Assembly (NCBI GenBank): GCA_018816185.1
Contig: JAHIWI010000115.1
Location: 6,454 to 70,453, forward strand
Origin: Bacillota bacterium
GTDB lineage: Bacteria > Bacillota > Bacilli > Bacillales_A > Planococcaceae
DNA: 64,000 bases
Reading direction: 5' to 3'
The position numbers were made by a program, and so were the translations under genes. The notes beneath the pieces are model-generated. The model was given only the letters and a program-made list of their open reading frames with translations, was not told the DNA's origin and ran no database searches. Positions 1 through 64,000 of the stretch are shown here, piece after piece (positions within the stretch are counted from its first letter, which is position 1; each line of letters begins with the position of its first letter).

Positions 1-1296
1 TATGGGAATATATAGTTTTACAAAAAAAGCTTTTAACGTTGCGCTATATATAGATGAGATGTATTGAATGGGAGTCGATCGATAGATCCAAGACCCTTTG
101 TAAGTTCCAGAAAACTTCAACATATGAATGACCCCAGGAATCATCAGGTTACAGAAATAAAGAGCAAAATACGTTTTACCGTTTGATACCTCAGAAAGTG
201 AGTACATCCTCAAATCATTAAATACAAATAGTGCCGGAAGTAAGATGGATAATCCTAAGGCAGGATACACTCTCAATTTAAATTCCCGCTCTTGAGTCAT
301 CATTTTGGAAGCGAATCGGTAAAAGATTTGTTCTTCTTTCCTTCTACACATGATTTTTGAAAAGAACGAATCAATGCCAGCCCACTTCTTTTTATTGGAA
401 CCCGTCTCTGTCATTAGTTTTTGTAAATTCCGTTCAAAAGAAGGCATGACTCGATTGTACAGATAAAATGAGATTAGCGGCACACATATGGCAAGGCTTG
501 AAAAAACAATCATAGGTGTTGAGAACTGTTGATGTAATAACATCTCAAAAGGAGCACCATACCACAAAGCTGGAATGAATAGATGCCACCAACTAAATAC
601 ATACTCGACATCTATAGTGGCCAAATCAAATGAACGAAGTAGGATTTGATAGCCAATCACAATGCCCACTGATAAAAGAATTTGCACATAATTAATAATG
701 TCCTTTAGCCGCTCTCCATCGAAAAAGCGCAAGACGAGCAAATATAAAATAGCGGTTAAAACAACGACAAATATATTCACAATGATAATTTCAACTAAGA
801 AAATAAGCGAAAATCCAATTCCTTTTGTGAATAAACCGACCGCAAACGGTATTGCCACAAATGCACTCGTGATGAAACTCATATAGATGATGACATGGAT
901 GATCTTCGCAGCATTAATGGTCTTCCTACTAATCGGTTTGGTGTTTAAAATACTTTTATCTCTCAAATCGAGAAGAACTGTCGAAAAATCTGAAATCATG
1001 GAAGTCATGAGAATGAACAAAATTACACCAAAAACTAAACTCATTTGAAACATATAATTTTCGCCTAGGATAATAAAAGGAATCAAGATTAACCCATAAA
1101 AAGCATACAAAGCTAACGTTTTGAGATAAATACTGCCTTCCTTTTTAACTTCTCCATTAAAAATACTCGGTACGCGACGTTCATCTAACGTCAATTTCAC
1201 CTGCAAAATTCTTCTCATTACTGGATAGTCAATGTCTAACTTTATAAATAAAGCCTTGAAGGTATCTAAGATCCTTAACGAACGAAAATCATCCAT
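1..1296 (-). CDS. ABC transporter permease (partial, runs off window edge)
   Basis: Not in ORF track. ATG at 1296 overlaps the ATPase stop and reads MDDFRSLRILDTFKALFIKLDIDYPVMRRILQVKLTLDERR, followed by hydrophobic segments. Coupled to the ABC ATPase. Confidence 0.75.
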   Translation of the reverse strand, partial: MDDFRSLRILDTFKALFIKLDIDYPVMRRILQVKLTLDERRVPSIFNGEVKKEGSIYLKTLALYAFYGLILIPFIILGENYMFQMSLVFGVILFILMTSMISDFSTVLLDLRDKSILNTKPISRKTINAAKIIHVIIYMSFITSAFVAIPFAVGLFTKGIGFSLIFLVEIIIVNIFVVVLTAILYLLVLRFFDGERLKDIINYVQILLSVGIVIGYQILLRSFDLATIDVEYVFSWWHLFIPALWYGAPFEMLLHQQFSTPMIVFSSLAICVPLISFYLYNRVMPSFERNLQKLMTETGSNKKKWAGIDSFFSKIMCRRKEEQIFYRFASKMMTQEREFKLRVYPALGLSILLPALFVFNDLRMYSLSEVSNGKTYFALYFCNLMIPGVIHMLKFSGTYKGSWIYRSTPIQYISSIYSATLKAFFVKLYIPI

Positions 1297-2098
1297 TCGA
1301 TTGTCCCTCATTAACCTTCTCAACAAATTTTTCGGCAATACTCTTATGCTCATTGAATCCAGTTAACTGATTAAATATTTGCTCGAGAGATCCTTCTTTG
1401 CTTTGATTTTGCAATTCTTCAAAGGTACCGTCGGCAATAACTCTTCCTTCAGCCAACAAAATAATTCTACTACTGATTTTCTCAACAACGTCCATTATAT
1501 GAGACGAGTAAAATATCGTTTTCCCCTGGTTTGCAAGTTGAATCAAGATTTCTTTTATAATCATCATCGAATTGGCATCTAGTCCACTCAAAGGCTCATC
1601 CCAAAATAATAAATCAGGGTCATGCAATAAACTCGAGATGATTAATACTTTCTGCTTCATCCCTTTGGAATAAGATGAAATTCGGCTATGGAACACTTTC
1701 TCCATACCGAAATGATGCATTAAACTATAAGCCTTATGCTCAGCAAATTTTTGATCGAGCCCATAGAGCTCTCCCGTCAAAGTCAAGTACTCACTAGCTG
1801 TCAAATTGTCATAGACTTCAGCATTCTCCGGTACATAACCGATTTTTCTCTTATATGTATAGGTTCCAGTGGAAATATCTTCACCGAAAACTTCAATCTT
1901 GCCTTTATAACCCTCAAGGAGACCAAGCATTATTTTAACAGTCGTACTCTTTCCCGCTCCATTAGGTCCGATATAACCAATGATTTCTCCTCGATGCACT
2001 TCTAAATCAATTCCATTTAACACTTTTTTAGAGCCGTAACTCATGGTTAAATCTTTAATCGAAAGAACCTTTTCTGTTTGAACAATCATATCGTTCAC
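1289..2098 (-). CDS. ABC transporter ATP-binding protein
   Basis: Walker A GPNGAGKST, signature YSKGMKQK, Walker B LLFWDEP, H-loop SSH. Confidence 0.95.
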   Translation of the reverse strand: MNDMIVQTEKVLSIKDLTMSYGSKKVLNGIDLEVHRGEIIGYIGPNGAGKSTTVKIMLGLLEGYKGKIEVFGEDISTGTYTYKRKIGYVPENAEVYDNLTASEYLTLTGELYGLDQKFAEHKAYSLMHHFGMEKVFHSRISSYSKGMKQKVLIISSLLHDPDLLFWDEPLSGLDANSMMIIKEILIQLANQGKTIFYSSHIMDVVEKISSRIILLAEGRVIADGTFEELQNQSKEGSLEQIFNQLTGFNEHKSIAEKFVEKVNEGQSNG

Positions 2099-2262
2099 CT
2101 CAAAATCACATATTTATACTATTCTAACATATTGGATTTGGAATAGTTGCCATTATTTACCTAGATTTTAGACTCATGAATTCGCAGTGGATAAATTATT
2201 AATAGTAAGAAATGGTTAATGTTGGTATATTGAAAGGGGATATTTGTTTGAAGGAGGAGAAC

Positions 2263-2505
2263 ATGGGGACTTTATTTAGCGTGACTTTTTGGTTGTCTAT
2301 TATTTGTTCATTCATTGCTTTGTTTTATATAGCAATTGTACGAAGCTGGCAAAGCTTTTTAGCATTAGGGATTGCTTCATTCCCTCTTTCTTTATATTTA
2401 TTTTCAGGAGAACCGTCGATACAGTATGTAAGCTCATTTTCATTCATTTGTTTTGCTATTTCTTTATTTATATTCTGGAGAGAAAAGAGAAAAGCAATAT
2501 TTTGA
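2263..2505 (+). CDS. small membrane protein (about 3 TM)
   Basis: RBS AAGGAGG before ATG 2263; hydrophobic segments and basic C-terminus. Confidence 0.7.
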   Translation: MGTLFSVTFWLSIICSFIALFYIAIVRSWQSFLALGIASFPLSLYLFSGEPSIQYVSSFSFICFAISLFIFWREKRKAIF

Positions 2506-2542
2506 TTTAAGTTTTTTACTTTAGATGACTGGGGTGAGACTT

Positions 2543-2980
2543 TTGATAGGTAGAAAATTTTTATCTGCTATAGGATCTTGTATCGGTGTCATGATTATCT
2601 ATTTCATATTGGAACCATCCGGTTTTGTCATCTTCATAGCTATGTATTTACTTCCGATTCTTTTGTTTTATGGCTTACCTTCATCCATATTGTCTGATTG
2701 GATCACCAAAGAACTTAACGGAATCATTAGAGGAATCTCAGCGTTCGTGATACACCTTTTCCTTGCTGCTCTGTTCGTTATTGTCCCAATTCTGTTATTT
2801 TCTCAATGGGAAAGAGAATTATTAGTTTCCGATGTTAGAAGCTTGTTAGACAATTTCTTTTTTATTACCGCAATTCTTTCATCCTTTTTATTTTGGTTTA
2901 TTGATGAGTTTCTTAGATGTAATAAAACAAAAAGGAAATGGCATGTGTTTAAAGAGAGATTTGGTGATTTAAGAATTTAA
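2543..2980 (+). CDS. hypothetical membrane protein (about 4 TM)
   Basis: GGGGTG RBS before TTG 2543; hydrophobic ORF. Confidence 0.65.
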   Translation: MIGRKFLSAIGSCIGVMIIYFILEPSGFVIFIAMYLLPILLFYGLPSSILSDWITKELNGIIRGISAFVIHLFLAALFVIVPILLFSQWERELLVSDVRSLLDNFFFITAILSSFLFWFIDEFLRCNKTKRKWHVFKERFGDLRI

Positions 2981-3020
2981 TGCTGTGTATTGAATGACTA
3001 GTAATAGAGGTGAATTATAT

Positions 3021-3440
3021 ATGAGGTTTACAGATTTGGTAAATGAAACAGGTTATCATATTTCATTCGAACAAATTGTTGAATTAAGAACAAGTGAAGT
3101 GAGATTAAGGGTTATTGTGAATAAAAGCATGGAAACCACTGATTTACTTATACATCCCCATCCAGATAGTAATGTGAAGTCATTACAGATAGACTTTCCA
3201 AATTATATTACATACTCGGTCATCTATGATGATTATACGAATTGGAATGATGCCGAGCAGTTTCAGGGGGAGGCATTTCGAATTTATTCCAAGTCTAATT
3301 ACTTTGATTTTATTCAAAAAGAATCCAATTTAAAGGCGATAATGCCTGTTGAAAATCTCAAGCACTACTCCTTATCTTGTATTGAACACAAGGTTGATAT
3401 CATCTCCAAACATGAACCAGTTATCACAGAAATCAATTGA
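3021..3440 (+). CDS. hypothetical cytoplasmic protein
   Basis: RBS AGAGGTG before ATG 3021; 139-aa globular-looking ORF. Confidence 0.7.
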   Translation: MRFTDLVNETGYHISFEQIVELRTSEVRLRVIVNKSMETTDLLIHPHPDSNVKSLQIDFPNYITYSVIYDDYTNWNDAEQFQGEAFRIYSKSNYFDFIQKESNLKAIMPVENLKHYSLSCIEHKVDIISKHEPVITEIN

Positions 3441-3468
3441 ACTAAAAAAGCTTGGAGTGTGGAGAATC

Positions 3469-4035
3469 TTGAAAATAAAGAAACGCTATATCATGTTCAG
3501 TGTATTAATTTTACTTGTTTTATATGTCGTTCATTTAAATGGTTACAGGTTAACTGAAGAGTCTGCAATCCGAAATTCTTATCCCAATCAAAGTGGGGAA
3601 GTTGTTTATGAAAAAGAATTTGATCAAAAGAAAGTGGTCATTTGGGATGCCGGCACTGCAAAGTATGTAAAATTAATAAACAAGGACTGGGGTATCTTAC
3701 ATCGAGCAACTGTGATTAGTGGTATTGGTGGTACAACACTTGATGAAAAAATGAAATTTAATTGGAATTCTACTTTAAAGGAAGACAAATATTATGACAC
3801 ATTATTTGCAGTAGAGGTTCTAGACACAAAGATAGTGAAAGTTATTGTTAGTAATGAACGTAATAATGAAAAAGCTTTATCCCTAGATGAAGCGAAAGAG
3901 CAATCCACTATGTATGTAGAGATGGATGTTATAAATGGGTATGCAGCACATTATCGTTATTTACACACTTCTGATGTTGGAGCATTTATTTTTCGCGGAT
4001 TAGATTCCGAGGGCAATGTTTTGTCCATCCAATAA
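3469..4035 (+). CDS. hypothetical membrane-anchored extracytoplasmic protein
   Basis: GGAG before TTG 3469; basic N-terminus plus one TM helix (KKRYIMFSVLILLVLYVV). Confidence 0.7.
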   Translation: MKIKKRYIMFSVLILLVLYVVHLNGYRLTEESAIRNSYPNQSGEVVYEKEFDQKKVVIWDAGTAKYVKLINKDWGILHRATVISGIGGTTLDEKMKFNWNSTLKEDKYYDTLFAVEVLDTKIVKVIVSNERNNEKALSLDEAKEQSTMYVEMDVINGYAAHYRYLHTSDVGAFIFRGLDSEGNVLSIQ

Positions 4036-4167
4036 AAAGCTAGATCTATAGCCGAATTGCTTATACATATAAAATAGGAATCCAGTTATCAATATAATTG
4101 GATTCCTTTTTACTTTTACTAGCGCGTGTCTTTTTATTAACCAATTACATGAATAAAATTTTTAATG

Positions 4168-4200
4168 AAAAAAGCCGCCCAATTCGGACGGCTTTTTTTT
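4168..4200. terminator. bidirectional rho-independent terminator
   Basis: AAAAAAGCCGCCC-AATT-CGGACGGCTTTTTTTT between convergent genes. Confidence 0.8.
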
Positions 4201-6664
4201 ATTGCGCAAACCATGCTTGATAATAACGGCTTATCGCAACAGCATAATCGCCTCTTGTAACTTTTTGATCCGGTGAAAATACTGCTTCAATTTTTGGTTC
4301 TAAATCATATGGTCCTTGAGTGACATTGAATTGTGCATTTAATATATTTAAGTCTAAAGCTGACTGTACATAACCTTTTAGAGCTACTGGTATCAAGTTG
4401 CTATCTTTAAGAGCTACTCTCTCTCCATTGAAAAGGACTGAGACTTCTCCAGAATGAGCTTTTGCTTGTTGCTCTAATCCTAGTGCTTGAACTAAAGAGT
4501 AAGCTAGTTCTGCTTTGTTAACTGCACCCTTGGAATTAAATTTACCTAAATTGTTAAGTTGCATCACACCTTTATTGTTTTGACTTGCGTCACGGATAGA
4601 TGCTCCTTTAGCAACAACAGCTTGAACGAACTCAACATCATCTCCACTTACATCACTTAAAGTAACATTTTGATTTTGACGTATGCCGGCGCCCATAACT
4701 AGTGAACGTGCAAGTTCTTTACGTATAAGGTTTTGATTTGGTTTAAAAGTGCCATCTTGATATCCATCCATTAATCTTTCATTTACCGCCATTTGAATGG
4801 CTGAAGCAGCTGCATGACCTTCTATATCAGATAGACCAGTAAAGCCACTGACTTTTGTAAACGCTAACGATCCTTTCACAGTTTCCGGGAATGAGACACC
4901 AACTGGGTTTTCAATCGTTCCTCTCATGCCTCGAATTTCTGCAGTCCATTGTCCTTCTTTAGGTGAATTAACCGATACGGTTCGGTCTGTACTTAAAGTA
5001 AACAATAAACTAATACCCGAACTATACTCTGTACCATCTGGTGCGACTAATATTAAATTAATGGGATTTCCAGTTTCACCTAGTAATCCTGCTGCATTTA
5101 TTTTTGCATTCAATTGAGAAACTCCAGCTTCTACATTAAACGTGTATTTATTTGAAGCAGTTACCGCAGGATTGAAAGCTATTTCAAATGGTGTTCTTTC
5201 AGTTGTTGCATCTACATTGCTATTAAAAGTTTGATTTGAATTGACGGTACTTCCATAAACGGTACCAAACATGACGCTATCAATTGCTGCGTAAGCATTT
5301 AAATAACCAGTACCTACTTCCCAGGTTTCATATCCTGGCATATTAGTTGCTGTTGCCTGTAATACTTCTTTGATATCGTCTGGTGATAATAAAGGATTGG
5401 CTTCAAGTAACAATGCAACAACACCAGCAACGTGTGGTGTAGCCATTGATGTACCGCTCATTGTCGTGTAGAAAGGAAGATGAGCTGGTGCAATCATTTC
5501 TGCATCTTCTGCTGCACCTAAAGATGCTACTGGACCAATCACTCGGGTTGAAATAATATTGACCCCAGGTGCCGTAACAGTTGGACGATCTTCCCAAGTC
5601 CAAGTATTTCCATCCATTTCAAACGTTCCACCTACACCTTTTGTTCCTCTAGATGAAAAATCTGCAAGTGTACCATCTTTCTCTCCAGCTCCCACTGATA
5701 TAACCCATGGTGCTTTGGCGTATGGATTATGAGTATTCTCACTTGGCCCCTCATTACCAGCAGCAAAAAGAACAGTGATTCCACGATCATACGCTGCTTT
5801 ACTAGCTACGTTAATTGGATGATCCGGGACAAAGTCGCCTGACGAACCCCAAGAATTTGTAATCACGCGAATATTGTATTGAGACTGATGAGTAATTGCA
5901 TAATCAAACCCACCAATTCCATCTAAAACGAATAATGCTGCACCAGAACCATATCCAACTAGATCAGCTCCTGGTGCGGCTCCTTCATATTTCCCACTTG
6001 AGCTTGCACCTGTTCCTCCAACTGTTCCAGCAACATGTGTACCATGCCCAGAATTCGTATCGGTATTTGGAATGTTCTCTGTATAGGTTACAGGTAATAA
6101 TTGTGAGTCAAGACTATTTAAGTTGGTACTTCCCATAACATTTTGGACAAGATTTTTTCCGAATTCATGGTCTTTATGAGTTCCATCTACACCACTGTCA
6201 TTAACTACAACGCCAATACCTTTACCCGATAAAGGAAATCCATTGTTTGCTTTTTGCATATCCACATCCGTTCGTGCTTTGTCGACGCCTGTTATTTGCG
6301 TTGCATCTGCGTTTGAGTAGTTTAATTTACTATTTAAGTAAAGAGATTTTACACCATCTGATGAAGCTAATTGATTCACTTGCTCTTTTGTTGCTAGAAC
6401 TCCAGCGATAGGTAACGCCTTCATTGTAACGCCAGTAGAAATTTCAAGACTTTTTAAAAGATTGATTTGTTCATTTGTTGGCGCTCCGTTCCCTTCAAAA
6501 GTGACGATCACTTGCAAAGGACCTGTTGCATTTTCAAGCGCTTCTTTCAATTTAGAATCCATTGTGACTGTTGAGGCAGCCTTCACCTCAGTAAAACTTG
6601 TTCCACTAAATAAAATCGACACAATCATTAATAAACTAATAAATCCATATAGAGATTTTTTCAT
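4199..6664 (-). CDS. S8 subtilisin-like serine protease with C-terminal beta domain and SLH (S-layer homology) repeats
   Basis: Signal peptide and propeptide; catalytic motifs VNDSGVDGTH, HGTHVAG, GTSMATPHVAG; SLH-like motifs LSDIEGHAA...GYQDGTFKPNQNLIRKE and VTRGDYA. Confidence 0.92.
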   Translation of the reverse strand: MKKSLYGFISLLMIVSILFSGTSFTEVKAASTVTMDSKLKEALENATGPLQVIVTFEGNGAPTNEQINLLKSLEISTGVTMKALPIAGVLATKEQVNQLASSDGVKSLYLNSKLNYSNADATQITGVDKARTDVDMQKANNGFPLSGKGIGVVVNDSGVDGTHKDHEFGKNLVQNVMGSTNLNSLDSQLLPVTYTENIPNTDTNSGHGTHVAGTVGGTGASSSGKYEGAAPGADLVGYGSGAALFVLDGIGGFDYAITHQSQYNIRVITNSWGSSGDFVPDHPINVASKAAYDRGITVLFAAGNEGPSENTHNPYAKAPWVISVGAGEKDGTLADFSSRGTKGVGGTFEMDGNTWTWEDRPTVTAPGVNIISTRVIGPVASLGAAEDAEMIAPAHLPFYTTMSGTSMATPHVAGVVALLLEANPLLSPDDIKEVLQATATNMPGYETWEVGTGYLNAYAAIDSVMFGTVYGSTVNSNQTFNSNVDATTERTPFEIAFNPAVTASNKYTFNVEAGVSQLNAKINAAGLLGETGNPINLILVAPDGTEYSSGISLLFTLSTDRTVSVNSPKEGQWTAEIRGMRGTIENPVGVSFPETVKGSLAFTKVSGFTGLSDIEGHAAASAIQMAVNERLMDGYQDGTFKPNQNLIRKELARSLVMGAGIRQNQNVTLSDVSGDDVEFVQAVVAKGASIRDASQNNKGVMQLNNLGKFNSKGAVNKAELAYSLVQALGLEQQAKAHSGEVSVLFNGERVALKDSNLIPVALKGYVQSALDLNILNAQFNVTQGPYDLEPKIEAVFSPDQKVTRGDYAVAISRYYQAWFAQ

Positions 6665-6703
6665 TTTCCAAAAACTCCTCTCAATCTATTTGCTTCTTAA
6701 TCT

Positions 6704-6790
6704 TATTATCTGAAAATTAAATGAATTTTCATATTCCACCAAGGTTGTAAATAAGGATTTAAAAGTACTATCTTTTTGTCGTACAAAAGA
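6704..6790 (-). promoter_or_regulatory. protease 1 promoter: CodY-like box, -10 TGGAAT, putative response-regulator box AAGATAGTAC
   Basis: AATTTTCAGATAATA at 6704-6718 (13/15 to CodY consensus); GTACTATCTT at 6765-6774 is shared with the second protease promoter. Confidence 0.5.
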
Positions 6791-6871
6791 TATAGAGATT
6801 CTATTTTGAAACCTAAATTTTTGCACATAAAAAATCCCCCGTAAAAACTACGAGGAATTTTGAACAACAAT

Positions 6872-8296
6872 TTATTGTGGAATTACCATCTTGAAAGCCG
6901 AATTTACAGCTTCATAGGCATTTACGTAACCAGATCCAGTTTCCCATATTTCATAACCCGGCATATTTGTCGCTGATTGCTCAATTATTTGTTTCACTTC
7001 AAGTGGTGAAAGAGAAGGATTTGCATCTAACATTAATGCAACAATACCAGCTACATGTGGTGCAGCCATTGACGTACCACTCATGGTCGTATAAAAAGGA
7101 ATGTAAGCTGGAGGTATCATTTCTACATCCGCAGGGGCTCCTAAAGATGCCACTGGTGAAATTACACGCGTAGAAATAATATCTTTACCAGGGGCAGTAA
7201 CGGTTGGACGATCCTCCCAGTTCCATGTTTCTCCATCTACCTCAACACTTCCACCTTTACCTTTGACTCCTCGAGATGAAAAATCAGCTAATTGTCCTTG
7301 CTTGGTACCCGCTGCTACAGTAATTACCCAAGGAGCTTTTTTGTAATTTCCTGAAATCGTTGAATCTGATGGGCCCGAGTTTCCTGCTGAAAATACAGTA
7401 ACAATACCACGATCATACAACGCTTTAGTTGCAACATTTATAGGATTGTATGGATCAAAATCCGTACCTGAATCACTTGTATCTCCCCATGAATTGGTGA
7501 TGACTCGAATATTGTATTGACTTTGGTGAGTCAATGCATAATCAAACCCACCAATCGTATCAAGCATAGCAATCGCTGCACCTGACCCGTAACCAATTAA
7601 TTGTGCTTCCGGAGCAACTCCTTCATATTCTCCGGCGGACATCGTGCCAGTTGCTCCTACAATTCCCGCTACATGTGTCCCATGACCAGAACTTGTATCC
7701 GTATTTAGAACATTTTCTAGATACGTAACAGGAAGCAGGTCACTTTGTGCATGCAAATTTATCCCACCTAGAACATTTTGGACTACATGTGGTCCAAATT
7801 CTAAATCTTTATGTGTAGCATCCACTCCACTGTCGTTAATAACTACACCTATTCCCTTACCACTAACCGGCAATCCTTCGTTTGCATTTTTAAATTGATT
7901 GTCATTTCGAACACGGTCAACGCCTGTCAGTTCCGTCGCTTCTTTATTTTCATACTGCAATTTTCTATTATCATAAATTGAAAATACATGTTCGTTTGTG
8001 GCAAGTGCTTCAACTTGTGATTTTGTAGCTAAAATACCTGCAATCGGCAGATTTTTCATAACAGATCCATTGGTAATACCAATATCTTTTAAAATACTTA
8101 AAATTTCTTCTTGTGATTTATGGTTTTTCTTAAATGTAACGATTACTTCAAAGATCTCTGTGTTTTTTTCCAGTTTATTTAATAATTTCGAATCTACTAC
8201 TGCAGTTAAACTATTGGCATCACCTACCATAGGTTTTGGAGAGGTCACTAAAGCCAGAACTAACACGACTAATACAAATATTTTTCCTAATCTCAA
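6872..8296 (-). CDS. secreted S8 subtilisin-like serine protease (no SLH domains)
   Basis: Signal peptide; INDSGVDATH, HGTHVAG, GTSMAAPHVAG; clear paralog of 4199-6664. Confidence 0.92.
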   Translation of the reverse strand: MRLGKIFVLVVLVLALVTSPKPMVGDANSLTAVVDSKLLNKLEKNTEIFEVIVTFKKNHKSQEEILSILKDIGITNGSVMKNLPIAGILATKSQVEALATNEHVFSIYDNRKLQYENKEATELTGVDRVRNDNQFKNANEGLPVSGKGIGVVINDSGVDATHKDLEFGPHVVQNVLGGINLHAQSDLLPVTYLENVLNTDTSSGHGTHVAGIVGATGTMSAGEYEGVAPEAQLIGYGSGAAIAMLDTIGGFDYALTHQSQYNIRVITNSWGDTSDSGTDFDPYNPINVATKALYDRGIVTVFSAGNSGPSDSTISGNYKKAPWVITVAAGTKQGQLADFSSRGVKGKGGSVEVDGETWNWEDRPTVTAPGKDIISTRVISPVASLGAPADVEMIPPAYIPFYTTMSGTSMAAPHVAGIVALMLDANPSLSPLEVKQIIEQSATNMPGYEIWETGSGYVNAYEAVNSAFKMVIPQ

Positions 8297-8342
8297 TATA
8301 ATCGCCTCTTTCTCGGAATTTTCAATCTATAATTATTGTGAC

Positions 8343-8420
8343 ATTTTTCAGATAAAAACCAATTCTACGGGAGGCATATATTTAAATAATCAATGTACTA
8401 TCTTGACTAATTCCAAAGTA
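8343..8420 (-). promoter_or_regulatory. protease 2 promoter: -10 TAGAAT and putative response-regulator box AAGATAGTAC
   Basis: GTACTATCTT at 8395-8404 lies 27 nt from the -10 (26 nt in the other promoter). Confidence 0.5.
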
Positions 8421-9062
8421 TTACGGTAAATGGACTAACTGATGTTGGACAGCATATATCACCACTTGTGAACGACTTTTTACATCTAACTTTTTGAAAA
8501 TTTTACTGACATGTATCTTAACCGTTTTATCACTTATAAAGAGTGCTTGAGCAATATCTTTGTTATTCATACCTTGGACAAGACAATTAAGTACTTCCAT
8601 TTCTCTTTCTGTCAAAGCACTTTTATTTTTCTCATTTACAGATGCTTGTTGATTGAAATTAAGAAATTTCTTAGTCATGGATGAATGAATGACCGATTGT
8701 CCTTTTGAAACAGAACGAATTGCATCGACGACATGTTGGGAAGGAGCATCCTTCAATAAATATCCATCAGCTCCTTCCCGGATAGCCGAGATGAAATATT
8801 CATCATGATCATACATAGTTAAGATTAAAATTTTTATTTCTGGATGATTTTTTTTGATTATTTTTGTCACTTCAATTCCATTTTTATCAGGTATATTGAT
8901 ATCCATTAAAATTACTTCAGGTAAATATAACTCCACCTTTTCAATAGCATCATTTCCTGAAATGGCTTCTCCTACAACTTCAATATCCGTTTCCATTCCT
9001 AAAATATTTTTTAATCCATCACGTAATACTGCATGATCATCAACTAGCATTAGTCTAATCAA
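8421..9062 (-). CDS. NarL/LuxR-family response regulator
   Basis: LVDDH, ILMDINIP (phospho-Asp), GYLLK, LTEREMEVL...TVKIHVSKIFKKL HTH; TTG start after G-rich RBS. Confidence 0.95.
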   Translation of the reverse strand: MIRLMLVDDHAVLRDGLKNILGMETDIEVVGEAISGNDAIEKVELYLPEVILMDINIPDKNGIEVTKIIKKNHPEIKILILTMYDHDEYFISAIREGADGYLLKDAPSQHVVDAIRSVSKGQSVIHSSMTKKFLNFNQQASVNEKNKSALTEREMEVLNCLVQGMNNKDIAQALFISDKTVKIHVSKIFKKLDVKSRSQVVIYAVQHQLVHLP

Positions 9063-10902
9063 ACAATTCCCCCCCTTCAATTCCCATCTTTGGTACGGTT
9101 AGTGTTATTTCCGTACCCGTTCCTTCTCTACTGTCAATCTGTAATGTTGCATGAATCCTTTCGGCTGCTTCATTCATTTGTAAAATACCAAAATGTTGTT
9201 CATTTCTAGCTTTAACCATCGCTTGAAATAAAGAAAAGCCCAGTCCCTCATCCTTAATTTTTAATAACACATGTTCTTTTTGATAGCTTAATAATATTTC
9301 TATCTTCTTTGCGCCAGAATGTTTTATGGCATTTTGTGTACTTTCTTGAAAAATATCAAACATAATCTTCTCTACCATTGAACTAAGTTGAAATTCTTGT
9401 CCTCGTAAAACTAATTCTATTTCTATCGCACTTTCTTTTTGTATTGCTTTTATACGAGACTCTATTGCGTACTGCAATCCGATTCTTTCAGTTGGATATG
9501 GACGGAGTTCGTATATTGAATCTCTTACTTCTCTCAAACTATGTCGCAGCTTTTCTTTACTTTCTTGTATCAGTCGAAAAGAATCTTCTGGCATCTTGGA
9601 AAATTTACGTTCTGCGGTTTCCAGCTTCATTACTGCTCCTGCAAGTGACTGAGCTACTCCATCATGGATTTCCCTAGCGATACGATTTCTTTCTTCTAAA
9701 ATGATGGCTTTTTCTTGTTCTGAAATAAGCATTTTTGTTTTTATGAGAACAGCCAATTGATTAGCAATCGTAGCTACTGGTTGAACATCTTCTTCATTGA
9801 AACTTTGAGTTCTATTTCTTCCAAAAATAAAAAGACCCACGACTTCTTCATCTAAAATGAGTGGAGCATATAATAACGTCCGAACGTTAGACTCAAAAAT
9901 AGCGATAGCTGGACCTCCATTCTTTTTAGCATCATGAAAAATGGTTAACTCCTGTATAGAACTTAAGCTTTTTCTCACATCTTCCAAATTAGTTTGATAT
10001 TTTTTCTGCACTCCTGAAGCAACCTTTAGTTGCCATGAATTACTTTCTTTTATCCAAAGGTTATAAGCATCAACATTAATAATTTCGGGCAAATTATTTT
10101 CTAAAAAACTCAACCATTCATCTGTTGGGATTTTCTTGTTGAGTTCAGTTGAGATATTAAACAACGTTTTTAATCTTGCTTTCTCTGTTCTTAATCTTAC
10201 GATAATCGAGCTAAGTAAAGCGAATGCAACTAATGGAGAGAAAAAGAAGAAAAATGAAACTACGTCAATGTCTCCTCTGTTTTGACTGCCTAGTACAAAA
10301 AATATGTAGAGATATCCATAGGAAACGCTAAAACTGATTAACTCTTGTAAGTATTTTTGTTTCCAAATTTCAAATGTGTATCGCTGAGGTCTTAAAATCA
10401 GCACTAAATCTACTATAAGATTGTTAAAAATATAGAAGGGTAGAATAATAAAAGAAAAATGTATAATACTTATACTCAATGTGGAGGTGCTATTTACTGT
10501 TATTAGTGGGAGCAAAGACTTTGCTAATAAATAAGCCATGACAAAGCTAATAACAAGTTGAGCAGGGTTAAATAGGACAATTCTTAATGGGCGTCTCTTT
10601 ATGATATTTATTAATAAAACAACTAGGGCATATGCAACTATGCTATAACCTAATCCATGTATGATATAAATCGTATAAACCAACGGAAAACTTATCACAG
10701 AAAAGCCTCTCATTACAGGCATTGGATAATACTCAACAATAAAGAGAAAAATGACTAAAAATCCGAATACCAGAGGTGTTTTTAATTCACCTATTTTCAA
10801 CAATCCATATTGAATAAAAAGAATGCCTCCTATTATAGACGTGAACATAATGAACAATCTTGCTAATCTTTCATTTTGATGTGATGAAGCACTATGACTC
10901 AT
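9055..10902 (-). CDS. multi-TM, GAF-containing HisKA_3 sensor histidine kinase
   Basis: About 7 TM helices, a GAF-like segment, EERNRIAREIHDGVAQ H-box, QESTQNAIKH N-box, DEGLGF; RBS AGGAG before ATG 10902. Confidence 0.92.
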   Translation of the reverse strand: MSHSASSHQNERLARLFIMFTSIIGGILFIQYGLLKIGELKTPLVFGFLVIFLFIVEYYPMPVMRGFSVISFPLVYTIYIIHGLGYSIVAYALVVLLINIIKRRPLRIVLFNPAQLVISFVMAYLLAKSLLPLITVNSTSTLSISIIHFSFIILPFYIFNNLIVDLVLILRPQRYTFEIWKQKYLQELISFSVSYGYLYIFFVLGSQNRGDIDVVSFFFFFSPLVAFALLSSIIVRLRTEKARLKTLFNISTELNKKIPTDEWLSFLENNLPEIINVDAYNLWIKESNSWQLKVASGVQKKYQTNLEDVRKSLSSIQELTIFHDAKKNGGPAIAIFESNVRTLLYAPLILDEEVVGLFIFGRNRTQSFNEEDVQPVATIANQLAVLIKTKMLISEQEKAIILEERNRIAREIHDGVAQSLAGAVMKLETAERKFSKMPEDSFRLIQESKEKLRHSLREVRDSIYELRPYPTERIGLQYAIESRIKAIQKESAIEIELVLRGQEFQLSSMVEKIMFDIFQESTQNAIKHSGAKKIEILLSYQKEHVLLKIKDEGLGFSLFQAMVKARNEQHFGILQMNEAAERIHATLQIDSREGTGTEITLTVPKMGIEGGELFD

Positions 10903-11015
10903 TGGTTTCCATCTCCTATACCCCATATTCAAAATTTTCAGTCTCAATGATTTATAAGATTACTACATTTAAACTTTTTATTACAGAATAATGCCGGTTA
11001 TGTAAAAATAGCAGG

Positions 11016-11064
11016 AAAAACCCAGACCAGTCGAATGAGAGTCACTGACTGATACTGGGTAAAA
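11016..11064 (-). terminator. long hairpin with U-tail upstream of the kinase (terminator/attenuator)
   Basis: ACCCAG-U-AUCAGUC...GACUGGU-CUGGGU-UUUU on the minus strand. Confidence 0.5.
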
Positions 11065-11394
11065 ATCTACAATAGATTTTTTCAATCCATTATCTCAAAA
11101 GTAGGAATAGGATTCTATTCAGCAAAAGCAATAAATGATGTAATACTTAAGGATTATATTATTTTGTTTTCACTAAATTTGTTCAATGTTGTATGATGCA
11201 TTATTTATAAATATGAACTTAAGAATTTAAACGAATAAATAAGTAATACCTTCGATTTGTCATCCGCGGGTTATATTCTATAGCGAACGTTGTCTCGGTT
11301 TAATAGAATATTTAACGTAATTAATTTATGTTTATAGAAATAAAAAACCACACAAAGAAGCACACTCATATTTCGAGTGTGCTTCTTATGTTTA

Positions 11395-12693
11395 TTATCC
11401 AATTACATGAAAAACAAAGTTCATTAAAAATAAACCGGCAATGACATAAAGTGTTGGTGTGACTTCTTTCCATTTTCCAATCGCAACTTTTAAAATCGGA
11501 TACAAAATGAAGCCGATTGCCATTCCATCCGCAATGCTATACGTAAACGGAATCATCACGACGATAAATAAAGCTGGGAAGCTCTCACTCAAATCCTTCA
11601 TATCCAAGTTACGGATATTTTGCACCATCAAGCCACCAATAATGATGAGAATTGGGGCAATGGCGCTATTTGGAATGAGTTTGATCATTGGAATAAAGAA
11701 CGCAGCCCCTAAAAACAACATACCTGCTGTAATAGTGGTTAGTCCTGTACGTCCACCCGCAGCCATTCCAGCAGCACTTTCTACAGAAGCTACCGTTGGG
11801 CTTGTTCCAAAAACACCTGAAGTCATTGCTGAAATCGATGTTGCCTGGAAAGCTTTTTTGAAGCGATCTGGACGATTAATAAATGTCACTTGGCCATGAA
11901 CAAGACCAATGTTTTCAAATACAATGACCATCGTTAACGAGAAAACCGCAACCCAAAACGTCATAGACAATACACTTTCAAATGACAAAGCACCTAGTAC
12001 ACTGAACGCATCCGCAGATGATAATGTTGAAGTACTTTCTTGAGAAACATCAATCAAGCCAAATAACGAAGCAATGATGGTTCCAACAACAATCGTGATC
12101 AAGAAATTCCCCGGCACATTTCGAATGAACAAAATAATAGCAACAAGAAAAGTCAGGATCGTCGCGAGTACTTGAGGTTCACCAAAAGAACCTAAAGCTA
12201 AAATCGAACTTGAACCTTTTTCGATAACTCCACCTTTTTCAAGGCCAATTAACATAAGGAATAATCCAAGTCCCACCGTAATCGCTTCTTTTAGCGAATG
12301 AGGAACCGCCACACTCAGCATGCTTGAAAAACGTGTGAATGCGATAACGACAAAAATCAAACCAGATACAAAAACAACGGCTAATGCTTCTTGCCAAGAT
12401 AAGCCCATTGACTGGACCATCGTGTAAGAAAACAATGCGTTAATTCCCATTCCCGGAACGAGCAATATCGGAGCGTTGCCCCAAAACCCCATTAGCAAGC
12501 ATCCAAATACAGAAGCTGCAATGGTTGCAATAATGGCTGCTTCAAGCGGCATACCTGCCTCGGAAAGAATAAGAGCATTGACCGCAATAATGTAAACTAC
12601 CGTAAAGAACCCGATAAGTCCTGCTATTACTTCTCTCTTAAAAGTCGTTCCGTTCTCTTGAAGACCAAAAAATTGATCGATCCAATTTAACAT
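11395..12693 (-). CDS. NCS2/AzgA-family nucleobase (purine) permease, PbuO/PbuG-like
   Basis: REVIAGL, PGMGINA, GTSPTVASVESAAG..AGGRTGLT, PFTYSIADG motifs. Confidence 0.9.
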   Translation of the reverse strand: MLNWIDQFFGLQENGTTFKREVIAGLIGFFTVVYIIAVNALILSEAGMPLEAAIIATIAASVFGCLLMGFWGNAPILLVPGMGINALFSYTMVQSMGLSWQEALAVVFVSGLIFVVIAFTRFSSMLSVAVPHSLKEAITVGLGLFLMLIGLEKGGVIEKGSSSILALGSFGEPQVLATILTFLVAIILFIRNVPGNFLITIVVGTIIASLFGLIDVSQESTSTLSSADAFSVLGALSFESVLSMTFWVAVFSLTMVIVFENIGLVHGQVTFINRPDRFKKAFQATSISAMTSGVFGTSPTVASVESAAGMAAGGRTGLTTITAGMLFLGAAFFIPMIKLIPNSAIAPILIIIGGLMVQNIRNLDMKDLSESFPALFIVVMIPFTYSIADGMAIGFILYPILKVAIGKWKEVTPTLYVIAGLFLMNFVFHVIG

Positions 12694-12763
12694 TTCTTCA
12701 ACCTTCTATTTAATTAGCCCTCTCCCTACCCGCTCTGCCTGATTAACAGGTGAGCCATTAAGC

Positions 12764-12792
12764 ATTTTAGTCACTTTTCTCCATACTGTCAA
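12764..12792 (-). promoter_or_regulatory. sigmaA promoter of NCS2 permease
   Basis: TTGACA-17 bp-TAAAAT on the minus strand. Confidence 0.8.
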
Positions 12793-12826
12793 GTAAAAGT
12801 TCTTGAAAGGGAGTTTGTGTTCAACT

Positions 12827-13147
12827 TATAATATGGCGCTATCTCCAGTTTTATTGGCGTTCGGGTGACTTTTTTGGCGCAAACTGATGATAATATGGCG
12901 TTCGCGATAGATAATATGGCGTTTGGACTCATTTTATTGGCGTTAGACGATTTTTTTCAAGTCAGCGGCGTGTCCCCGCCAATATTGCTCTCCCTCTTCA
13001 ACCTTGAAGACACCTTCGCCAATTAATATGGCGTTATTGTCTGTTTTATTGGCGTTCGGATGACTTTTCATGGCGCAAACTGATGATAATTTAGCGTTCG
13101 CGTCTCATAATATGGCGTTTGGACTCAGTAATATGGCGTTAGACGAC
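12827..13147. repeat. two tandem blocks of six 21-bp units with TGGCG core
   Basis: TGGCG at 12834, 12855, 12875, 12896, 12917, 12938 and 13029, 13050, 13071, 13092 (TAGCG), 13113, 13134. Confidence 0.9.
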
Positions 13148-13160
13148 TTTCCCCCAACAC

Positions 13161-13192
13161 AAAAAGCAGTGAGACCAATGTCTCACTGCCAT
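13161..13192 (-). terminator. gltAB terminator
   Basis: GCAGTGAGAC-CAAT-GTCTCACTGC stem with U-tail on the minus strand. Confidence 0.8.
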
Positions 13193-13206
13193 TATTCACA
13201 CTATTA

Positions 13207-14694
13207 TTAAGGCAACACAGTCGCACCCATTAAATAGCGATCACATTCTCTTGCGACTTCGCGTCCTTCATTGATTGCCCAAACAATTAAACTTTGACCG
13301 CGACGCATGTCTCCAGCTGAAAAGACACCTTCGACGTTGGTTACGTATTTGCCGTATTCTGCTTTGACTGTAGAATTTGAATTCGTTTCGATGTTTAGTT
13401 GTTGCAGGAGTCCTTGTTCGGGTCCACTGAATCCGATTGCGAGCAATACTAAATCGGCTGTCCAGATTTTTTCGGTTCCTGGAATTTCTTCACGAATTCG
13501 ATTTCCTTCTTCATCAATTCTCAACTTCACGTTAACGGTATGAACTTCTTTTACATGACCAAGTTCATCTCCAACAAATCGCGTTGTTTGCACCGCATAT
13601 GCTCTTGGGTCTTCGCCAAATTTACTCGCCGCTTCCTTTTGGCCGTATTCGATTCGGTGAATGACGGGATATTGTGGCCATGGGTTGCCAACGTCATCAC
13701 GAATCGATCCCTTTTGATCGTAAATATCAAATTGAGTGAGACTGCGACAGTTATGACGGACTGCAGTCGCTAAACAATCGGTTCCTGTGTCACCGCCTCC
13801 AATGACGATGACATCTTTCCCTTCTGCAGATAAGAACTGTCCATCTTGATGATTGGAATCGAGATAGCTTTTCGTATTTGAATGAAGGAAGTCCATCGCA
13901 TAATGGACGCCATTCAACTCTCTACCTTCAACAGCAACATCTCGATGAACTGTTGCACCACCACATAAAATCGTCGCATCAAAATCTTGATGAAGTTGCT
14001 CAACAGAGTAGTCCTTACCGACCTCTGTGTTGGTGACGAACTTGATTCCTTCTTGCTCTAGAAGATTCACACGTCGTTGCACCATCTCGTATGGGATTTT
14101 CATTTCTGGAATTCCGTAAGTAAGTAGCCCACCTACTCGATCATTGCGTTCAAATACGGTGACCCAATGACCGGCTTTATTCAACTGGGCTGCAGCTGCT
14201 AACCCGGCTGGCCCTGATCCGATAACCGCCACTTTCTTACCCGTCCGTTTGTCAGGAGGCTCTGGAATGACCCACCCTTCTTCAAAGCCTTTTTCAATAA
14301 TGGCTCGTTCGACTGTCCGAATGGCTACAGGTGGTTCATTTATGCCTAACACGCAAGCCCCTTCACAAGGTGCAGGACAAGCGGCACCAGTGAATTCCGG
14401 GAAGTTGTTTTTTTCATGCTCCCGCTTCAGTGCTTCTTTCCATTGACCTTGATACACAAGATCATTCCATTCGGGAATTAAGTGATTCACTGGACACCCG
14501 GTGGTCACTCGGTTGATTTCCATTCCGGTATGGCATGTTGGGACGCCACAGTCCATGCATCGTGCGCCTTGTTCTCGCACTTCTGTATCAGACAATGGCA
14601 GCGTATAATCTTGCCAATCCTTTAGTCGTTCCAGTGGTGTTCGTTCAGGCTGTGTTTGTCGTGCATACTCCATAAATCCTGTTGGTTTTCCCAT
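13207..14694 (-). CDS. gltB: glutamate synthase small subunit (B. subtilis gltB = E. coli gltD)
   Basis: MGKPTGFMEY, RCMDCGVPTCH, CPAPCEGAC Fe-S motifs, GSGPAG, GGGDTGTDC, AGDMRRGQSLIVWAINEGR. Confidence 0.97.
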   Translation of the reverse strand: MGKPTGFMEYARQTQPERTPLERLKDWQDYTLPLSDTEVREQGARCMDCGVPTCHTGMEINRVTTGCPVNHLIPEWNDLVYQGQWKEALKREHEKNNFPEFTGAACPAPCEGACVLGINEPPVAIRTVERAIIEKGFEEGWVIPEPPDKRTGKKVAVIGSGPAGLAAAAQLNKAGHWVTVFERNDRVGGLLTYGIPEMKIPYEMVQRRVNLLEQEGIKFVTNTEVGKDYSVEQLHQDFDATILCGGATVHRDVAVEGRELNGVHYAMDFLHSNTKSYLDSNHQDGQFLSAEGKDVIVIGGGDTGTDCLATAVRHNCRSLTQFDIYDQKGSIRDDVGNPWPQYPVIHRIEYGQKEAASKFGEDPRAYAVQTTRFVGDELGHVKEVHTVNVKLRIDEEGNRIREEIPGTEKIWTADLVLLAIGFSGPEQGLLQQLNIETNSNSTVKAEYGKYVTNVEGVFSAGDMRRGQSLIVWAINEGREVARECDRYLMGATVLP

Positions 14695-14716
14695 GTCACC
14701 CCTCCTTTCCGCTAAC

Positions 14717-17700
14717 CTACTTTACGCCAGCTGCTTCCTTGTTACTTTCATCAAACGCAGTCATTTGTGCATCAAAAACGCTTAATCCTTCATCTTGAAG
14801 GGCTTGAATTCGTGAATTGATTTTCAAATACGCTTTTGGAATGACTTTGACAAACTGTGGTGCGTATTTCTCCCAGTAAGCTAAAATCCGTTTTCCATGC
14901 GCACTATTTGTATACTCAACGTGCTTTTCTAGCATGTTGTAAACATCTTGTAATTCACTTTCGTGTTCCATTGATTGAAGATGAACGAGCTCTGTGTTGC
15001 ATCTTGTGTGGAAGGTTCCATCTTCGTCAAACACATAGGCGATACCACCGGACATTCCTGCAGCAAAGTTTCGACCCGTTGTACCTAACACGACCACTTT
15101 TCCACCCGTCATGTACTCACATCCGTGATCCCCAACGCCTTCTACGACAACATTCGCTCCACTATTTCGCACACAGAAACGCTCTCCAGCGATTCCTTGA
15201 ATATAGGCCTCTCCAGCTGATGCACCGTAAAATGCGACATTCCCAATAATGATGTTTTTTTCAGGCGGAAACGTTACGACTGGATCTGGGTGAACAATGA
15301 TTTTCCCGCCAGATAACCCCTTTCCGACAAAGTCATTCGAATCTCCCACTAATTTGAGCGTCATCCCTTTTGGAATAAAAGCACCAAAACTTTGACCCGC
15401 TGAACCTTTTAACGTCAATCGAATCGTATCTTCTGGTAATCCTTTTTCACCGTATCGTCTCGTAATTTCACTTCCAAGCATTGTGCCAGTTACACGGTTT
15501 ATATTGCGAATAGCCGTTGTAAATTCAACAGGCTCTTGATTTTCAATCGCCTTTTTGCAATTTGGAATCAATTCTTGGAAATCGAGTGTTTTTTCTAATC
15601 CGTGATCTTGGTCAACGGTATGATAGCGACCTACTTTCGCAGGTAAATTCGGTGAATACAGCAACGCAGACAGATCGATATCTTTTGCTTTCCAGTGATC
15701 AATTGCTTGATTCACTTCAAGTGCATCCGTTCGTCCAACCATTTCATCTATCGTTCTAAAACCGAGTTGCGCCATCAGTTCTCTTGTTTCCATGGCTATG
15801 AAACGCATGAAGTTCGCCACATGCTCTGCATTCCCTGTGAACTTTTTACGTAGCTCAGGGTTTTGAGTTGCAACACCAACTGGACAAGTATCCATGTGAC
15901 ATACGCGCATCATAACGCAGCCTAATACAACAAGTGGTGCAGTAGAGAATCCATATTCTTCTGCGCCTAGTAGTGTCGCTAATACGACATCTCGTCCCGT
16001 CATCATTTTGCCATCTGTCTCAATGACGATTCGGTCACGCAGTCCATTTAATAACAACGTTTGGTGCGTCTCTGCTAAACCAATTTCCCACGGCAAGCCA
16101 GTATGCTTCAAACTGGTGCGTGGAGCTGCGCCAGTACCACCATCATATCCACTGATTAACACTAAGTCTGCTCGTCCTTTGGCTACCCCCGCAGCAATCG
16201 TACCAACACCTACTGCCGACACGAGTTTCACACTAATTCGTGCTCTTGGATTCGCATTTTTTAAGTTATGAATCAGTTCTGCTAAATCTTCTATTGAATA
16301 AATATCATGATGAGGTGGAGGTGAAATTAATTCCACTCCAGGCGTTGAGCCACGAACCTCTGCAATCCATGGGTACACTTTTTTCCCTGGCAGATGACCA
16401 CCTTCACCCGGTTTTGCCCCCTGAGCAACCTTGATTTGAATCTCGTCTGCATTCACTAAATAATGACTCGTCACACCAAATCGACCAGACGCCACTTGTT
16501 TAATAGAGCTTCGTCTAGAATCACCATTCTCATCAGGTGTGAAACGGTCGATGTCTTCGCCGCCTTCACCAGTATTACTACGTCCGCCAACTCGATTCAT
16601 GGCAATCGCTAAAGCTTCATGGGCTTCTTTTGAAATCGATCCATATGACATCGCACCTGTTTTAAAACGCGCGCAAATCGCTTCAACTGATTCAACTTCT
16701 TCAATTGGAACAGAAGGACGGTCTTTAAATTTCAATAATCCACGCAACGATTGAAGGTTTACCTTTTCATCCGTCAACATGCTTGTATATTTCTTGAAAA
16801 CCTCATAATTATTCGTGCGACACGCGTGTTGAAGTGTATGAATAGTACTTGGATTGTATTGATGGTCCTCACCGTTCGCTCGATATTGGAACTCGTCACC
16901 AGAATCCAAGGTTTTATTGCCACCACGGTTTTCTTGAAATGCCACTTCATGACGCAGAAGTGCTTCTTTTTCGATCATATCCATACCAATTCCGCCAAGT
17001 CGAGAAGAGGTTCGCGTGAAATATTTATCAATGACATCTCTATGAATGCCCACGGCTTCGAATATTTGTGCACCACGATAACTTTGAATGGTGGAAATCC
17101 CCATTTTCGAAAGCACCTTAATAATGCCATCAGTGACCGAATGGATATAATTATTTCCTGCTTGTACAAGTGAAGGCATTGATAGCTCACCTTTTGCCAT
17201 TAACTCTCGAATCGAGTCAAAAGCCAAATACGGGTTTATTCCTTCTGCACCAAACCCTAGAAGGGCCGCAAAATGATGCACTTCCCTTGGTTCACCTGAT
17301 TCCAGCAATATACTTACTTTTGTCCGTGTTCCTTGACGAATCAAATGATGATGTAAGCCCGAAACTGCTAATAATGCAGGTATCGCTGCTTGATGTTCAG
17401 ATACCCCTCTGTCCGATAAAATCAGCAAAGTGGTTCCTTCAGTGACCGCCTGGTCCGCTTTTATAAATAACTCTTCTAAAGCGTGTTCAAGAAGCCCGGG
17501 TTCTTTATTAGCAGAAAAAAGAATCGAAAACGTGGCCGGCTTAAACCCTTCTAATTGTTGTTGACGCAAAGATTCTAATTGTAAATTCGTTAAAATCGGA
17601 GTTTTCAGTCGAATGTGGCGACAGCTTTCTGCATTGGGGTTAACCAAATTACCTTCCGCTCCGATTGTTGTATCGACCATCGTAATAATTTTTTCTCGAA

Positions 17701-19303
17701 TTGCATCAATAGGTGGATTCGTTACTTGTGCAAACAATTGTTTAAAGTAGTTGTAAAGCAATTGAGGTTTTTTCGATAAAACAGCTAACGGAGAATCGTA
17801 CCCCATCGATCCGACTGGGTCTTTCCCTTCAAGCACTAAAGGTTTGATAATCTTCGTTAGTTCTTCCTGTGTATAACCAAAAGCAAGTTGCTGTTGTAAT
17901 AATGGTTCGCCAACGTAAACATGTGACTGTTCACTCGCTTCAGGTAAGTCTTCGAGATTGGTCATATTCTTCAGCCACTCTTTATAGGGCTGCTCTGAAG
18001 CAATTTGTAGTTTAACCTCTTCGTCTGGAATAATCGTCCCTTTTTCTAGGTCGATTAAAAGAATCTTTCCAGGTGCTAATCGTTCCTTGTATTCAATATC
18101 GTCCGCGAAAATATCCAATGCCCCTACCTCTGAACCAAGGACAATCATGCCGCTTTTTGTGACGTAATAACGTGCGGGTCTTAAACCATTGCGGTCAAGT
18201 GTGGCGGCGATTTGTTTCCCATTTGTAAACACCAATGCAGCCGGTCCATCCCAAGGCTCCATTAATGTACTGTGATACTCATAAAAATCACGTTTCTCTT
18301 CAATAATAGTCTTATCATTTGCCCATGGTTCAGGTACCATCATCATGGCCGTATGAGCGATAGAACGTCCTGATAAGTGTAGAAATTCAAAACAATTATC
18401 AAACATGGATGAATCACTGCCATCCGCATCAATGACTGGCAGAACTTTCTGCAGATCCTTTTCATTGAAAAATTCCGAATCAGTCATTTGTTCACGGGCT
18501 CGCATCCAATTCACATTGCCGCGTAGTGTATTAAATTCACCATTATGAATGGTGTAACGGTTTGGATGTGCACGCTTCCAACTCGGAAACGTATTGGTGC
18601 TGAATCGAGAATGTACGAGAGCTAAAGCAGATTTGAAATCTGGATGATTTAAGTCGATGAAAAATGAATCTAATTGTTCGGGGATTAGCATGCCTTTATA
18701 GACAATGGTTTGGGTTGATAAACTACAGATGTATACGTCTTCGTACGCTCTAAAGTCAGCCATTTCACGCTCTATGCGTTTACGGATGATATACAATTTA
18801 CGCTCGAAAGCCAGTTGATCTTGGCAATTTGAAGACATTTGGATGAATACTTGTCTAATCGTAGGTTTCGTTTTCGTTGCTACTTTTCCAACAAACGAAT
18901 CATTGATGGGCACTGGTCGCCATCCAAGAAATACTTGACCTTCTTCGGCAATAATTCGCTCAAAAATTTCTTTACTCTTCATACGAATCTCGTGATCTTT
19001 TGGTAGAAACACCATACCGACCGCATATTCGCCTTCTCTTGGTAAAATAATATCTTCTTTCTCACATTGTTTTTGGAAGAAGCGATGAGGAATTTGCGTT
19101 AATATACCCGCTCCATCTCCTGTACTTGTATCTGCGGATTGCCCTCCGCGATGTTCCATATTACAGAGGATGGTCACTGCATGTTGAACGATACTATGTG
19201 TTTTTTTGCCATTAATGTTTGCAATCATGCCAATTCCACAAGCCTCATGTTCTTGCTCTGGGTCATACAATCCTTGCGGAACTGGATATCCAGTCTTTAT
19301 CAT
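14717..19303 (-). CDS. gltA: glutamate synthase large subunit (B. subtilis gltA = E. coli gltB)
   Basis: EHEACGIG N-terminal Cys, [50 protein letters not shown] domain. Confidence 0.98.
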
Positions 19304-19429
19304 GACATCGCCCCTCTCTCTTCATCTTTGAAAGATTTCTCTATAGATATCGAACAAGTATATCACAAAATCATAGTTCACATAAAATTCTGACAACAAA
19401 TAATGTGTATTTTTATTTATTTTCATGAA

Positions 19430-19443
19430 TGAAAACGCTATCA
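19430..19443. promoter_or_regulatory. cre (CcpA) site upstream of gltA
   Basis: TGAAAACGCTATCA fits TGWNANCGNWNWCA. Confidence 0.55.
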
Positions 19444-19835
19444 ACATGGACTAACCCACAAATCTTTGTGAATAAAAAAATGTTGAAAATACTCATATTA
19501 TTGACCATTAAAACGAATCACCTGAAAATAGTTCTACAATAAATACTCATAGTTTATGCATCGATTCATCTTGATATGATTCAAAACAATCGTGTTTTCT
19601 TCTAATTGAAAAACAACAGTATTAAAATTTATTTAGTTGATTTCGTTTCAGTTGGAGCGTTCCGCACGCATAGATTCGCTTTATCATGTCTTCAACTGTG
19701 TAACGCCTAATTAAAAAACAGAATGGTCGATATATGAACTTTGTTTCATTTCCTTTGGATGTCTTACCACTTCTTCGGATGACAATATTAATGTAGTGCA
19801 TATGAATGACAAAATTGTAAAGAATGAATACTATA

Positions 19836-19885
19836 TTGACTTTCCTCCTCATAGTCTTATAATTGATTATGATAATCATTTTCAT
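19836..19885 (+). promoter_or_regulatory. sigmaA promoter with overlapping Fur box
   Basis: TTGACT(19836)-16 bp-TATAAT(19858); GATTATGATAATCATTTTC at 19865-19883 matches 17/19 of GATAATGATAATCATTATC. Confidence 0.8.
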
Positions 19886-20128
19886 TTAAGCAATTAGAGA
19901 TAGCTCTCAGGATGAGTCAAAGGAAGTAGATTTAAATACAAGCGTTCATTACAATGTTGATGATGGATTATATAAAGCATTCGAAAAAAATGAAATTAAA
20001 ATAAATTTATTATAGGTCAGCCAGATGAGATACCTGGGTGCATTAAGCGTAAGTATTTTAGATATATAAACTGTTTGAGCTAACAGCTCACACAGATTCA
20101 GGAGAAACTAATAATAGAAAGGGTGTAA

Positions 20129-20380
20129 ATGATGAGAAATATCGAAAAATATCGTAATGCATTTATTAATGCGCTGGACTTGGAGGATGGTGTTGTAGTT
20201 GAAGATTTAGCACTTGGTGAATCACCAGAGTGGGATTCAATTGGACATATGACACTCATTGCTGTTATTGAGGATGAATTTGATGTCTCAATAGATTCTG
20301 AATGGATCACAGAGTTCAATTCTTATCAGTCAGGAATGGAACTATTGAATCGATTGGGAGTAGACTTTATTAATGAATAG
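20129..20380 (+). CDS. acyl/aminoacyl carrier protein
   Basis: 83 aa, acidic, WDSIGHM phosphopantetheine-Ser motif, IEDEFDVSI; RBS GAAAGGGTG. Confidence 0.9.
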   Translation: MMRNIEKYRNAFINALDLEDGVVVEDLALGESPEWDSIGHMTLIAVIEDEFDVSIDSEWITEFNSYQSGMELLNRLGVDFINE

Positions 20381-21767
20381 TTTTAAAACACTTGACGAGT
20401 TTGGAAACCGAACCGCAGTATATGCTGAAAGAGAATATTCTTACTCTGAAATGGTAGAAATTGCTGACGCTATCCGTGGTAATGTAGGTGAAAGAACGCT
20501 CGTTTTTTGTTTATGTTCAAATAATAAGGAGTCTTTATTTGGCTATGTGGGTTTTATTAGAGGCAGTGTAGTTCCTGTACTTTTGGATGCATCCATGCAT
20601 ATTGATCGGTTGCGCAGACTGATTAATCTTTATAAGCCTACATACATTTGGGCGGGTACGGAAAATCAAGACTTATTAAAAGAAATGGATAGTTCATTTG
20701 TGTATGGTGATTACACATTATTTAGATGTCCGACAGGGTTCCAACATCATCTTGATGAACATCTTGCGCTTCTTTTAACAACCTCTGGGAGTACAGGAAG
20801 CGCAAAATTTGTACGCTTAAGCTATGATAATATTTTCAAAAATGCTGACTCTATAAGGAAGTACCTTGACATTAATTCAGACGATAAACCGATAACAACT
20901 CTTCCAATGAATTATTCCTATGGCCTTTCTATCATTAATAGTCATTTCATAAGCGGTTCGACGATAATTGTAACGGGTGCATCTATCATGAAAAAAGAGT
21001 TTTGGGACTTATGTAGAGAGCAACGAGCAACAACTTTTGGAGGAGTTCCTTTCGTGTATGAGATGCTTGATAGGCTTAATTTTGAAGAGTTTAATCTTCC
21101 GAGTTTAAAAAAACTAACTCAAGCTGGTGGGAAATTAAGCTCAGTTCTATCATACAAATTTGCTGAAGTTTGTAGTAAGAAAGGAATTCAATTTTTTACT
21201 ATGTACGGCCAAACTGAAGCAACGGCACGAATGACTTATTTACCTTATGAAAAAAACTTTGATAAAGTCGGAAGTATTGGTATTGCCATTCCGGGTGGAG
21301 AACTGTTTCTGCAAGATGACAATGGCAACAAAATTACAACGCCTAATGTTACTGGCGAATTGATATACAAAGGAGCAAATGTTTTTTTGGGGTACGCTGA
21401 GTCGTTATTCGATCTTTCAAAAAAAGATGAGAACAACGGTATTTTGCACACAGGTGATCTGGCTTATTTTGATCAGGACGGGTATTTTTTTATTTCTGGT
21501 CGAATCAAAAGAATGATTAAATTCTATGGAAACCGCATTAGCTTGGATGAAGTCGAAGGACTTTTAAACGAGTATGGTCATGATTGTATTTGCGCTGGGA
21601 CGGATGACCAAATGTATATTTACACATTAAAAGACGATGGTGTTCAAATTAAAAAAATAATAAAGGAAAAATTAAACTTAAAGGGTATTAAGATTATGAA
21701 AATCGAGGAATTTCCACGTAATCATTTCGGAAAAATCCTTTATTCTGATTTACCTAATTATGAATAA
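20373..21767 (+). CDS. AMP-forming acyl/aminoacyl ligase (ANL superfamily)
   Basis: TTSGSTGSAK P-loop, TQAGG, MYGQTEAT, LHTGDLA, GRIKR, PRNHFGK A10 lysine; overlaps the ACP stop. Confidence 0.9.
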   Translation: MNSFKTLDEFGNRTAVYAEREYSYSEMVEIADAIRGNVGERTLVFCLCSNNKESLFGYVGFIRGSVVPVLLDASMHIDRLRRLINLYKPTYIWAGTENQDLLKEMDSSFVYGDYTLFRCPTGFQHHLDEHLALLLTTSGSTGSAKFVRLSYDNIFKNADSIRKYLDINSDDKPITTLPMNYSYGLSIINSHFISGSTIIVTGASIMKKEFWDLCREQRATTFGGVPFVYEMLDRLNFEEFNLPSLKKLTQAGGKLSSVLSYKFAEVCSKKGIQFFTMYGQTEATARMTYLPYEKNFDKVGSIGIAIPGGELFLQDDNGNKITTPNVTGELIYKGANVFLGYAESLFDLSKKDENNGILHTGDLAYFDQDGYFFISGRIKRMIKFYGNRISLDEVEGLLNEYGHDCICAGTDDQMYIYTLKDDGVQIKKIIKEKLNLKGIKIMKIEEFPRNHFGKILYSDLPNYE

Positions 21768-21850
21768 TTCACTTTCGCCTGAACCTTTTACAATACCTCA
21801 AATTCGCAAATGAGTGTGACACTTTCTAGGTGAACTATTGAAAAAACGTA

Positions 21851-21940
21851 AACCCTACATTAGTACATTGTTAATTCGTACTATAGCGTTTTGTCGTCAC
21901 TTTAAGGGGACTGGCGGCTTGGACAACTGTAGGGTTATTT
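21851..21940 (+). ncRNA. putative structured intra-operon RNA element
   Basis: Closing stem AACCCTACA/TGTAGGGTT encloses hairpins TAGTAC/GTACTA and GTCGTCA/TGGCGGC; U-rich tail. Confidence 0.45.
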
Positions 21941-21990
21941 ATTATTCGATTTATAAAAAATCTTAAGTTTATTTTTAATCAGGTGATAGT

Positions 21991-23442
21991 ATGACTTTTA
22001 TATCAATTGAGTTTCTCCTGTTTTTCGCAATAATCGTATTTACTTATTATTTAATCCCACATCGATTGAGATGGATTCTTCTATTAGCAGCAAGTTACGT
22101 TTTTTACGCAATCTTGAGTATCCAATTTATACCGTTACTACTTACAAGCACAGCTTTTACTTATGTTACTGGAATTATTATTGAAAAACAGGAGACAAAA
22201 AAACAAAAGAAAAAAGTCATGCTAGTCGGTATTTTCGTGTTATTGTTTTTTCTCGGTTGGTTTAAATATTTTAATTTTGTCAATGACTCATTTCGAGCGA
22301 TTGCTAAATACATGGATTGGAACTATACCTTACCTTACCAAGAAATTGTTCTGCCATTAGCCATTTCATTTTATACACTTCAGGCAGTAAGTTATCTTGT
22401 GGATATTTACTATGGTAAGCAAAAGGCGGAAAGACATTACGGTTATTTTTCAATTTATTTTGCGTTTTTTCCACAATTGGTTGCTGGGCCGATTGAACGT
22501 GCGAAGAAACTGCTTCCGCAATTTAAAGTTGAACAGAAGTTAAATTATGAAAATTTACACTATGGGATGAAACGAATCGCATGGGGTTTTTTTAAGAAAA
22601 CATTAATTGCCGATCGACTAGCTCCAATTGTTTCTAGTGTATTCGATAATCCTAACCCGACTGGTTCACAAATTGTACTAGCTACTATTTTATTCTCGAT
22701 TCAATTGTTCGCAGATTTTTCAGCACTCAGTGACATCGCTATCGGTTGTGCAAAAATGCTCGGAATAAATTTGAGTGAAAATTTTAAGCAACCCCACTAT
22801 GCAGTATCGATAGCAGATTTTTGGAGTAGATGGCATATCACGTTTTCTACATGGCTCAGGGACTATATCTTTATCCCTCTATGTAAAGGAAAAAAGAAGA
22901 GAAGTGAAATTTATTTAGCAATTGTAATGACTTTTTTAGTAAGTGGCATTTGGCACGGAGCCGCTTGGACTTTTGTTATATGGGGTTTCATTCATGGATT
23001 TTATCGCGTGTTTGGAGATTATACGAAACAGTTTCGTGGAAAAATGGCTTCATTTATACAACTGGATCAAAGTCCAGTGCTCCATAAATGGATCAAAATC
23101 GCCATAACCTTCCTTCTAGTTTGCTTTTCTAGAGTTTTTTTTCGATCGGATTCTGTTACACAAGCATTTGAAAATGCACAGCTTTTCTTAACAATTCACT
23201 CATGGAGGCCATCGGGAATTGTACAAGCATTTGAAATATTTTCGCTCCTTGATTTAGTGATATTCCTATTCTTCTTTATTATTGTACAAATATTTCATTA
23301 TATCGAAAGAAATAATGTTTCAACATGGAAATGGCTCTCGGGGAACTCGATAACCGCTAGATTCGCATTTTATATTTTTATTATTGTTTCAGTCCTTATA
23401 TTCGGTGTTTCGGGTCAAGGATTTATTTATGGGGGATTTTAA
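21991..23442 (+). CDS. MBOAT O-acyltransferase (AlgI/PatA/DltB family) with C-terminal Tyr shuttle motif
   Basis: LPLAISFYT, FFPQLVAGPIER, DFWSRWHITFSTWLRDYIF, SGIWHGA catalytic His; ends FIYGGF. Confidence 0.93.
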   Translation: MTFISIEFLLFFAIIVFTYYLIPHRLRWILLLAASYVFYAILSIQFIPLLLTSTAFTYVTGIIIEKQETKKQKKKVMLVGIFVLLFFLGWFKYFNFVNDSFRAIAKYMDWNYTLPYQEIVLPLAISFYTLQAVSYLVDIYYGKQKAERHYGYFSIYFAFFPQLVAGPIERAKKLLPQFKVEQKLNYENLHYGMKRIAWGFFKKTLIADRLAPIVSSVFDNPNPTGSQIVLATILFSIQLFADFSALSDIAIGCAKMLGINLSENFKQPHYAVSIADFWSRWHITFSTWLRDYIFIPLCKGKKKRSEIYLAIVMTFLVSGIWHGAAWTFVIWGFIHGFYRVFGDYTKQFRGKMASFIQLDQSPVLHKWIKIAITFLLVCFSRVFFRSDSVTQAFENAQLFLTIHSWRPSGIVQAFEIFSLLDLVIFLFFFIIVQIFHYIERNNVSTWKWLSGNSITARFAFYIFIIVSVLIFGVSGQGFIYGGF

Positions 23443-23537
23443 TCTAAATACTAATTACACGGGAAATTTGGATGCGTTTTATTAGTGAGCCATTCAGTAA
23501 CCTTTGTGAAATAAGCACTAAATTGAAAGGATTTGTT

Positions 23538-24443
23538 ATGGGACGTTTATTCATTAAGTTAACAATTATCATTACTGTTGTTTCACTTCTGTTTATACCG
23601 GTAAATAACTTTGTAAAACAATCTCATGATTACAATATTAACCATGCAATGCTGGCGTTTAAGAAACATCCATATCCAGTTGATATCATCAATTTAGGTA
23701 CATCTCATTCAATGTATGCTTATTATTTTAAGCCTACTGGTTTGTCCCATCTGGACTTAGCACTACCTGCTCAGACGATTCAGTATGACTATAAATTGTT
23801 GAGAGAGTATGGCGAGTATCTTAAACCTGATGGTGTAGTCATCATCTCCATCTCTCAAATTACTTTCGCAAATTCTGAGACCAATTATGTAGGAAATTAT
23901 TATAAGGTTTTAGACCGCACCGAGATTGAACCGTTTGATTTAATTGATTATTACAGTTACCTGTACTTACCTGCCTTAGATAGTGGTCGTTTTAATTCTG
24001 CGCTCGCGGGTAAATTTAAAAACTTTAAATGGAATTCTCATCAATCTTGGAAAAATAACGGTAAAAACTATTCAGAAAGAAAGTATGAGAAAGTAGAAGC
24101 ACAATATAGAGAAGCGATTGAAAATAAAACCATTGAACAAAATGTGGAGCAGTTAAGAGAGATGGTAGATTATTGTAGCGAGAAAGGGTACCGAGTAGTA
24201 TTAACCATGGAGCCAGTACAACAGTCTTATCAAGAATATTTCAATGAAGAAGTAATGAATAAACTTGTTTTTCAGTACTTAAAACCCCTTGAATTAGATA
24301 TCCCTTTTTTAAATTATATGAGTGATCACAGATTCGTAAACAACAGAGAATACTTTATCGACCCAGATCATTTAAATAGCGAAGGAAGAAAAAAATATTC
24401 TTGGATTGTGTACAAGGACCTTAAGAAATTGGGCTATTTATGA
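23538..24443 (+). CDS. membrane-anchored SGNH-fold acyltransferase (DltD/AlgJ/PatB-like)
   Basis: N-terminal TM, block I LGTSHS, block V DPDHLN; RBS GAAAGGA before ATG 23538. Confidence 0.8.
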   Translation: MGRLFIKLTIIITVVSLLFIPVNNFVKQSHDYNINHAMLAFKKHPYPVDIINLGTSHSMYAYYFKPTGLSHLDLALPAQTIQYDYKLLREYGEYLKPDGVVIISISQITFANSETNYVGNYYKVLDRTEIEPFDLIDYYSYLYLPALDSGRFNSALAGKFKNFKWNSHQSWKNNGKNYSERKYEKVEAQYREAIENKTIEQNVEQLREMVDYCSEKGYRVVLTMEPVQQSYQEYFNEEVMNKLVFQYLKPLELDIPFLNYMSDHRFVNNREYFIDPDHLNSEGRKKYSWIVYKDLKKLGYL

Positions 24444-24536
24444 GCGACTTATATGCCTTTTATTGATATAAACTTATTTATACGTGGAAGATTTAATTTC
24501 TATTGATGCCCATATATACAAGGGGTAACAAAGTTT

Positions 24537-24583
24537 ATCTCCTGGAACACAATATAATTCTTGTTTTCCAGGAGATTTTTTTA
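24537..24583 (+). terminator. terminator closing the ACP-MBOAT operon
   Basis: ATCTCCTGGAA...TTCCAGGAGAT followed by a T run. Confidence 0.75.
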
Positions 24584-24728
24584 TTTCTACTACGACTAAA
24601 AATGTGATTATAATTAGGTGAAATCCAACACACAAAGACTTTATCTACTATCCATGAACTTAATTACATAACAAAAAAACCAACCAGCAAGAGAGAAGAC
24701 TCTCTTCCTGATTGGTTTCATATATCGT

Positions 24729-25337
24729 TTATTTACTTTGATACCATGCACTAGCTTTTTCTACTTCACTAAACGTTAGTTGATGGCCATTAGCCTCCCA
24801 CTCCAATGTCACTACAGCACCAGCTTGTTCCAACAAGGCTTTCAAGTCTTCAGATTCTTGTGCCGGACAAATCGGGTCATTAGAACCCGCTCCAATGAAC
24901 ACGTGTTTCCCAGCTAAATTCGGCAAGTCAATTCCTCTTCTTGGAACCATTGGGTGATGAAGCACTGCGCCTTTTAATGAATCTTCGTAATGGAATAATA
25001 AACTTGCAGCAATATTTGCCCCATTCGAATAGCCCACTGCGTAAATATTGTACCGGTCAAAACCATATTCGGTTGCTGCTTGATCTAGAAAGTCATTTAA
25101 TTCTTTTGTACGGAAAACTAAGTCCTCTTCATCAAATACACCTTCAGCTAAACGCTTGAAAAAGCGAGGCATTCCGTTTTCTAACACATTTCCTCTTACA
25201 CTAAGTACATTCGCTTCCGGATCTACTTTTGATGCTAATGGAAGCAAGTCATGCTCTGTTCCACCTGTTCCGTGTAACAAAAGCAATGTAGGTCTAGTAG
25301 GGTCATTCCCTTGTTGAAAAAGATGTCTCATTGTCAT
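24729..25337 (-). CDS. mhqD: alpha/beta hydrolase (carboxylesterase), MhqD/YodD-like
   Basis: LLHGTGG, GYSNGANIA nucleophile elbow, NDPIC, GHQL; downstream of the dioxygenase. Confidence 0.8.
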   Translation of the reverse strand: MTMRHLFQQGNDPTRPTLLLLHGTGGTEHDLLPLASKVDPEANVLSVRGNVLENGMPRFFKRLAEGVFDEEDLVFRTKELNDFLDQAATEYGFDRYNIYAVGYSNGANIAASLLFHYEDSLKGAVLHHPMVPRRGIDLPNLAGKHVFIGAGSNDPICPAQESEDLKALLEQAGAVVTLEWEANGHQLTFSEVEKASAWYQSK

Positions 25338-25344
25338 TTTCTTC

Positions 25345-26289
25345 TCACCCTTCATTATCTAAATTGCGAACTTCAATTGGAGGTAAGACATTCATTAATG
25401 CATCTCGATGTTGTTCATACTGGGCTGGTAATTTCAACTCGGTACCCATTGTTTCACCGGATTCATCATGAGCAAACCCTGGAGGATCCGTTGCAATTTC
25501 GAATAAAATCTCGCCACGTTCTTTAAAGTAAATCGCATTAAAGTAGTTGCGATCTTGGACAGGTGTTACTCCGTATCCTGCATTTCCAACATGTTCACGC
25601 CACTCTAACTGATCAGCGTCATCTTCAGCGCGCCATGCAATATGGTGAACCGTTCCCACTCCCATTTGTCCTCGTCCACTAGGAGAAGATTTCACATCGA
25701 TTATATTGCCGATTTCCCCATACGATTTGAATCGCATCAAGCCATTTTCTTCCGCAATTTTTTCAAGACCCATCACATCTACTAATAATTTAGCTGTTTG
25801 GTCTGGTTGAGCTGAAAACAACGTTGCTCCACCAAATCCTTTAATGGCTACATTTGATGTCACTTCACCGAAAGCCCATGAACTTTGGTCTCCACTTGCT
25901 CGCTCAACTAATTCTAGTTGTAAGCCGTGCGTATCTTTAAACGTCAAATATCTTTCACCGAAACGTTCTGATTTCGAAAACTCAATATTAAATTTCGTTA
26001 GTCGGTTCTCCCAAAATGGAAAAGCACCTGTAGGCACAACATATGAAGTCACTCCTACTTGCCCATCTCCGATTACACCAGGATAAGCATCTGCCCATGG
26101 GAAAAACGTGATAATCGTTCCTGGTTTTCCTCCGTCATTACCAAAGTACAAATGATACGTACCTGGATCATCGAAGTTCACTGTTTTTTTAACCATCCGT
26201 AAACCCAAAATTCCTGCATAAAAATCTACATTTTGTTGTGGATGTCCAACAATCGCTGTTATATGGTGAATCCCTGCTGTTCGTTTCAT
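25345..26289 (-). CDS. mhqO: ring-cleaving dioxygenase, MhqO-like
   Basis: GIHHITAIVGHPQ, KKTVNFDDPGTYHLYFG, GTVHHIAWR, DRNYFNAIYF, FEIATDPPGF. Confidence 0.88.
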   Translation of the reverse strand: MKRTAGIHHITAIVGHPQQNVDFYAGILGLRMVKKTVNFDDPGTYHLYFGNDGGKPGTIITFFPWADAYPGVIGDGQVGVTSYVVPTGAFPFWENRLTKFNIEFSKSERFGERYLTFKDTHGLQLELVERASGDQSSWAFGEVTSNVAIKGFGGATLFSAQPDQTAKLLVDVMGLEKIAEENGLMRFKSYGEIGNIIDVKSSPSGRGQMGVGTVHHIAWRAEDDADQLEWREHVGNAGYGVTPVQDRNYFNAIYFKERGEILFEIATDPPGFAHDESGETMGTELKLPAQYEQHRDALMNVLPPIEVRNLDNEG

Positions 26290-26732
26290 TTTGTTGTCAC
26301 TCCTTTTTGTGTGGGCACTTTTTTCCCTACTCTTTTTAATAAATCGATCAATACATCGTGTTCTTGTTCTGTGAGTTCAGAAAAAATATCTTCAATGACG
26401 AGTTGATGTTGCGGGAAAATTAAATCCATTACTCGTTGCCCTTCGTCAGTTAACTCAATATAAACAACACGACGATCTTCTTTGCAATCACTACGCGTCA
26501 GCCAGCCCTTATCTTCTAATTTATCGATGACGTACGTAATCGAACCCGTTTTAATCAAGACAGCTTCGGCTATTTGACGAATGGTTTGTCTCCCTTTATG
26601 ATAGAGCGTTTCCATAATGACAAAATCAGATGTGCGCATGTCATAGGAGGTAATGTCTGTTGTAATCAATTCTTGAACTGATTTTGATGCTTTCATTAAA
26701 ACAATAAATGATTTCAATGACTTGTTTTCCAT
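26286..26732 (-). CDS. mhqR: MarR-family quinone-sensing repressor, MhqR-like
   Basis: LYHKG...GSITYVIDKLE...EDRRV wHTH; adjacent operator and mhq genes. Confidence 0.8.
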   Translation of the reverse strand: MENKSLKSFIVLMKASKSVQELITTDITSYDMRTSDFVIMETLYHKGRQTIRQIAEAVLIKTGSITYVIDKLEDKGWLTRSDCKEDRRVVYIELTDEGQRVMDLIFPQHQLVIEDIFSELTEQEHDVLIDLLKRVGKKVPTQKGVTTK

Positions 26733-26749
26733 TGTATTAACCTCCTTTT

Positions 26750-26782
26750 TATTTTTAATTAAGATATCTTTAATTAAAGATA
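26750..26782. promoter_or_regulatory. MhqR operator
   Basis: Perfect palindrome TATCTTTAATTAAAGATA (26765-26782) plus an adjacent degenerate copy; resembles TATCTCgaATTcGAGATA. Confidence 0.75.
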
Positions 26783-26955
26783 ATATTACTTCCTTCCAAT
26801 GTATTTGTCAAAGGAAGCGATTAGCTTGTAAGTTTTATTCCCTACCCGTCCAATTTTTTACTACCATTTAAAATAAAAGAATAGAAAAAGGCAGTGAGTT
26901 TTTATTCTCACTGCCTTTTTATTATTCCCATTTGATTGAACCAAGACATCTCAAC

Positions 26956-27564
26956 TTAATTCGAAATATGAAGACCCATCGTTTTCGCGGGTCCATTAAT
27001 AACTAGATTCAATAAGGATTTAGCCATTTCCTCGGGAGAGTATGGTTGGTTCTGTTCAATCCACCAAAAGATTGTACCTGTTACTCCTGACACAATGAAC
27101 GGTAGGAATAATTCTTTTGGCATTGTTCGATTCGATTCATTTTTGCCAAAAAATACATCAAATTGTGATGTAAAAATATCTGATACCATATTCACAAATC
27201 GATCTTTAATGTTATTCGTGGTTTGGTTTGCTAATAAAACCTTAAAAAAATAAAGATCACGCTCTACAATTTGAAAGGCTGTACAAATCACAAATAAAAA
27301 TCGCTCTGGATATAAGGTTCCATCTCTTACATGCCTAGCCTCGTAAATATGATTTCGAAAGGCAGACAGTTTTTCTTCGACTAAACGGTCAAGTAAATCA
27401 TATTTGTCCGTGTAGTGCGAGTAGAATGTAGCACGGTTAATCATCGCTTCTTCTGCAATATTTTGAATCGTAATATCTTGAAATTGCTTGGTTTCTAATA
27501 ATTTTAAAAGTGCTACTTCAATTGCTAATTTTGTTTTCTTAATACGTAAATCTACTTTTTTCAT
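26956..27564 (-). CDS. TetR/AcrR-family regulator
   Basis: DLRIKKTK...ITIQNIAEEAMINRATFYSHYTDKYDLL. Confidence 0.92.
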   Translation of the reverse strand: MKKVDLRIKKTKLAIEVALLKLLETKQFQDITIQNIAEEAMINRATFYSHYTDKYDLLDRLVEEKLSAFRNHIYEARHVRDGTLYPERFLFVICTAFQIVERDLYFFKVLLANQTTNNIKDRFVNMVSDIFTSQFDVFFGKNESNRTMPKELFLPFIVSGVTGTIFWWIEQNQPYSPEEMAKSLLNLVINGPAKTMGLHISN

Positions 27565-27724
27565 AAATTTCCACCCCGTTTATCTACAAATTGCAATGAA
27601 GTGTTGTTTAAACAACGATAAGTACTTTTTTGCAAATTGATTCCTTCGTATGAAACATAGATACTTAAAGTTAACCACAGAAAGAATATTATGCAACAAT
27701 GCGTTGCTTAAAGGAGGAGTCACT

Positions 27725-28429
27725 ATGATTGTCTCTGTTCAAAATTATCACCAGTCTTTTGGCAAAAGATCTATTTTAACCAATCTTAATTTTCAAATAC
27801 AAAAAGGAGAAATCGTTGGGTTAATTGGACCAAGCGGATCTGGAAAAACGACGTTAATCAAGACACTAATTGGACTTCAGCGACCTACTCAAGGAGAAGT
27901 ACATGTACTAGGCCATCAACAGCCTACATTAAAAGTTTCAAAAGAAATTGGCTATATGGCTCAATCGGATGCACTGTATGAAGATTTATCAGCTCGAGGA
28001 AACCTTGCCTATTTCGGAAAATTGTATGGATTACGTAAAGATATTTTAAAGAATCGAGTAAACTTCGTATTGGCTTTTGTCGACTTACTTAAAGATGCAG
28101 ATCGTCCAGTCCGTTATTTCTCAGGGGGGATGAAACGTAGGCTGAGCCTCGCTATATCATTAGTCCATCAACCACCGTTTCTCTTGCTGGATGAACCCAC
28201 TGTGGGTATTGATCCTACTCTTAAACAGTTGTTTTGGAAAGAATTCGAGTCACTCCGTGAGAACGGTGTAACGTTACTAATTACCACCCACATTATGGAT
28301 GAGGCTGAGCGCTGTGATCGCCTGTTATTAATTCAAAATGGCCAATTAGTTGTTAGTGGAACTCCCGATATGTTAAAACAAAAATTCGGATCAATTGAAA
28401 ATGCATTTCTAAAAAAGGAGGAAGTATAA
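27725..28429 (+). CDS. ABC exporter ATP-binding protein
   Basis: GPSGSGKT, FSGGMKRR, LLDEPT; RBS AAGGAGG before ATG 27725. Confidence 0.93.
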   Translation: MIVSVQNYHQSFGKRSILTNLNFQIQKGEIVGLIGPSGSGKTTLIKTLIGLQRPTQGEVHVLGHQQPTLKVSKEIGYMAQSDALYEDLSARGNLAYFGKLYGLRKDILKNRVNFVLAFVDLLKDADRPVRYFSGGMKRRLSLAISLVHQPPFLLLDEPTVGIDPTLKQLFWKEFESLRENGVTLLITTHIMDEAERCDRLLLIQNGQLVVSGTPDMLKQKFGSIENAFLKKEEV

Positions 28430-29559
28430 TGCAGTCTATTATCGTTGCGCAGCGAGTAATTGCTCAAGTCGTCAAAGATAAAAGAACCATTGGCATGATG
28501 CTAGTTGCCCCTCTTTTTGTTTTGTTTTTAATGTACACGATTTTTGGCGCTAGCTCTGATGACGTCACGATTGGCATTGTTAACCTACCTGAAGAAGTGA
28601 CCCAATTACTAAAGGAAGAAGCAACCGTCATCACTTTTCCAACAAATAATGATGCAAAGAAAGCGATGATTGAACAGAAAATTGATGCTTCGATTTCTTT
28701 TGAAAATGAAACTGCTCATATTCTTGTAGAGGGTGGTAATGTATCCAAAAACGCTTCTGCCATTCAAAAAATACAACGTACTTTAACGGTGCTCACACTG
28801 GAAAAAAGTCATGTTCAAATACAATCTCTCAATGAATTAGTTGTTCAACTACAAGAACAACTTCGTCTTATTACTGGTCAAACACCTGAGAAAGTTGCTA
28901 TCCCTAAAACACTCTCTCAAAAATCGAGCATTTCTTTTTTATATGGCGATTCGGAACTTGATTTATTTGATCAATTAGCACCTGCGTTAATGGGATTTTT
29001 TATATTCTTCTTTGTTTTTCTGATTTCGGGGGTCAGTTTCTTAAAAGAACGTTCTTCTGGAACACTTGAACGAACTCTAGCTACTCCACTAAAAAGATCT
29101 TCAATCGTTCTTGGCTATTTTATAGGCTTTTTCTTATTCGTTATCATTCAAACCATTCTAATCCAATTGTTCATCGTGAATATCTTAGGAGTCACTCAAA
29201 ATGGCAACTACGGTATTCTGCTACTTGTCAATCTCTTAACTGCAAGTGTCGCGCTCGCGCTCGGATTGTTGCTTTCGAGTTTCTCCCGATCCGAATTTCA
29301 GCTTATTCAATTCATTCCATTAGTCATCATTCCTCAAATATTCTTCAGCGGGATGTTTGATTTATCCGATGCACCTACTTGGGTAGAGTTTATCAATAGA
29401 ATTGTGCCTTTAACATATGCAGCAGAAGCTCTTCAGAATGTCATGACACGCGGTCATACGTTTATCGATATTTGGCCAAACCTATTGGTACTGATCGGGT
29501 TCGTCATTGGGTTTTTCTTATTAAATATGAAAGTTCTGAAAAAGCAACGACCGGTTTAA
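28429..29559 (+). CDS. ABC-2 type exporter permease
   Basis: KDKRT N-terminus, KERSSGTLERTLATP, PQIFFSG, PLTYA. Confidence 0.9.
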   Translation: MQSIIVAQRVIAQVVKDKRTIGMMLVAPLFVLFLMYTIFGASSDDVTIGIVNLPEEVTQLLKEEATVITFPTNNDAKKAMIEQKIDASISFENETAHILVEGGNVSKNASAIQKIQRTLTVLTLEKSHVQIQSLNELVVQLQEQLRLITGQTPEKVAIPKTLSQKSSISFLYGDSELDLFDQLAPALMGFFIFFFVFLISGVSFLKERSSGTLERTLATPLKRSSIVLGYFIGFFLFVIIQTILIQLFIVNILGVTQNGNYGILLLVNLLTASVALALGLLLSSFSRSEFQLIQFIPLVIIPQIFFSGMFDLSDAPTWVEFINRIVPLTYAAEALQNVMTRGHTFIDIWPNLLVLIGFVIGFFLLNMKVLKKQRPV

Positions 29560-29580
29560 TCATTTTACTTTCTATCCATT

Positions 29581-29826
29581 AAGATGTTGGGACAAAACAA
29601 GAAACATCAAAATTTCTCTCTAAGAAATTTTGATGTTTTTTTGCTTATGCTAATTTGATTTCCGTTGCGGGGACGCTTTCCGGGGGCACGGCTCGAGCCT
29701 GTAGTCTCTCCCTCGTGCTGTTCCCCCAGGAGTCTCCCCTCCACTTCAACCAATTATAAAATATCAATTTCTTAATATAGATTTTTACCTCATTTTAAAA
29801 AATCCCCACTTATGTCCCAGCCTCTT
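29581..29826. mobile_element. MITE-like element containing a REP-like GC-rich hairpin
   Basis: Imperfect terminal IRs GATGTTGGGACAAAAC / GAGGCTGGGACATAAG (12/16); internal GGACGCTTTCCGGGGGCACGGCT unit recurs at 41339. Confidence 0.6.
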
Positions 29827-29907
29827 TTTATGTTTCAGATTCATTTTGAATTCCTGTTTTTATCATTCACCTCTGCCTATGCCATTGCCTCTTCCCATAC
29901 ATAGGTT

Positions 29908-31206
29908 ATGAATAAAACTAAATGGGGTTTTGGTTTGAAGAAACAACATTATGTAATCACGATTCTTGGTAGTGCAGGCGGAGTTGCTAACGGCATTCTC
30001 TCTATTTTAAATAAATCCTCAATAAATCAGAACGATCCACTTCATCACATTATGAGTAAATGTGAAATTCATTTGATTGATTATGAACAAAAAGATGCTA
30101 TTACCTATTCACAATTATTCCCGCAGCTGAAAGGTCAATTCATCTTGCATAAATATGATTTGAAAGACACGAAGCAATTTATAGAACACCTAAAAAAGAG
30201 TCAAACTGATGTTGTTATTGACCTGTCATGGGCGGACACGGTTGACATGATGAAATGTTGCGATGAGGTTGGAATCAGTTATGTGAACACAGCATTAGAA
30301 AATACGATGATTGATGAGAATGAAGAGTTATATGAAGGATTTGGTTTGATTGAGCGATTTAGACACCTTGAAAAGTACAAAGACAACTTTTCAAATCTAA
30401 CCGCCATTATCGGATCTGGAATGAACCCTGGAGTCGTCCAGTGGATGGTACACGAATTACTCAAGACTGACTCACCTGAAAACAAGCCCATTGGTTGCTA
30501 TATAGTGGAGCATGATAATTCATTTTACAAAAATCCTAAACTCGCTAAAAAAGATACGATTTATACGACTTGGTCACCAGAGTGTTTTCTAGACGAAGCT
30601 ATCTTGAGTTTTCCGATGTTTATGCAACACCACAATCCCCTCTTTTTCTATGAGAAAGTGTATGACCTTGAATTTAAAGTCAAGCTAGGAGATATAGAGT
30701 TTGATGGCTGTTTAATGCCCCACGAGGAAGTTTATACCCTTTGTAAGCAATACGACATGGAAGGCGGATTTTTGTATAAGGTCAATGAACACACGACTAA
30801 TCTAATCCGAGAAAATATAAAGGATGTTGATAAATTATGGAACCATGAGATGAAGGTTCTCGATCCTAATGATGCTCCTTTAAGTGGGAAGGATTTAGTT
30901 GGGGTACTTCTCGTTTATCCTAACAAAGAACGGTATATGTATAACGTCTTAAGTAATCAATCCATCTATTCCGAGTACAATACAAATGCAACGTACTTTC
31001 AAGTCGCTTGCGGAGTTTATGCTTCCCTATCAGTACTGTTATTAGATAACTTAGAAAAAGGTGCTTACTATGTTGATGAGCTATTAATTAATACCAAAAA
31101 TAATTTCGGCAAGTATTTAACAAAATATATGACGGAATTTGTTACGGGAGAAAATGAACAGTCAGATGGTTTGTTACACCAACGCATGAAAAACCTTCGT
31201 AAATAA
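29908..31206 (+). CDS. homospermidine synthase-like / saccharopine dehydrogenase-fold NAD-binding protein
   Basis: Rossmann ILGSAGGVA, YVNTALE, GMNPGVV, TWSPECFLDE, PHEEV, NATYFQVA; start may be TTG 29935. Confidence 0.7.
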   Translation: MNKTKWGFGLKKQHYVITILGSAGGVANGILSILNKSSINQNDPLHHIMSKCEIHLIDYEQKDAITYSQLFPQLKGQFILHKYDLKDTKQFIEHLKKSQTDVVIDLSWADTVDMMKCCDEVGISYVNTALENTMIDENEELYEGFGLIERFRHLEKYKDNFSNLTAIIGSGMNPGVVQWMVHELLKTDSPENKPIGCYIVEHDNSFYKNPKLAKKDTIYTTWSPECFLDEAILSFPMFMQHHNPLFFYEKVYDLEFKVKLGDIEFDGCLMPHEEVYTLCKQYDMEGGFLYKVNEHTTNLIRENIKDVDKLWNHEMKVLDPNDAPLSGKDLVGVLLVYPNKERYMYNVLSNQSIYSEYNTNATYFQVACGVYASLSVLLLDNLEKGAYYVDELLINTKNNFGKYLTKYMTEFVTGENEQSDGLLHQRMKNLRK

Positions 31207-31348
31207 AAAAGGAGCTCAATACAAATTGAGCTTTAGACTGTAGACAAATTGAAAGAGAAGAAGACCGAATATTTCTTTCACAACATAAAGTAAATTAATA
31301 TTTCTTCCGTTTCATATTACTGAACCTGTCCTTTTTATTGATTAAAGG

Positions 31349-32467
31349 CTATTCAAAAACACCACTTCGAAGAATTTTAAAATTTATTTTGATATTAACT
31401 TTAGCAGTTGGATACTTAGCATGCCAACTTTCATGTGTAAGTTTTGAGTTGCGGACTTGACTTCGATATTGCTTACCGAGTCCAAAAACATCTGAATTAA
31501 TTTCCTGACAATAATCTAATATAGATTTTAGTTCCTCAGTCAAACTTTGATTAATTGCTTTTTCAAGTTTTTCGATTTCCACAGGATTATCAAAATCCAT
31601 TTCCGCATCCAGTTCGAGTATTCTGCCATTTAAATTTATTTGCAATTCGAATTCTGGTACATTTTTGTCGGTTAATTTCAATTTCTTTGTTGACGAGATT
31701 GTATCAAGAACAACAGGAACAGGTTCCGAGGAATCTGATTGATTTGAAGAGAATATATCGCCTGGTATAGTCGTCTCAAATTTTCCGGATTTAAATTTCC
31801 CTCTAATTAACAACAAATAAAAACTATCTTTTGCAGGGAGTTGCCCTACTAATTTGTCTTTATTAAACAAGGCTACTCCTGTAACCTCGATTACTTCTTC
31901 TTTTCTTTCGATGATTGGTATAATCATATCCCTGCCTACTGAATAATAGTCTTGGGAAACTTCATGTAAAGTCGAAGATGTGACTAGCTCAGCATCCACG
32001 TTTTGTTCGATTAGTTTATATATCTCTTGTCCAACATCATTAATGTTTTTATAAGGATATTCAAGCAATTCCTTCGCATTTCCGGCTGTCATAGCCAAAA
32101 GAATTCCACTACTGGTTGATGAATTTTTAGATAATGTATTTAAAAAGGACCCGATACCTTCAGTTGCGAGGGTTTCGCCAAATAATGTAATCCGCATTTG
32201 ACCCTGCATTAATTTTTTCGTTGTTTTACGATTTATTTCGGTTAGAGCTCCTAAGCTGGAATCATTTACAGCAGAAGAGGTCGTCACCATACTTTGAAAT
32301 TCCGGGTCAACTTGACGAATGACAGCGGTTGTCACTACTTTTCCATCTTCATTAAGATCATAGCCAGCCAAAGTAATTAATCCAATTTTCTCTAAAAGTT
32401 TCTGTTCAGCACACCCGCCTATAAGCAATGTTAATGATAATATTACAAGACCTAATTTTTTAATCAT
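31349..32467 (-). CDS. spore germination receptor subunit C (Ger(x)C lipoprotein)
   Basis: Lipobox LIGGC, NSDVFGLG C-terminal motif, operon context. Confidence 0.9.
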   Translation of the reverse strand: MIKKLGLVILSLTLLIGGCAEQKLLEKIGLITLAGYDLNEDGKVVTTAVIRQVDPEFQSMVTTSSAVNDSSLGALTEINRKTTKKLMQGQMRITLFGETLATEGIGSFLNTLSKNSSTSSGILLAMTAGNAKELLEYPYKNINDVGQEIYKLIEQNVDAELVTSSTLHEVSQDYYSVGRDMIIPIIERKEEVIEVTGVALFNKDKLVGQLPAKDSFYLLLIRGKFKSGKFETTIPGDIFSSNQSDSSEPVPVVLDTISSTKKLKLTDKNVPEFELQINLNGRILELDAEMDFDNPVEIEKLEKAINQSLTEELKSILDYCQEINSDVFGLGKQYRSQVRNSKLTHESWHAKYPTAKVNIKINFKILRSGVFE

Positions 32468-32481
32468 TATGTTCCCCTTCT

Positions 32482-33579
32482 CTATGACGTGAGCTTTTTC
32501 TTAACTAATGCAAGTACATAAAGGAACAACGGATAAATAAATACGATATAGAATGCTACTTGCCCAAAGATATTATTAATTGAGTTTATTTGAATACGTG
32601 ACTTAATAAAAAATGTTAAAAGTAAAACAATGCATGAAAATAACCATATGAATTTTTTTGCACTGATATTGATCATACCTGTTAATCCCCTGTGCGCTGC
32701 CCAAACATATAGGCATAAGTTAGGTAAAATAATCAGCATCCAAAAACAGACAGCTAAGAATTCAAATCGCTCTAAAAATGGAAATTGAACAATACTAAAT
32801 AGCGATAATGTCGCCCAAATGGTTTTACTTAACTGTTCACCACTAAAGTAGGTCAACGATACTAAAATAACGGCTAGATACATCAACGTAGTGACTAGTA
32901 AACCGTAATGAACAGGCTTTCGTATATTTTTCTTATCCTTCACAAAAGGAAAAATAATATACAAAATTTCAAATCCTATAATCGTAAAAGTCATCGCTTT
33001 TGCACCTTTCAATATATCAATGAATTTACTTTCTAGTATTGGAAACAAACTTTGTGGATCTGAATACTGAAGAGGAAATACTAGAACGAAAATGAGCCAA
33101 AAAGCCAACATAAAACTAAAGAAAGAAACACCAACAATGACACGCAAACCACCTAAGAATGTATATATGACGAGCAGTAAAAGTGTTGCCGAAATAAACC
33201 ATGTACTTAGTAATGGAAATATCCATGTTTGAATCACTTCTATATAGTTTATCAAGACCGAGAAAAATGCTACCGAGCAGTAAAAGAAGTAGATGACGTT
33301 TATAAAATTCCCAATCCATGTACCAAAAACCTCGCGATTAATGCCATATAAATCGTGAGAATCATACATTTCCAATGTTTTGATCATTACTATGACAATG
33401 ACATGTGAAACAATTCCAATCACAAGTACGGAAAACCATGCATCCTGTTTAGATTCTTGATAGATTATTCTCTGAAATCCGTGAATGCCCACACCTATTT
33501 GCGTTGTGTGAACAACGAAAAAGACTAAGAAAGCATTTATCATTTGCTGTGGCTTCACGTGAATCACATTTTTCATCAA
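32482..33579 (-). CDS. spore germination receptor subunit B (GerAB family)
   Basis: QIGVGI, QDAW, GFEIL, FLERFE; multi-TM. Confidence 0.9.
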   Translation of the reverse strand: MMKNVIHVKPQQMINAFLVFFVVHTTQIGVGIHGFQRIIYQESKQDAWFSVLVIGIVSHVIVIVMIKTLEMYDSHDLYGINREVFGTWIGNFINVIYFFYCSVAFFSVLINYIEVIQTWIFPLLSTWFISATLLLLVIYTFLGGLRVIVGVSFFSFMLAFWLIFVLVFPLQYSDPQSLFPILESKFIDILKGAKAMTFTIIGFEILYIIFPFVKDKKNIRKPVHYGLLVTTLMYLAVILVSLTYFSGEQLSKTIWATLSLFSIVQFPFLERFEFLAVCFWMLIILPNLCLYVWAAHRGLTGMINISAKKFIWLFSCIVLLLTFFIKSRIQINSINNIFGQVAFYIVFIYPLFLYVLALVKKKLTS

Positions 33580-33591
33580 TACACCTTCAGT

Positions 33592-35157
33592 TCAACTTTT
33601 TTCCGGATCAATTGGCTCTTCTTCGTACTTTTTCCTCTTTTTAGCTCTGGAGCTTGTGGGTCTCAAATTAGTTAATGGCAGAGGCAATCTGATAATACTG
33701 TCCCGCCAATCAACCCACCGAGGGGGATAAAATGGAGCTGTATAGGGCGTACCTAAACTTGATTGTTTAATTAAATGAATGAGTAAAAAACAGAATCCAA
33801 GCATGATTCCATAGAATCCCCAAAAACCAGCAAGAATGATGATAGGAAATCGAATCGCTCGAATAACATTACCCATCATATAACTTGGAGTGGTAAAAGA
33901 CGCGAGTGCGCTCAAAGCAACAATAATGATTAAAATATTACTCGTAATTCCCGCCTGAACAGCAGCAGTCCCTATGACAATACCGCCTACGATACCAATA
34001 GTTTGACCTACTTTGGTTGGCAATCTTGCTCCAGCTTCTCTAAGTAACTCAATGATTAGTTCTAGTAGTAATGCCTCAATTATGGGTGGAAAAGGAACTA
34101 ACGCCCTTGATTCACTTAATGGTACTAGTAGGGATTGGGGAATCACCTCATAATGAAAGGTTAATGCAGCTACATATAAAGGTGTTAAAAAGATGGATAA
34201 AAAAACGGCACTAAATCTCAATAATCTTAGAAATGAGGCAATTGGCCACCTAAGATTTTGGTCTTCTCTACTTTGGAAAAATTCGATGAAAGAATGCGGA
34301 CAAATAACTGCCATCGAACTTCCATCTACAAGAATCCCCAACTTCCCATTAAGTAGACCATCACAAAACCTGTCAGGTCTTTCAGTTAATAGCATCTGTG
34401 GAAATGGAGATAACGAATTATCGTCTATCATTTCTGCTAAGAAGGAACTATCAAGTAAAGCATCAATCTTTAAATCGGTTATTCTCTGTTGAAGTGTTTG
34501 AACCATTTCCTCCGATGCAATACTTTTGAGATATAGAATGGAAACAGTTGTATTTGAAATTTTGCCAACAGTGAGTTTTTTAATATACAAATCCGGTGTT
34601 CGGATGTAGCGTCTAACCAGAGATTCATTTGTAGATAGGCTTTCGTTAAATCCGACTTGAGAACCGATTACTTGAGATTCATTTTCCGGTGCAGAAAGTG
34701 ATCGAGATTCTCGTGTATTAATCTTTGCCAATAAAACAGTTGGATACCCATTTTTATGAATTAGAGCTGCACCACTGAACAGTTCGAGTATGGCTAACTC
34801 CAAATTCTCTGTCATATTCGCTTCAGGTATTTGTAATTGGAATTTCAATTCGGATGGAGATGAATTTGGGTTCTTAAGAACAACCGGAAGGATGTGTTTA
34901 TTTAGAACGCGGCTATCCACTAAATTTTCTATATAGAAAAGAGTATAGTCCTCAGTAATAAATTTGGTTTTTAAATCAGATGGGTTATTCGACTCCTTTT
35001 CGATTAATGAAATAAATTTAGCTTTATCAGGCGAAATTAATTTTTTATCGTGTGAATGATTATTTATGGACTTATTCTTTAGACTAGAAGAGTCAGATTG
35101 AGCTTGTTGCTTTGACTCTTTTTTCTTGAACATATTTTTAAAGAATTTATTAGACAT
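33592..35157 (-). CDS. spore germination receptor subunit A (GerA family)
   Basis: SPFPQMLLTERPD, VPFPP, ELLREAGARLP, IVGGIVIGTAAVQAG; RBS GGAGG before ATG 35157; sigmaG-like GTATA-18-TATTCTA upstream. Confidence 0.93.
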   Translation of the reverse strand: MSNKFFKNMFKKKESKQQAQSDSSSLKNKSINNHSHDKKLISPDKAKFISLIEKESNNPSDLKTKFITEDYTLFYIENLVDSRVLNKHILPVVLKNPNSSPSELKFQLQIPEANMTENLELAILELFSGAALIHKNGYPTVLLAKINTRESRSLSAPENESQVIGSQVGFNESLSTNESLVRRYIRTPDLYIKKLTVGKISNTTVSILYLKSIASEEMVQTLQQRITDLKIDALLDSSFLAEMIDDNSLSPFPQMLLTERPDRFCDGLLNGKLGILVDGSSMAVICPHSFIEFFQSREDQNLRWPIASFLRLLRFSAVFLSIFLTPLYVAALTFHYEVIPQSLLVPLSESRALVPFPPIIEALLLELIIELLREAGARLPTKVGQTIGIVGGIVIGTAAVQAGITSNILIIIVALSALASFTTPSYMMGNVIRAIRFPIIILAGFWGFYGIMLGFCFLLIHLIKQSSLGTPYTAPFYPPRWVDWRDSIIRLPLPLTNLRPTSSRAKKRKKYEEEPIDPEKS

Positions 35158-35556
35158 GGGACTCCTCCCCATCTTTTCTTTTTTCCTAGAATAGGTCTTA
35201 GCGTTTTTTTCTATACGCATTTTACTCATAAACTTTGGTGTCCCCACTCTACACGGCTTCCTGATTGATTTTCTAACATGGCGATCAAGGAAACCATCGT
35301 TGCTCAATAACCAGTCTTATGGATTTAACTTAATTTTATGGGAAAAGGAGGAATTTTTAAGCGTATTATTGAATTAGTATTAAACACGGACTGATCGAAT
35401 TTTGGAAGGTTATATGATCGCGGTGGGTTATTCAGAGTAGCTTTGCATACTGCATATAAATGAAAGGAAATATACTACCTTTGTTTGTACTGCTTATCGG
35501 CATATTCACGTAAATATGGAACTTATACAAATTTTATTAAGAATGGAGTGTTAATA

Positions 35557-35730
35557 ATGATCTGGTTTCTTATTTTAATCCCAATTGGTTTAGTTGTATT
35601 TGGCATTTTGTATGATATCAAAAATAAAAGTTTTAAAGAAATCAAAGCTCCACCAAAAGGCAAGAGCTCTGACGCTGCTTTTAGAGATGCAAATACCCAT
35701 AACAACGTAAATAGTAGCGGAGGTTTATAA
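35557..35730 (+). CDS. small single-TM protein
   Basis: GGAG RBS; MIWFLILIPIGLVVFGILY followed by a polar tail. Confidence 0.6.
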   Translation: MIWFLILIPIGLVVFGILYDIKNKSFKEIKAPPKGKSSDAAFRDANTHNNVNSSGGL

Positions 35731-36050
35731 AACAGTTTTTTTTAGATAAAGAAAAAACGGCTATTTCAATTCGTTCTTTTATTGGGGGTAATCACTATAT
35801 TATTCGTACTACAGGCAATTAACTTCTTAGGTAACTTTTCCATTTTTCATAAATTACTCGGTATACTTTATTTTTATAACGCACCAGTAGATAACATGCT
35901 CATAAGTTTATTTGGCTATTTATTCGTCTTTATCTTGTCAATTTCAACTACTATTGCCACATTTCATTATGCTAAAAATATTTATAACAAAAAAGCATAG
36001 AGTACATATGTTTAGTCTTCAAAAAGCATAAAAATGATAAGGAGATGCAT

Positions 36051-36230
36051 ATGTTTAAGAACAAAAAGTATTGGATTCTTATGCCGCCTTTTTTACTATT
36101 AGCAATTCTCCTAATTCTGTTTTTACCAACCGATTTAAAGCCGTATTCAATTATTTCAGTACTGATATTTTGGGTCACTTATTACATTTGGAACTACGCT
36201 GATAAAAACCAAAATAAAACACAAAAATAG
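36051..36230 (+). CDS. small 2-TM membrane protein
   Basis: AAGGAG RBS; two hydrophobic helices; terminator follows. Confidence 0.6.
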   Translation: MFKNKKYWILMPPFLLLAILLILFLPTDLKPYSIISVLIFWVTYYIWNYADKNQNKTQK

Positions 36231-36253
36231 CACCCCGTTAGGAGTGCTATTTT

Positions 36254-37261
36254 CTACTTCTTAGTTAATAAATATATAAAATATGGTGCACCAATAAGAG
36301 CAACCATAACGCCAGCTGGAAGACCGTTCGGTTCTACGATATTTCGACCGATCGTATCCGCAATCAGTAACAGCCAGCCTCCAATTAGTAAACTCAATGG
36401 AAGAAACAACTGGTGTCTTGGTCCAACGAGAGTACGTGCAATATGTGGTGCCATTAATCCAATAAACGAAATCCCACCTGTCACTGAAACAGCTGATGCA
36501 GCAAGTGCTACGGCCACTAACGTTAGGACAATTCGTTCTTTTTGGACGGATAGACCAACCCCTATGGCTACTGGTTCACCTAGACCAAGAATGTTTAAGC
36601 GATTCGCTTTTATTAAAGCAAATGGTATAAGGACAATTAACCAAGGAAGTAAGGCCAAGACAAACGGCCAGTCCGTTCCCCAAATATCTCCAGCAAGCCA
36701 ACGAGCGATGAAATCCACTTTGATGCGGTCAGCTGATGAAATCATGACAATCATTGCGCCTGATAAAGCCATCGACATTCCGACGCCCACTAATACTAGC
36801 TTTACTGGCTGCATGCCTGTCGTCCTGCTATAGGAAAATACATAAATTATAACAGCCGTGAGCAAAGCACCAAGAAATGCGACAAAAGGAAGTGCGTAAA
36901 TAAATGTACCTGCCTCTGCAGGGAAATACAAAAAGAATATGGCAACCGCTACGCCCGCTCCAGAATTTATTCCGATAATTCCAGGATCCGCTAACTCATT
37001 ACGAGTAATTCCTTGCAATAAGGCACCTGAAAGAGCCAAAGCCATTCCGGCTAATAAGGTAATGACGATACGTGGTAAGCGCACTGAAAAAAGGACAAAC
37101 TCCTCTTTAAACTCCCCTTGGCCGAGTAAAGTTGGAATAATGCGATCGTATGATACGGAGGCGTATCCGAGCCCCATACCGATTATTGCAGTTGTTATTA
37201 TTAATAATGTGAAAGTAATGAACAAAAGTCTCTGTTTTCGAATGATAGAGGTTTCAATCAT
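36254..37261 (-). CDS. fhuG: iron-siderophore ABC permease (FecCD family, FhuG-like)
   Basis: RLPRI, TRNELADPGIIG, FIGLMAPHIAR, IGAPYF. Confidence 0.85.
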   Translation of the reverse strand: MIETSIIRKQRLLFITFTLLIITTAIIGMGLGYASVSYDRIIPTLLGQGEFKEEFVLFSVRLPRIVITLLAGMALALSGALLQGITRNELADPGIIGINSGAGVAVAIFFLYFPAEAGTFIYALPFVAFLGALLTAVIIYVFSYSRTTGMQPVKLVLVGVGMSMALSGAMIVMISSADRIKVDFIARWLAGDIWGTDWPFVLALLPWLIVLIPFALIKANRLNILGLGEPVAIGVGLSVQKERIVLTLVAVALAASAVSVTGGISFIGLMAPHIARTLVGPRHQLFLPLSLLIGGWLLLIADTIGRNIVEPNGLPAGVMVALIGAPYFIYLLTKK

Positions 37262-38268
37262 GTGAAACTTCGCCCTCCTTTTCGCACAATGTACAAGAAG
37301 AATGGCAAGCCCATTATGGCTACGACTGCAGCTACAGGTGTTTCATATGGTGCATTGATTGTGCGAGCCACTGTATCCGCAAGTAGCATAAACGCAGCTC
37401 CTACTATCGCTGACATTGGAAGCACAAATCGATAATCTGTTCCGACAACCGACCTTACAATATGGGGTACCATTAAGCCGAAAAACGCAAGATTTCCAAC
37501 GAGTGCCACAGAAGCACCTGTTAAAATAATAACCAAGACAAACAAAATCGATTTGATCAATCGAATGCGTTGTCCTAAACCTACCGCCATTTCTTCACTT
37601 AACGAAAGAATGGTTAATTGTCGAGAGCACATGAGAGAAATCGCCACTCCAATTAACACAATCGGGGCAATCAAAGAAACTTGATTCCACGTTGTCCCAA
37701 TCATTCCTCCAGCTGTCCACATAGACACTTGCTGAGAAATTTTAAAATAAATGCCTATGCCTTCAGCAATAGCATAAAGAAAAGCAGAAATCGTTGCTCC
37801 TGCCAAAATAATTCGAAGAGATGTGAAGCCTTCTGGGTGAAATGAGCTAAAACCGAAAACCAAGATTGCCCCTACAGCTGCTCCTATGAAACAGGTCAGC
37901 ATGACACCAAAGTAGTTAACCGATGGCCAAAATGCAACCATAATCGCTAGTGCGGCATTCGCTCCAGCTGTAAGACCTAACAATCCTGGATCGGCAAGGG
38001 GGTTACGAGTCATGCCCTGAATAATAGCACCGGAAACGGCAAGAGCCGCGCCTACAAGGGCAGCGGCTACTTCTCGCGGAAAACGAATTTCCCGCAACAT
38101 AATGGCTTGGTCATTCGGTGCAGTGGTGAATATGGCAGATAGGACATCGCGAACATTCGTATCGGCCGCTCCGAAAACTAAAGCCATGCCGAACAGCACA
38201 ATCATCAGAATCACGCTCACACCAAGTTTAATAGAATATGGAATGCGTTGAATCCGATAATTTAACAT
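37258..38268 (-). CDS. fhuB: iron-siderophore ABC permease (FecCD family, FhuB-like)
   Basis: IRFPR, TRNPLADPG, FGLMVPHIVR, GLPFF. Confidence 0.85.
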   Translation of the reverse strand: MLNYRIQRIPYSIKLGVSVILMIVLFGMALVFGAADTNVRDVLSAIFTTAPNDQAIMLREIRFPREVAAALVGAALAVSGAIIQGMTRNPLADPGLLGLTAGANAALAIMVAFWPSVNYFGVMLTCFIGAAVGAILVFGFSSFHPEGFTSLRIILAGATISAFLYAIAEGIGIYFKISQQVSMWTAGGMIGTTWNQVSLIAPIVLIGVAISLMCSRQLTILSLSEEMAVGLGQRIRLIKSILFVLVIILTGASVALVGNLAFFGLMVPHIVRSVVGTDYRFVLPMSAIVGAAFMLLADTVARTINAPYETPVAAVVAIMGLPFFLYIVRKGGRSFT

Positions 38269-38271
38269 GAA

Positions 38272-39201
38272 TTAGTTCCCCAAGAATGACTCTTTAAAGA
38301 AGTCTAATTGATAATCAAGAGTCAATGGATCATTGAAATAAAATTCCATCGCATCCACTGTAAATATTTGATCGTTTTTCACTGCAGGGATGTTTTTAAA
38401 CGTTTCAGTTTCTTCAAATGAGTTGTCAGCATCTTTATGCTTACTGAAGATCAAATAATCTCCTGTGAACTCAGGTAATACTTCTGCTGATAATGCATAA
38501 TAACCGTCAGCTAGAGCCATTTCTTTCACTTTTTCAGGCATTTTCAGACCCATTTCTTGGTACAAGATTTCTGTCCCACGGCCCCAGTTGTCGCCGAATA
38601 CATATAATTGCTTATCAAAGCTTTCGATTACTGTAACCGTTGCGTCTTCACCGATTTTAGCTTTAATGTCGTCCCCTACTTCTTGCGTACGTGTTTTAAA
38701 TTCGTCTACCCATGTTTGAGCTTCTTCTTCTTTATTCAGCAATTTACCGATTTCAATATGTTGTGTTAAATAATCTACTTTACCGTAAGTAAAAGTAACG
38801 GTTGGAGCAATTTCCTTTAGCTTCTCTACATTTTTGATGTTAGATAGTCCGACGATTAAATCCGGATCTAATTCAATGATTTTTTCTAAATTTTCGTCCG
38901 TCACTTCTTCTACACCTTCAAGCTTTTCTTCAAAGCGTGGATTCATTTTTGACCATGAATCAACTCCTACTAGAGGAACATCAAGTGCCATGACGTTACC
39001 AGCAAATGAAGATAGAACTAAAACGCGTTGTGGATCTGCTGGAACTTCTACTGGTCCGTTTTCTGATTCATATGTAATCGTTGTTGGTTCTGAATTTTTT
39101 TCTTCTTTATCTGCAGAGGATCCTTCTCCTTTAGAACCTCCACATGCTGCTAAAACAAACATTGTTAGTAATGCTATGAATACGAATGAGTACTTTTTCA
39201 T
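38272..39201 (-). CDS. iron-hydroxamate ABC substrate-binding lipoprotein (FhuD/YxeB-like)
   Basis: Lipobox LAAC, VPADPQRV, EKIIELDPDLI, IPAVKNDQ. Confidence 0.88.
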   Translation of the reverse strand: MKKYSFVFIALLTMFVLAACGGSKGEGSSADKEEKNSEPTTITYESENGPVEVPADPQRVLVLSSFAGNVMALDVPLVGVDSWSKMNPRFEEKLEGVEEVTDENLEKIIELDPDLIVGLSNIKNVEKLKEIAPTVTFTYGKVDYLTQHIEIGKLLNKEEEAQTWVDEFKTRTQEVGDDIKAKIGEDATVTVIESFDKQLYVFGDNWGRGTEILYQEMGLKMPEKVKEMALADGYYALSAEVLPEFTGDYLIFSKHKDADNSFEETETFKNIPAVKNDQIFTVDAMEFYFNDPLTLDYQLDFFKESFLGN

Positions 39202-39207
39202 TTTATG

Positions 39208-39999
39208 TCATTCTCCTCTAACTAAATTATAGGTAATACAAATTGGTTTTCCTGTACGTGGATCTTCGCCAATTTCAGCATCGATTTGAAACAACTCGCG
39301 TAACACGGGTTTAGTGATAATCTCTTCACTTGGTCCGGTCTTAACAATTTTGCCAAACTTCATGCCGATAATGTAATCTGCAAAACGCGCTGCGTGGTTT
39401 AGATCGTGTAGGACCATCACAATTGTACGTTTTTCTGTAGCGTTTAAGCGCTGCAGCAATTCTAATATTTCAAGTTGGTGCGCCATGTCGAGATAGGTAG
39501 TAGGTTCATCCAAGAAAATCATATCTGTTTCTTGTGCCAGAGCCATGGCAATCCAGACGCGTTGACGCTGTCCACCTGATAGTGAATCGACTGGATGGGA
39601 CTTGAAGAATTTCGTACCTGTCACGTCAAGTGCCCAATCGATCATCTCTAAATCTCGTTTAGTCAATTGACCAAAGCGATTTTGATGAGGAAACCGTCCA
39701 TATGAAACCAGTTCTCCAACTGTTAAGGCCCCTGCACTTTCAGGTGTTTGTGGCAGAACAGCAATTTTTCGAGCTAATCGTTTCGTTGGTTCTTTAACAA
39801 TACTTTCACCGTCGAGAACAATTGATCCACTTTGATGAGGAATTATACGTGTTAAAGCCTTTAACAAAGTAGATTTACCACATCCATTAGAGCCAATAAT
39901 CACTGTTATTTGTTCATCTGGAATGGAAATCGAAAGCTCATCGACAATCATTCGATCACCATATCGAATTTGTAAATCCTTCGCCTGTAGCCGAACCAT
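39208..39999 (-). CDS. fhuC: iron-siderophore ABC ATPase (FhuC/YusV-like)
   Basis: GSNGCGKST, LSGGQRQRVWIAMALAQ, LDEPTTYLD, VLHDLN. Confidence 0.88.
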   Translation of the reverse strand: MVRLQAKDLQIRYGDRMIVDELSISIPDEQITVIIGSNGCGKSTLLKALTRIIPHQSGSIVLDGESIVKEPTKRLARKIAVLPQTPESAGALTVGELVSYGRFPHQNRFGQLTKRDLEMIDWALDVTGTKFFKSHPVDSLSGGQRQRVWIAMALAQETDMIFLDEPTTYLDMAHQLEILELLQRLNATEKRTIVMVLHDLNHAARFADYIIGMKFGKIVKTGPSEEIITKPVLRELFQIDAEIGEDPRTGKPICITYNLVRGE

Positions 40000-40035
40000 T
40001 TGCTACCTCCTTTCCTAAAAATGTTTATGTATTTT

Positions 40036-40099
40036 AATTGATAACGATTATCAATTTCATTTACATTGTTACTATAATGGGGTAAGCTTGAACTGTCAA
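40036..40099. promoter_or_regulatory. Fur box and divergent sigmaA promoters
   Basis: AATTGATAACGATTATCAATT (40036-40056); minus-strand TTGACA-17-TATAGT (40099-40071); plus-strand TATAAT at 40073. Confidence 0.85.
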
Positions 40100-40163
40100 G
40101 AGGATTGAATATATAAAATAATTGTCAGAATTTAATGCAAGTTGAGGAAGGATTGATGAAGGA

Positions 40164-41228
40164 ATGAAACAATCAGAACTATATGATGTAACGATTATTG
40201 GTGGAGGTCCAGCTGGACTTTATGCCAGTTTTTATAGTGGGTTGCGTGGATTAAAAACAAAGATTATTGAATTCCAACCTCAACTTGGCGGCAAAATTCA
40301 TGTGTACCCCGAGAAAATGATTTGGGACGTTGGCGGACACCCCCCACTTCCTGGCGCATTGTTAATCGATAAACTAGTTGAGCAAGGTTTAACCTTCCAA
40401 CCAACCGTCGTATTAAATAGAAAAGTTGAAGCCATTCAACAAGGCGATGATCAAATTTTTGAACTCGTCACTGATTCGAATGAACATCATTTCTCTAAAA
40501 CCATCATTGTGGCTATTGGTAGTGGCATTTTAACTCCACAGAAACTTCAAATTGAAGGTGCTGACCGATTTGAAGTGAGCAACTTAAATTACACAATTAA
40601 ATCGTTAATGCATTTTAAAGATAAAACGGTCGTTATTTCAGGTGGTGGGAATTCAGCCATTGACTGGGCGAATGAACTCGCTCCAATTGCAAAACAAATT
40701 ATTGTCGTCTATCGAAAAGGTGACTTTACTGGCCATGAAGCACAAGTATCCAAACTTTTTGAAAGCAATGCCATCTGTCTGTTCCATAACTCAATCTCAA
40801 AACTGATTGCTTCAAGTGATAATTCTAGAATTGAAACGGTTGAAATCACACATGCCTCAACCGGTGAAAAACAATATTTAGCTGTAGATGAGATTGTCAT
40901 TAATCATGGATATGAACGGGATATTGCCTTACTTGAAAACAGCCTCGTTCAAATACAATTAGCGGATGGATCGTTTATTGAAGGAAGCACGAACAGTGAA
41001 GCTTCTGTTCCAGGGATCTTTGCAGCCGGCGATATATTAAAGCACGAAGCCAAACTGAATCTCATTGCAGGGACTTTCCAAGATGCTGCGAATGCGGTGA
41101 ATAAAGCGAAGCAATATATTGAACCAGAGGCTGCCAGTGTAGCAATGGTTTCCTCTCATAACGATGTCTTTAAAGCGCGCAATAAAGAACTGGTGAAAGA
41201 GTTATTAAAAGAAAATGTGCATGCTTAA
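40164..41228 (+). CDS. ycgT: ferredoxin/flavodoxin-NADP+ reductase, YcgT-like
   Basis: GGGPAG, YPEKMIWDVGG, GGGNSAIDWA, AAGD, VSSHN; divergent from the Fur-regulated uptake operon. Confidence 0.8.
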   Translation: MKQSELYDVTIIGGGPAGLYASFYSGLRGLKTKIIEFQPQLGGKIHVYPEKMIWDVGGHPPLPGALLIDKLVEQGLTFQPTVVLNRKVEAIQQGDDQIFELVTDSNEHHFSKTIIVAIGSGILTPQKLQIEGADRFEVSNLNYTIKSLMHFKDKTVVISGGGNSAIDWANELAPIAKQIIVVYRKGDFTGHEAQVSKLFESNAICLFHNSISKLIASSDNSRIETVEITHASTGEKQYLAVDEIVINHGYERDIALLENSLVQIQLADGSFIEGSTNSEASVPGIFAAGDILKHEAKLNLIAGTFQDAANAVNKAKQYIEPEAASVAMVSSHNDVFKARNKELVKELLKENVHA

Positions 41229-41318
41229 GGTACTTATTTGAACCATCAGAAAAGGGAATCCCAAAAGTCATGAAAGTGAATTTTTTGGGATTCCTCTTTT
41301 CTTTATCTATATAGTAGA

Positions 41319-41446
41319 TGCTGATTTTCATTGCTGCGGACGCTTTCCGGGGGGCACGGCTTTAGCCGCTTCCCTCGCGATGCTCAGTCTAGGGTCTAAA
41401 GCTCGTGCTGATCCCCTCGGAGTCGCCGCCTTCATTTCAATCAGCA
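41319..41446. repeat. REP-like GC-rich palindromic interspersed repeat
   Basis: Ends TGCTGATT/AATCAGCA; shares GGACGCTTTCCGGGGG(G)CACGGCT and CTCGTGCTG.TCCC...GGAGTC with 29670-29740. Confidence 0.7.
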
Positions 41447-41637
41447 AAAATCCTATAAAATCTAGTTTTATATTGCTCCTCACTTTAAGGCTTGTTGGTA
41501 CTAATAATTAGACACCCTTTGGTTATTACTCATTAATAATGAAGGAGAATTAATTTCCCATTTCCCTATATAATCAATCTCACACTGAATAATTATGTTA
41601 TCCTAAATTTTCAATATGATAACCAAGGAGTGATTTT

Positions 41638-42108
41638 TTGGAACACCCATACTCATGTCATTTTGAAATAGATTATAGATACCGAGATGTTGAAATTAAA
41701 TTAAATGGAGATCATCAAGAAATCCATTTCAAATTTATGATCGCATTCTATTCAATACCTTCTTTTTTCTTTGTACTGTTACGGCTATGGGATGGAAAAA
41801 CCAAAAAAACTGAAATAGACGGTTTTGGTTTTGCGGTAAGATATTATTTCAATGTAGAGGAGAAAAATTTATTTATTGAACATTTAACTAATGACGAAAA
41901 TGATCAACCTATTACTAAAAATTATAAATTCAACTTCGAGAAATTTGTTAAAGCAATAGATAAAGGATTTTCTGAGTTTCTCCAAGAACAACTTAGTAAA
42001 GGAATACTCCCTCTAAAAGTTGAGGAACATTCTCACCCCTTATCGAAACATGTAATTAACGAATATGAAGAATTCTCGACCATCATCAATGCGAGAAAAG
42101 GTAAATGA
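41638..42108 (+). CDS. hypothetical protein
   Basis: AAGGAG RBS before TTG; 156-aa ORF. Confidence 0.65.
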   Translation: MEHPYSCHFEIDYRYRDVEIKLNGDHQEIHFKFMIAFYSIPSFFFVLLRLWDGKTKKTEIDGFGFAVRYYFNVEEKNLFIEHLTNDENDQPITKNYKFNFEKFVKAIDKGFSEFLQEQLSKGILPLKVEEHSHPLSKHVINEYEEFSTIINARKGK

Positions 42109-42350
42109 AAATTAAGGAGACAAATGTAATTGGAGTGGGAAAAATACAAATGGATGAAATAAAACGCTATTTAAGAGACCGGCAAAAATCATATTTTTTT
42201 AATGCAATATTTTTTATTTTAATATTTAGTATTGTCATCTTTTTCTTTGGACCTCCGAGGTATTATGTTGTACCAATTTTGTCGATGATAATAGGTTACG
42301 GTATTGTGGAGTTTCACGCGTATAAACTTTGGAAAAAAGTTGAATTTTGA
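42105..42350 (+). CDS. small 2-TM membrane protein
   Basis: Two hydrophobic segments; true start may be ATG 42150. Confidence 0.55.
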   Translation: MKIKETNVIGVGKIQMDEIKRYLRDRQKSYFFNAIFFILIFSIVIFFFGPPRYYVVPILSMIIGYGIVEFHAYKLWKKVEF

Positions 42351-42502
42351 GTTTAATATCATCTTTAACTCTCCTGAAAAATTTATACTCTTTGACTTTC
42401 TGTCATGTAGCTATTAATAAAAGACAGAAAAAAACGTGCTTGGACATGCTACTCCAAGCTCGTTTTTCTATACAAATCAATCATTAATTTTAATATAACC
42501 TA

Positions 42503-43849
42503 TTAAACAAACAAACTTAAAAGCAAAATAAATCCTAATCCAGCTACTGATATAATCGTTTCTAGCAATGTCCATGTAGCAAACGTTTCTTTTAGCGTTA
42601 AACCAAAGAACTCTTTGAACATCCAAAAACCTGCGTCATTTACATGGGAAGCTATTAAACTACCTGCTCCTGTTGCAAGAACTACTAAAGCCAAATTTAC
42701 ATCCGTAGTGCCTAACAAAGGAATGACTAAACCGGCAGTCGTTAAAGCTGCAACGGTTGCTGATCCTAATGCAATTCGTAAGATAGCAGCGATCATCCAT
42801 GCTAATAAAATCGGTGATAATGTTGTATCACTAAATAACTCTGCAACGTATCCGCCAACACCACCATCGATTAACACTTGTTTGAAGGCTCCGCCACCAC
42901 CAATGATCAATAACATCATCCCAATACTAGCAATAGCACTAGAACAAGAATTCATCACTTCTTTCATTGGAATATTTCGTGCTAACCCCATTGTGTAAAT
43001 TGCTAATAATAAAGACAGTAACATAGCGGTAGAAGCGTTCCCTATAAATCGAACAATTTCAAACGTCATATTATCTGGAATGTCCATTGTTTGTTGAACC
43101 ATCGTAATAACTGTTGCAATCGACATAAGAATAACAGGAAACATTGCCGTGAATACACTGATTCCAAATCCAGGTGTTTCTTCAAGGTTAAATGTTTTTT
43201 GTTCTCCTAAAGAGGCAATATCACCAGTTCGGTTAAATGAATCCGGCACAAGTTTTTTAGCAATCTTCGTAAACAAAGGTCCTGCTAAAATGACTGTAGG
43301 AATGGCGATTATAAAGCCATAAAGTAATACTTCACCAATATTAGCACCATATTCACCGGAAATAACGGTTGGTCCCGGATGAGGTGGTAGAAAACCGTGT
43401 GTCACAGATAATGCTGCAGCCATTGGAATTCCCAAATAGAGAATAGACACTTTTAATTGTTTTGAAATGGAGAAGATAATTGGAATTAATAAGACTAAAC
43501 CAACTTCAAAGAATAACGCCACACCGATAATGAATGATGCCACGACAACTGCCCATTGGATGTTTTTCGGTCCAAACTTATCGATTAAGGTCATGGCAAT
43601 ACGTTGAGCCCCACCCGCATCTGCAATTAATTTACCTAGCATCGCACCAAGTCCAAAGATTAATGCTAAATGTCCAAGCGTTCCACCTAGACCCGCTTCA
43701 ATTGATGTAACGATACTACCTAACGGCATCCCTAATCCTAAAGCAACTCCAAAAGCGACAATGATTAATGAAACAAACGTATTTAGTTTAAAGCCCATAA
43801 TCAGAACGAGTAAAGACACAATTCCGATGGCAACAATAAATAACGGCAT
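42503..43849 (-). CDS. gntP: gluconate permease
   Basis: KLNTFVSL, THGFLPPHPGP, LRIALGSATVA, SHVNDAGFWMFKE. Confidence 0.95.
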   Translation of the reverse strand: MPLFIVAIGIVSLLVLIMGFKLNTFVSLIIVAFGVALGLGMPLGSIVTSIEAGLGGTLGHLALIFGLGAMLGKLIADAGGAQRIAMTLIDKFGPKNIQWAVVVASFIIGVALFFEVGLVLLIPIIFSISKQLKVSILYLGIPMAAALSVTHGFLPPHPGPTVISGEYGANIGEVLLYGFIIAIPTVILAGPLFTKIAKKLVPDSFNRTGDIASLGEQKTFNLEETPGFGISVFTAMFPVILMSIATVITMVQQTMDIPDNMTFEIVRFIGNASTAMLLSLLLAIYTMGLARNIPMKEVMNSCSSAIASIGMMLLIIGGGGAFKQVLIDGGVGGYVAELFSDTTLSPILLAWMIAAILRIALGSATVAALTTAGLVIPLLGTTDVNLALVVLATGAGSLIASHVNDAGFWMFKEFFGLTLKETFATWTLLETIISVAGLGFILLLSLFV

Positions 43850-43866
43850 TTTTATTTCCCCCAATT

Positions 43867-45417
43867 TTAGTTCGTATTTTTAGATAAACCTCTTTGATAC
43901 TTTGCAATACTTGCATACTCTTTTTCTAAAACTCTTGATACATTGATGAAAATTGGTAGTAATTCTCTGTATTCTTGTACATCTTCTTCGATTGGTGTGT
44001 GTTTATGTGTACTGCCAATCATGTCAGATACAACATCGAATGATTCGATTTCACCGATCGCGTATAATCCTAAAATACATGCGCCTAAACAGGAGCTTTC
44101 ATAGCTTTCAGGTACAATTACTTCCAGATCAAAAATGTCAGCCATCATTTGACGCCAAACATCTGACCTTGCGAACCCTCCAGTTGCTTGAATTCGGACA
44201 ACTGGTTCATCCATCACTTCCAGCAAGGCTAAAAACACGGTATACAAATTGTAAATAACACCTTCAAGAGCTGCTCGAATCATATGTTCTTTTTTATGGG
44301 ACATTGTTAAACCAAAAAACGAACCGCGTACATCCGGATTCCATAATGGTGCTCTTTCTCCTGCTAAATATGGATGAAACAGTAGGCCATCTGCTCCAGG
44401 TCTTACGCGTTCAGCAATCTTAATTAACACTTCATACGGATCAATTCCTAAACGTTTTGCGGTTTCTACTTCTGAAGACGCAAACTCGTCCCGAATCCAT
44501 CGAAGGACCATTCCACCATTATTAACAGGACCCCCAATAACCCAATGTTTTTCCGTTAAGGCATAGCAGAAAATTCGACCCTTTTCATCCGTTTGAGGTC
44601 GATCAATAACTGTTCGAATCGCTCCACTCGTACCAATTGTTACAGCTACTTCGCCTTTTCCAATGGCATTTACACCAATATTTGAAAGTACGCCGTCACT
44701 AGCTCCAATCACGAAAACGGTTTCCGAACTAATGCCAAGCTGCTTAGCAATATCTGCACTACAGTTTTTAAAAGTTTCAGTTGTAGGTACTAATTCCGAT
44801 AATTGCTCTCTTGTTACTCCTGCAATATTGAGAGCTTCTTTGTCCCAATCTAATTCTTTCAGATTCATCATACCCATAGCTGAAGCCAAAGAATGATCCA
44901 CAACATATTCGTCAAATAACTTTTTAAACACATATTCTTTAATGCCTATATATTTTTTCGCTTTACTAGCAATCTCCGGTTTTTCATTCACAATCCAAGC
45001 CAATTTACTTAAAGGGGACATCGGATGAATCGGTGTTCCCGTCCGTTTGTAAACTTCATGCCCATTCATCTCTTCTTTAATTTTCCGCGTCCAAGCTTCA
45101 CTTCGATTATCAGCCCAGGTAATGCATTGCGTAAGTGGTTGATCATGCACGTCCATTACAATCACACTATGCATAGCACTACTAAATGAAATGAACTGTA
45201 AGTCTTCAGAAGATATGTTGGATTGAGATATAACCTGTGAAATTACATGTAAAACAGCTTGAAAAATTTCTTCTGGATCTTGCTCAGCTGTCGATATATT
45301 CGGTGTGTGTAGTGGATATCCCTTGTTTTCTTGTTGAATGATCTCACCTTGTTGTGTAAATAAAACGGCTTTCGTGCTGGTAGTACCAATATCTACACCT
45401 AACATGTAGTTCGTCAT
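43867..45417 (-). CDS. gntK: gluconokinase (FGGY family)
   Basis: MTNYMLGVDIGTTSTKA, TGTPIHPMSPL, GASDG, PYLAGERAP; ATGA overlap with gntR. Confidence 0.95.
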   Translation of the reverse strand: MTNYMLGVDIGTTSTKAVLFTQQGEIIQQENKGYPLHTPNISTAEQDPEEIFQAVLHVISQVISQSNISSEDLQFISFSSAMHSVIVMDVHDQPLTQCITWADNRSEAWTRKIKEEMNGHEVYKRTGTPIHPMSPLSKLAWIVNEKPEIASKAKKYIGIKEYVFKKLFDEYVVDHSLASAMGMMNLKELDWDKEALNIAGVTREQLSELVPTTETFKNCSADIAKQLGISSETVFVIGASDGVLSNIGVNAIGKGEVAVTIGTSGAIRTVIDRPQTDEKGRIFCYALTEKHWVIGGPVNNGGMVLRWIRDEFASSEVETAKRLGIDPYEVLIKIAERVRPGADGLLFHPYLAGERAPLWNPDVRGSFFGLTMSHKKEHMIRAALEGVIYNLYTVFLALLEVMDEPVVRIQATGGFARSDVWRQMMADIFDLEVIVPESYESSCLGACILGLYAIGEIESFDVVSDMIGSTHKHTPIEEDVQEYRELLPIFINVSRVLEKEYASIAKYQRGLSKNTN

Positions 45418-46142
45418 TGATTTTGCTCTCCTTTTTTCGTGAGCATTTGTTGAGACATCCAAAGATCATCGACGGTACCTTGTACGTCATCAAAATTCTG
45501 GTGCATAGCCTGAATCATGATATCTCTATCTTTCGTTTGAATCGCTTCTATATAAAGGTCATGATTCTTTAAGATGCGAGAAAAATCATCCACCTTTTCT
45601 TCTAATCGCATCCTCATGGATAACAGAATTAAGCTTTCCATAACTGGTTTTGCATTGTTCCAAATCAAGTAGATGTAAGAATGATCAATCGAACGAATGA
45701 CTGTCTCATGGAATAAAACATCTTGGTATGAAAACTCATCGGCATCCTTATATTTAATCGCTACTTCCATCATTTCGCGGATTTTACTCAGTTCTTGAAC
45801 TAATTTCGTTGTATCGATCTTTAATATACGTTCATATACAAATGTCTCAATTAATAGACGCACATCATATAATTCTTTAATATCTTGTTCATTTAACCCA
45901 ATAACGACCGCTCCCATTCGCTCTAAACGAATCATGTTTTCGGATGCTAATGTTTTTAATGCTTCCCTAATGGGCGATCGACTCACTTCAAACTCTTGAG
46001 CTAACTTATTTTCGGATAAAACGGTACCTGCTGGGATCAAGCCTGAAATAATTCGAATACGTAGTTCCGATGCTAAACGAACTCCAGTGGAAGCGTTTGC
46101 AATCCACTTTAAAGGAAATAAGAATTCTTCTCGTTTTTCCAT
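45414..46142 (-). CDS. gntR: gluconate operon repressor
   Basis: LSENKLAQEFEVSRSPIREAL HTH; operon context. Confidence 0.92.
   Translation of the reverse strand: MEKREEFLFPLKWIANASTGVRLASELRIRIISGLIPAGTVLSENKLAQEFEVSRSPIREALKTLASENMIRLERMGAVVIGLNEQDIKELYDVRLLIETFVYERILKIDTTKLVQELSKIREMMEVAIKYKDADEFSYQDVLFHETVIRSIDHSYIYLIWNNAKPVMESLILLSMRMRLEEKVDDFSRILKNHDLYIEAIQTKDRDIMIQAMHQNFDDVQGTVDDLWMSQQMLTKKGEQNQ
46088..46101. promoter_or_regulatory. cre site inside gntR (cre-down)
   Basis: TGGAAGCGTTTGCA; B. subtilis gnt also has an intragenic cre. Confidence 0.65.
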
Positions 46143-46168
46143 AATGTCAGTCCTTTATTTAGAATAGG

Positions 46169-46222
46169 TATACTTGTATACAAGTATAATAGTGGAGAAA
46201 CACAAAAATGTAAACGCTTTTA
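46169..46222. promoter_or_regulatory. GntR operator and upstream cre
   Basis: Perfect palindrome TATACTTGTATACAAGTATA (46169-46188), like the B. subtilis gnt operator; TGTAAACGCTTTTA (46209-46222). Confidence 0.85.
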
Positions 46223-46479
46223 TCTTTATTAAGTGACTTAAGTATGTGGAGAACAATAGATTAGCTTCACCAATATGTTTGAGTATTAATTCTCTTTAAC
46301 TAAACAATGTAAGTAAATCCTTTTCAAATAAAATAGCATTTTGGGGTTTTTTTTTGAATTTTAGGTAAGAATTATAAGGATATCTATCTGGAAGCTAGTT
46401 GGACCAATGAATCAACTGGTCTCGGCATCTTCACTATTTTCACATTAAGGAATAGAACTACTTAGGAGAAGGAGGGTTA

Positions 46480-47190
46480 TTGATGGATTTGAACTCTTTA
46501 TGGAGTGGTGGAAATTCATTAAATCCATTGGAGATTTTCTTAAGAGTCACGATTCTCTATTTCAGCATTTTGTTTATGACCCGTCTGATGGGACCTCGAC
46601 AAGTTGGGATTGTCTCAGCATTTAATTTTATCACCCATGCTGGAATGGCTCATGTGGCTACATCCCGAATGGTCAACCCCGAATCTTCACTCACGGCAGC
46701 GCTCATCATTATTGTGGTGGCTTATTCGCTAAGTCTTTTGCTTTCATGGGTCGATTATAAATTTCCATCATGGGTGGGAACAAGTCCGATATCCTTGGTG
46801 AAAAACGGACAAATACTTCAATCTAATTTAAAAAAGGCTTATGTAACCATGGACGATTTGTTAGCTCAGCTCCGCTTGAAAAAAGCCCACAATTTGTCTG
46901 AAGTGGCATCAGCTGTGCTAGAACCAATGGGGGAATTGAGTGTAGTGAAAAAACCGGAATCCTCGCCTGTTACCCGGAGCATGATGAAAATTCCGGAGAT
47001 ACCAACAGGAACGGGAGCAATACTCATTTATGACGGAAAAATAGAGCGCCAAAGTCTAAAACCTCTTGGATTGCAAGATACCTGGCTTGAACAGGAAATA
47101 GCGAAAAAAGGATTTTCCATTCCACAGATTTTACTTGCGACTTTAGAATCAACAGGCTCAATTCATGTAAGCGTGAAAAGTCATGAATAA
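46480..47190 (+). CDS. DUF421/YetF-family membrane protein
   Basis: RLMGPRQV, LVKNGQI, AVLEPMGELSV, LIYDGKI. Confidence 0.85.
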   Translation: MMDLNSLWSGGNSLNPLEIFLRVTILYFSILFMTRLMGPRQVGIVSAFNFITHAGMAHVATSRMVNPESSLTAALIIIVVAYSLSLLLSWVDYKFPSWVGTSPISLVKNGQILQSNLKKAYVTMDDLLAQLRLKKAHNLSEVASAVLEPMGELSVVKKPESSPVTRSMMKIPEIPTGTGAILIYDGKIERQSLKPLGLQDTWLEQEIAKKGFSIPQILLATLESTGSIHVSVKSHE

Positions 47191-47905
47191 AATCATCGAA
47201 TTTTTCCAATCCAATGAACTGCTTTCCAATACGGGATTTGCCACAAGAACCGTCGTATCGATCATCCTGATTTATTTCATGAGTCGTTTTCTTTTAAAAC
47301 GGGCAGCGGGACAATTTACTGCTTTCGATTTTGTGTTTCTATGGATGTTAGGTGCTTTAGCAGTGGCTCCACTGCTTGATGGAAAAATCCTGTTTGCAAC
47401 GACTATTCTCGCAACAGCAACGCTCTATTTATGGCATTTCCTAATTTCATGGCTTAGTGTAAGAAGCCATACATTTGCTTCGCTGATCAGGAGACAGTCA
47501 ACCCTTTTGGTGGAAAAGGGGATAATTAATGAAAAGAATATGCGGAAGAGCTTCTTTAACAATGACTTACTTCTTGCTGAAATGCGGTTGGCAGAAGCCC
47601 ATGATTTAAAAGAGGTTAACCAAGTTAGGTTGGAACCAAGTGGACATTTGAGTATTGTAAAAAACTCTAAAAACCTGCCTCCGACTCCTGCTGATTTTAA
47701 GATTCCAGTGCCACCTGGCGGGTTGCCGACTGTACTCATTAATAATGGAAAAGTCATACAAGAAAATTTAATATTATTAGGTCTTACCGAAGTATGGTTG
47801 GAAAACCAGTTATTCAAAAGAGGAATTATAAACATCAAAGATATGTATTTAGCTACCATTAGTCCAGATGGTGAGTTTTATTATTCCATTAAAAACTTTC
47901 ATTAG
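47183..47905 (+). CDS. DUF421/YetF-family membrane protein
   Basis: GQFTAFDFV, LEPSGHLSI, LINNGKV, TEVWLENQL. Confidence 0.85.
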   Translation: MNKIIEFFQSNELLSNTGFATRTVVSIILIYFMSRFLLKRAAGQFTAFDFVFLWMLGALAVAPLLDGKILFATTILATATLYLWHFLISWLSVRSHTFASLIRRQSTLLVEKGIINEKNMRKSFFNNDLLLAEMRLAEAHDLKEVNQVRLEPSGHLSIVKNSKNLPPTPADFKIPVPPGGLPTVLINNGKVIQENLILLGLTEVWLENQLFKRGIINIKDMYLATISPDGEFYYSIKNFH

Positions 47906-47921
47906 AGAGGAGAACAACACC

Positions 47922-48122
47922 ATGCTTTCAGAACGAGAAATAATGAACAATGGTTTTAAGGAGCTACTTTTTCAAGAGCAAGTGTTAGCCAATAAATTAG
48001 CTGAGTTACACAAAGAGATTACAGATCCACCAATTCAAACCATGTTTCAAGGAATGGAAATGGCATCACGCACACGTCAAAGCATGATAACCCAAAAGAT
48101 GAGTGGATATGGCATTGTTTAA
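47922..48122 (+). CDS. small spore-coat-like helical protein
   Basis: GAGGAG RBS before ATG 47922; MLSEREIM...ITDPPIQTMF. Confidence 0.6.
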   Translation: MLSEREIMNNGFKELLFQEQVLANKLAELHKEITDPPIQTMFQGMEMASRTRQSMITQKMSGYGIV

Positions 48123-48137
48123 TAGGGAGGTTGAAGA

Positions 48138-48320
48138 ATGAACAAACATGATAAATTACATGACATGTTAGAGACTGAAATGAGCATTCAAATGTTATAT
48201 AACAAATACATGATGAAAATTACAAACCCTGAGGTCAGACAACTCTTTTCACAATTTCGGGATGAACATATGCAACATATTACTCAAATCCAGCAACAGG
48301 TTCAGCAGTTGAATAACTAA
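48138..48320 (+). CDS. small spore-coat-like (Coat F/ferritin-like half) protein
   Basis: GGGAGG RBS; DMLETE...ITNPEVRQLFSQFRDEHMQH; terminator at 48372-48398. Confidence 0.65.
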   Translation: MNKHDKLHDMLETEMSIQMLYNKYMMKITNPEVRQLFSQFRDEHMQHITQIQQQVQQLNN

Positions 48321-48543
48321 CAAGCAACTTGCCACTTTTCAAACCTTGAACTGAACTAATAGTGGATACATAAAAAAACCCCTATTCGGGGTTTTTTGTG
48401 TTTAAGTTTATATTCAGTATTCCATTTTTAGATGGAGAATCATTTAAAAAACTTTCTACAAAAAACTTTGTGAATATTTCTGCGTTAATCTAAAGACTAA
48501 GGAATTAGTTAACGGAAATACTAACATTATTGGGGGGATAATC

Positions 48544-49971
48544 GTGCAAAATAATGAAGTAACCATACCTAACCCTGAAAACACTAAGGAAAAAATCAAA
48601 ATTATTATAGTTCTTGCAATGCCAGCAGTAATAGAAAATTTTTTTCAGACGATTCTCGGTTTTGTTGATACTTACTTTGTATCAAAAATTGGCCTTGAGG
48701 AAGTTTCTGCAGTTGGTGTCACTAATGCTTTGCTCGCCATTTATTTTGCGTTGTTTATGGCAATTGGCGTTGCGGCTAATGTACGGATTGCAAATTTTAT
48801 TGGAGCGAAACAACCAGAAAAAGCTCGACACATTGCTCAACAATCGGTTATATTGGCTATTTTGTTTGGCATATTGACGGGAATTATGACTATGTTTTTT
48901 GCAGAACCATTACTAAAGTTGATGGGAATAGAAGATATTGTACTAGAGGCAGGTGTTATTTACTTTAAAATCGTAGCAATTCCCTCTGTATTTATGTCTT
49001 TAATGTTTGTACTAAGTGCGGTTTTAAGAGGAGCTGGCAATACACGTGCTCCAATGAAAGCCAGTATTTTAATTAACATCGTTAACGGTGTATTGGACTA
49101 TATTTTAATTTTCGGGTTCTGGATAATTCCCGAAATGGGCATTACCGGTGCTGCAATAGCAACTGTTGTTTCAAGAATTATTGGTAGCCTCGCTCTCTTT
49201 TATTATATAAAGCGCTCTCCTTTTCTTGCTTTTAGGAAGGATTATTGGAAACCAGATAAACAACACATACGGGAATTAATCACCCTCGGAGGACCTGCTG
49301 CTGGTGAAAGGCTAGTCATGAGGCTTGGACAAATCGTTTACTTTGGATTCGTTGTCGCACTTGGTACTCATGTTTTTGCAGCTCATCAAATCGCTGGCAA
49401 CGTGGAGGTGTTCTCCTATATGATTGGCTACGGTTTTGCGACCGCTGCAACCATTCTTGTTGGACAGCAAATTGGTGCCGGAAACATAGGAGAAGCAAAG
49501 AAATACGCTGTCCTTTGTACAGGGATCGGGATTGGCTTAATGACAATTATAGGCGTACTTCTTTTCACTTTAGGAGACTGGGCAGGTAGCATATTCACGA
49601 GTGACGCTGAAGTAATTGAAAACATCGGAACATCTTTAAAAGTATCGGGGGTTTTCCAACCATTTCTCGCTTTATTACTCATTCTTACTGGTGCATTTCA
49701 AGGAGCAAATAATACCAAGTTCCCAATGTATCTGACAGCAATCGGCATGTGGGGGATTCGAACATTACTTGTTTATGTACTAGGGATACAACTTGGATGG
49801 GGACTACTCGGTGTATGGATAGCAATCGGGATAGATATTGTTTTTAGAGCCGTGGTCTTAACGATACAATTCACACGAGGGAAATGGATTTCTTTGAAAA
49901 TAGATGCAGAAGATGCATGTCATCCTCAAACGTCAAAAGAAACTATGTCTGGTTGTGTTACTAACTATTAA
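48544..49971 (+). CDS. MATE-family efflux transporter
   Basis: LAMPAVIE, VDTYFVS, LRGAGNTRAPM, MGITGAAIAT, FAAHQI. Confidence 0.92.
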   Translation: MQNNEVTIPNPENTKEKIKIIIVLAMPAVIENFFQTILGFVDTYFVSKIGLEEVSAVGVTNALLAIYFALFMAIGVAANVRIANFIGAKQPEKARHIAQQSVILAILFGILTGIMTMFFAEPLLKLMGIEDIVLEAGVIYFKIVAIPSVFMSLMFVLSAVLRGAGNTRAPMKASILINIVNGVLDYILIFGFWIIPEMGITGAAIATVVSRIIGSLALFYYIKRSPFLAFRKDYWKPDKQHIRELITLGGPAAGERLVMRLGQIVYFGFVVALGTHVFAAHQIAGNVEVFSYMIGYGFATAATILVGQQIGAGNIGEAKKYAVLCTGIGIGLMTIIGVLLFTLGDWAGSIFTSDAEVIENIGTSLKVSGVFQPFLALLLILTGAFQGANNTKFPMYLTAIGMWGIRTLLVYVLGIQLGWGLLGVWIAIGIDIVFRAVVLTIQFTRGKWISLKIDAEDACHPQTSKETMSGCVTNY

Positions 49972-50118
49972 ATAAAATGGGAAGAATGTGTCAGCATAAA
50001 AATCATACAGACATAGGAGTGTAAAATGAAATTAGGTTAACTATTTCTTATCAAAATAAGGTCATTCATTAATATTTAGAAGATGATGAGGGAAATGTCT
50101 CCCCTACTTATCCCTCCA

Positions 50119-50796
50119 TCATTTCCATTTATAGCCGATTCCCCAAACAGTATGAAGAAATTGATCAGTTGAAAAACCTGCATTCTTAAGTTTGTCTCTT
50201 AAGTTTCGTATATGAGAGTCTACCGTACGAATATCGGTGGTTGAATGGTAATCCCAAGCTAGTAAAAGTAATTGATCCCTCGTAAATGTACGTTTTGGGT
50301 AACTAATTAATGCTTCGATTATTTTATATTCTTTCATTGTTAAGGCAACCTGTTTATTTTGAAAGTTTAATGTATAAGATTGTGTATCCAACTCATACCC
50401 ATCGTACTTAATCAACTTTTGCTCTGGTTTTTCATTTGTTATCCGTCTTAATAATGCATTCACCCGGGCGAGTAATTCTTGATCGTCAAAAGGCTTTATT
50501 AAATAATCATCCGCACCAATATTTAATCCTTTTACAACATCAGATTTATCTGTTCTTGCTGTTAACATTAAAATCGGTACGTCAGATCGTTTCCTAATTT
50601 CCACACATGTTTTCCAGCCGTCCATAAATGGCATCATCACATCTAAAACAACTAGGTGAATTTCATCTTCATTAAGAATTTTTAATGCATCTTCCCCACT
50701 AGTAGCCTTTTTACATGTATAACCCTTGGGCATTAAAAACAATTCCAGTAAATCTAACATTCTTCGTTCATCGTCTACTAATAAAATGGTTTGCAT
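50119..50796 (-). CDS. OmpR-family response regulator
   Basis: LVDDE, LDVMMP, GADDYLIKPF, RTVDSHIRNLR, TVWGIGY. Confidence 0.95.
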   Translation of the reverse strand: MQTILLVDDERRMLDLLELFLMPKGYTCKKATSGEDALKILNEDEIHLVVLDVMMPFMDGWKTCVEIRKRSDVPILMLTARTDKSDVVKGLNIGADDYLIKPFDDQELLARVNALLRRITNEKPEQKLIKYDGYELDTQSYTLNFQNKQVALTMKEYKIIEALISYPKRTFTRDQLLLLAWDYHSTTDIRTVDSHIRNLRDKLKNAGFSTDQFLHTVWGIGYKWK

Positions 50797-50811
50797 ATTT
50801 ATGCTCCCTTC

Positions 50812-52173
50812 CTAGATTGTGATGCTAAATTTACTACCTTTTCCAAGTGTACTCTGTACCTCGATCGTCCCATCATGAGCTTCCACTAATTCTTTCACAA
50901 TAGAAAGGCCTAATCCAGAGCCTCCATAATCACGGGAACGAGATTTTTCAACTCTAAATAATTTATCAAAGATGTAGGCAAAATCATTTTCATGTATACC
51001 AATACCTTGATCGATAACGGAAATCACAGTCTTATAATTTTTTTGTGCTATAGCTAAAGTAGTTGTTGTTCCTTCAGAAGAATATTTAAGAGCGTTATCT
51101 AATAAGTTCAACACGATTTGCTCCAACCGCAATGGATCGGCTAGTATCTCAAAGTCTTCTTTACAGTCCATTTCTAATTCGATTCCTTTCATGTTAAACG
51201 ACGGTAACACCTTTTCATATAAGTGAAAAAAGAAAGGCAATACTTGAATGGATTGTTTAGAAACACTGAAATTATTATCATCCATTTTAGCCATATCAAA
51301 AAGATTCTTCACCAATTTCGTCATTCGTAATGACTCTTCATCTATAATCGAGAGATATTTTTTACGTTCCTCATCATTTAATTCTGAACGCATAGCTACC
51401 TTTGAGTATCCCGATAGATAAGTAAGTGGGGTGTGGAGTTCATGAGAAATGGATGCTAAAAATTCCATACGGTCTTTTTTCACTCGTTCTAAATCTGAAG
51501 CTAATTTTTGAATAGCATTTGATAAATCACCTAACTCATCATTCCCTTGCTTTGGGAGAGTGACATTAAATTCACCTACACTTAATTTTTCTGTAGCTTC
51601 CTTCATCCGAATTAGAGGACGAGTCAAGTACTTAGAAAGTATTAAATACACAATACATAATGAAATCATGCTGGCTAATCCAGCTAAAATAAAATGGAAA
51701 TTAAGTTTATTAACAAGTAATTGAAGATCTTTGGTGCTTTGAAAAAGTATGACATAGCCCGTTTGTTTCCCATTTACAGTGTACGGATGCAAACTTATGA
51801 TATACTTCTCTTCTTTCCAGTTTTTTTGAATGATCTGATCTTCGTTGAATTTTCTGTTTGAAAAATGACTTATCAGTTCTACTAAAGTTGTCCGATCTTC
51901 TTCTGAACTAGTTAACAAGTTAAAATCTTCGTCAGTTATTGCCACTTGTTTAGCACCGTTATATTCCATCAACGAAATATGGCGCATGGTGTTTTCGGAA
52001 TAACTATCTTCTAGTGCATCCCGGTGATTGGAACCTCTAGAAACCAAATGTGAAAATTCCTCATTCACTCTCGAGTGTACAATCGTTTGATGGAGATATA
52101 GCATGAGTAACGATTCCATAATAAGAACTGTGACGAAAAAGTAGGTAGCCAATTTTATAGAGATTATATTCAT
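50812..52173 (-). CDS. HAMP-containing sensor histidine kinase
   Basis: 2 TM, HAMP (DELGDL), SISHELHTPL, NLLDNALKYS, GSGLGL. Confidence 0.93.
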   Translation of the reverse strand: MNIISIKLATYFFVTVLIMESLLMLYLHQTIVHSRVNEEFSHLVSRGSNHRDALEDSYSENTMRHISLMEYNGAKQVAITDEDFNLLTSSEEDRTTLVELISHFSNRKFNEDQIIQKNWKEEKYIISLHPYTVNGKQTGYVILFQSTKDLQLLVNKLNFHFILAGLASMISLCIVYLILSKYLTRPLIRMKEATEKLSVGEFNVTLPKQGNDELGDLSNAIQKLASDLERVKKDRMEFLASISHELHTPLTYLSGYSKVAMRSELNDEERKKYLSIIDEESLRMTKLVKNLFDMAKMDDNNFSVSKQSIQVLPFFFHLYEKVLPSFNMKGIELEMDCKEDFEILADPLRLEQIVLNLLDNALKYSSEGTTTTLAIAQKNYKTVISVIDQGIGIHENDFAYIFDKLFRVEKSRSRDYGGSGLGLSIVKELVEAHDGTIEVQSTLGKGSKFSITI

Positions 52174-52197
52174 ACAACACTCACTTCCCTTAGACTT

Positions 52198-52236
52198 AGA
52201 ATAATTGAAACATATGAAGAATCTATGCAGATACAA
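52198..52236 (-). promoter_or_regulatory. putative OmpR-type direct-repeat box, copy 1
   Basis: TATGAAGAATCTATGCAGATACAA at 52213, 9 nt from a -10-like hexamer. Confidence 0.6.
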
Positions 52237-52379
52237 AATCACCAATTATATTGCGAGAAAGTTATTCCATACACCCTATAATATCATCGATTTTTTTGTT
52301 TCTTGAAAAATAAAAAGAGCTTGTTCCTTTTAGGAATAAGCTCTTATAGTAGATGAATAAACATTTAATTTGTACAAAT

Positions 52380-52952
52380 TTATTTTACAGAAAGTTCACT
52401 TTCAGTTACCCATTTATGATTTGTTACCTTTTCTCCTCCAGTAGTTGAAGTGTAATCAATCATATATACAGTAGTTTGTTCATATGAATCAATTTCAGCA
52501 GTAACACCATCCATGCCTTCCATATGATTAGCATTAAGGTCGACTTTTGTTCCTGGCTCTAAAGGTATTTCGCCAGCATCTTTAATTTCTTGATGAATCA
52601 CCCATTTATGATCAGCCACTTTTTCTCCACCTGTTGTAGGAGTATAAGAGACAGTATAAACAATGGTATCAAAAGCACCTACAATAGTCGCTTCAGCACC
52701 TTCCATACCTTCCATGTGATTTGCCTCGATAATCGCTTGGCTTCCGACTTCAAAAGTTGGATTATCAGACGCTTTTAAGCCTTCAGGAATTTCACCTGAC
52801 CCTGAATGATCCATATTCATGCTTTCGTTCGAGTTGGAATTTGACTCCATGTTCATGTCTTCATGATTTACTTCCTCATTTTCCTCACCACATGCCGCTA
52901 AAGTAAATGACATTAACAATATAATTATTGAAACTGATAATTTTTTAGACAT
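52380..52952 (-). CDS. ydhK: YdhK/DUF1541 lipoprotein (copper-associated)
   Basis: Lipobox LAAC, Met/His-rich linker, duplicated ANHMEGM.G...YT.TTGGEKV..HKWV. Confidence 0.88.
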   Translation of the reverse strand: MSKKLSVSIIILLMSFTLAACGEENEEVNHEDMNMESNSNSNESMNMDHSGSGEIPEGLKASDNPTFEVGSQAIIEANHMEGMEGAEATIVGAFDTIVYTVSYTPTTGGEKVADHKWVIHQEIKDAGEIPLEPGTKVDLNANHMEGMDGVTAEIDSYEQTTVYMIDYTSTTGGEKVTNHKWVTESELSVK

Positions 52953-52984
52953 CTTGTTTCCTCCTAAATCTTCGAATTATCCTT

Positions 52985-53023
52985 ACTATATCCGAAAATT
53001 ATGAAGAAAGTATGCAGACACAA
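52985..53023 (-). promoter_or_regulatory. putative OmpR-type direct-repeat box, copy 2
   Basis: TATGAAGAAAGTATGCAGACACAA at 53000 (21/24 identical to copy 1), 9 nt from the -10 TATAGT. Confidence 0.6.
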
Positions 53024-53055
53024 TATTAACAAACATTTAGTAAGGAAGATCAAAC

Positions 53056-53955
53056 TCAGTGAACGACCAATTGTCCAATCATTCCACTTTCTTTATGACC
53101 AGGAATTGTACAATAAAATTCATATGTACCACTTTCATTGATAACAAACGTCGTTTCACTTGTTTTTTGAGGTCCAACATGTAAATGAAACAAGTTCTCT
53201 ATGCGCTTATGATGGTGCGTATCTTCAGTAATCGTAGTAAAAGACAAGTTTCTAATTTCTATATCATGTTCTATCTGATCCACATTAATTAATTGAAATG
53301 TAACAGGCTTGTTCTTTTCAACATTTATTTCATTCGGCGAGTAATTCATTTCAGAGGTTTCAATCACGATTTTTTGTGTTTCCTTATTAAAAACTTGATT
53401 TCCAGAATTAGAAGATGAGAATTTTGATCCTTCTTTTTCTATGTTTAAAAAATCCCCTAAAAATAAAACACACCCAATAAAAAGCGTAACTGAAATTGGT
53501 TTAATGAATGCGCTTATTTTATTAATCCTTTCTTTGAGAGATGTAGAAAGGATGATCAATAAATAAATTGTGCAGCAAGACATGAGTAAGAATATTTTAA
53601 TAAACATGTTCGCTTCTTCAAACGTAATCATTTCACCTAGCATCGCGCCCATCATGCCACCCATTAATCCTGCCAATGTTCCTTCAATAGATGATATAAA
53701 ATTAAAACTTCCCCCACACAAAGACCCAGCTAATATACCGGAACTCATTCCTAAAATCGTAGAAATAAATAAATTTCCTTGGTATATAGTTCCAAACATA
53801 ATACCAGCAGTCAAACCCACAGACATACCAAAAAACATGGAAACTATCATTCCACTCATCAGTGTAAAATGTTTCTTTCGTCTTAGAGCTAAAAACATCG
53901 TGATTAGTGTTATACCAACTATTACAATCAAAACATATAAATGAAAATCACTCAT
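53056..53955 (-). CDS. membrane protein with Met/Gly-rich TM domain fused to a C-terminal cupredoxin
   Basis: GLMGGMMGAMLGEM in TM region; EHD...HHH...YEFYCTIPGHKESGM type-1 Cu ligands. Confidence 0.82.
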   Translation of the reverse strand: MSDFHLYVLIVIVGITLITMFLALRRKKHFTLMSGMIVSMFFGMSVGLTAGIMFGTIYQGNLFISTILGMSSGILAGSLCGGSFNFISSIEGTLAGLMGGMMGAMLGEMITFEEANMFIKIFLLMSCCTIYLLIILSTSLKERINKISAFIKPISVTLFIGCVLFLGDFLNIEKEGSKFSSSNSGNQVFNKETQKIVIETSEMNYSPNEINVEKNKPVTFQLINVDQIEHDIEIRNLSFTTITEDTHHHKRIENLFHLHVGPQKTSETTFVINESGTYEFYCTIPGHKESGMIGQLVVH

Positions 53956-54024
53956 TAGCATTACCACCTTAAGGTACATGCTATGCTTAATCAATGAATT
54001 TAATGCTAGATTATTTTCATCATT

Positions 54025-55089
54025 TTATTTTTCACTGTGCCAATAATAATTACTAATTACATCGGCAAAAATTTCAGTAGTCCTATGAAGTTCTTCTACA
54101 GTATTATCAACACCACCAATTTCAACGATCACAGAGTTAGGCGAAATATCTTGGTTATAGACTCCATCTCCACTACTACCATCTTTTTGAATTACGCCTT
54201 TTGACAAACCTGGATATTGAGCTGCAAGCATTTGATCTAATGTTTCAGCAAAATTAAGGTTATTTTCAAAATTCTCATAGCCTGTTCCAACCACAAATAA
54301 CAGCCGAGCATGGTTTTCTCCATTTAATTGAATAGTAGTAGAATCTTTATTCAAAGAATCGCGATGTACGTCTAAAAACAACTCTAAATCTTTGTTCTCT
54401 TTGATGGAACTCAAAACTAATTCTCTCGAAATTGCATAAGAACTCCTGTAGTCCAATTCTCGAAATGCCAGTATTTTTACAATGTCACTAGAATCCACTT
54501 CCGTTCCAATCCCTCTTCTTTCAAGCTCTCTTCCAAGCATTTCACCAACTAATGTAATATTAGCTGTCTCATGATAAGCTTCTTCCGCTTTAATTGTGTC
54601 TCTTAAATAAGGTAAGAATGATTCTCTACTATGAGTGTGATAAATATACACAACTTCTTTTCCAAAGGTTGAATGTGAATTTTTAATTTTCTTTGGGGAT
54701 TCTACATTTTTAAAGATTGAATCAATATTCTCTATGGACAGATCCCTATCTTTAAAAAGATTCTTCATAGTTGGTTGAAATTCGTCTCTTTCTAGAACAT
54801 TCGTGTGAATTTTCGACTCTTTTTCCACATTACTTATAGAATCATCTTTATTATTTTGAGAATTAGTAAAATCAAATAACTTTTTTAAGGTCTCCGATTT
54901 CAAACTTGTTAAAGAATTTGAATTCTCTTCAAATCTATTTCCATTTGTTTTTTTGGTATCATAAATAAACGAAAAGAAAACAACGATTATAAGCCAAATC
55001 AGAAAGAGGAAAATAGCCACAAAAAGCAAAATTAATAACGGTTTAGTATTCTCTTTATCTTCTGCATTTTTCTTATTTCTCGTAAACAT
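54025..55089 (-). CDS. SpoIIP-family peptidoglycan amidase (paralog)
   Basis: YIYHTHSRESF, LDVHRDS, YNQDISPNSVIVEIGG; single N-terminal TM. Confidence 0.85.
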   Translation of the reverse strand: MFTRNKKNAEDKENTKPLLILLFVAIFLFLIWLIIVVFFSFIYDTKKTNGNRFEENSNSLTSLKSETLKKLFDFTNSQNNKDDSISNVEKESKIHTNVLERDEFQPTMKNLFKDRDLSIENIDSIFKNVESPKKIKNSHSTFGKEVVYIYHTHSRESFLPYLRDTIKAEEAYHETANITLVGEMLGRELERRGIGTEVDSSDIVKILAFRELDYRSSYAISRELVLSSIKENKDLELFLDVHRDSLNKDSTTIQLNGENHARLLFVVGTGYENFENNLNFAETLDQMLAAQYPGLSKGVIQKDGSSGDGVYNQDISPNSVIVEIGGVDNTVEELHRTTEIFADVISNYYWHSEK

Positions 55090-55601
55090 TTGTTTTTTAG
55101 TCCCACCTATTCCAGAATAAAAGATATCTAATCATATCATTTTTTTAAGAATCTGGAAGTTTTAGATTGAGTTGAACACTCATCTGTATTATCAAATTTC
55201 ATGTGCAATATGTATACGAAGACCCCAATTAATGTGATTCTCCTTACAAATCGCAATCGTTTTTGATATTTCACTTGAACTGGTACTTAGACAAACAACA
55301 ATAGAAGATACTCCTTTGATCAAAACAAGGATGCCTCACCACTCTATTCAACCTTAACAAGCCAGCATGAAAATTGTTCAGACAATCGTTTACAAGAGCT
55401 TGAAGATCGTATAATTAAGGAACATCTTAAGGAGTTAAATGAAATAAAAAGCTAATAGAGGAACTAGATGATGAATTGGATTAGATGATTTATTTGGTTA
55501 CCTCTTCTTTTACAAACGCTAAAAAGGTTCGAAGTTTTCTTAGTTACTTCGAACCTTTTTGTTGAATTTATACATATTTTGACCTTTATTATGCTCACAT
55601 A

Positions 55602-55946
55602 TTAAGAGGCCATTTGACGGCACATATCAGCACATGCACGGCAAATCTTTGCACATTCTTGGCAATGATCGTCTTTAAATTTTTCACAATGTGTAGCACA
55701 AGCTTCACAAATTGAAGCACAAAGTGAGCAAAGTGCTTTAGAGTTTGTACTGTTTCTAGCCATAAACCCAGCGGCTTCGAAGCAAATATCTATACAATCA
55801 CGTAAGGTTTGCAAACATTCAACTCTTGCTTGAACGTCTGGTTCTTTTAAGCATGCAGTATGACATTCTTCACAAGCACGAGCACAACGCAAACATTCCT
55901 CTATGCATTTATCCATTTCGGTTGGAGAAGTTGAAAGAACTCCCAT
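55602..55946 (-). CDS. four-helix-bundle copper storage protein (Csp3/YhjQ, DUF326)
   Basis: Repeated CxxC/CxxxC, LRDCIDIC, HCQECAKICRACADMC. Confidence 0.88.
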   Translation of the reverse strand: MGVLSTSPTEMDKCIEECLRCARACEECHTACLKEPDVQARVECLQTLRDCIDICFEAAGFMARNSTNSKALCSLCASICEACATHCEKFKDDHCQECAKICRACADMCRQMAS

Positions 55947-55984
55947 ATTAATTCACCTCCTATATGAATTTCTTGCACCAGTAG

Positions 55985-56014
55985 TAATGTTTCCAACAAA
56001 CTCAGTATATATAC
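55985..56014 (-). promoter_or_regulatory. sigmaF/sigmaG-type promoter of the copper storage gene
   Basis: GTATA-15 bp-GGAAACATTA matches GYWTA-N15-GGnrAnAnTw. Confidence 0.55.
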
Positions 56015-56158
56015 AATATAAAATCTCTCTTCATGTAACTGATTTGATTTTCACAAATTAAACAATCTAGAAAGCAAAGAGTTATATATTTCCGAGAATT
56101 TCAATTTCCTACTCGTTGAACCAGAACATACAACAAAATAGTAAGGAGCGTGTGTAAA

Positions 56159-56595
56159 ATGTCGCGTTTTTTAATGAGTTTCACATTATTTATTCTCCTC
56201 ATTTCAGGCTGTCAATCAAATAATATGGATGAAGATGTAAATGAACAGAATGACAAAAAAAGTATTGTAGAGGAAGTGGTAAGCAAGCATGGTCATATTC
56301 AAAATCTCGACGCTTTAAATGCATTTGTAGAAAATGTTAAAAATCAAATTAAATCTAAAATAAATTCTGTTCGGTATGGAATAGAGGGTCAACGTGGAGT
56401 AATGACACTAACATTTAACGGTAAAGATATTCATGTTTTTCATGAGTGGATGGAAATTTTATAGAAGAGTATAAGTGTAAGGATGTAATAACAGAAACAA
56501 ACGATGATGTTAAAAAGTATATACTTATTCAATGTTCAGGTGATTTCGAAGGGGATTTTGAGTTATTAGAAATTTCGACTAAGCAGTTCTATTAA
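56159..56595 (+). pseudogene. frameshifted DUF4362-like lipoprotein
   Basis: Lipobox ISGC, HGHIQNLD, YGIEG; after about 56445 the protein continues in another frame VDGNFIEEYKCKDV...YILIQCSG...FY*. Confidence 0.65.
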
Positions 56596-56796
56596 CGAAG
56601 TAATTAGTTCATAATCATGAACTTTTCAAAAAGTGAGTTGAGATTGGCCATTGGAAAAATCATATTGGTCAAAATGTTTTTTAAAAAACTCTCTTATTTT
56701 GATAAAACACAATTCAAAACAAGAGAGTTTTATATTTTAATAATTTTGGATTCTCGCTAGATTCTTATCTACTAAAGAAAAGTAATAATTAATTCT

Positions 56797-57627
56797 TTAT
56801 TTAGCAACGCCCTCAAATTCTTCTATAACCTTGTTAAATTTGGTTTGGGTTTCAGAGACTGTTATTTGTAAATCCTCTGTAATTTTACTAACCTTTTCTA
56901 CTTCCATTGTAATATTCTCTACATTTGTATTCACATTTTTAATGGCATCATCAACATTACCAGCCAATTTCCGGACTTCATCAGCTACAACTTTAAAACC
57001 TCGTCCTTCTTTTCCAACTCGCGCTGCTTCGATCGCAGCATTTAACGCCAACACATTTGTTTGTGTAGAGATATTGCGTATGGTTTTAGTTATTTCAATT
57101 ATTAAATCAGTTTGTTTTTTTAGTGATTCAACTGCTTGAATTTTTTCTTTAGAATTTTCAACAATCAGACTTACTAATTCTTCTGGCATCTCCTTTAATT
57201 GAGAGATAATTTTTGCCGTGTTATTTTCTCGTTCTGTAATATTGGTTGCTATTTTAAGAACAGCATTAACTATTCCCTCTTCATTTAAAATTGGAATATA
57301 AGTGGCTTCTAACCAAAGTAAATTGCCCGTTTTATCAATCCTTTGAATCTTTTCTTGAAACTTATTCCCTTTTTCAAGATTCCCCCACAATTCTTCATAT
57401 TTTCTACTGTTACTGAATTCAGCAGTACAAAATTGTTTATGCTGCATATTCTTCATTTCATCAACTGTATAGCCCATACTCTCTGCGAAATTTTCATTTA
57501 CCCAGATAACTTCTCTATGTATATTAAATTCTATCATGGCTAAATTTGATTCAAGTGCTGCTAATACAGATGTTTGATCTAAAATTTGTGTGCTCCTATT
57601 AATACTAGAAATAATACTCATAACCAT
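56797..57627 (-). CDS. soluble PAS-domain chemoreceptor (BdlA-like MCP)
   Basis: PAS (AMIEF...VNENF...WLEATYIP) plus [32 protein letters not shown]; no TM. Confidence 0.88.
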
Positions 57628-58069
57628 AAACTCCCTTTATTAAAAATGTTATTAATTATATTGTAACAGTTACTTTGACCTATATTAAAAGTATTCAGAT
57701 ATATATTTTAGTACATTAAGGCTAATCATTAAATAATAGGAAATATCTTTTGAGAGTGTAAGATAATTAATATAAATATAAATAGAAAAAGAAAAATCCA
57801 CTCTTAATAGAGTTAAGTAAACATAACCAATTCGCAGAAATTAATTCCCTATGAACTCGCTTACAACATATATTATGCAATAGTCTGGGATGATAATCCA
57901 ATCGCAGTATGCTTTCATTTTGAATGGTTTAATAAAATATTTAGGCGAAAAAAAGACGCCTAGAAAAATCTGAGCGTCTTTATTATCCGTTAAATTTTCA
58001 ATATACAGTTAAAGCCTATGCCATTTAGATTGTACAACCACATTTACGTTGAATGATTAATATCATCGC

Positions 58070-58708
58070 CTATAAATCAATCTTAATTTTTTGAGAATCG
58101 CTCAATATATTTTCATCCTTATCATAAACATCACTAGTTGTAATCTCAATCCATTTAAGGTCTTTGGAAGATTCTATAATAAAGCCTATGTTGCCCTTTT
58201 TAGTTATGTTACCGTCTATTACACCGTTTAAATCTTCAAGATAAATATCTTTTTCCCAATCCATTTTCTCACCTGTGCTTGTTTCGATCATTGCTATTGG
58301 AGCAAAATTCACTTTTTCTTCGGACATATTTTCAATTTCAATAAATACCTTAACAAAATTAAATTCTTCTTCATGTGTCAACACATGAAAGTAATCAACA
58401 AGGCTGTAATCTGGCCTCAAGTGAATAACCTTCATATCTTTCACACGAAGTTCAATCGGGCCAACAGGATAAGTCTCATTCACAAGATTAATCGCCTTTA
58501 AAGTAGCTTCCCCTTTTTCATCTGAAACTTCTTGGTCAACTTCCAGTAATGAACGATCATCTGTTACTTGTGGATTTGAAGAGTAATTACTTAAATAATC
58601 GTTTTCTCTCTGATTTTCATTTTCAGGAGCAGAACTGCTTTGTACGTTGCTTGAACAACCATATAGTAAAAGGGATACAAGTGTAATAAGGATCAAAATA
58701 TTTTTCAA
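58070..58708 (-). CDS. lipoprotein, DUF4352-like Ig fold
   Basis: GGAGG before TTG 58708; lipobox LYGC; beta-rich. Confidence 0.7.
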   Translation of the reverse strand: MKNILILITLVSLLLYGCSSNVQSSSAPENENQRENDYLSNYSSNPQVTDDRSLLEVDQEVSDEKGEATLKAINLVNETYPVGPIELRVKDMKVIHLRPDYSLVDYFHVLTHEEEFNFVKVFIEIENMSEEKVNFAPIAMIETSTGEKMDWEKDIYLEDLNGVIDGNITKKGNIGFIIESSKDLKWIEITTSDVYDKDENILSDSQKIKIDL

Positions 58709-58817
58709 GTAAAACCCTCCAATATTCAAATTTAACAATCAAAAAGTAGGGGCTGACTTCATACCTATATGTCAGCCCCACAAACTTTCTTTCTCCGGTT
58801 TATTCTAAAACCAACCC

Positions 58818-60212
58818 TTATTTATCATTAATAACAGTTTTATTTTCCTTTTTCCCTTTTTCTAAGATATCAAAAATGTTTTTTGCAATGTCAATATTGT
58901 CTATTTGACCTGCAAATTGTTGTGCGGATGGCCCAAAAGCATAAACAGGAACATCTTCACCTGTATGGCCTCCAGTAGTCCACCCAGTGCTAGAACGGTT
59001 GTCGAAAATCTTTTCAATTGCATTATCAATATCGATTACTTTTTTAGAAGTCGAAGCATCTTTAACAGATTTAATTTCCTCATTAGTTAAATCAAGTTCA
59101 ATATATGATTTTAACGTTTCTTCAATATCAGCTCCATTAGCAATTTCTTCTGCCATGAAATCTGGTGTTCTTTTTGCTGCTTTTATTGGAGCACCGTCCC
59201 AGTTATATATACCATTTGCACCAATAGAATAACCGCCTGTAGAGTGGTCAGCAGTTGCGATGACTAGTGTATGCTTGTCCTGTTTTGCAAAATCAATAGC
59301 TGCTTTAAATGCTTTTTCAAAGTCTTCCATTTCACTCATCGCAGAAACGATGTCATTGTCATGACCAGCCCAATCAATTTGACTTCCTTCTACCATTAAA
59401 AAGAATCCATCTTCATCTTTATTTAAACGATCTATTGCTGAATTTGTCATTTCTTCTAATGATGGGATGTCCTCTGTACGGTCGATCATCTTAGGCATTC
59501 CGCGTTTAGCGAACAACCCAAGAACCTGGTCGTTCTCATCATTTAAAAGTTCCTCTTTGTTTGTTACATAACTAAAACCGTCTTGTTGGAAGTCTGCAAC
59601 AAGATCACGATCGTTACGAACAAATAAATCTGTTCCTCCACCAAGAAGAACATCCACTTTATGTTCACCATTTACTAGGTCATCATAATAGTCATTTGCA
59701 ATAGCATTCATATTTTTACGACTTTCATCATGTGCGCCAAATGAGGCAGGCGTAGCATGTGTAATTTCAGAGGTTGCAACAAGTCCAGTTGCTTTCCCGC
59801 GTTCTTTAGCAGATTCCAAGACAGTTTTCACTTCTGATCCATCATTATCAACCCCGATAGCATTATTGTACGTTTTAATACCAGCAGACATGGCGGTCGC
59901 AGCGGAAGCTGAGTCAGTTATATTTTGATCTGCATCTTCTGGATAGGTCATTTGTTGACCTACAAGATATTTATCAAGCTCTGTTCGATTCGCGAATTTG
60001 GAGTCCGGGCTATCTTGTAAATAACGATATGCAGTTGTATAGGATACGCCCATGCCATCTCCAATAAGGACGATTACATTTTTTATTTCTGAACTGTTTG
60101 ACTTTACTTCTTTTGCTTCAGCGGTAGAAAAAGTTCCTCCTAAACTACCAAGTGCAACTGAAGTCATAACTGCTAAAGGTAAAAGTTTTTTTGTCATTTT
60201 TTTATTAGTCAT
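58818..60212 (-). CDS. phoA: alkaline phosphatase (PhoA/PhoB type)
   Basis: IGDGMG, TDSASAATA (catalytic Ser), THATPA, VEGSQIDWAGH, TADH, GHTGEDV; signal peptide. Confidence 0.95.
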   Translation of the reverse strand: MTNKKMTKKLLPLAVMTSVALGSLGGTFSTAEAKEVKSNSSEIKNVIVLIGDGMGVSYTTAYRYLQDSPDSKFANRTELDKYLVGQQMTYPEDADQNITDSASAATAMSAGIKTYNNAIGVDNDGSEVKTVLESAKERGKATGLVATSEITHATPASFGAHDESRKNMNAIANDYYDDLVNGEHKVDVLLGGGTDLFVRNDRDLVADFQQDGFSYVTNKEELLNDENDQVLGLFAKRGMPKMIDRTEDIPSLEEMTNSAIDRLNKDEDGFFLMVEGSQIDWAGHDNDIVSAMSEMEDFEKAFKAAIDFAKQDKHTLVIATADHSTGGYSIGANGIYNWDGAPIKAAKRTPDFMAEEIANGADIEETLKSYIELDLTNEEIKSVKDASTSKKVIDIDNAIEKIFDNRSSTGWTTGGHTGEDVPVYAFGPSAQQFAGQIDNIDIAKNIFDILEKGKKENKTVINDK

Positions 60213-60269
60213 TATGTTTTCCTCCTCCTCTTATCTTGAATTTATTATATTTCTTTAGTTTTAATATGA

Positions 60270-60307
60270 TATTAAGTGGATGTAACGATATTGTAAGTTG
60301 AGTGAGA
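60270..60307 (-). promoter_or_regulatory. Pho box of alkaline phosphatase
   Basis: Minus-strand half-sites TCTCA, TTACA, TTACA, TAATA at 11-bp spacing. Confidence 0.7.
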
Positions 60308-60716
60308 AGAGGTAGAAAGAATCAGAGAATGGGTTTTTTGTGAGGAATTCAAATCAATGTAATTACTAAAAAGGGGTTCCCGTATTATAAAACGATTATT
60401 TATTGTATAAATAGACCTGTAATTAATATTGTCATAGTAAAATACTAATAGAATGATCACTGAAGGAATTTACAGGAGGTTTACAGTTCTGAATTATAGT
60501 TAACAAAATAGGCGAATTACTGTTAAATTTTTTAGTGCAACTTGAATGATAATTTTAAAATTAATAGCTAGAAACAGTTTTAACGCCTCAAGAGTTGGCG
60601 AATACAGTTGATTTCCTCCAGAAACAAGAAATGACAGAGGCTATATTACGCCTCTGCCATACTCTCAGTAATAAAGAATAAAAAAGGTACTACTATATTT
60701 CAAGACAACCAATTAT

Positions 60717-62072
60717 TTATCCAATAATTACTCGCTCTTTAGGATAATGATAGTTTGGTTGTTTATGTCTTTGAGATAATAAGAATACAAATGATAAAAT
60801 TCCAATCCTACCAATAAACATAAGTGAGATAATGACTAATTTACCTATGGAACTTAAATCAGCCGTGATCCCCATTGATAAACCTGTCGTTCCAAATGCA
60901 GAGCATACTTCAAACAATATTTCGATTAAAGTAAAGTGTTCAGTAGCAGTCAGAATTACAGTTGCAACAAAGCATATAAATATGGCAAGTATACTTACGA
61001 CGAAAGACTTTCTAATATCCTCTTCGTGTAATTCACGATTGAATACTTTTATGTCCTTATATCCTCTGGCGAATGTATAGATAAATAATAAGTTTACAGC
61101 AAACGTTGTGGTTCTAATACCTCCACCAACCGAACTTGGTGAAGCACCAATAAACATTAAAAAACACAGAAACAACAAAGTAGAGTCGTTAAATTGGCTA
61201 ACATCCATCGTTGCCAAACCACCGTTCCTGGTTGTAGTGGATTGAAAAAACGCATAGAAGAAAGATTCGTGCCAACTTTTTCCTTCCAAAAAATTATTAG
61301 CTTCAAATACCAAAATAACAATCGTTCCAAAAGCCATTAATGAAAAGAAAGTGAGAGTTGTTAGCTTTGTATACAACGAAAAATGGACACCTTGTTTTAT
61401 ATTTCTATTTAAAATAAATTCTTTAACTTCAATTAACACAGGGAATCCAATTGCTCCTAATGTCAACAACATAATCGTTATGAACTGAACAAAGTAATCA
61501 TTTGCAAATGGAACAAGTGAGTTTCCTGTAATGTCAAAACCTGCATTCGTTGTGGCACTAACCGAAGCGAATAACCCTTGGAAAAAAGCTTCTTGCCAAG
61601 TTGGAAAATAGTTTAAATAGTAGGTTCCTAAAATAATTGCACCTAATAACTCAATGAGCAGGATAATAATTAATATGTGCTGCATAAGTTTAACTAAACC
61701 TGAGAATTGAGACTGATTTTGGTCAGTCATTATTAATTGACGTTCTCTTAATCCAATTCTCTTACCAATTATTACCCATATAAATGTTCCGAGAGTCATG
61801 ATACCAATGCCACCAAATTGGAGAATAAATAGTAAAAAGAAAATTCCAGTTGTGCTAAATGTTTCAGGCGTTGATACACCCCCTAGTCCTGTAACGCTTA
61901 CGGCACTTACAACCGTGAATAACAAATCTAGAAAACTCCAACTCACCCCAGGTTTTAATGCGATAGGTAAACTGAGTAAAAAAATAGAAACTAAAACGGC
62001 TATTAAGTAAAAAATGACAATCATTTTAGCGGGTTGTAAATTAATCATTCTCTTAATTAAACTTGATAACAT
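60717..62072 (-). CDS. Ktr/TrkH-family K+ uptake membrane subunit (KtrB/KtrD-like)
   Basis: SAVSVTGL, SATTNAGF, TTRNGG, SAFGTTGLS, MFIGRIG, YPKERVIIG. Confidence 0.92.
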   Translation of the reverse strand: MLSSLIKRMINLQPAKMIVIFYLIAVLVSIFLLSLPIALKPGVSWSFLDLLFTVVSAVSVTGLGGVSTPETFSTTGIFFLLFILQFGGIGIMTLGTFIWVIIGKRIGLRERQLIMTDQNQSQFSGLVKLMQHILIIILLIELLGAIILGTYYLNYFPTWQEAFFQGLFASVSATTNAGFDITGNSLVPFANDYFVQFITIMLLTLGAIGFPVLIEVKEFILNRNIKQGVHFSLYTKLTTLTFFSLMAFGTIVILVFEANNFLEGKSWHESFFYAFFQSTTTRNGGLATMDVSQFNDSTLLFLCFLMFIGASPSSVGGGIRTTTFAVNLLFIYTFARGYKDIKVFNRELHEEDIRKSFVVSILAIFICFVATVILTATEHFTLIEILFEVCSAFGTTGLSMGITADLSSIGKLVIISLMFIGRIGILSFVFLLSQRHKQPNYHYPKERVIIG

Positions 62073-62312
62073 TTTATCCTCCTTTAATAATCTCTAGCAC
62101 TATATTATAGTGCTAATGATTTTGCTCAAAAATTTTTGAATATCTATAGATATTAATAATAGAGCATTCCATGGTTGCAATCCAATCGAAATTAACTTTA
62201 AAAGAATATTGTTGGAAGTACAGCATTCATACAGTATCTTTTTATTAAATTCAATAAACAAAAGCGTTAATCCTTTATGGATCAACGCTTTGTCTATTAA
62301 TTATTAGGTTAG

Positions 62313-63098
62313 CTACATATTTTTACTTTGTTGAAGAAGTTTAGATTCTCCAGTACGTTCCCATTCTTCTACGGTCTCGTAGGCTTTTTGAGGCGAATAC
62401 CCTTTACCTACAAGAACCCCCATTAGAATAAATTCTTGAAGAATGTGTGTAGCGTTTATGCCTCTTTTCACATCTTCTAATCCTTCATCCACTAGATATT
62501 CTGTATATCGTACCCATTCATCAGGAGTTCTTCCAGAAATATTGGTATTTCCATTGCCATGACTATGTTCTAATTTTGAGGCTTGAGCTTCTGCTTTCGT
62601 TTCATGAACAGTACCAAATGGGTGATTTGGAGGAGCATAAATCGAGTAAAGTTTTAATGGTTCTGTACCTGTATTGGTTAAGTTGTGCCATGTGCCAGCA
62701 GGTATTACGATTGCAGAATCATCATAGACATTTCTTTGGAAATTCAAGTGATCCTTATGCTTGCCCATTTGTACAATTCCCTGACCTTGTTCAATACGAA
62801 GGAACTGATCTACATCGGGATGCATCTCTAAACCGATATCTTCCCCAACGTTTAAACTCATTAACGTAACTTGTAAATGCTCTCCGGTCCATAAAGCCGT
62901 TCGATACGTATCATTTTGCTTCGTTGCTTCATTGATATTCACAACAAATGGTTTTGGTCCATAATCTTTTAACAAAACACTATTATCATTGGTCGGCATT
63001 CCTTGAGGGAAAGTCGGGTAATGAGACTGCCTTCCACAGGTACACATGGGTACAGGTGCGTAATGAGGATATGGATACATATGAGGAACATAGTACAT
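62313..63098 (-). CDS. cupin-domain protein, probably sporulation-associated
   Basis: YRTALWTGEHLQVTLM, EMHPDVDQF, GTWHN, YSIYAPPNH; sigmaK-like AC-17-CATACGTTA upstream (63128-63155). Confidence 0.8.
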   Translation of the reverse strand: MYYVPHMYPYPHYAPVPMCTCGRQSHYPTFPQGMPTNDNSVLLKDYGPKPFVVNINEATKQNDTYRTALWTGEHLQVTLMSLNVGEDIGLEMHPDVDQFLRIEQGQGIVQMGKHKDHLNFQRNVYDDSAIVIPAGTWHNLTNTGTEPLKLYSIYAPPNHPFGTVHETKAEAQASKLEHSHGNGNTNISGRTPDEWVRYTEYLVDEGLEDVKRGINATHILQEFILMGVLVGKGYSPQKAYETVEEWERTGESKLLQQSKNM

Positions 63099-63194
63099 TT
63101 TCTCAATCCTTTCACAGTTTATACAAGTAACGTATGCAACTGAGGAATGGGATGTACTTCACATCCTTCACATATTCTGTAGTGATTCTTGGAT

Positions 63195-63292
63195 AATAAA
63201 GCGTTTGGTGGGTATAAAATGGCGTTTTAGTCAATAATTTGGCGCAACAATCCATTAATTCTTTGGCGAAAGCCAGTGATTTATTGGAGATA
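63195..63292. repeat. degenerate copy of the 21-bp TGGCG array
   Basis: AAGCG 63199, TGGCG 63220, 63240, 63264, TGGAG 63285, each preceded by an AT-rich run. Confidence 0.65.
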
Positions 63293-63370
63293 GACCAAAT
63301 TAAGCTTCTGCAGACGCAGAAGCTTCCTTCACATAGTTAGGGTTTTAACACAATGCGACCAAACAACACA

Positions 63371-63784
63371 CTAATTGTTTAGATAACTACACAGTTCAAT
63401 TAAAGTGCCATCTGTTGAAACGGAATTTAAATAAATGAGTCTTCTTCCCCGAATATTTGTACGGAGCGTGTCTTCTAGAAATCGAACTCCATCTTTACGC
63501 GCCTCCAGGATCGCTTTATCCAAATCGTCAACTCGATAAGCGATGTGGTGTACCCCTTTTCCTCGCTGCTTTAGAAATCGAGCTATTGGTGAGTTCTTGT
63601 TAGTTGGAGCTAATAATTCAATTATTTTATCATTCGTTTTAACAACAGCAACATGTACTTCAACACCAGGTGTATCACTTGTATAGCGATCCTCTAGTAC
63701 ACCATTTAGTACATTCAAATAAAAGGGAAGAGCGTCATCAATATTTCGAACAGCAATTCCTACGTGATCGAGAACATATTCCAT
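63371..63784 (-). CDS. VOC-family protein, methylmalonyl-CoA epimerase-like
   Basis: LDHVGIAV, IELLAP, GKGVHHIAY, LIEL; RBS GGAGG. Confidence 0.85.
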   Translation of the reverse strand: MEYVLDHVGIAVRNIDDALPFYLNVLNGVLEDRYTSDTPGVEVHVAVVKTNDKIIELLAPTNKNSPIARFLKQRGKGVHHIAYRVDDLDKAILEARKDGVRFLEDTLRTNIRGRRLIYLNSVSTDGTLIELCSYLNN

Positions 63785-63877
63785 TACATTGCCTCCGTTC
63801 TGTATTTAAATCCTACATGAATCTTTCTTTGATGTTACACGTATAGATAGATAAAATGACCGATTGGAGCTAATAAC

Positions 63878-63958
63878 ATGGATCTTATTTTATGGATTAC
63901 AGTTTTATCTGGCACTTTTATCGCTATTTACGCAGCTAAAAAAAGAAAAAGCAAATAA
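63878..63958 (+). CDS. 26-aa single-TM small protein
   Basis: GGAG RBS; MDLILWITVLSGTFIAIYAAKKRKSK. Confidence 0.5.
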   Translation: MDLILWITVLSGTFIAIYAAKKRKSK

Positions 63959-64000
63959 TGAATCAACTTGATGTGGCACTTATTTAAGAAAATAGACTCC

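Follow-up and report, generated by a model that had tools for sequence, protein, structure and literature searches.

A Fur-box-preceded ACP-ligase-MBOAT-SGNH cassette that looks like a cousin of the Dlt and PatA/PatB systems

A 64-kb stretch of DNA from a Paenisporosarcina genome (the window) carries four genes, all in the same direction on the + strand, that encode, in order, an acyl carrier protein (ACP), an adenylating ligase, a member of the MBOAT family and a protein with the SGNH fold. To which of the known acylation systems is this cassette related, and what kind of group would it deliver to what kind of acceptor? We found no paper in the literature that describes it.

Organization, conservation and iron control of the cassette

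The original prediction, which was made from this DNA alone, described four co-oriented genes with intact catalytic motifs that end in one terminator. This description holds for the four + strand open reading frames, whose positions are collected in the table below together with those of their control elements. Each of the named motifs is legible in the translations: EWDS in the ACP; TSGSTG, TQAGG, YGQTEAT, TGD and a C-terminal GK in the ligase; IWHG in the MBOAT; and LGTSH and DPDH in the SGNH-fold protein. We moved the start of the fourth gene to 23538, which is preceded by a GAAAGGA ribosome-binding site and gives the 301-aa product seen in most orthologues, making it a likelier start than 23472. 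The terminator lies just beyond the end of this gene, and its hairpin (24537-24576) has a fold energy of -20.2 kcal/mol (z -5.7), with 0 of 200 shuffled sequences equally stable.

Table 1. Positions of the cassette genes and of the associated control elements in the window.
Feature	Coordinates	Strand	Remarks
sigma-A-type promoter TTGACT-16-TATAAT	19836..19863	+	11/12 matches; top promoter-like site in 19200-24800
two overlapping 7-1-7 Fur boxes, TGATTATGATAATCA and TGATAATCATTTTCA	19864..19884	.	abut the -10 element
leader, ~245 nt	19885..20128	+	length not conserved
acyl carrier protein, 83 aa	20129..20380	+	W35-D36-S37 invariant; phosphopantetheine predicted on Ser37
ANL-superfamily adenylating ligase, 464 aa	20373..21767	+	AMP-binding E 1.3e-41; 8-nt overlap with ACP
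ligase-MBOAT spacer, 223 nt	21768..21990	+	15-255 nt in orthologues
MBOAT, 483 aa	21991..23442	+	MBOAT E 4e-26; invariant H322 (IWHG) and H282; C-terminal FIYGGF
membrane-anchored extracytoplasmic SGNH-fold protein, 301 aa (predicted)	23538..24443	+	AF2 model, structure matches; alternative start 23472
intrinsic terminator, 15-bp interrupted stem then UUUUUUU	24537..24583	+	fold energy

The ACP and ligase reading frames share 8 nt (20373-20380), so these two genes are translationally coupled. The spacer between the ligase and MBOAT genes holds a stem followed by a U-rich tract, and its segment right after the ligase stop codon could base-pair with the Shine-Dalgarno sequence of the MBOAT gene. 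No covariation was seen when we looked for it in this pairing, and the fold has a z-score of only -2.05. Comparison of the spacer across orthologues revealed no conserved open reading frame. Judging from the sequence, the four genes are probably co-transcribed across this spacer, although its stem and U-rich tract count against this.

The same four-gene order is present in 51 of the 51 related loci for which there is enough DNA, and these loci come from at least 12 genera. The flanking genes of the cassette are unrelated between genera. Each of the four proteins aligns across the loci as one full-length unbroken alignment, with identities of 55-86% for the ACP, 62-87% for the ligase, 70-90% for the MBOAT and 54-92% for the SGNH protein. 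This co-conservation is far beyond chance and bears out the earlier proposal of a stand-alone module. As had also been noted, no polysaccharide genes are found next to the cassette, and no polymer-synthesis genes are linked to it.

The promoter is directly followed by two Fur boxes with 1 and 2 mismatches to the Bacillus-type 7-1-7 box TGATAATnATTATCA. Allowing no more than 2 mismatches and no more than 450 nt upstream of the ACP gene, we found a Fur box in 49 of the 51 orthologous loci, where the background rate would give 0.045 per 450 nt; the distance from box to ACP start ranges from 40 to 385 nt. The Fur boxes of the cassette loci all retain TGA...TCA ends, which are those of the Fur class and not of the PerR or Zur class. 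There are 3 Fur-family genes in the host genome, and the single other Fur box in the window, at 40039, precedes an iron-siderophore ABC importer. An Rfam search with the leader gave no match, and no such Fur box precedes L072, the nearest of the more distant cassettes. The retention of the box in nearly all orthologous loci strongly supports the iron control that the original prediction had suspected from the sequence, with the operon presumably repressed by Fur when iron is sufficient.

Comparison with the Dlt and PatA/PatB systems

The cassette shares with Dlt the series of a dedicated ligase, a dedicated carrier, an MBOAT, an FXYXXF motif with its Tyr and an SGNH-fold protein that is anchored in the membrane. 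Despite this likeness, the individual components are far from those of Dlt. The ligase scores 92.4 bits against the DltA equivalog model TIGR01734, which has a cut-off of 559.85, whereas the true DltA of another cassette-bearing genome, G029, scores 692.9 bits; the ligase is 28% identical to this DltA over 271 aa. The FSFDLS segment of DltA aligns with NYSYGLS of the ligase, so that Ser replaces the amino-binding Asp. In amino-acid-activating enzymes, this Asp (the FD of the A4 motif) binds the alpha-amino group. In a tree of the ligases, DltA falls in a separate clade with long branches between, in keeping with the initial impression that the enzyme is of the acyl-CoA-ligase type and not DltA-like. 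The MBOAT scores 154.5-156.8 bits against the DltB equivalog model TIGR04091 (cut-off 375) and, at 483 aa, is longer than DltB (about 385-400 aa), with ~100 extra C-terminal residues past the DltB-aligned region. No cassette protein matches the DltC and DltD models (TIGR01688 and TIGR04092), and neither the ACP and the G029 DltC nor the SGNH protein and the G029 DltD show pairwise similarity. The SGNH protein is ~100 residues shorter than DltD and has the SGNH fold alone in common with it.

In Dlt, the shuttle Tyr is carried on a separate microprotein, DltX, whereas in the cassette it is fused to the longer MBOAT. The fusion makes a DltX unnecessary, and no conserved small open reading frame for a DltX-like microprotein was found in the orthologues, some of which have a spacer of only 15 nt. 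The cassette also differs from Dlt in gene order and in its apparent Fur control. A check for a separate canonical dlt operon, which had been proposed at the outset, showed that G029 carries a full dltXABCD operon alongside the cassette. Given that all components lie far under the Dlt cut-offs, that Ser stands in place of Asp and that one genome has both, we rejected an identification of the cassette as a Dlt system. The AlmE, AlmF and AlmG proteins, which are responsible for glycine modification of Vibrio cholerae lipid A, are likewise a non-Dlt envelope modification system with a dedicated ligase and carrier protein. Unlike the cassette, they include no MBOAT-SGNH pair; AlmG is a cytoplasmic-face lipid A acyltransferase, and AlmE, which resembles DltA, activates an amino acid.

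The MBOAT had been called AlgI-type, and it does have the longer form of AlgI and PatA. Beyond a DltB-like core, its C-terminal extension contains two further hydrophobic segments, predicted to lie in the membrane, and it then ends in FIYGGF, which corresponds to the FXYXXF acyl-shuttle motif with Tyr480; this fused shuttle was absent from the original prediction. Both the predicted catalytic H322 and Y480 are invariant in the orthologues, all of which (51/51) have F[IV]YG[GRN]F as their last residues before the stop codon. PatA auto-acylates the Tyr of this motif and passes the group to its SGNH partner (PMC12148441).

The SGNH-fold protein encoded next to the MBOAT has no Pfam or NCBIfam family match in local copies of these databases. 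Its AF2 model (pLDDT 84) has an N-terminal TM helix, and a Foldseek search places PAF-AH and DltD among the top matches, with E about 5e-5. VIA gives Z scores of 13.9-11.4 to TesA, YxiM, PatB (12.6) and the C-terminal domain of OatA (11.9). In the alignment, the G-[AT]-S-H block and D-P-D-H are conserved, except that the Asp of the DxxH block is Asn in Exiguobacterium orthologues. The protein thus has the features of a PatA/AlgI-type partner, namely a predicted extracytoplasmic location, a putative Ser nucleophile and, outside Exiguobacterium, DxxH, and many of its relatives are located in polysaccharide loci. The cassette departs from the PatA/PatB and AlgI/AlgJ pattern in its donor side. These MBOAT/SGNH pathways use acetyl-CoA without a carrier protein (PMC12148441), whereas an ACP and a ligase are present in all 51 loci, under the same promoter as the MBOAT and SGNH genes.

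Relatives of the carrier protein and ligase

The matches of the ACP profile among solved structures are all ACPs, the best with E 9e-6. PP-binding is matched by 10 of 13 ACP orthologues, the W-D-S is invariant in the orthologues, and the host genome contains one PPTase. The ligase is below every NCBIfam cut-off; long- and medium-chain fatty-acid-CoA ligases are among the NCBIfam families that it matches, over the core only and with scores similar to those for other families. Among enzymes of solved structure, oxalyl-CoA synthetases come closest to it.

The ACP-ligase pair has its nearest relatives in the pairs of ACP-ligase-LuxE-LuxC glycan-acylation cassettes (e.g. contexts P0113 and P0120). 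In a comparison with one such cassette, L071, identity is 49% for the ligase, along its entire length, and 39% for the ACP (HHalign probability 99.4%). The ligase forms one clade with the ligases of these cassettes (support 100/99), with DltA outside, and in both settings a small ACP and a ~465-aa ligase of the same ANL subclade are adjacent, with the same gene order and size. Membership in this subfamily points to an organic acid as the substrate, and not to an amino acid. The LuxE/LuxC cassettes act in glycan N-acylation and have LuxE/LuxC, SDR and transketolase tailoring genes and a cytoplasmic N-acyltransferase, whereas no LuxE or LuxC homologues, SDR or transketolase genes or sugar N-acyltransferase were found downstream in our cassette, which adds only the MBOAT and the SGNH protein and is predicted to hand acyl-ACP to the MBOAT. 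By gene context and literature, the LuxE/LuxC cassettes are likened to WbeK/WbeL (RfbK/RfbL) of Vibrio cholerae O1, of the tetronate pathway (PMC3441752, PMC12208996); WbeL is 471 aa long (PMC3441752), and its substrate is merely putative (PMC12208996).

Proposed relay and its alternatives

From the gene content, motifs, folds, strict co-conservation, Fur box and family relationships described above, we infer the chemical steps, the donor acid and the acceptor as follows. The ligase would adenylate a small carboxylic acid from the cytoplasm, other than an alpha-amino acid, and then attach it as a thioester to the dedicated ACP's phosphopantetheine arm. The acyl-ACP may dock at the cytoplasmic face of the MBOAT, by analogy with DltB and DltC, and H322 would transfer the acyl group to the enzyme's own Tyr480 at the outer face. 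The membrane-anchored SGNH protein would accept the group from Tyr480 onto its catalytic Ser and esterify with it an acceptor outside the cytoplasm; the likeliest acceptor is a glycopolymer of the wall or membrane, for example lipoteichoic acid. For an MBOAT of the PatA type, acyl-CoA would be the expected donor, and it is conceivable that the ligase makes acyl-CoA instead of acyl-ACP.

The same logic, from ligase and carrier through MBOAT and shuttle Tyr to the SGNH protein, would serve a divergent D-alanylation system that replaces Dlt in Bacillales without dlt and decorates teichoic acid with D-Ala or a different amino acid. Also in favour of such a system, only 1 of 49 genomes with the cassette and 0 of 16 species of the host genus have a canonical DltB, and the host genome has an LtaS-like gene. 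We nevertheless consider it unlikely, given the low score and identity of the ligase relative to DltA, the Ser in place of the amino-binding Asp, the long branches, the lack of sequence similarity to DltC and DltD and the genome that retains both systems. Those species of the host genus that have no cassette have no dlt either, indicating that the cassette is not a required substitute, and Fur control is not a known feature of dlt. It is similarly improbable that the MBOAT and SGNH proteins form an ordinary acetyl-CoA-dependent O-acetylation pair like PatA/PatB or AlgI/AlgJ, with the ACP and ligase serving otherwise or supplying an acetyl or short acyl group. The long MBOAT with its fused FXYXXF is like the acetyl-CoA-using PatA (PMC12148441), and the SGNH protein resembles PatB and OatA, but the constant presence of the ACP and ligase in the 51 loci, with one promoter and translational coupling, speaks against such a pair. 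The next nearest SGNH relative, in L072, again lies in an ACP-ligase-MBOAT-SGNH set, and a cell that has acetyl-CoA would have no need of a ligase and carrier dedicated to acetyl.

A fatty acid is another candidate substrate, since eukaryotic MBOATs transfer fatty acyl groups and the ligase has matches to fatty-acid-CoA ligases: the ligase would then be a fatty-acyl-AMP/ACP ligase and the relay would put the fatty acid on a surface protein, lipid or glycopolymer. These matches score like those to other families, all are far under the cut-offs and they cover the core only, whereas oxalyl-CoA synthetases are the nearest relatives of solved structure and the closest natural relatives belong to cassettes in which small hydroxyacyl groups are tailored for sugars. 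The characterized Tyr-shuttle systems transport acetyl or D-alanyl (PMC12148441), and we regard the chance of a fatty acid as low. Siderophore pathways are typically under Fur control, many SGNH proteins are esterases and no polymer-synthesis genes are linked to the cassette. All of this would suit an SGNH protein that hydrolyses, or that transfers to a small soluble acceptor, in a cassette that exports or assembles a diffusible iron-related compound. This strikes us as very unlikely, given that the characterized MBOAT-SGNH pairs all acylate polymers (PMC12148441), that many relatives of the SGNH protein lie in polysaccharide loci, that its model predicts a membrane anchor and that spending ATP to release a common acid extracellularly would be wasteful.

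Thus, the explanation that we consider probable, taken as a whole, is that the cassette is a self-contained, horizontally mobile operon, repressed by Fur, for an MBOAT-SGNH relay that is fed by a carrier and links a small acid other than an amino acid to a surface acceptor as an ester. Found behind an apparent Fur switch in ~50 Bacillales species, it looks like an undescribed cousin of Dlt and of the PatA/PatB peptidoglycan O-acetylation systems.

Genetic organization of the cassette and its four proteins

The cassette lies in a draft Paenisporosarcina genome (382 contigs, 82% complete). It comprises four plus-strand ORFs with a strong terminator past them, in agreement with the original prediction of four co-oriented genes ending in one terminator, and the catalytic motifs named in that prediction were read in the four proteins and are all real. 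The fourth gene likely starts at 23538, where a GAAAGGA ribosome-binding site is found and which gives a protein of 301 aa, the length found in most orthologues.

Features of the cassette and its surroundings (positions in the window)
Feature	Position	Strand	Remarks
gltB- and gltD-like genes (glutamate synthase large and small subunits)	13207-19303	-	gltB, 14717-19303
Promoter TTGACT-16-TATAAT	19836-19863		Upstream of cassette; best promoter-like site in region
Protein 1 (ACP), 83 aa	20129-20380	+
Protein 2 (ligase), 464 aa	20373-21767	+	8-nt overlap with ACP gene
Ligase-MBOAT spacer, 223 nt	21768-21990
Spacer ORF, 42 aa	21838-21966
Protein 3 (MBOAT), 483 aa	21991-23442	+
Protein 4 (SGNH-fold), ORF	23472-24443	+
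Intrinsic terminator	24537-24583		Downstream of cassette; -20.2 kcal/mol, z -5.7
mhqR-mhqE-mhqD-like operon	24729-26732	-	Immediately downstream of cassette, convergent
TetR-family regulator gene and ABC-2-type exporter	26956-29559		Regulator gene divergent from exporter (ATPase and permease)
Iron-siderophore-type ABC importer operon	36254-39999	-
Fur box outside cassette	40039-40053		One mismatch
Flavoprotein gene	40164-41228	+

The glutamate synthase genes are divergent from the cassette, and an intergenic region of 825 nt lies between them. On the other side, the mhq-like quinone-detoxification operon encodes a MarR regulator, a two-domain glyoxalase-family dioxygenase and a carboxylesterase, the last of which scores 201 bits against the MhqD model, below the cut-off of 325 bits.

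Protein 2 is an adenylating enzyme of the ANL superfamily (Pfam AMP-binding, E 1.3e-41) in which the motifs TSGSTG, TQAGG, YGQTEAT, TGD and the C-terminal GK are all intact, and protein 3 is an MBOAT (E 4e-26). Protein 1 alone shows weak similarity to ACPs. A profile of 13 protein 1 orthologues matches solely solved acyl carrier proteins, over the full length (best E 9e-6); 10 of the 13 have a PP-binding match, and W-D-S is invariant. For protein 4, no family match was found in our local copies of Pfam and NCBIfam, and some of its homologues carry a precomputed match to PF27429. The AlphaFold model of protein 4 (29 homologues, pLDDT 84) shows an SGNH-hydrolase fold preceded by a membrane helix at the N-terminus. 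DltD is among its Foldseek matches at E of about 5e-5, and VIA-align gives Z values of 13.9-11.4 with TesA, YxiM, PatB (12.6) and the OatA C-terminal domain (11.9). Its conserved blocks are G-[AT]-S-H and D-P-D-H-L-N.

The spacer between the ligase and MBOAT genes is 15-255 nt long across orthologues, and is about 77% conserved in a long-spacer subgroup made up of the window and loci L018, L019, L023, L026, L028, L033 and L055. Base pairing is possible between the MBOAT Shine-Dalgarno sequence, TCAGGTGA, and the sequence directly after the ligase stop codon, TCGCCTGA in the window (TCACCTGA in most orthologues), and an inner stem, AACCCUACA/UGUAGGGUU, precedes a U-rich tract. This may reflect translational coupling or attenuation, but the alignment showed no compensatory changes in favour of a conserved RNA structure (covariation term +1.06), and the z-score of the fold is only -2.05. 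An Rfam search of 19200-24800 with E up to 1 gave no match, so that no known riboswitch lies in the leader or the spacer.

Relation to the Dlt and PatA/PatB pathways

We compared the cassette proteins to those of Dlt, the pathway of teichoic acid D-alanylation. The ligase scores 92 bits against the DltA model (cut-off 560 bits) and the MBOAT 155 bits against the DltB model (cut-off 375 bits), and the DltC and DltD models match none of the cassette proteins. As for a separate canonical dlt operon, one was found alongside the cassette in the Bacillales MAG G029 (= G058; loci L035 and L070), where a complete dltX-A-B-C-D operon encodes Dlt proteins that all score above their cut-offs. This genome has four MBOAT genes: that of dltXABCD, that of the cassette and two more long ones (467 and 489 aa). 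The cassette ligase is 28% identical to the DltA of G029 over 271 residues, and no pairwise similarity is detectable between the ACP and DltC or between the SGNH protein and DltD. The FSFDLS segment of DltA aligns with NYSYGLS of the cassette ligase, which places a Ser opposite the Asp. In amino-acid-activating enzymes, this Asp binds the amino group of the substrate. A maximum-likelihood tree places the cassette ligases in a clade with 100/99 support that long branches part from DltA and seven other ANL enzymes of the host; together with the low DltA score, this upholds the original view that the ligase is not DltA-like. Judged by its sequence, the cassette is not a Dlt system.

Canonical DltB is present in 1 of 49 cassette genomes, a near-exclusion that might be taken to mean that the cassette functionally replaces dlt. 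However, dlt is absent from the whole host genus, whether the cassette is present or not, and we therefore draw no conclusion on replacement.

DltB aligns to residues 118-380 only of the cassette MBOAT. The other residues, about 100 in number, include a further two hydrophobic stretches, predicted to lie in the membrane, and FIYGGF forms the C-terminus. Each of the 51 MBOAT orthologues has F[IV]YG[GRN]F followed by the stop codon, and neither H322 (in IWHG) nor Y480 varies. The FXYXXF motif serves as the acyl shuttle; it is carried by the microprotein DltX in Dlt and is C-terminally fused, on two extra helices, in other MBOATs (PMC12148441). With this extension and C-terminal motif, the cassette MBOAT is of the PatA/AlgI type, in line with the AlgI type originally proposed. 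No conserved DltX-like ORF was found in the cassette loci, which agrees with a fused motif. The small spacer ORF was considered as a DltX and rejected, since it has no FXYXXF and the spacer is just 15-68 nt in many orthologues.

In peptidoglycan O-acetylation, PatA auto-acetylates its shuttle Tyr from acetyl-CoA and PatB takes the acetyl group from that Tyr (PMC12148441). A two-way division has been described in which Dlt uses a ligase, a carrier and a separate DltX, and the other MBOAT/SGNH pathways, all of which are stated to lack a carrier protein, use acyl-CoA and a fused shuttle (PMC12148441). The cassette shares a carrier protein and ligase with Dlt, but its shuttle is fused to the MBOAT; it shares the fused shuttle with PatA/PatB, but has ACP and ligase genes as well. 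At the level of gene content, it contradicts the rule of no carrier outside Dlt. A predicted complex of the ACP and MBOAT scored 0.25 (mark 0.32).

The closest relatives of the ligase outside the cassette are about 50% identical and are found in glycan loci, in cassettes with the gene order ACP-ligase-LuxE-LuxC-(GNAT)-SDR-split transketolase. Comparison with one such pair (L071) gives 49% identity for the ligase, along its entire length, and 39% for the ACP (HHalign probability 99.4%), and in the ligase tree the LuxE/LuxC-cassette ligase falls in the same 100/99 clade as the cassette ligases. A putative counterpart, going by gene context and published descriptions, is Vibrio cholerae O1 WbeL, a 471-aa ligase that is required for tetronate (PMC3441752) and is described as a putative ligase of a small C4 hydroxy acid, with either CoA or the carrier RfbK as the acceptor (PMC12208996). 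Among solved structures, oxalyl-CoA synthetases come closest to the cassette ligase (E 1e-27), and its NCBIfam matches, all below cut-offs, include 2-oxoglutaryl-ACP ligase and malonyl-CoA synthase. Given the missing Asp and these relatives (LuxE/LuxC pairs, oxalyl-CoA synthetases and NCBIfam matches), we propose with modest confidence that the substrate is most likely a small organic acid, which may be of the hydroxy- or dicarboxylic kind.

Beyond the Bacillales cluster, the nearest cassette is a distant version on a metagenome contig (L072, 2762-6906) with the same four genes, encoding an ACP of 76 aa, a ligase of 468 aa, an MBOAT of 489 aa and an SGNH protein of 301 aa. Its ligase groups with the LuxE/LuxC-associated ligases and not with the Bacillales cassette ligases, which suggests exchange of the ligase-ACP module from one genomic context to another.

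Conservation, mobility and predicted iron control

In a survey of one genome per species, we found 53 loci that encode a relative of protein 4, every one of them in Bacillales. They come from Paenisporosarcina, Planococcus, Planomicrobium, Fictibacillus, Sutcliffiella, Metabacillus, Neobacillus, Ureibacillus, Lysinibacillus, Exiguobacterium, Jeotgalibacillus, Chryseomicrobium and other genera. The order ACP, ligase, MBOAT, SGNH is kept in every one of the 51 loci with enough upstream DNA, and each gene gives an unbroken, full-length alignment (identity 55-86% for the ACP, 62-87% for the ligase, 70-90% for the MBOAT and 54-92% for the SGNH protein). The flanking genes are unrelated housekeeping genes (MsrA, tRNA methyltransferase, proteases, Dus) and are common only within a genus. 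The four genes are co-conserved as one module, consistent with the stand-alone module originally proposed. No conserved neighbours hinting at a substrate or acceptor were found among the orthologous loci, and no polysaccharide genes adjoin the cassette in the window, as was originally noted.

Within the host GTDB family, the cassette is patchy, being present in 30 of 370 species and 8 of 21 genera. The window ligase is 88% identical to that of Metabacillus fastidiosus, a member of another family, and 68% identical to that of Paenisporosarcina cavernae, a member of the same genus (hits P0005 and P0083). This disagreement between ligase phylogeny and taxonomy indicates that the whole cassette has moved horizontally.

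Just past the -10 element, a pair of 7-1-7 Fur boxes overlap: TGATTATGATAATCA, which differs from TGATAATnATTATCA at 2 positions, and TGATAATCATTTTCA, which differs from it at 1. The apparent iron control of the original prediction gains support from the orthologues: of 51 loci, 49 have a predicted Fur box with no more than 2 mismatches in the 450 nt that precede the ACP gene, relative to a background of 0.045 per 450 nt in the same loci. The count overstates independence, since the loci are kin. These boxes are of several sequence variants, lie 40-385 nt from the ACP gene, and are kept across at least 10 genera while the surroundings of the cassette change. The only other such box in the 64-kb window, TGATAACGATTATCA, lies in the promoter region between two divergent units, the importer operon (two FecCD permeases, an ATPase and a Peripla_BP_2 binding protein) and a gene for a thioredoxin-reductase-like flavoprotein reductase. 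The box at the importer is an internal control: in the host genome, which encodes three Fur-family proteins, the motif marks iron genes. No such Fur box was found at L072. The conserved Fur box suggests a connection of iron starvation with chemical remodelling of the Gram-positive envelope; we found no precedent for this in the literature searched.

Proposed mechanism and significance

We propose that iron starvation would release Fur, whereupon the ligase would adenylate its acid and load it onto the ACP; the host genome has one PPTase gene. The MBOAT would then pass the acyl group to its own Tyr480 at the outer face, from which the anchored SGNH protein, via its Ser, would move it to an extracytoplasmic acceptor. 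An LtaS-like gene is present in the host, and no TagF-type teichoic acid polymerase was found in its 82% complete genome. Distant relatives of the SGNH protein (4719 clusters, E up to 1e-3) are often in polysaccharide loci. It is conceivable, if rather improbable, that small hydroxy- or dicarboxylic acids, such as C4-C5 acids resembling malate, succinate or 2-oxoglutarate, are esterified to a wall or membrane glycopolymer under iron starvation, and that their free carboxylate or alpha-hydroxy-carboxylate groups make the envelope a tethered, siderophore-like, iron-capturing layer.

A full-text search of largely open-access literature returned no published description of the cassette. If the iron-capture reading is true, this would be the first iron-regulated envelope acylation and the first case in which a carrier protein is shown to feed a PatA-type MBOAT. 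Since the cassette is small, self-contained and carried by cultured members of Planococcus, Exiguobacterium, Sutcliffiella, Fictibacillus and Metabacillus, the identity of the acid and what its attachment does for iron are directly testable. The cassette combines a predicted carrier-protein feed with a fused shuttle, and therefore the division between Dlt and non-Dlt pathways would not be strict; swapping of the ligase-ACP module could set which acyl group is moved.
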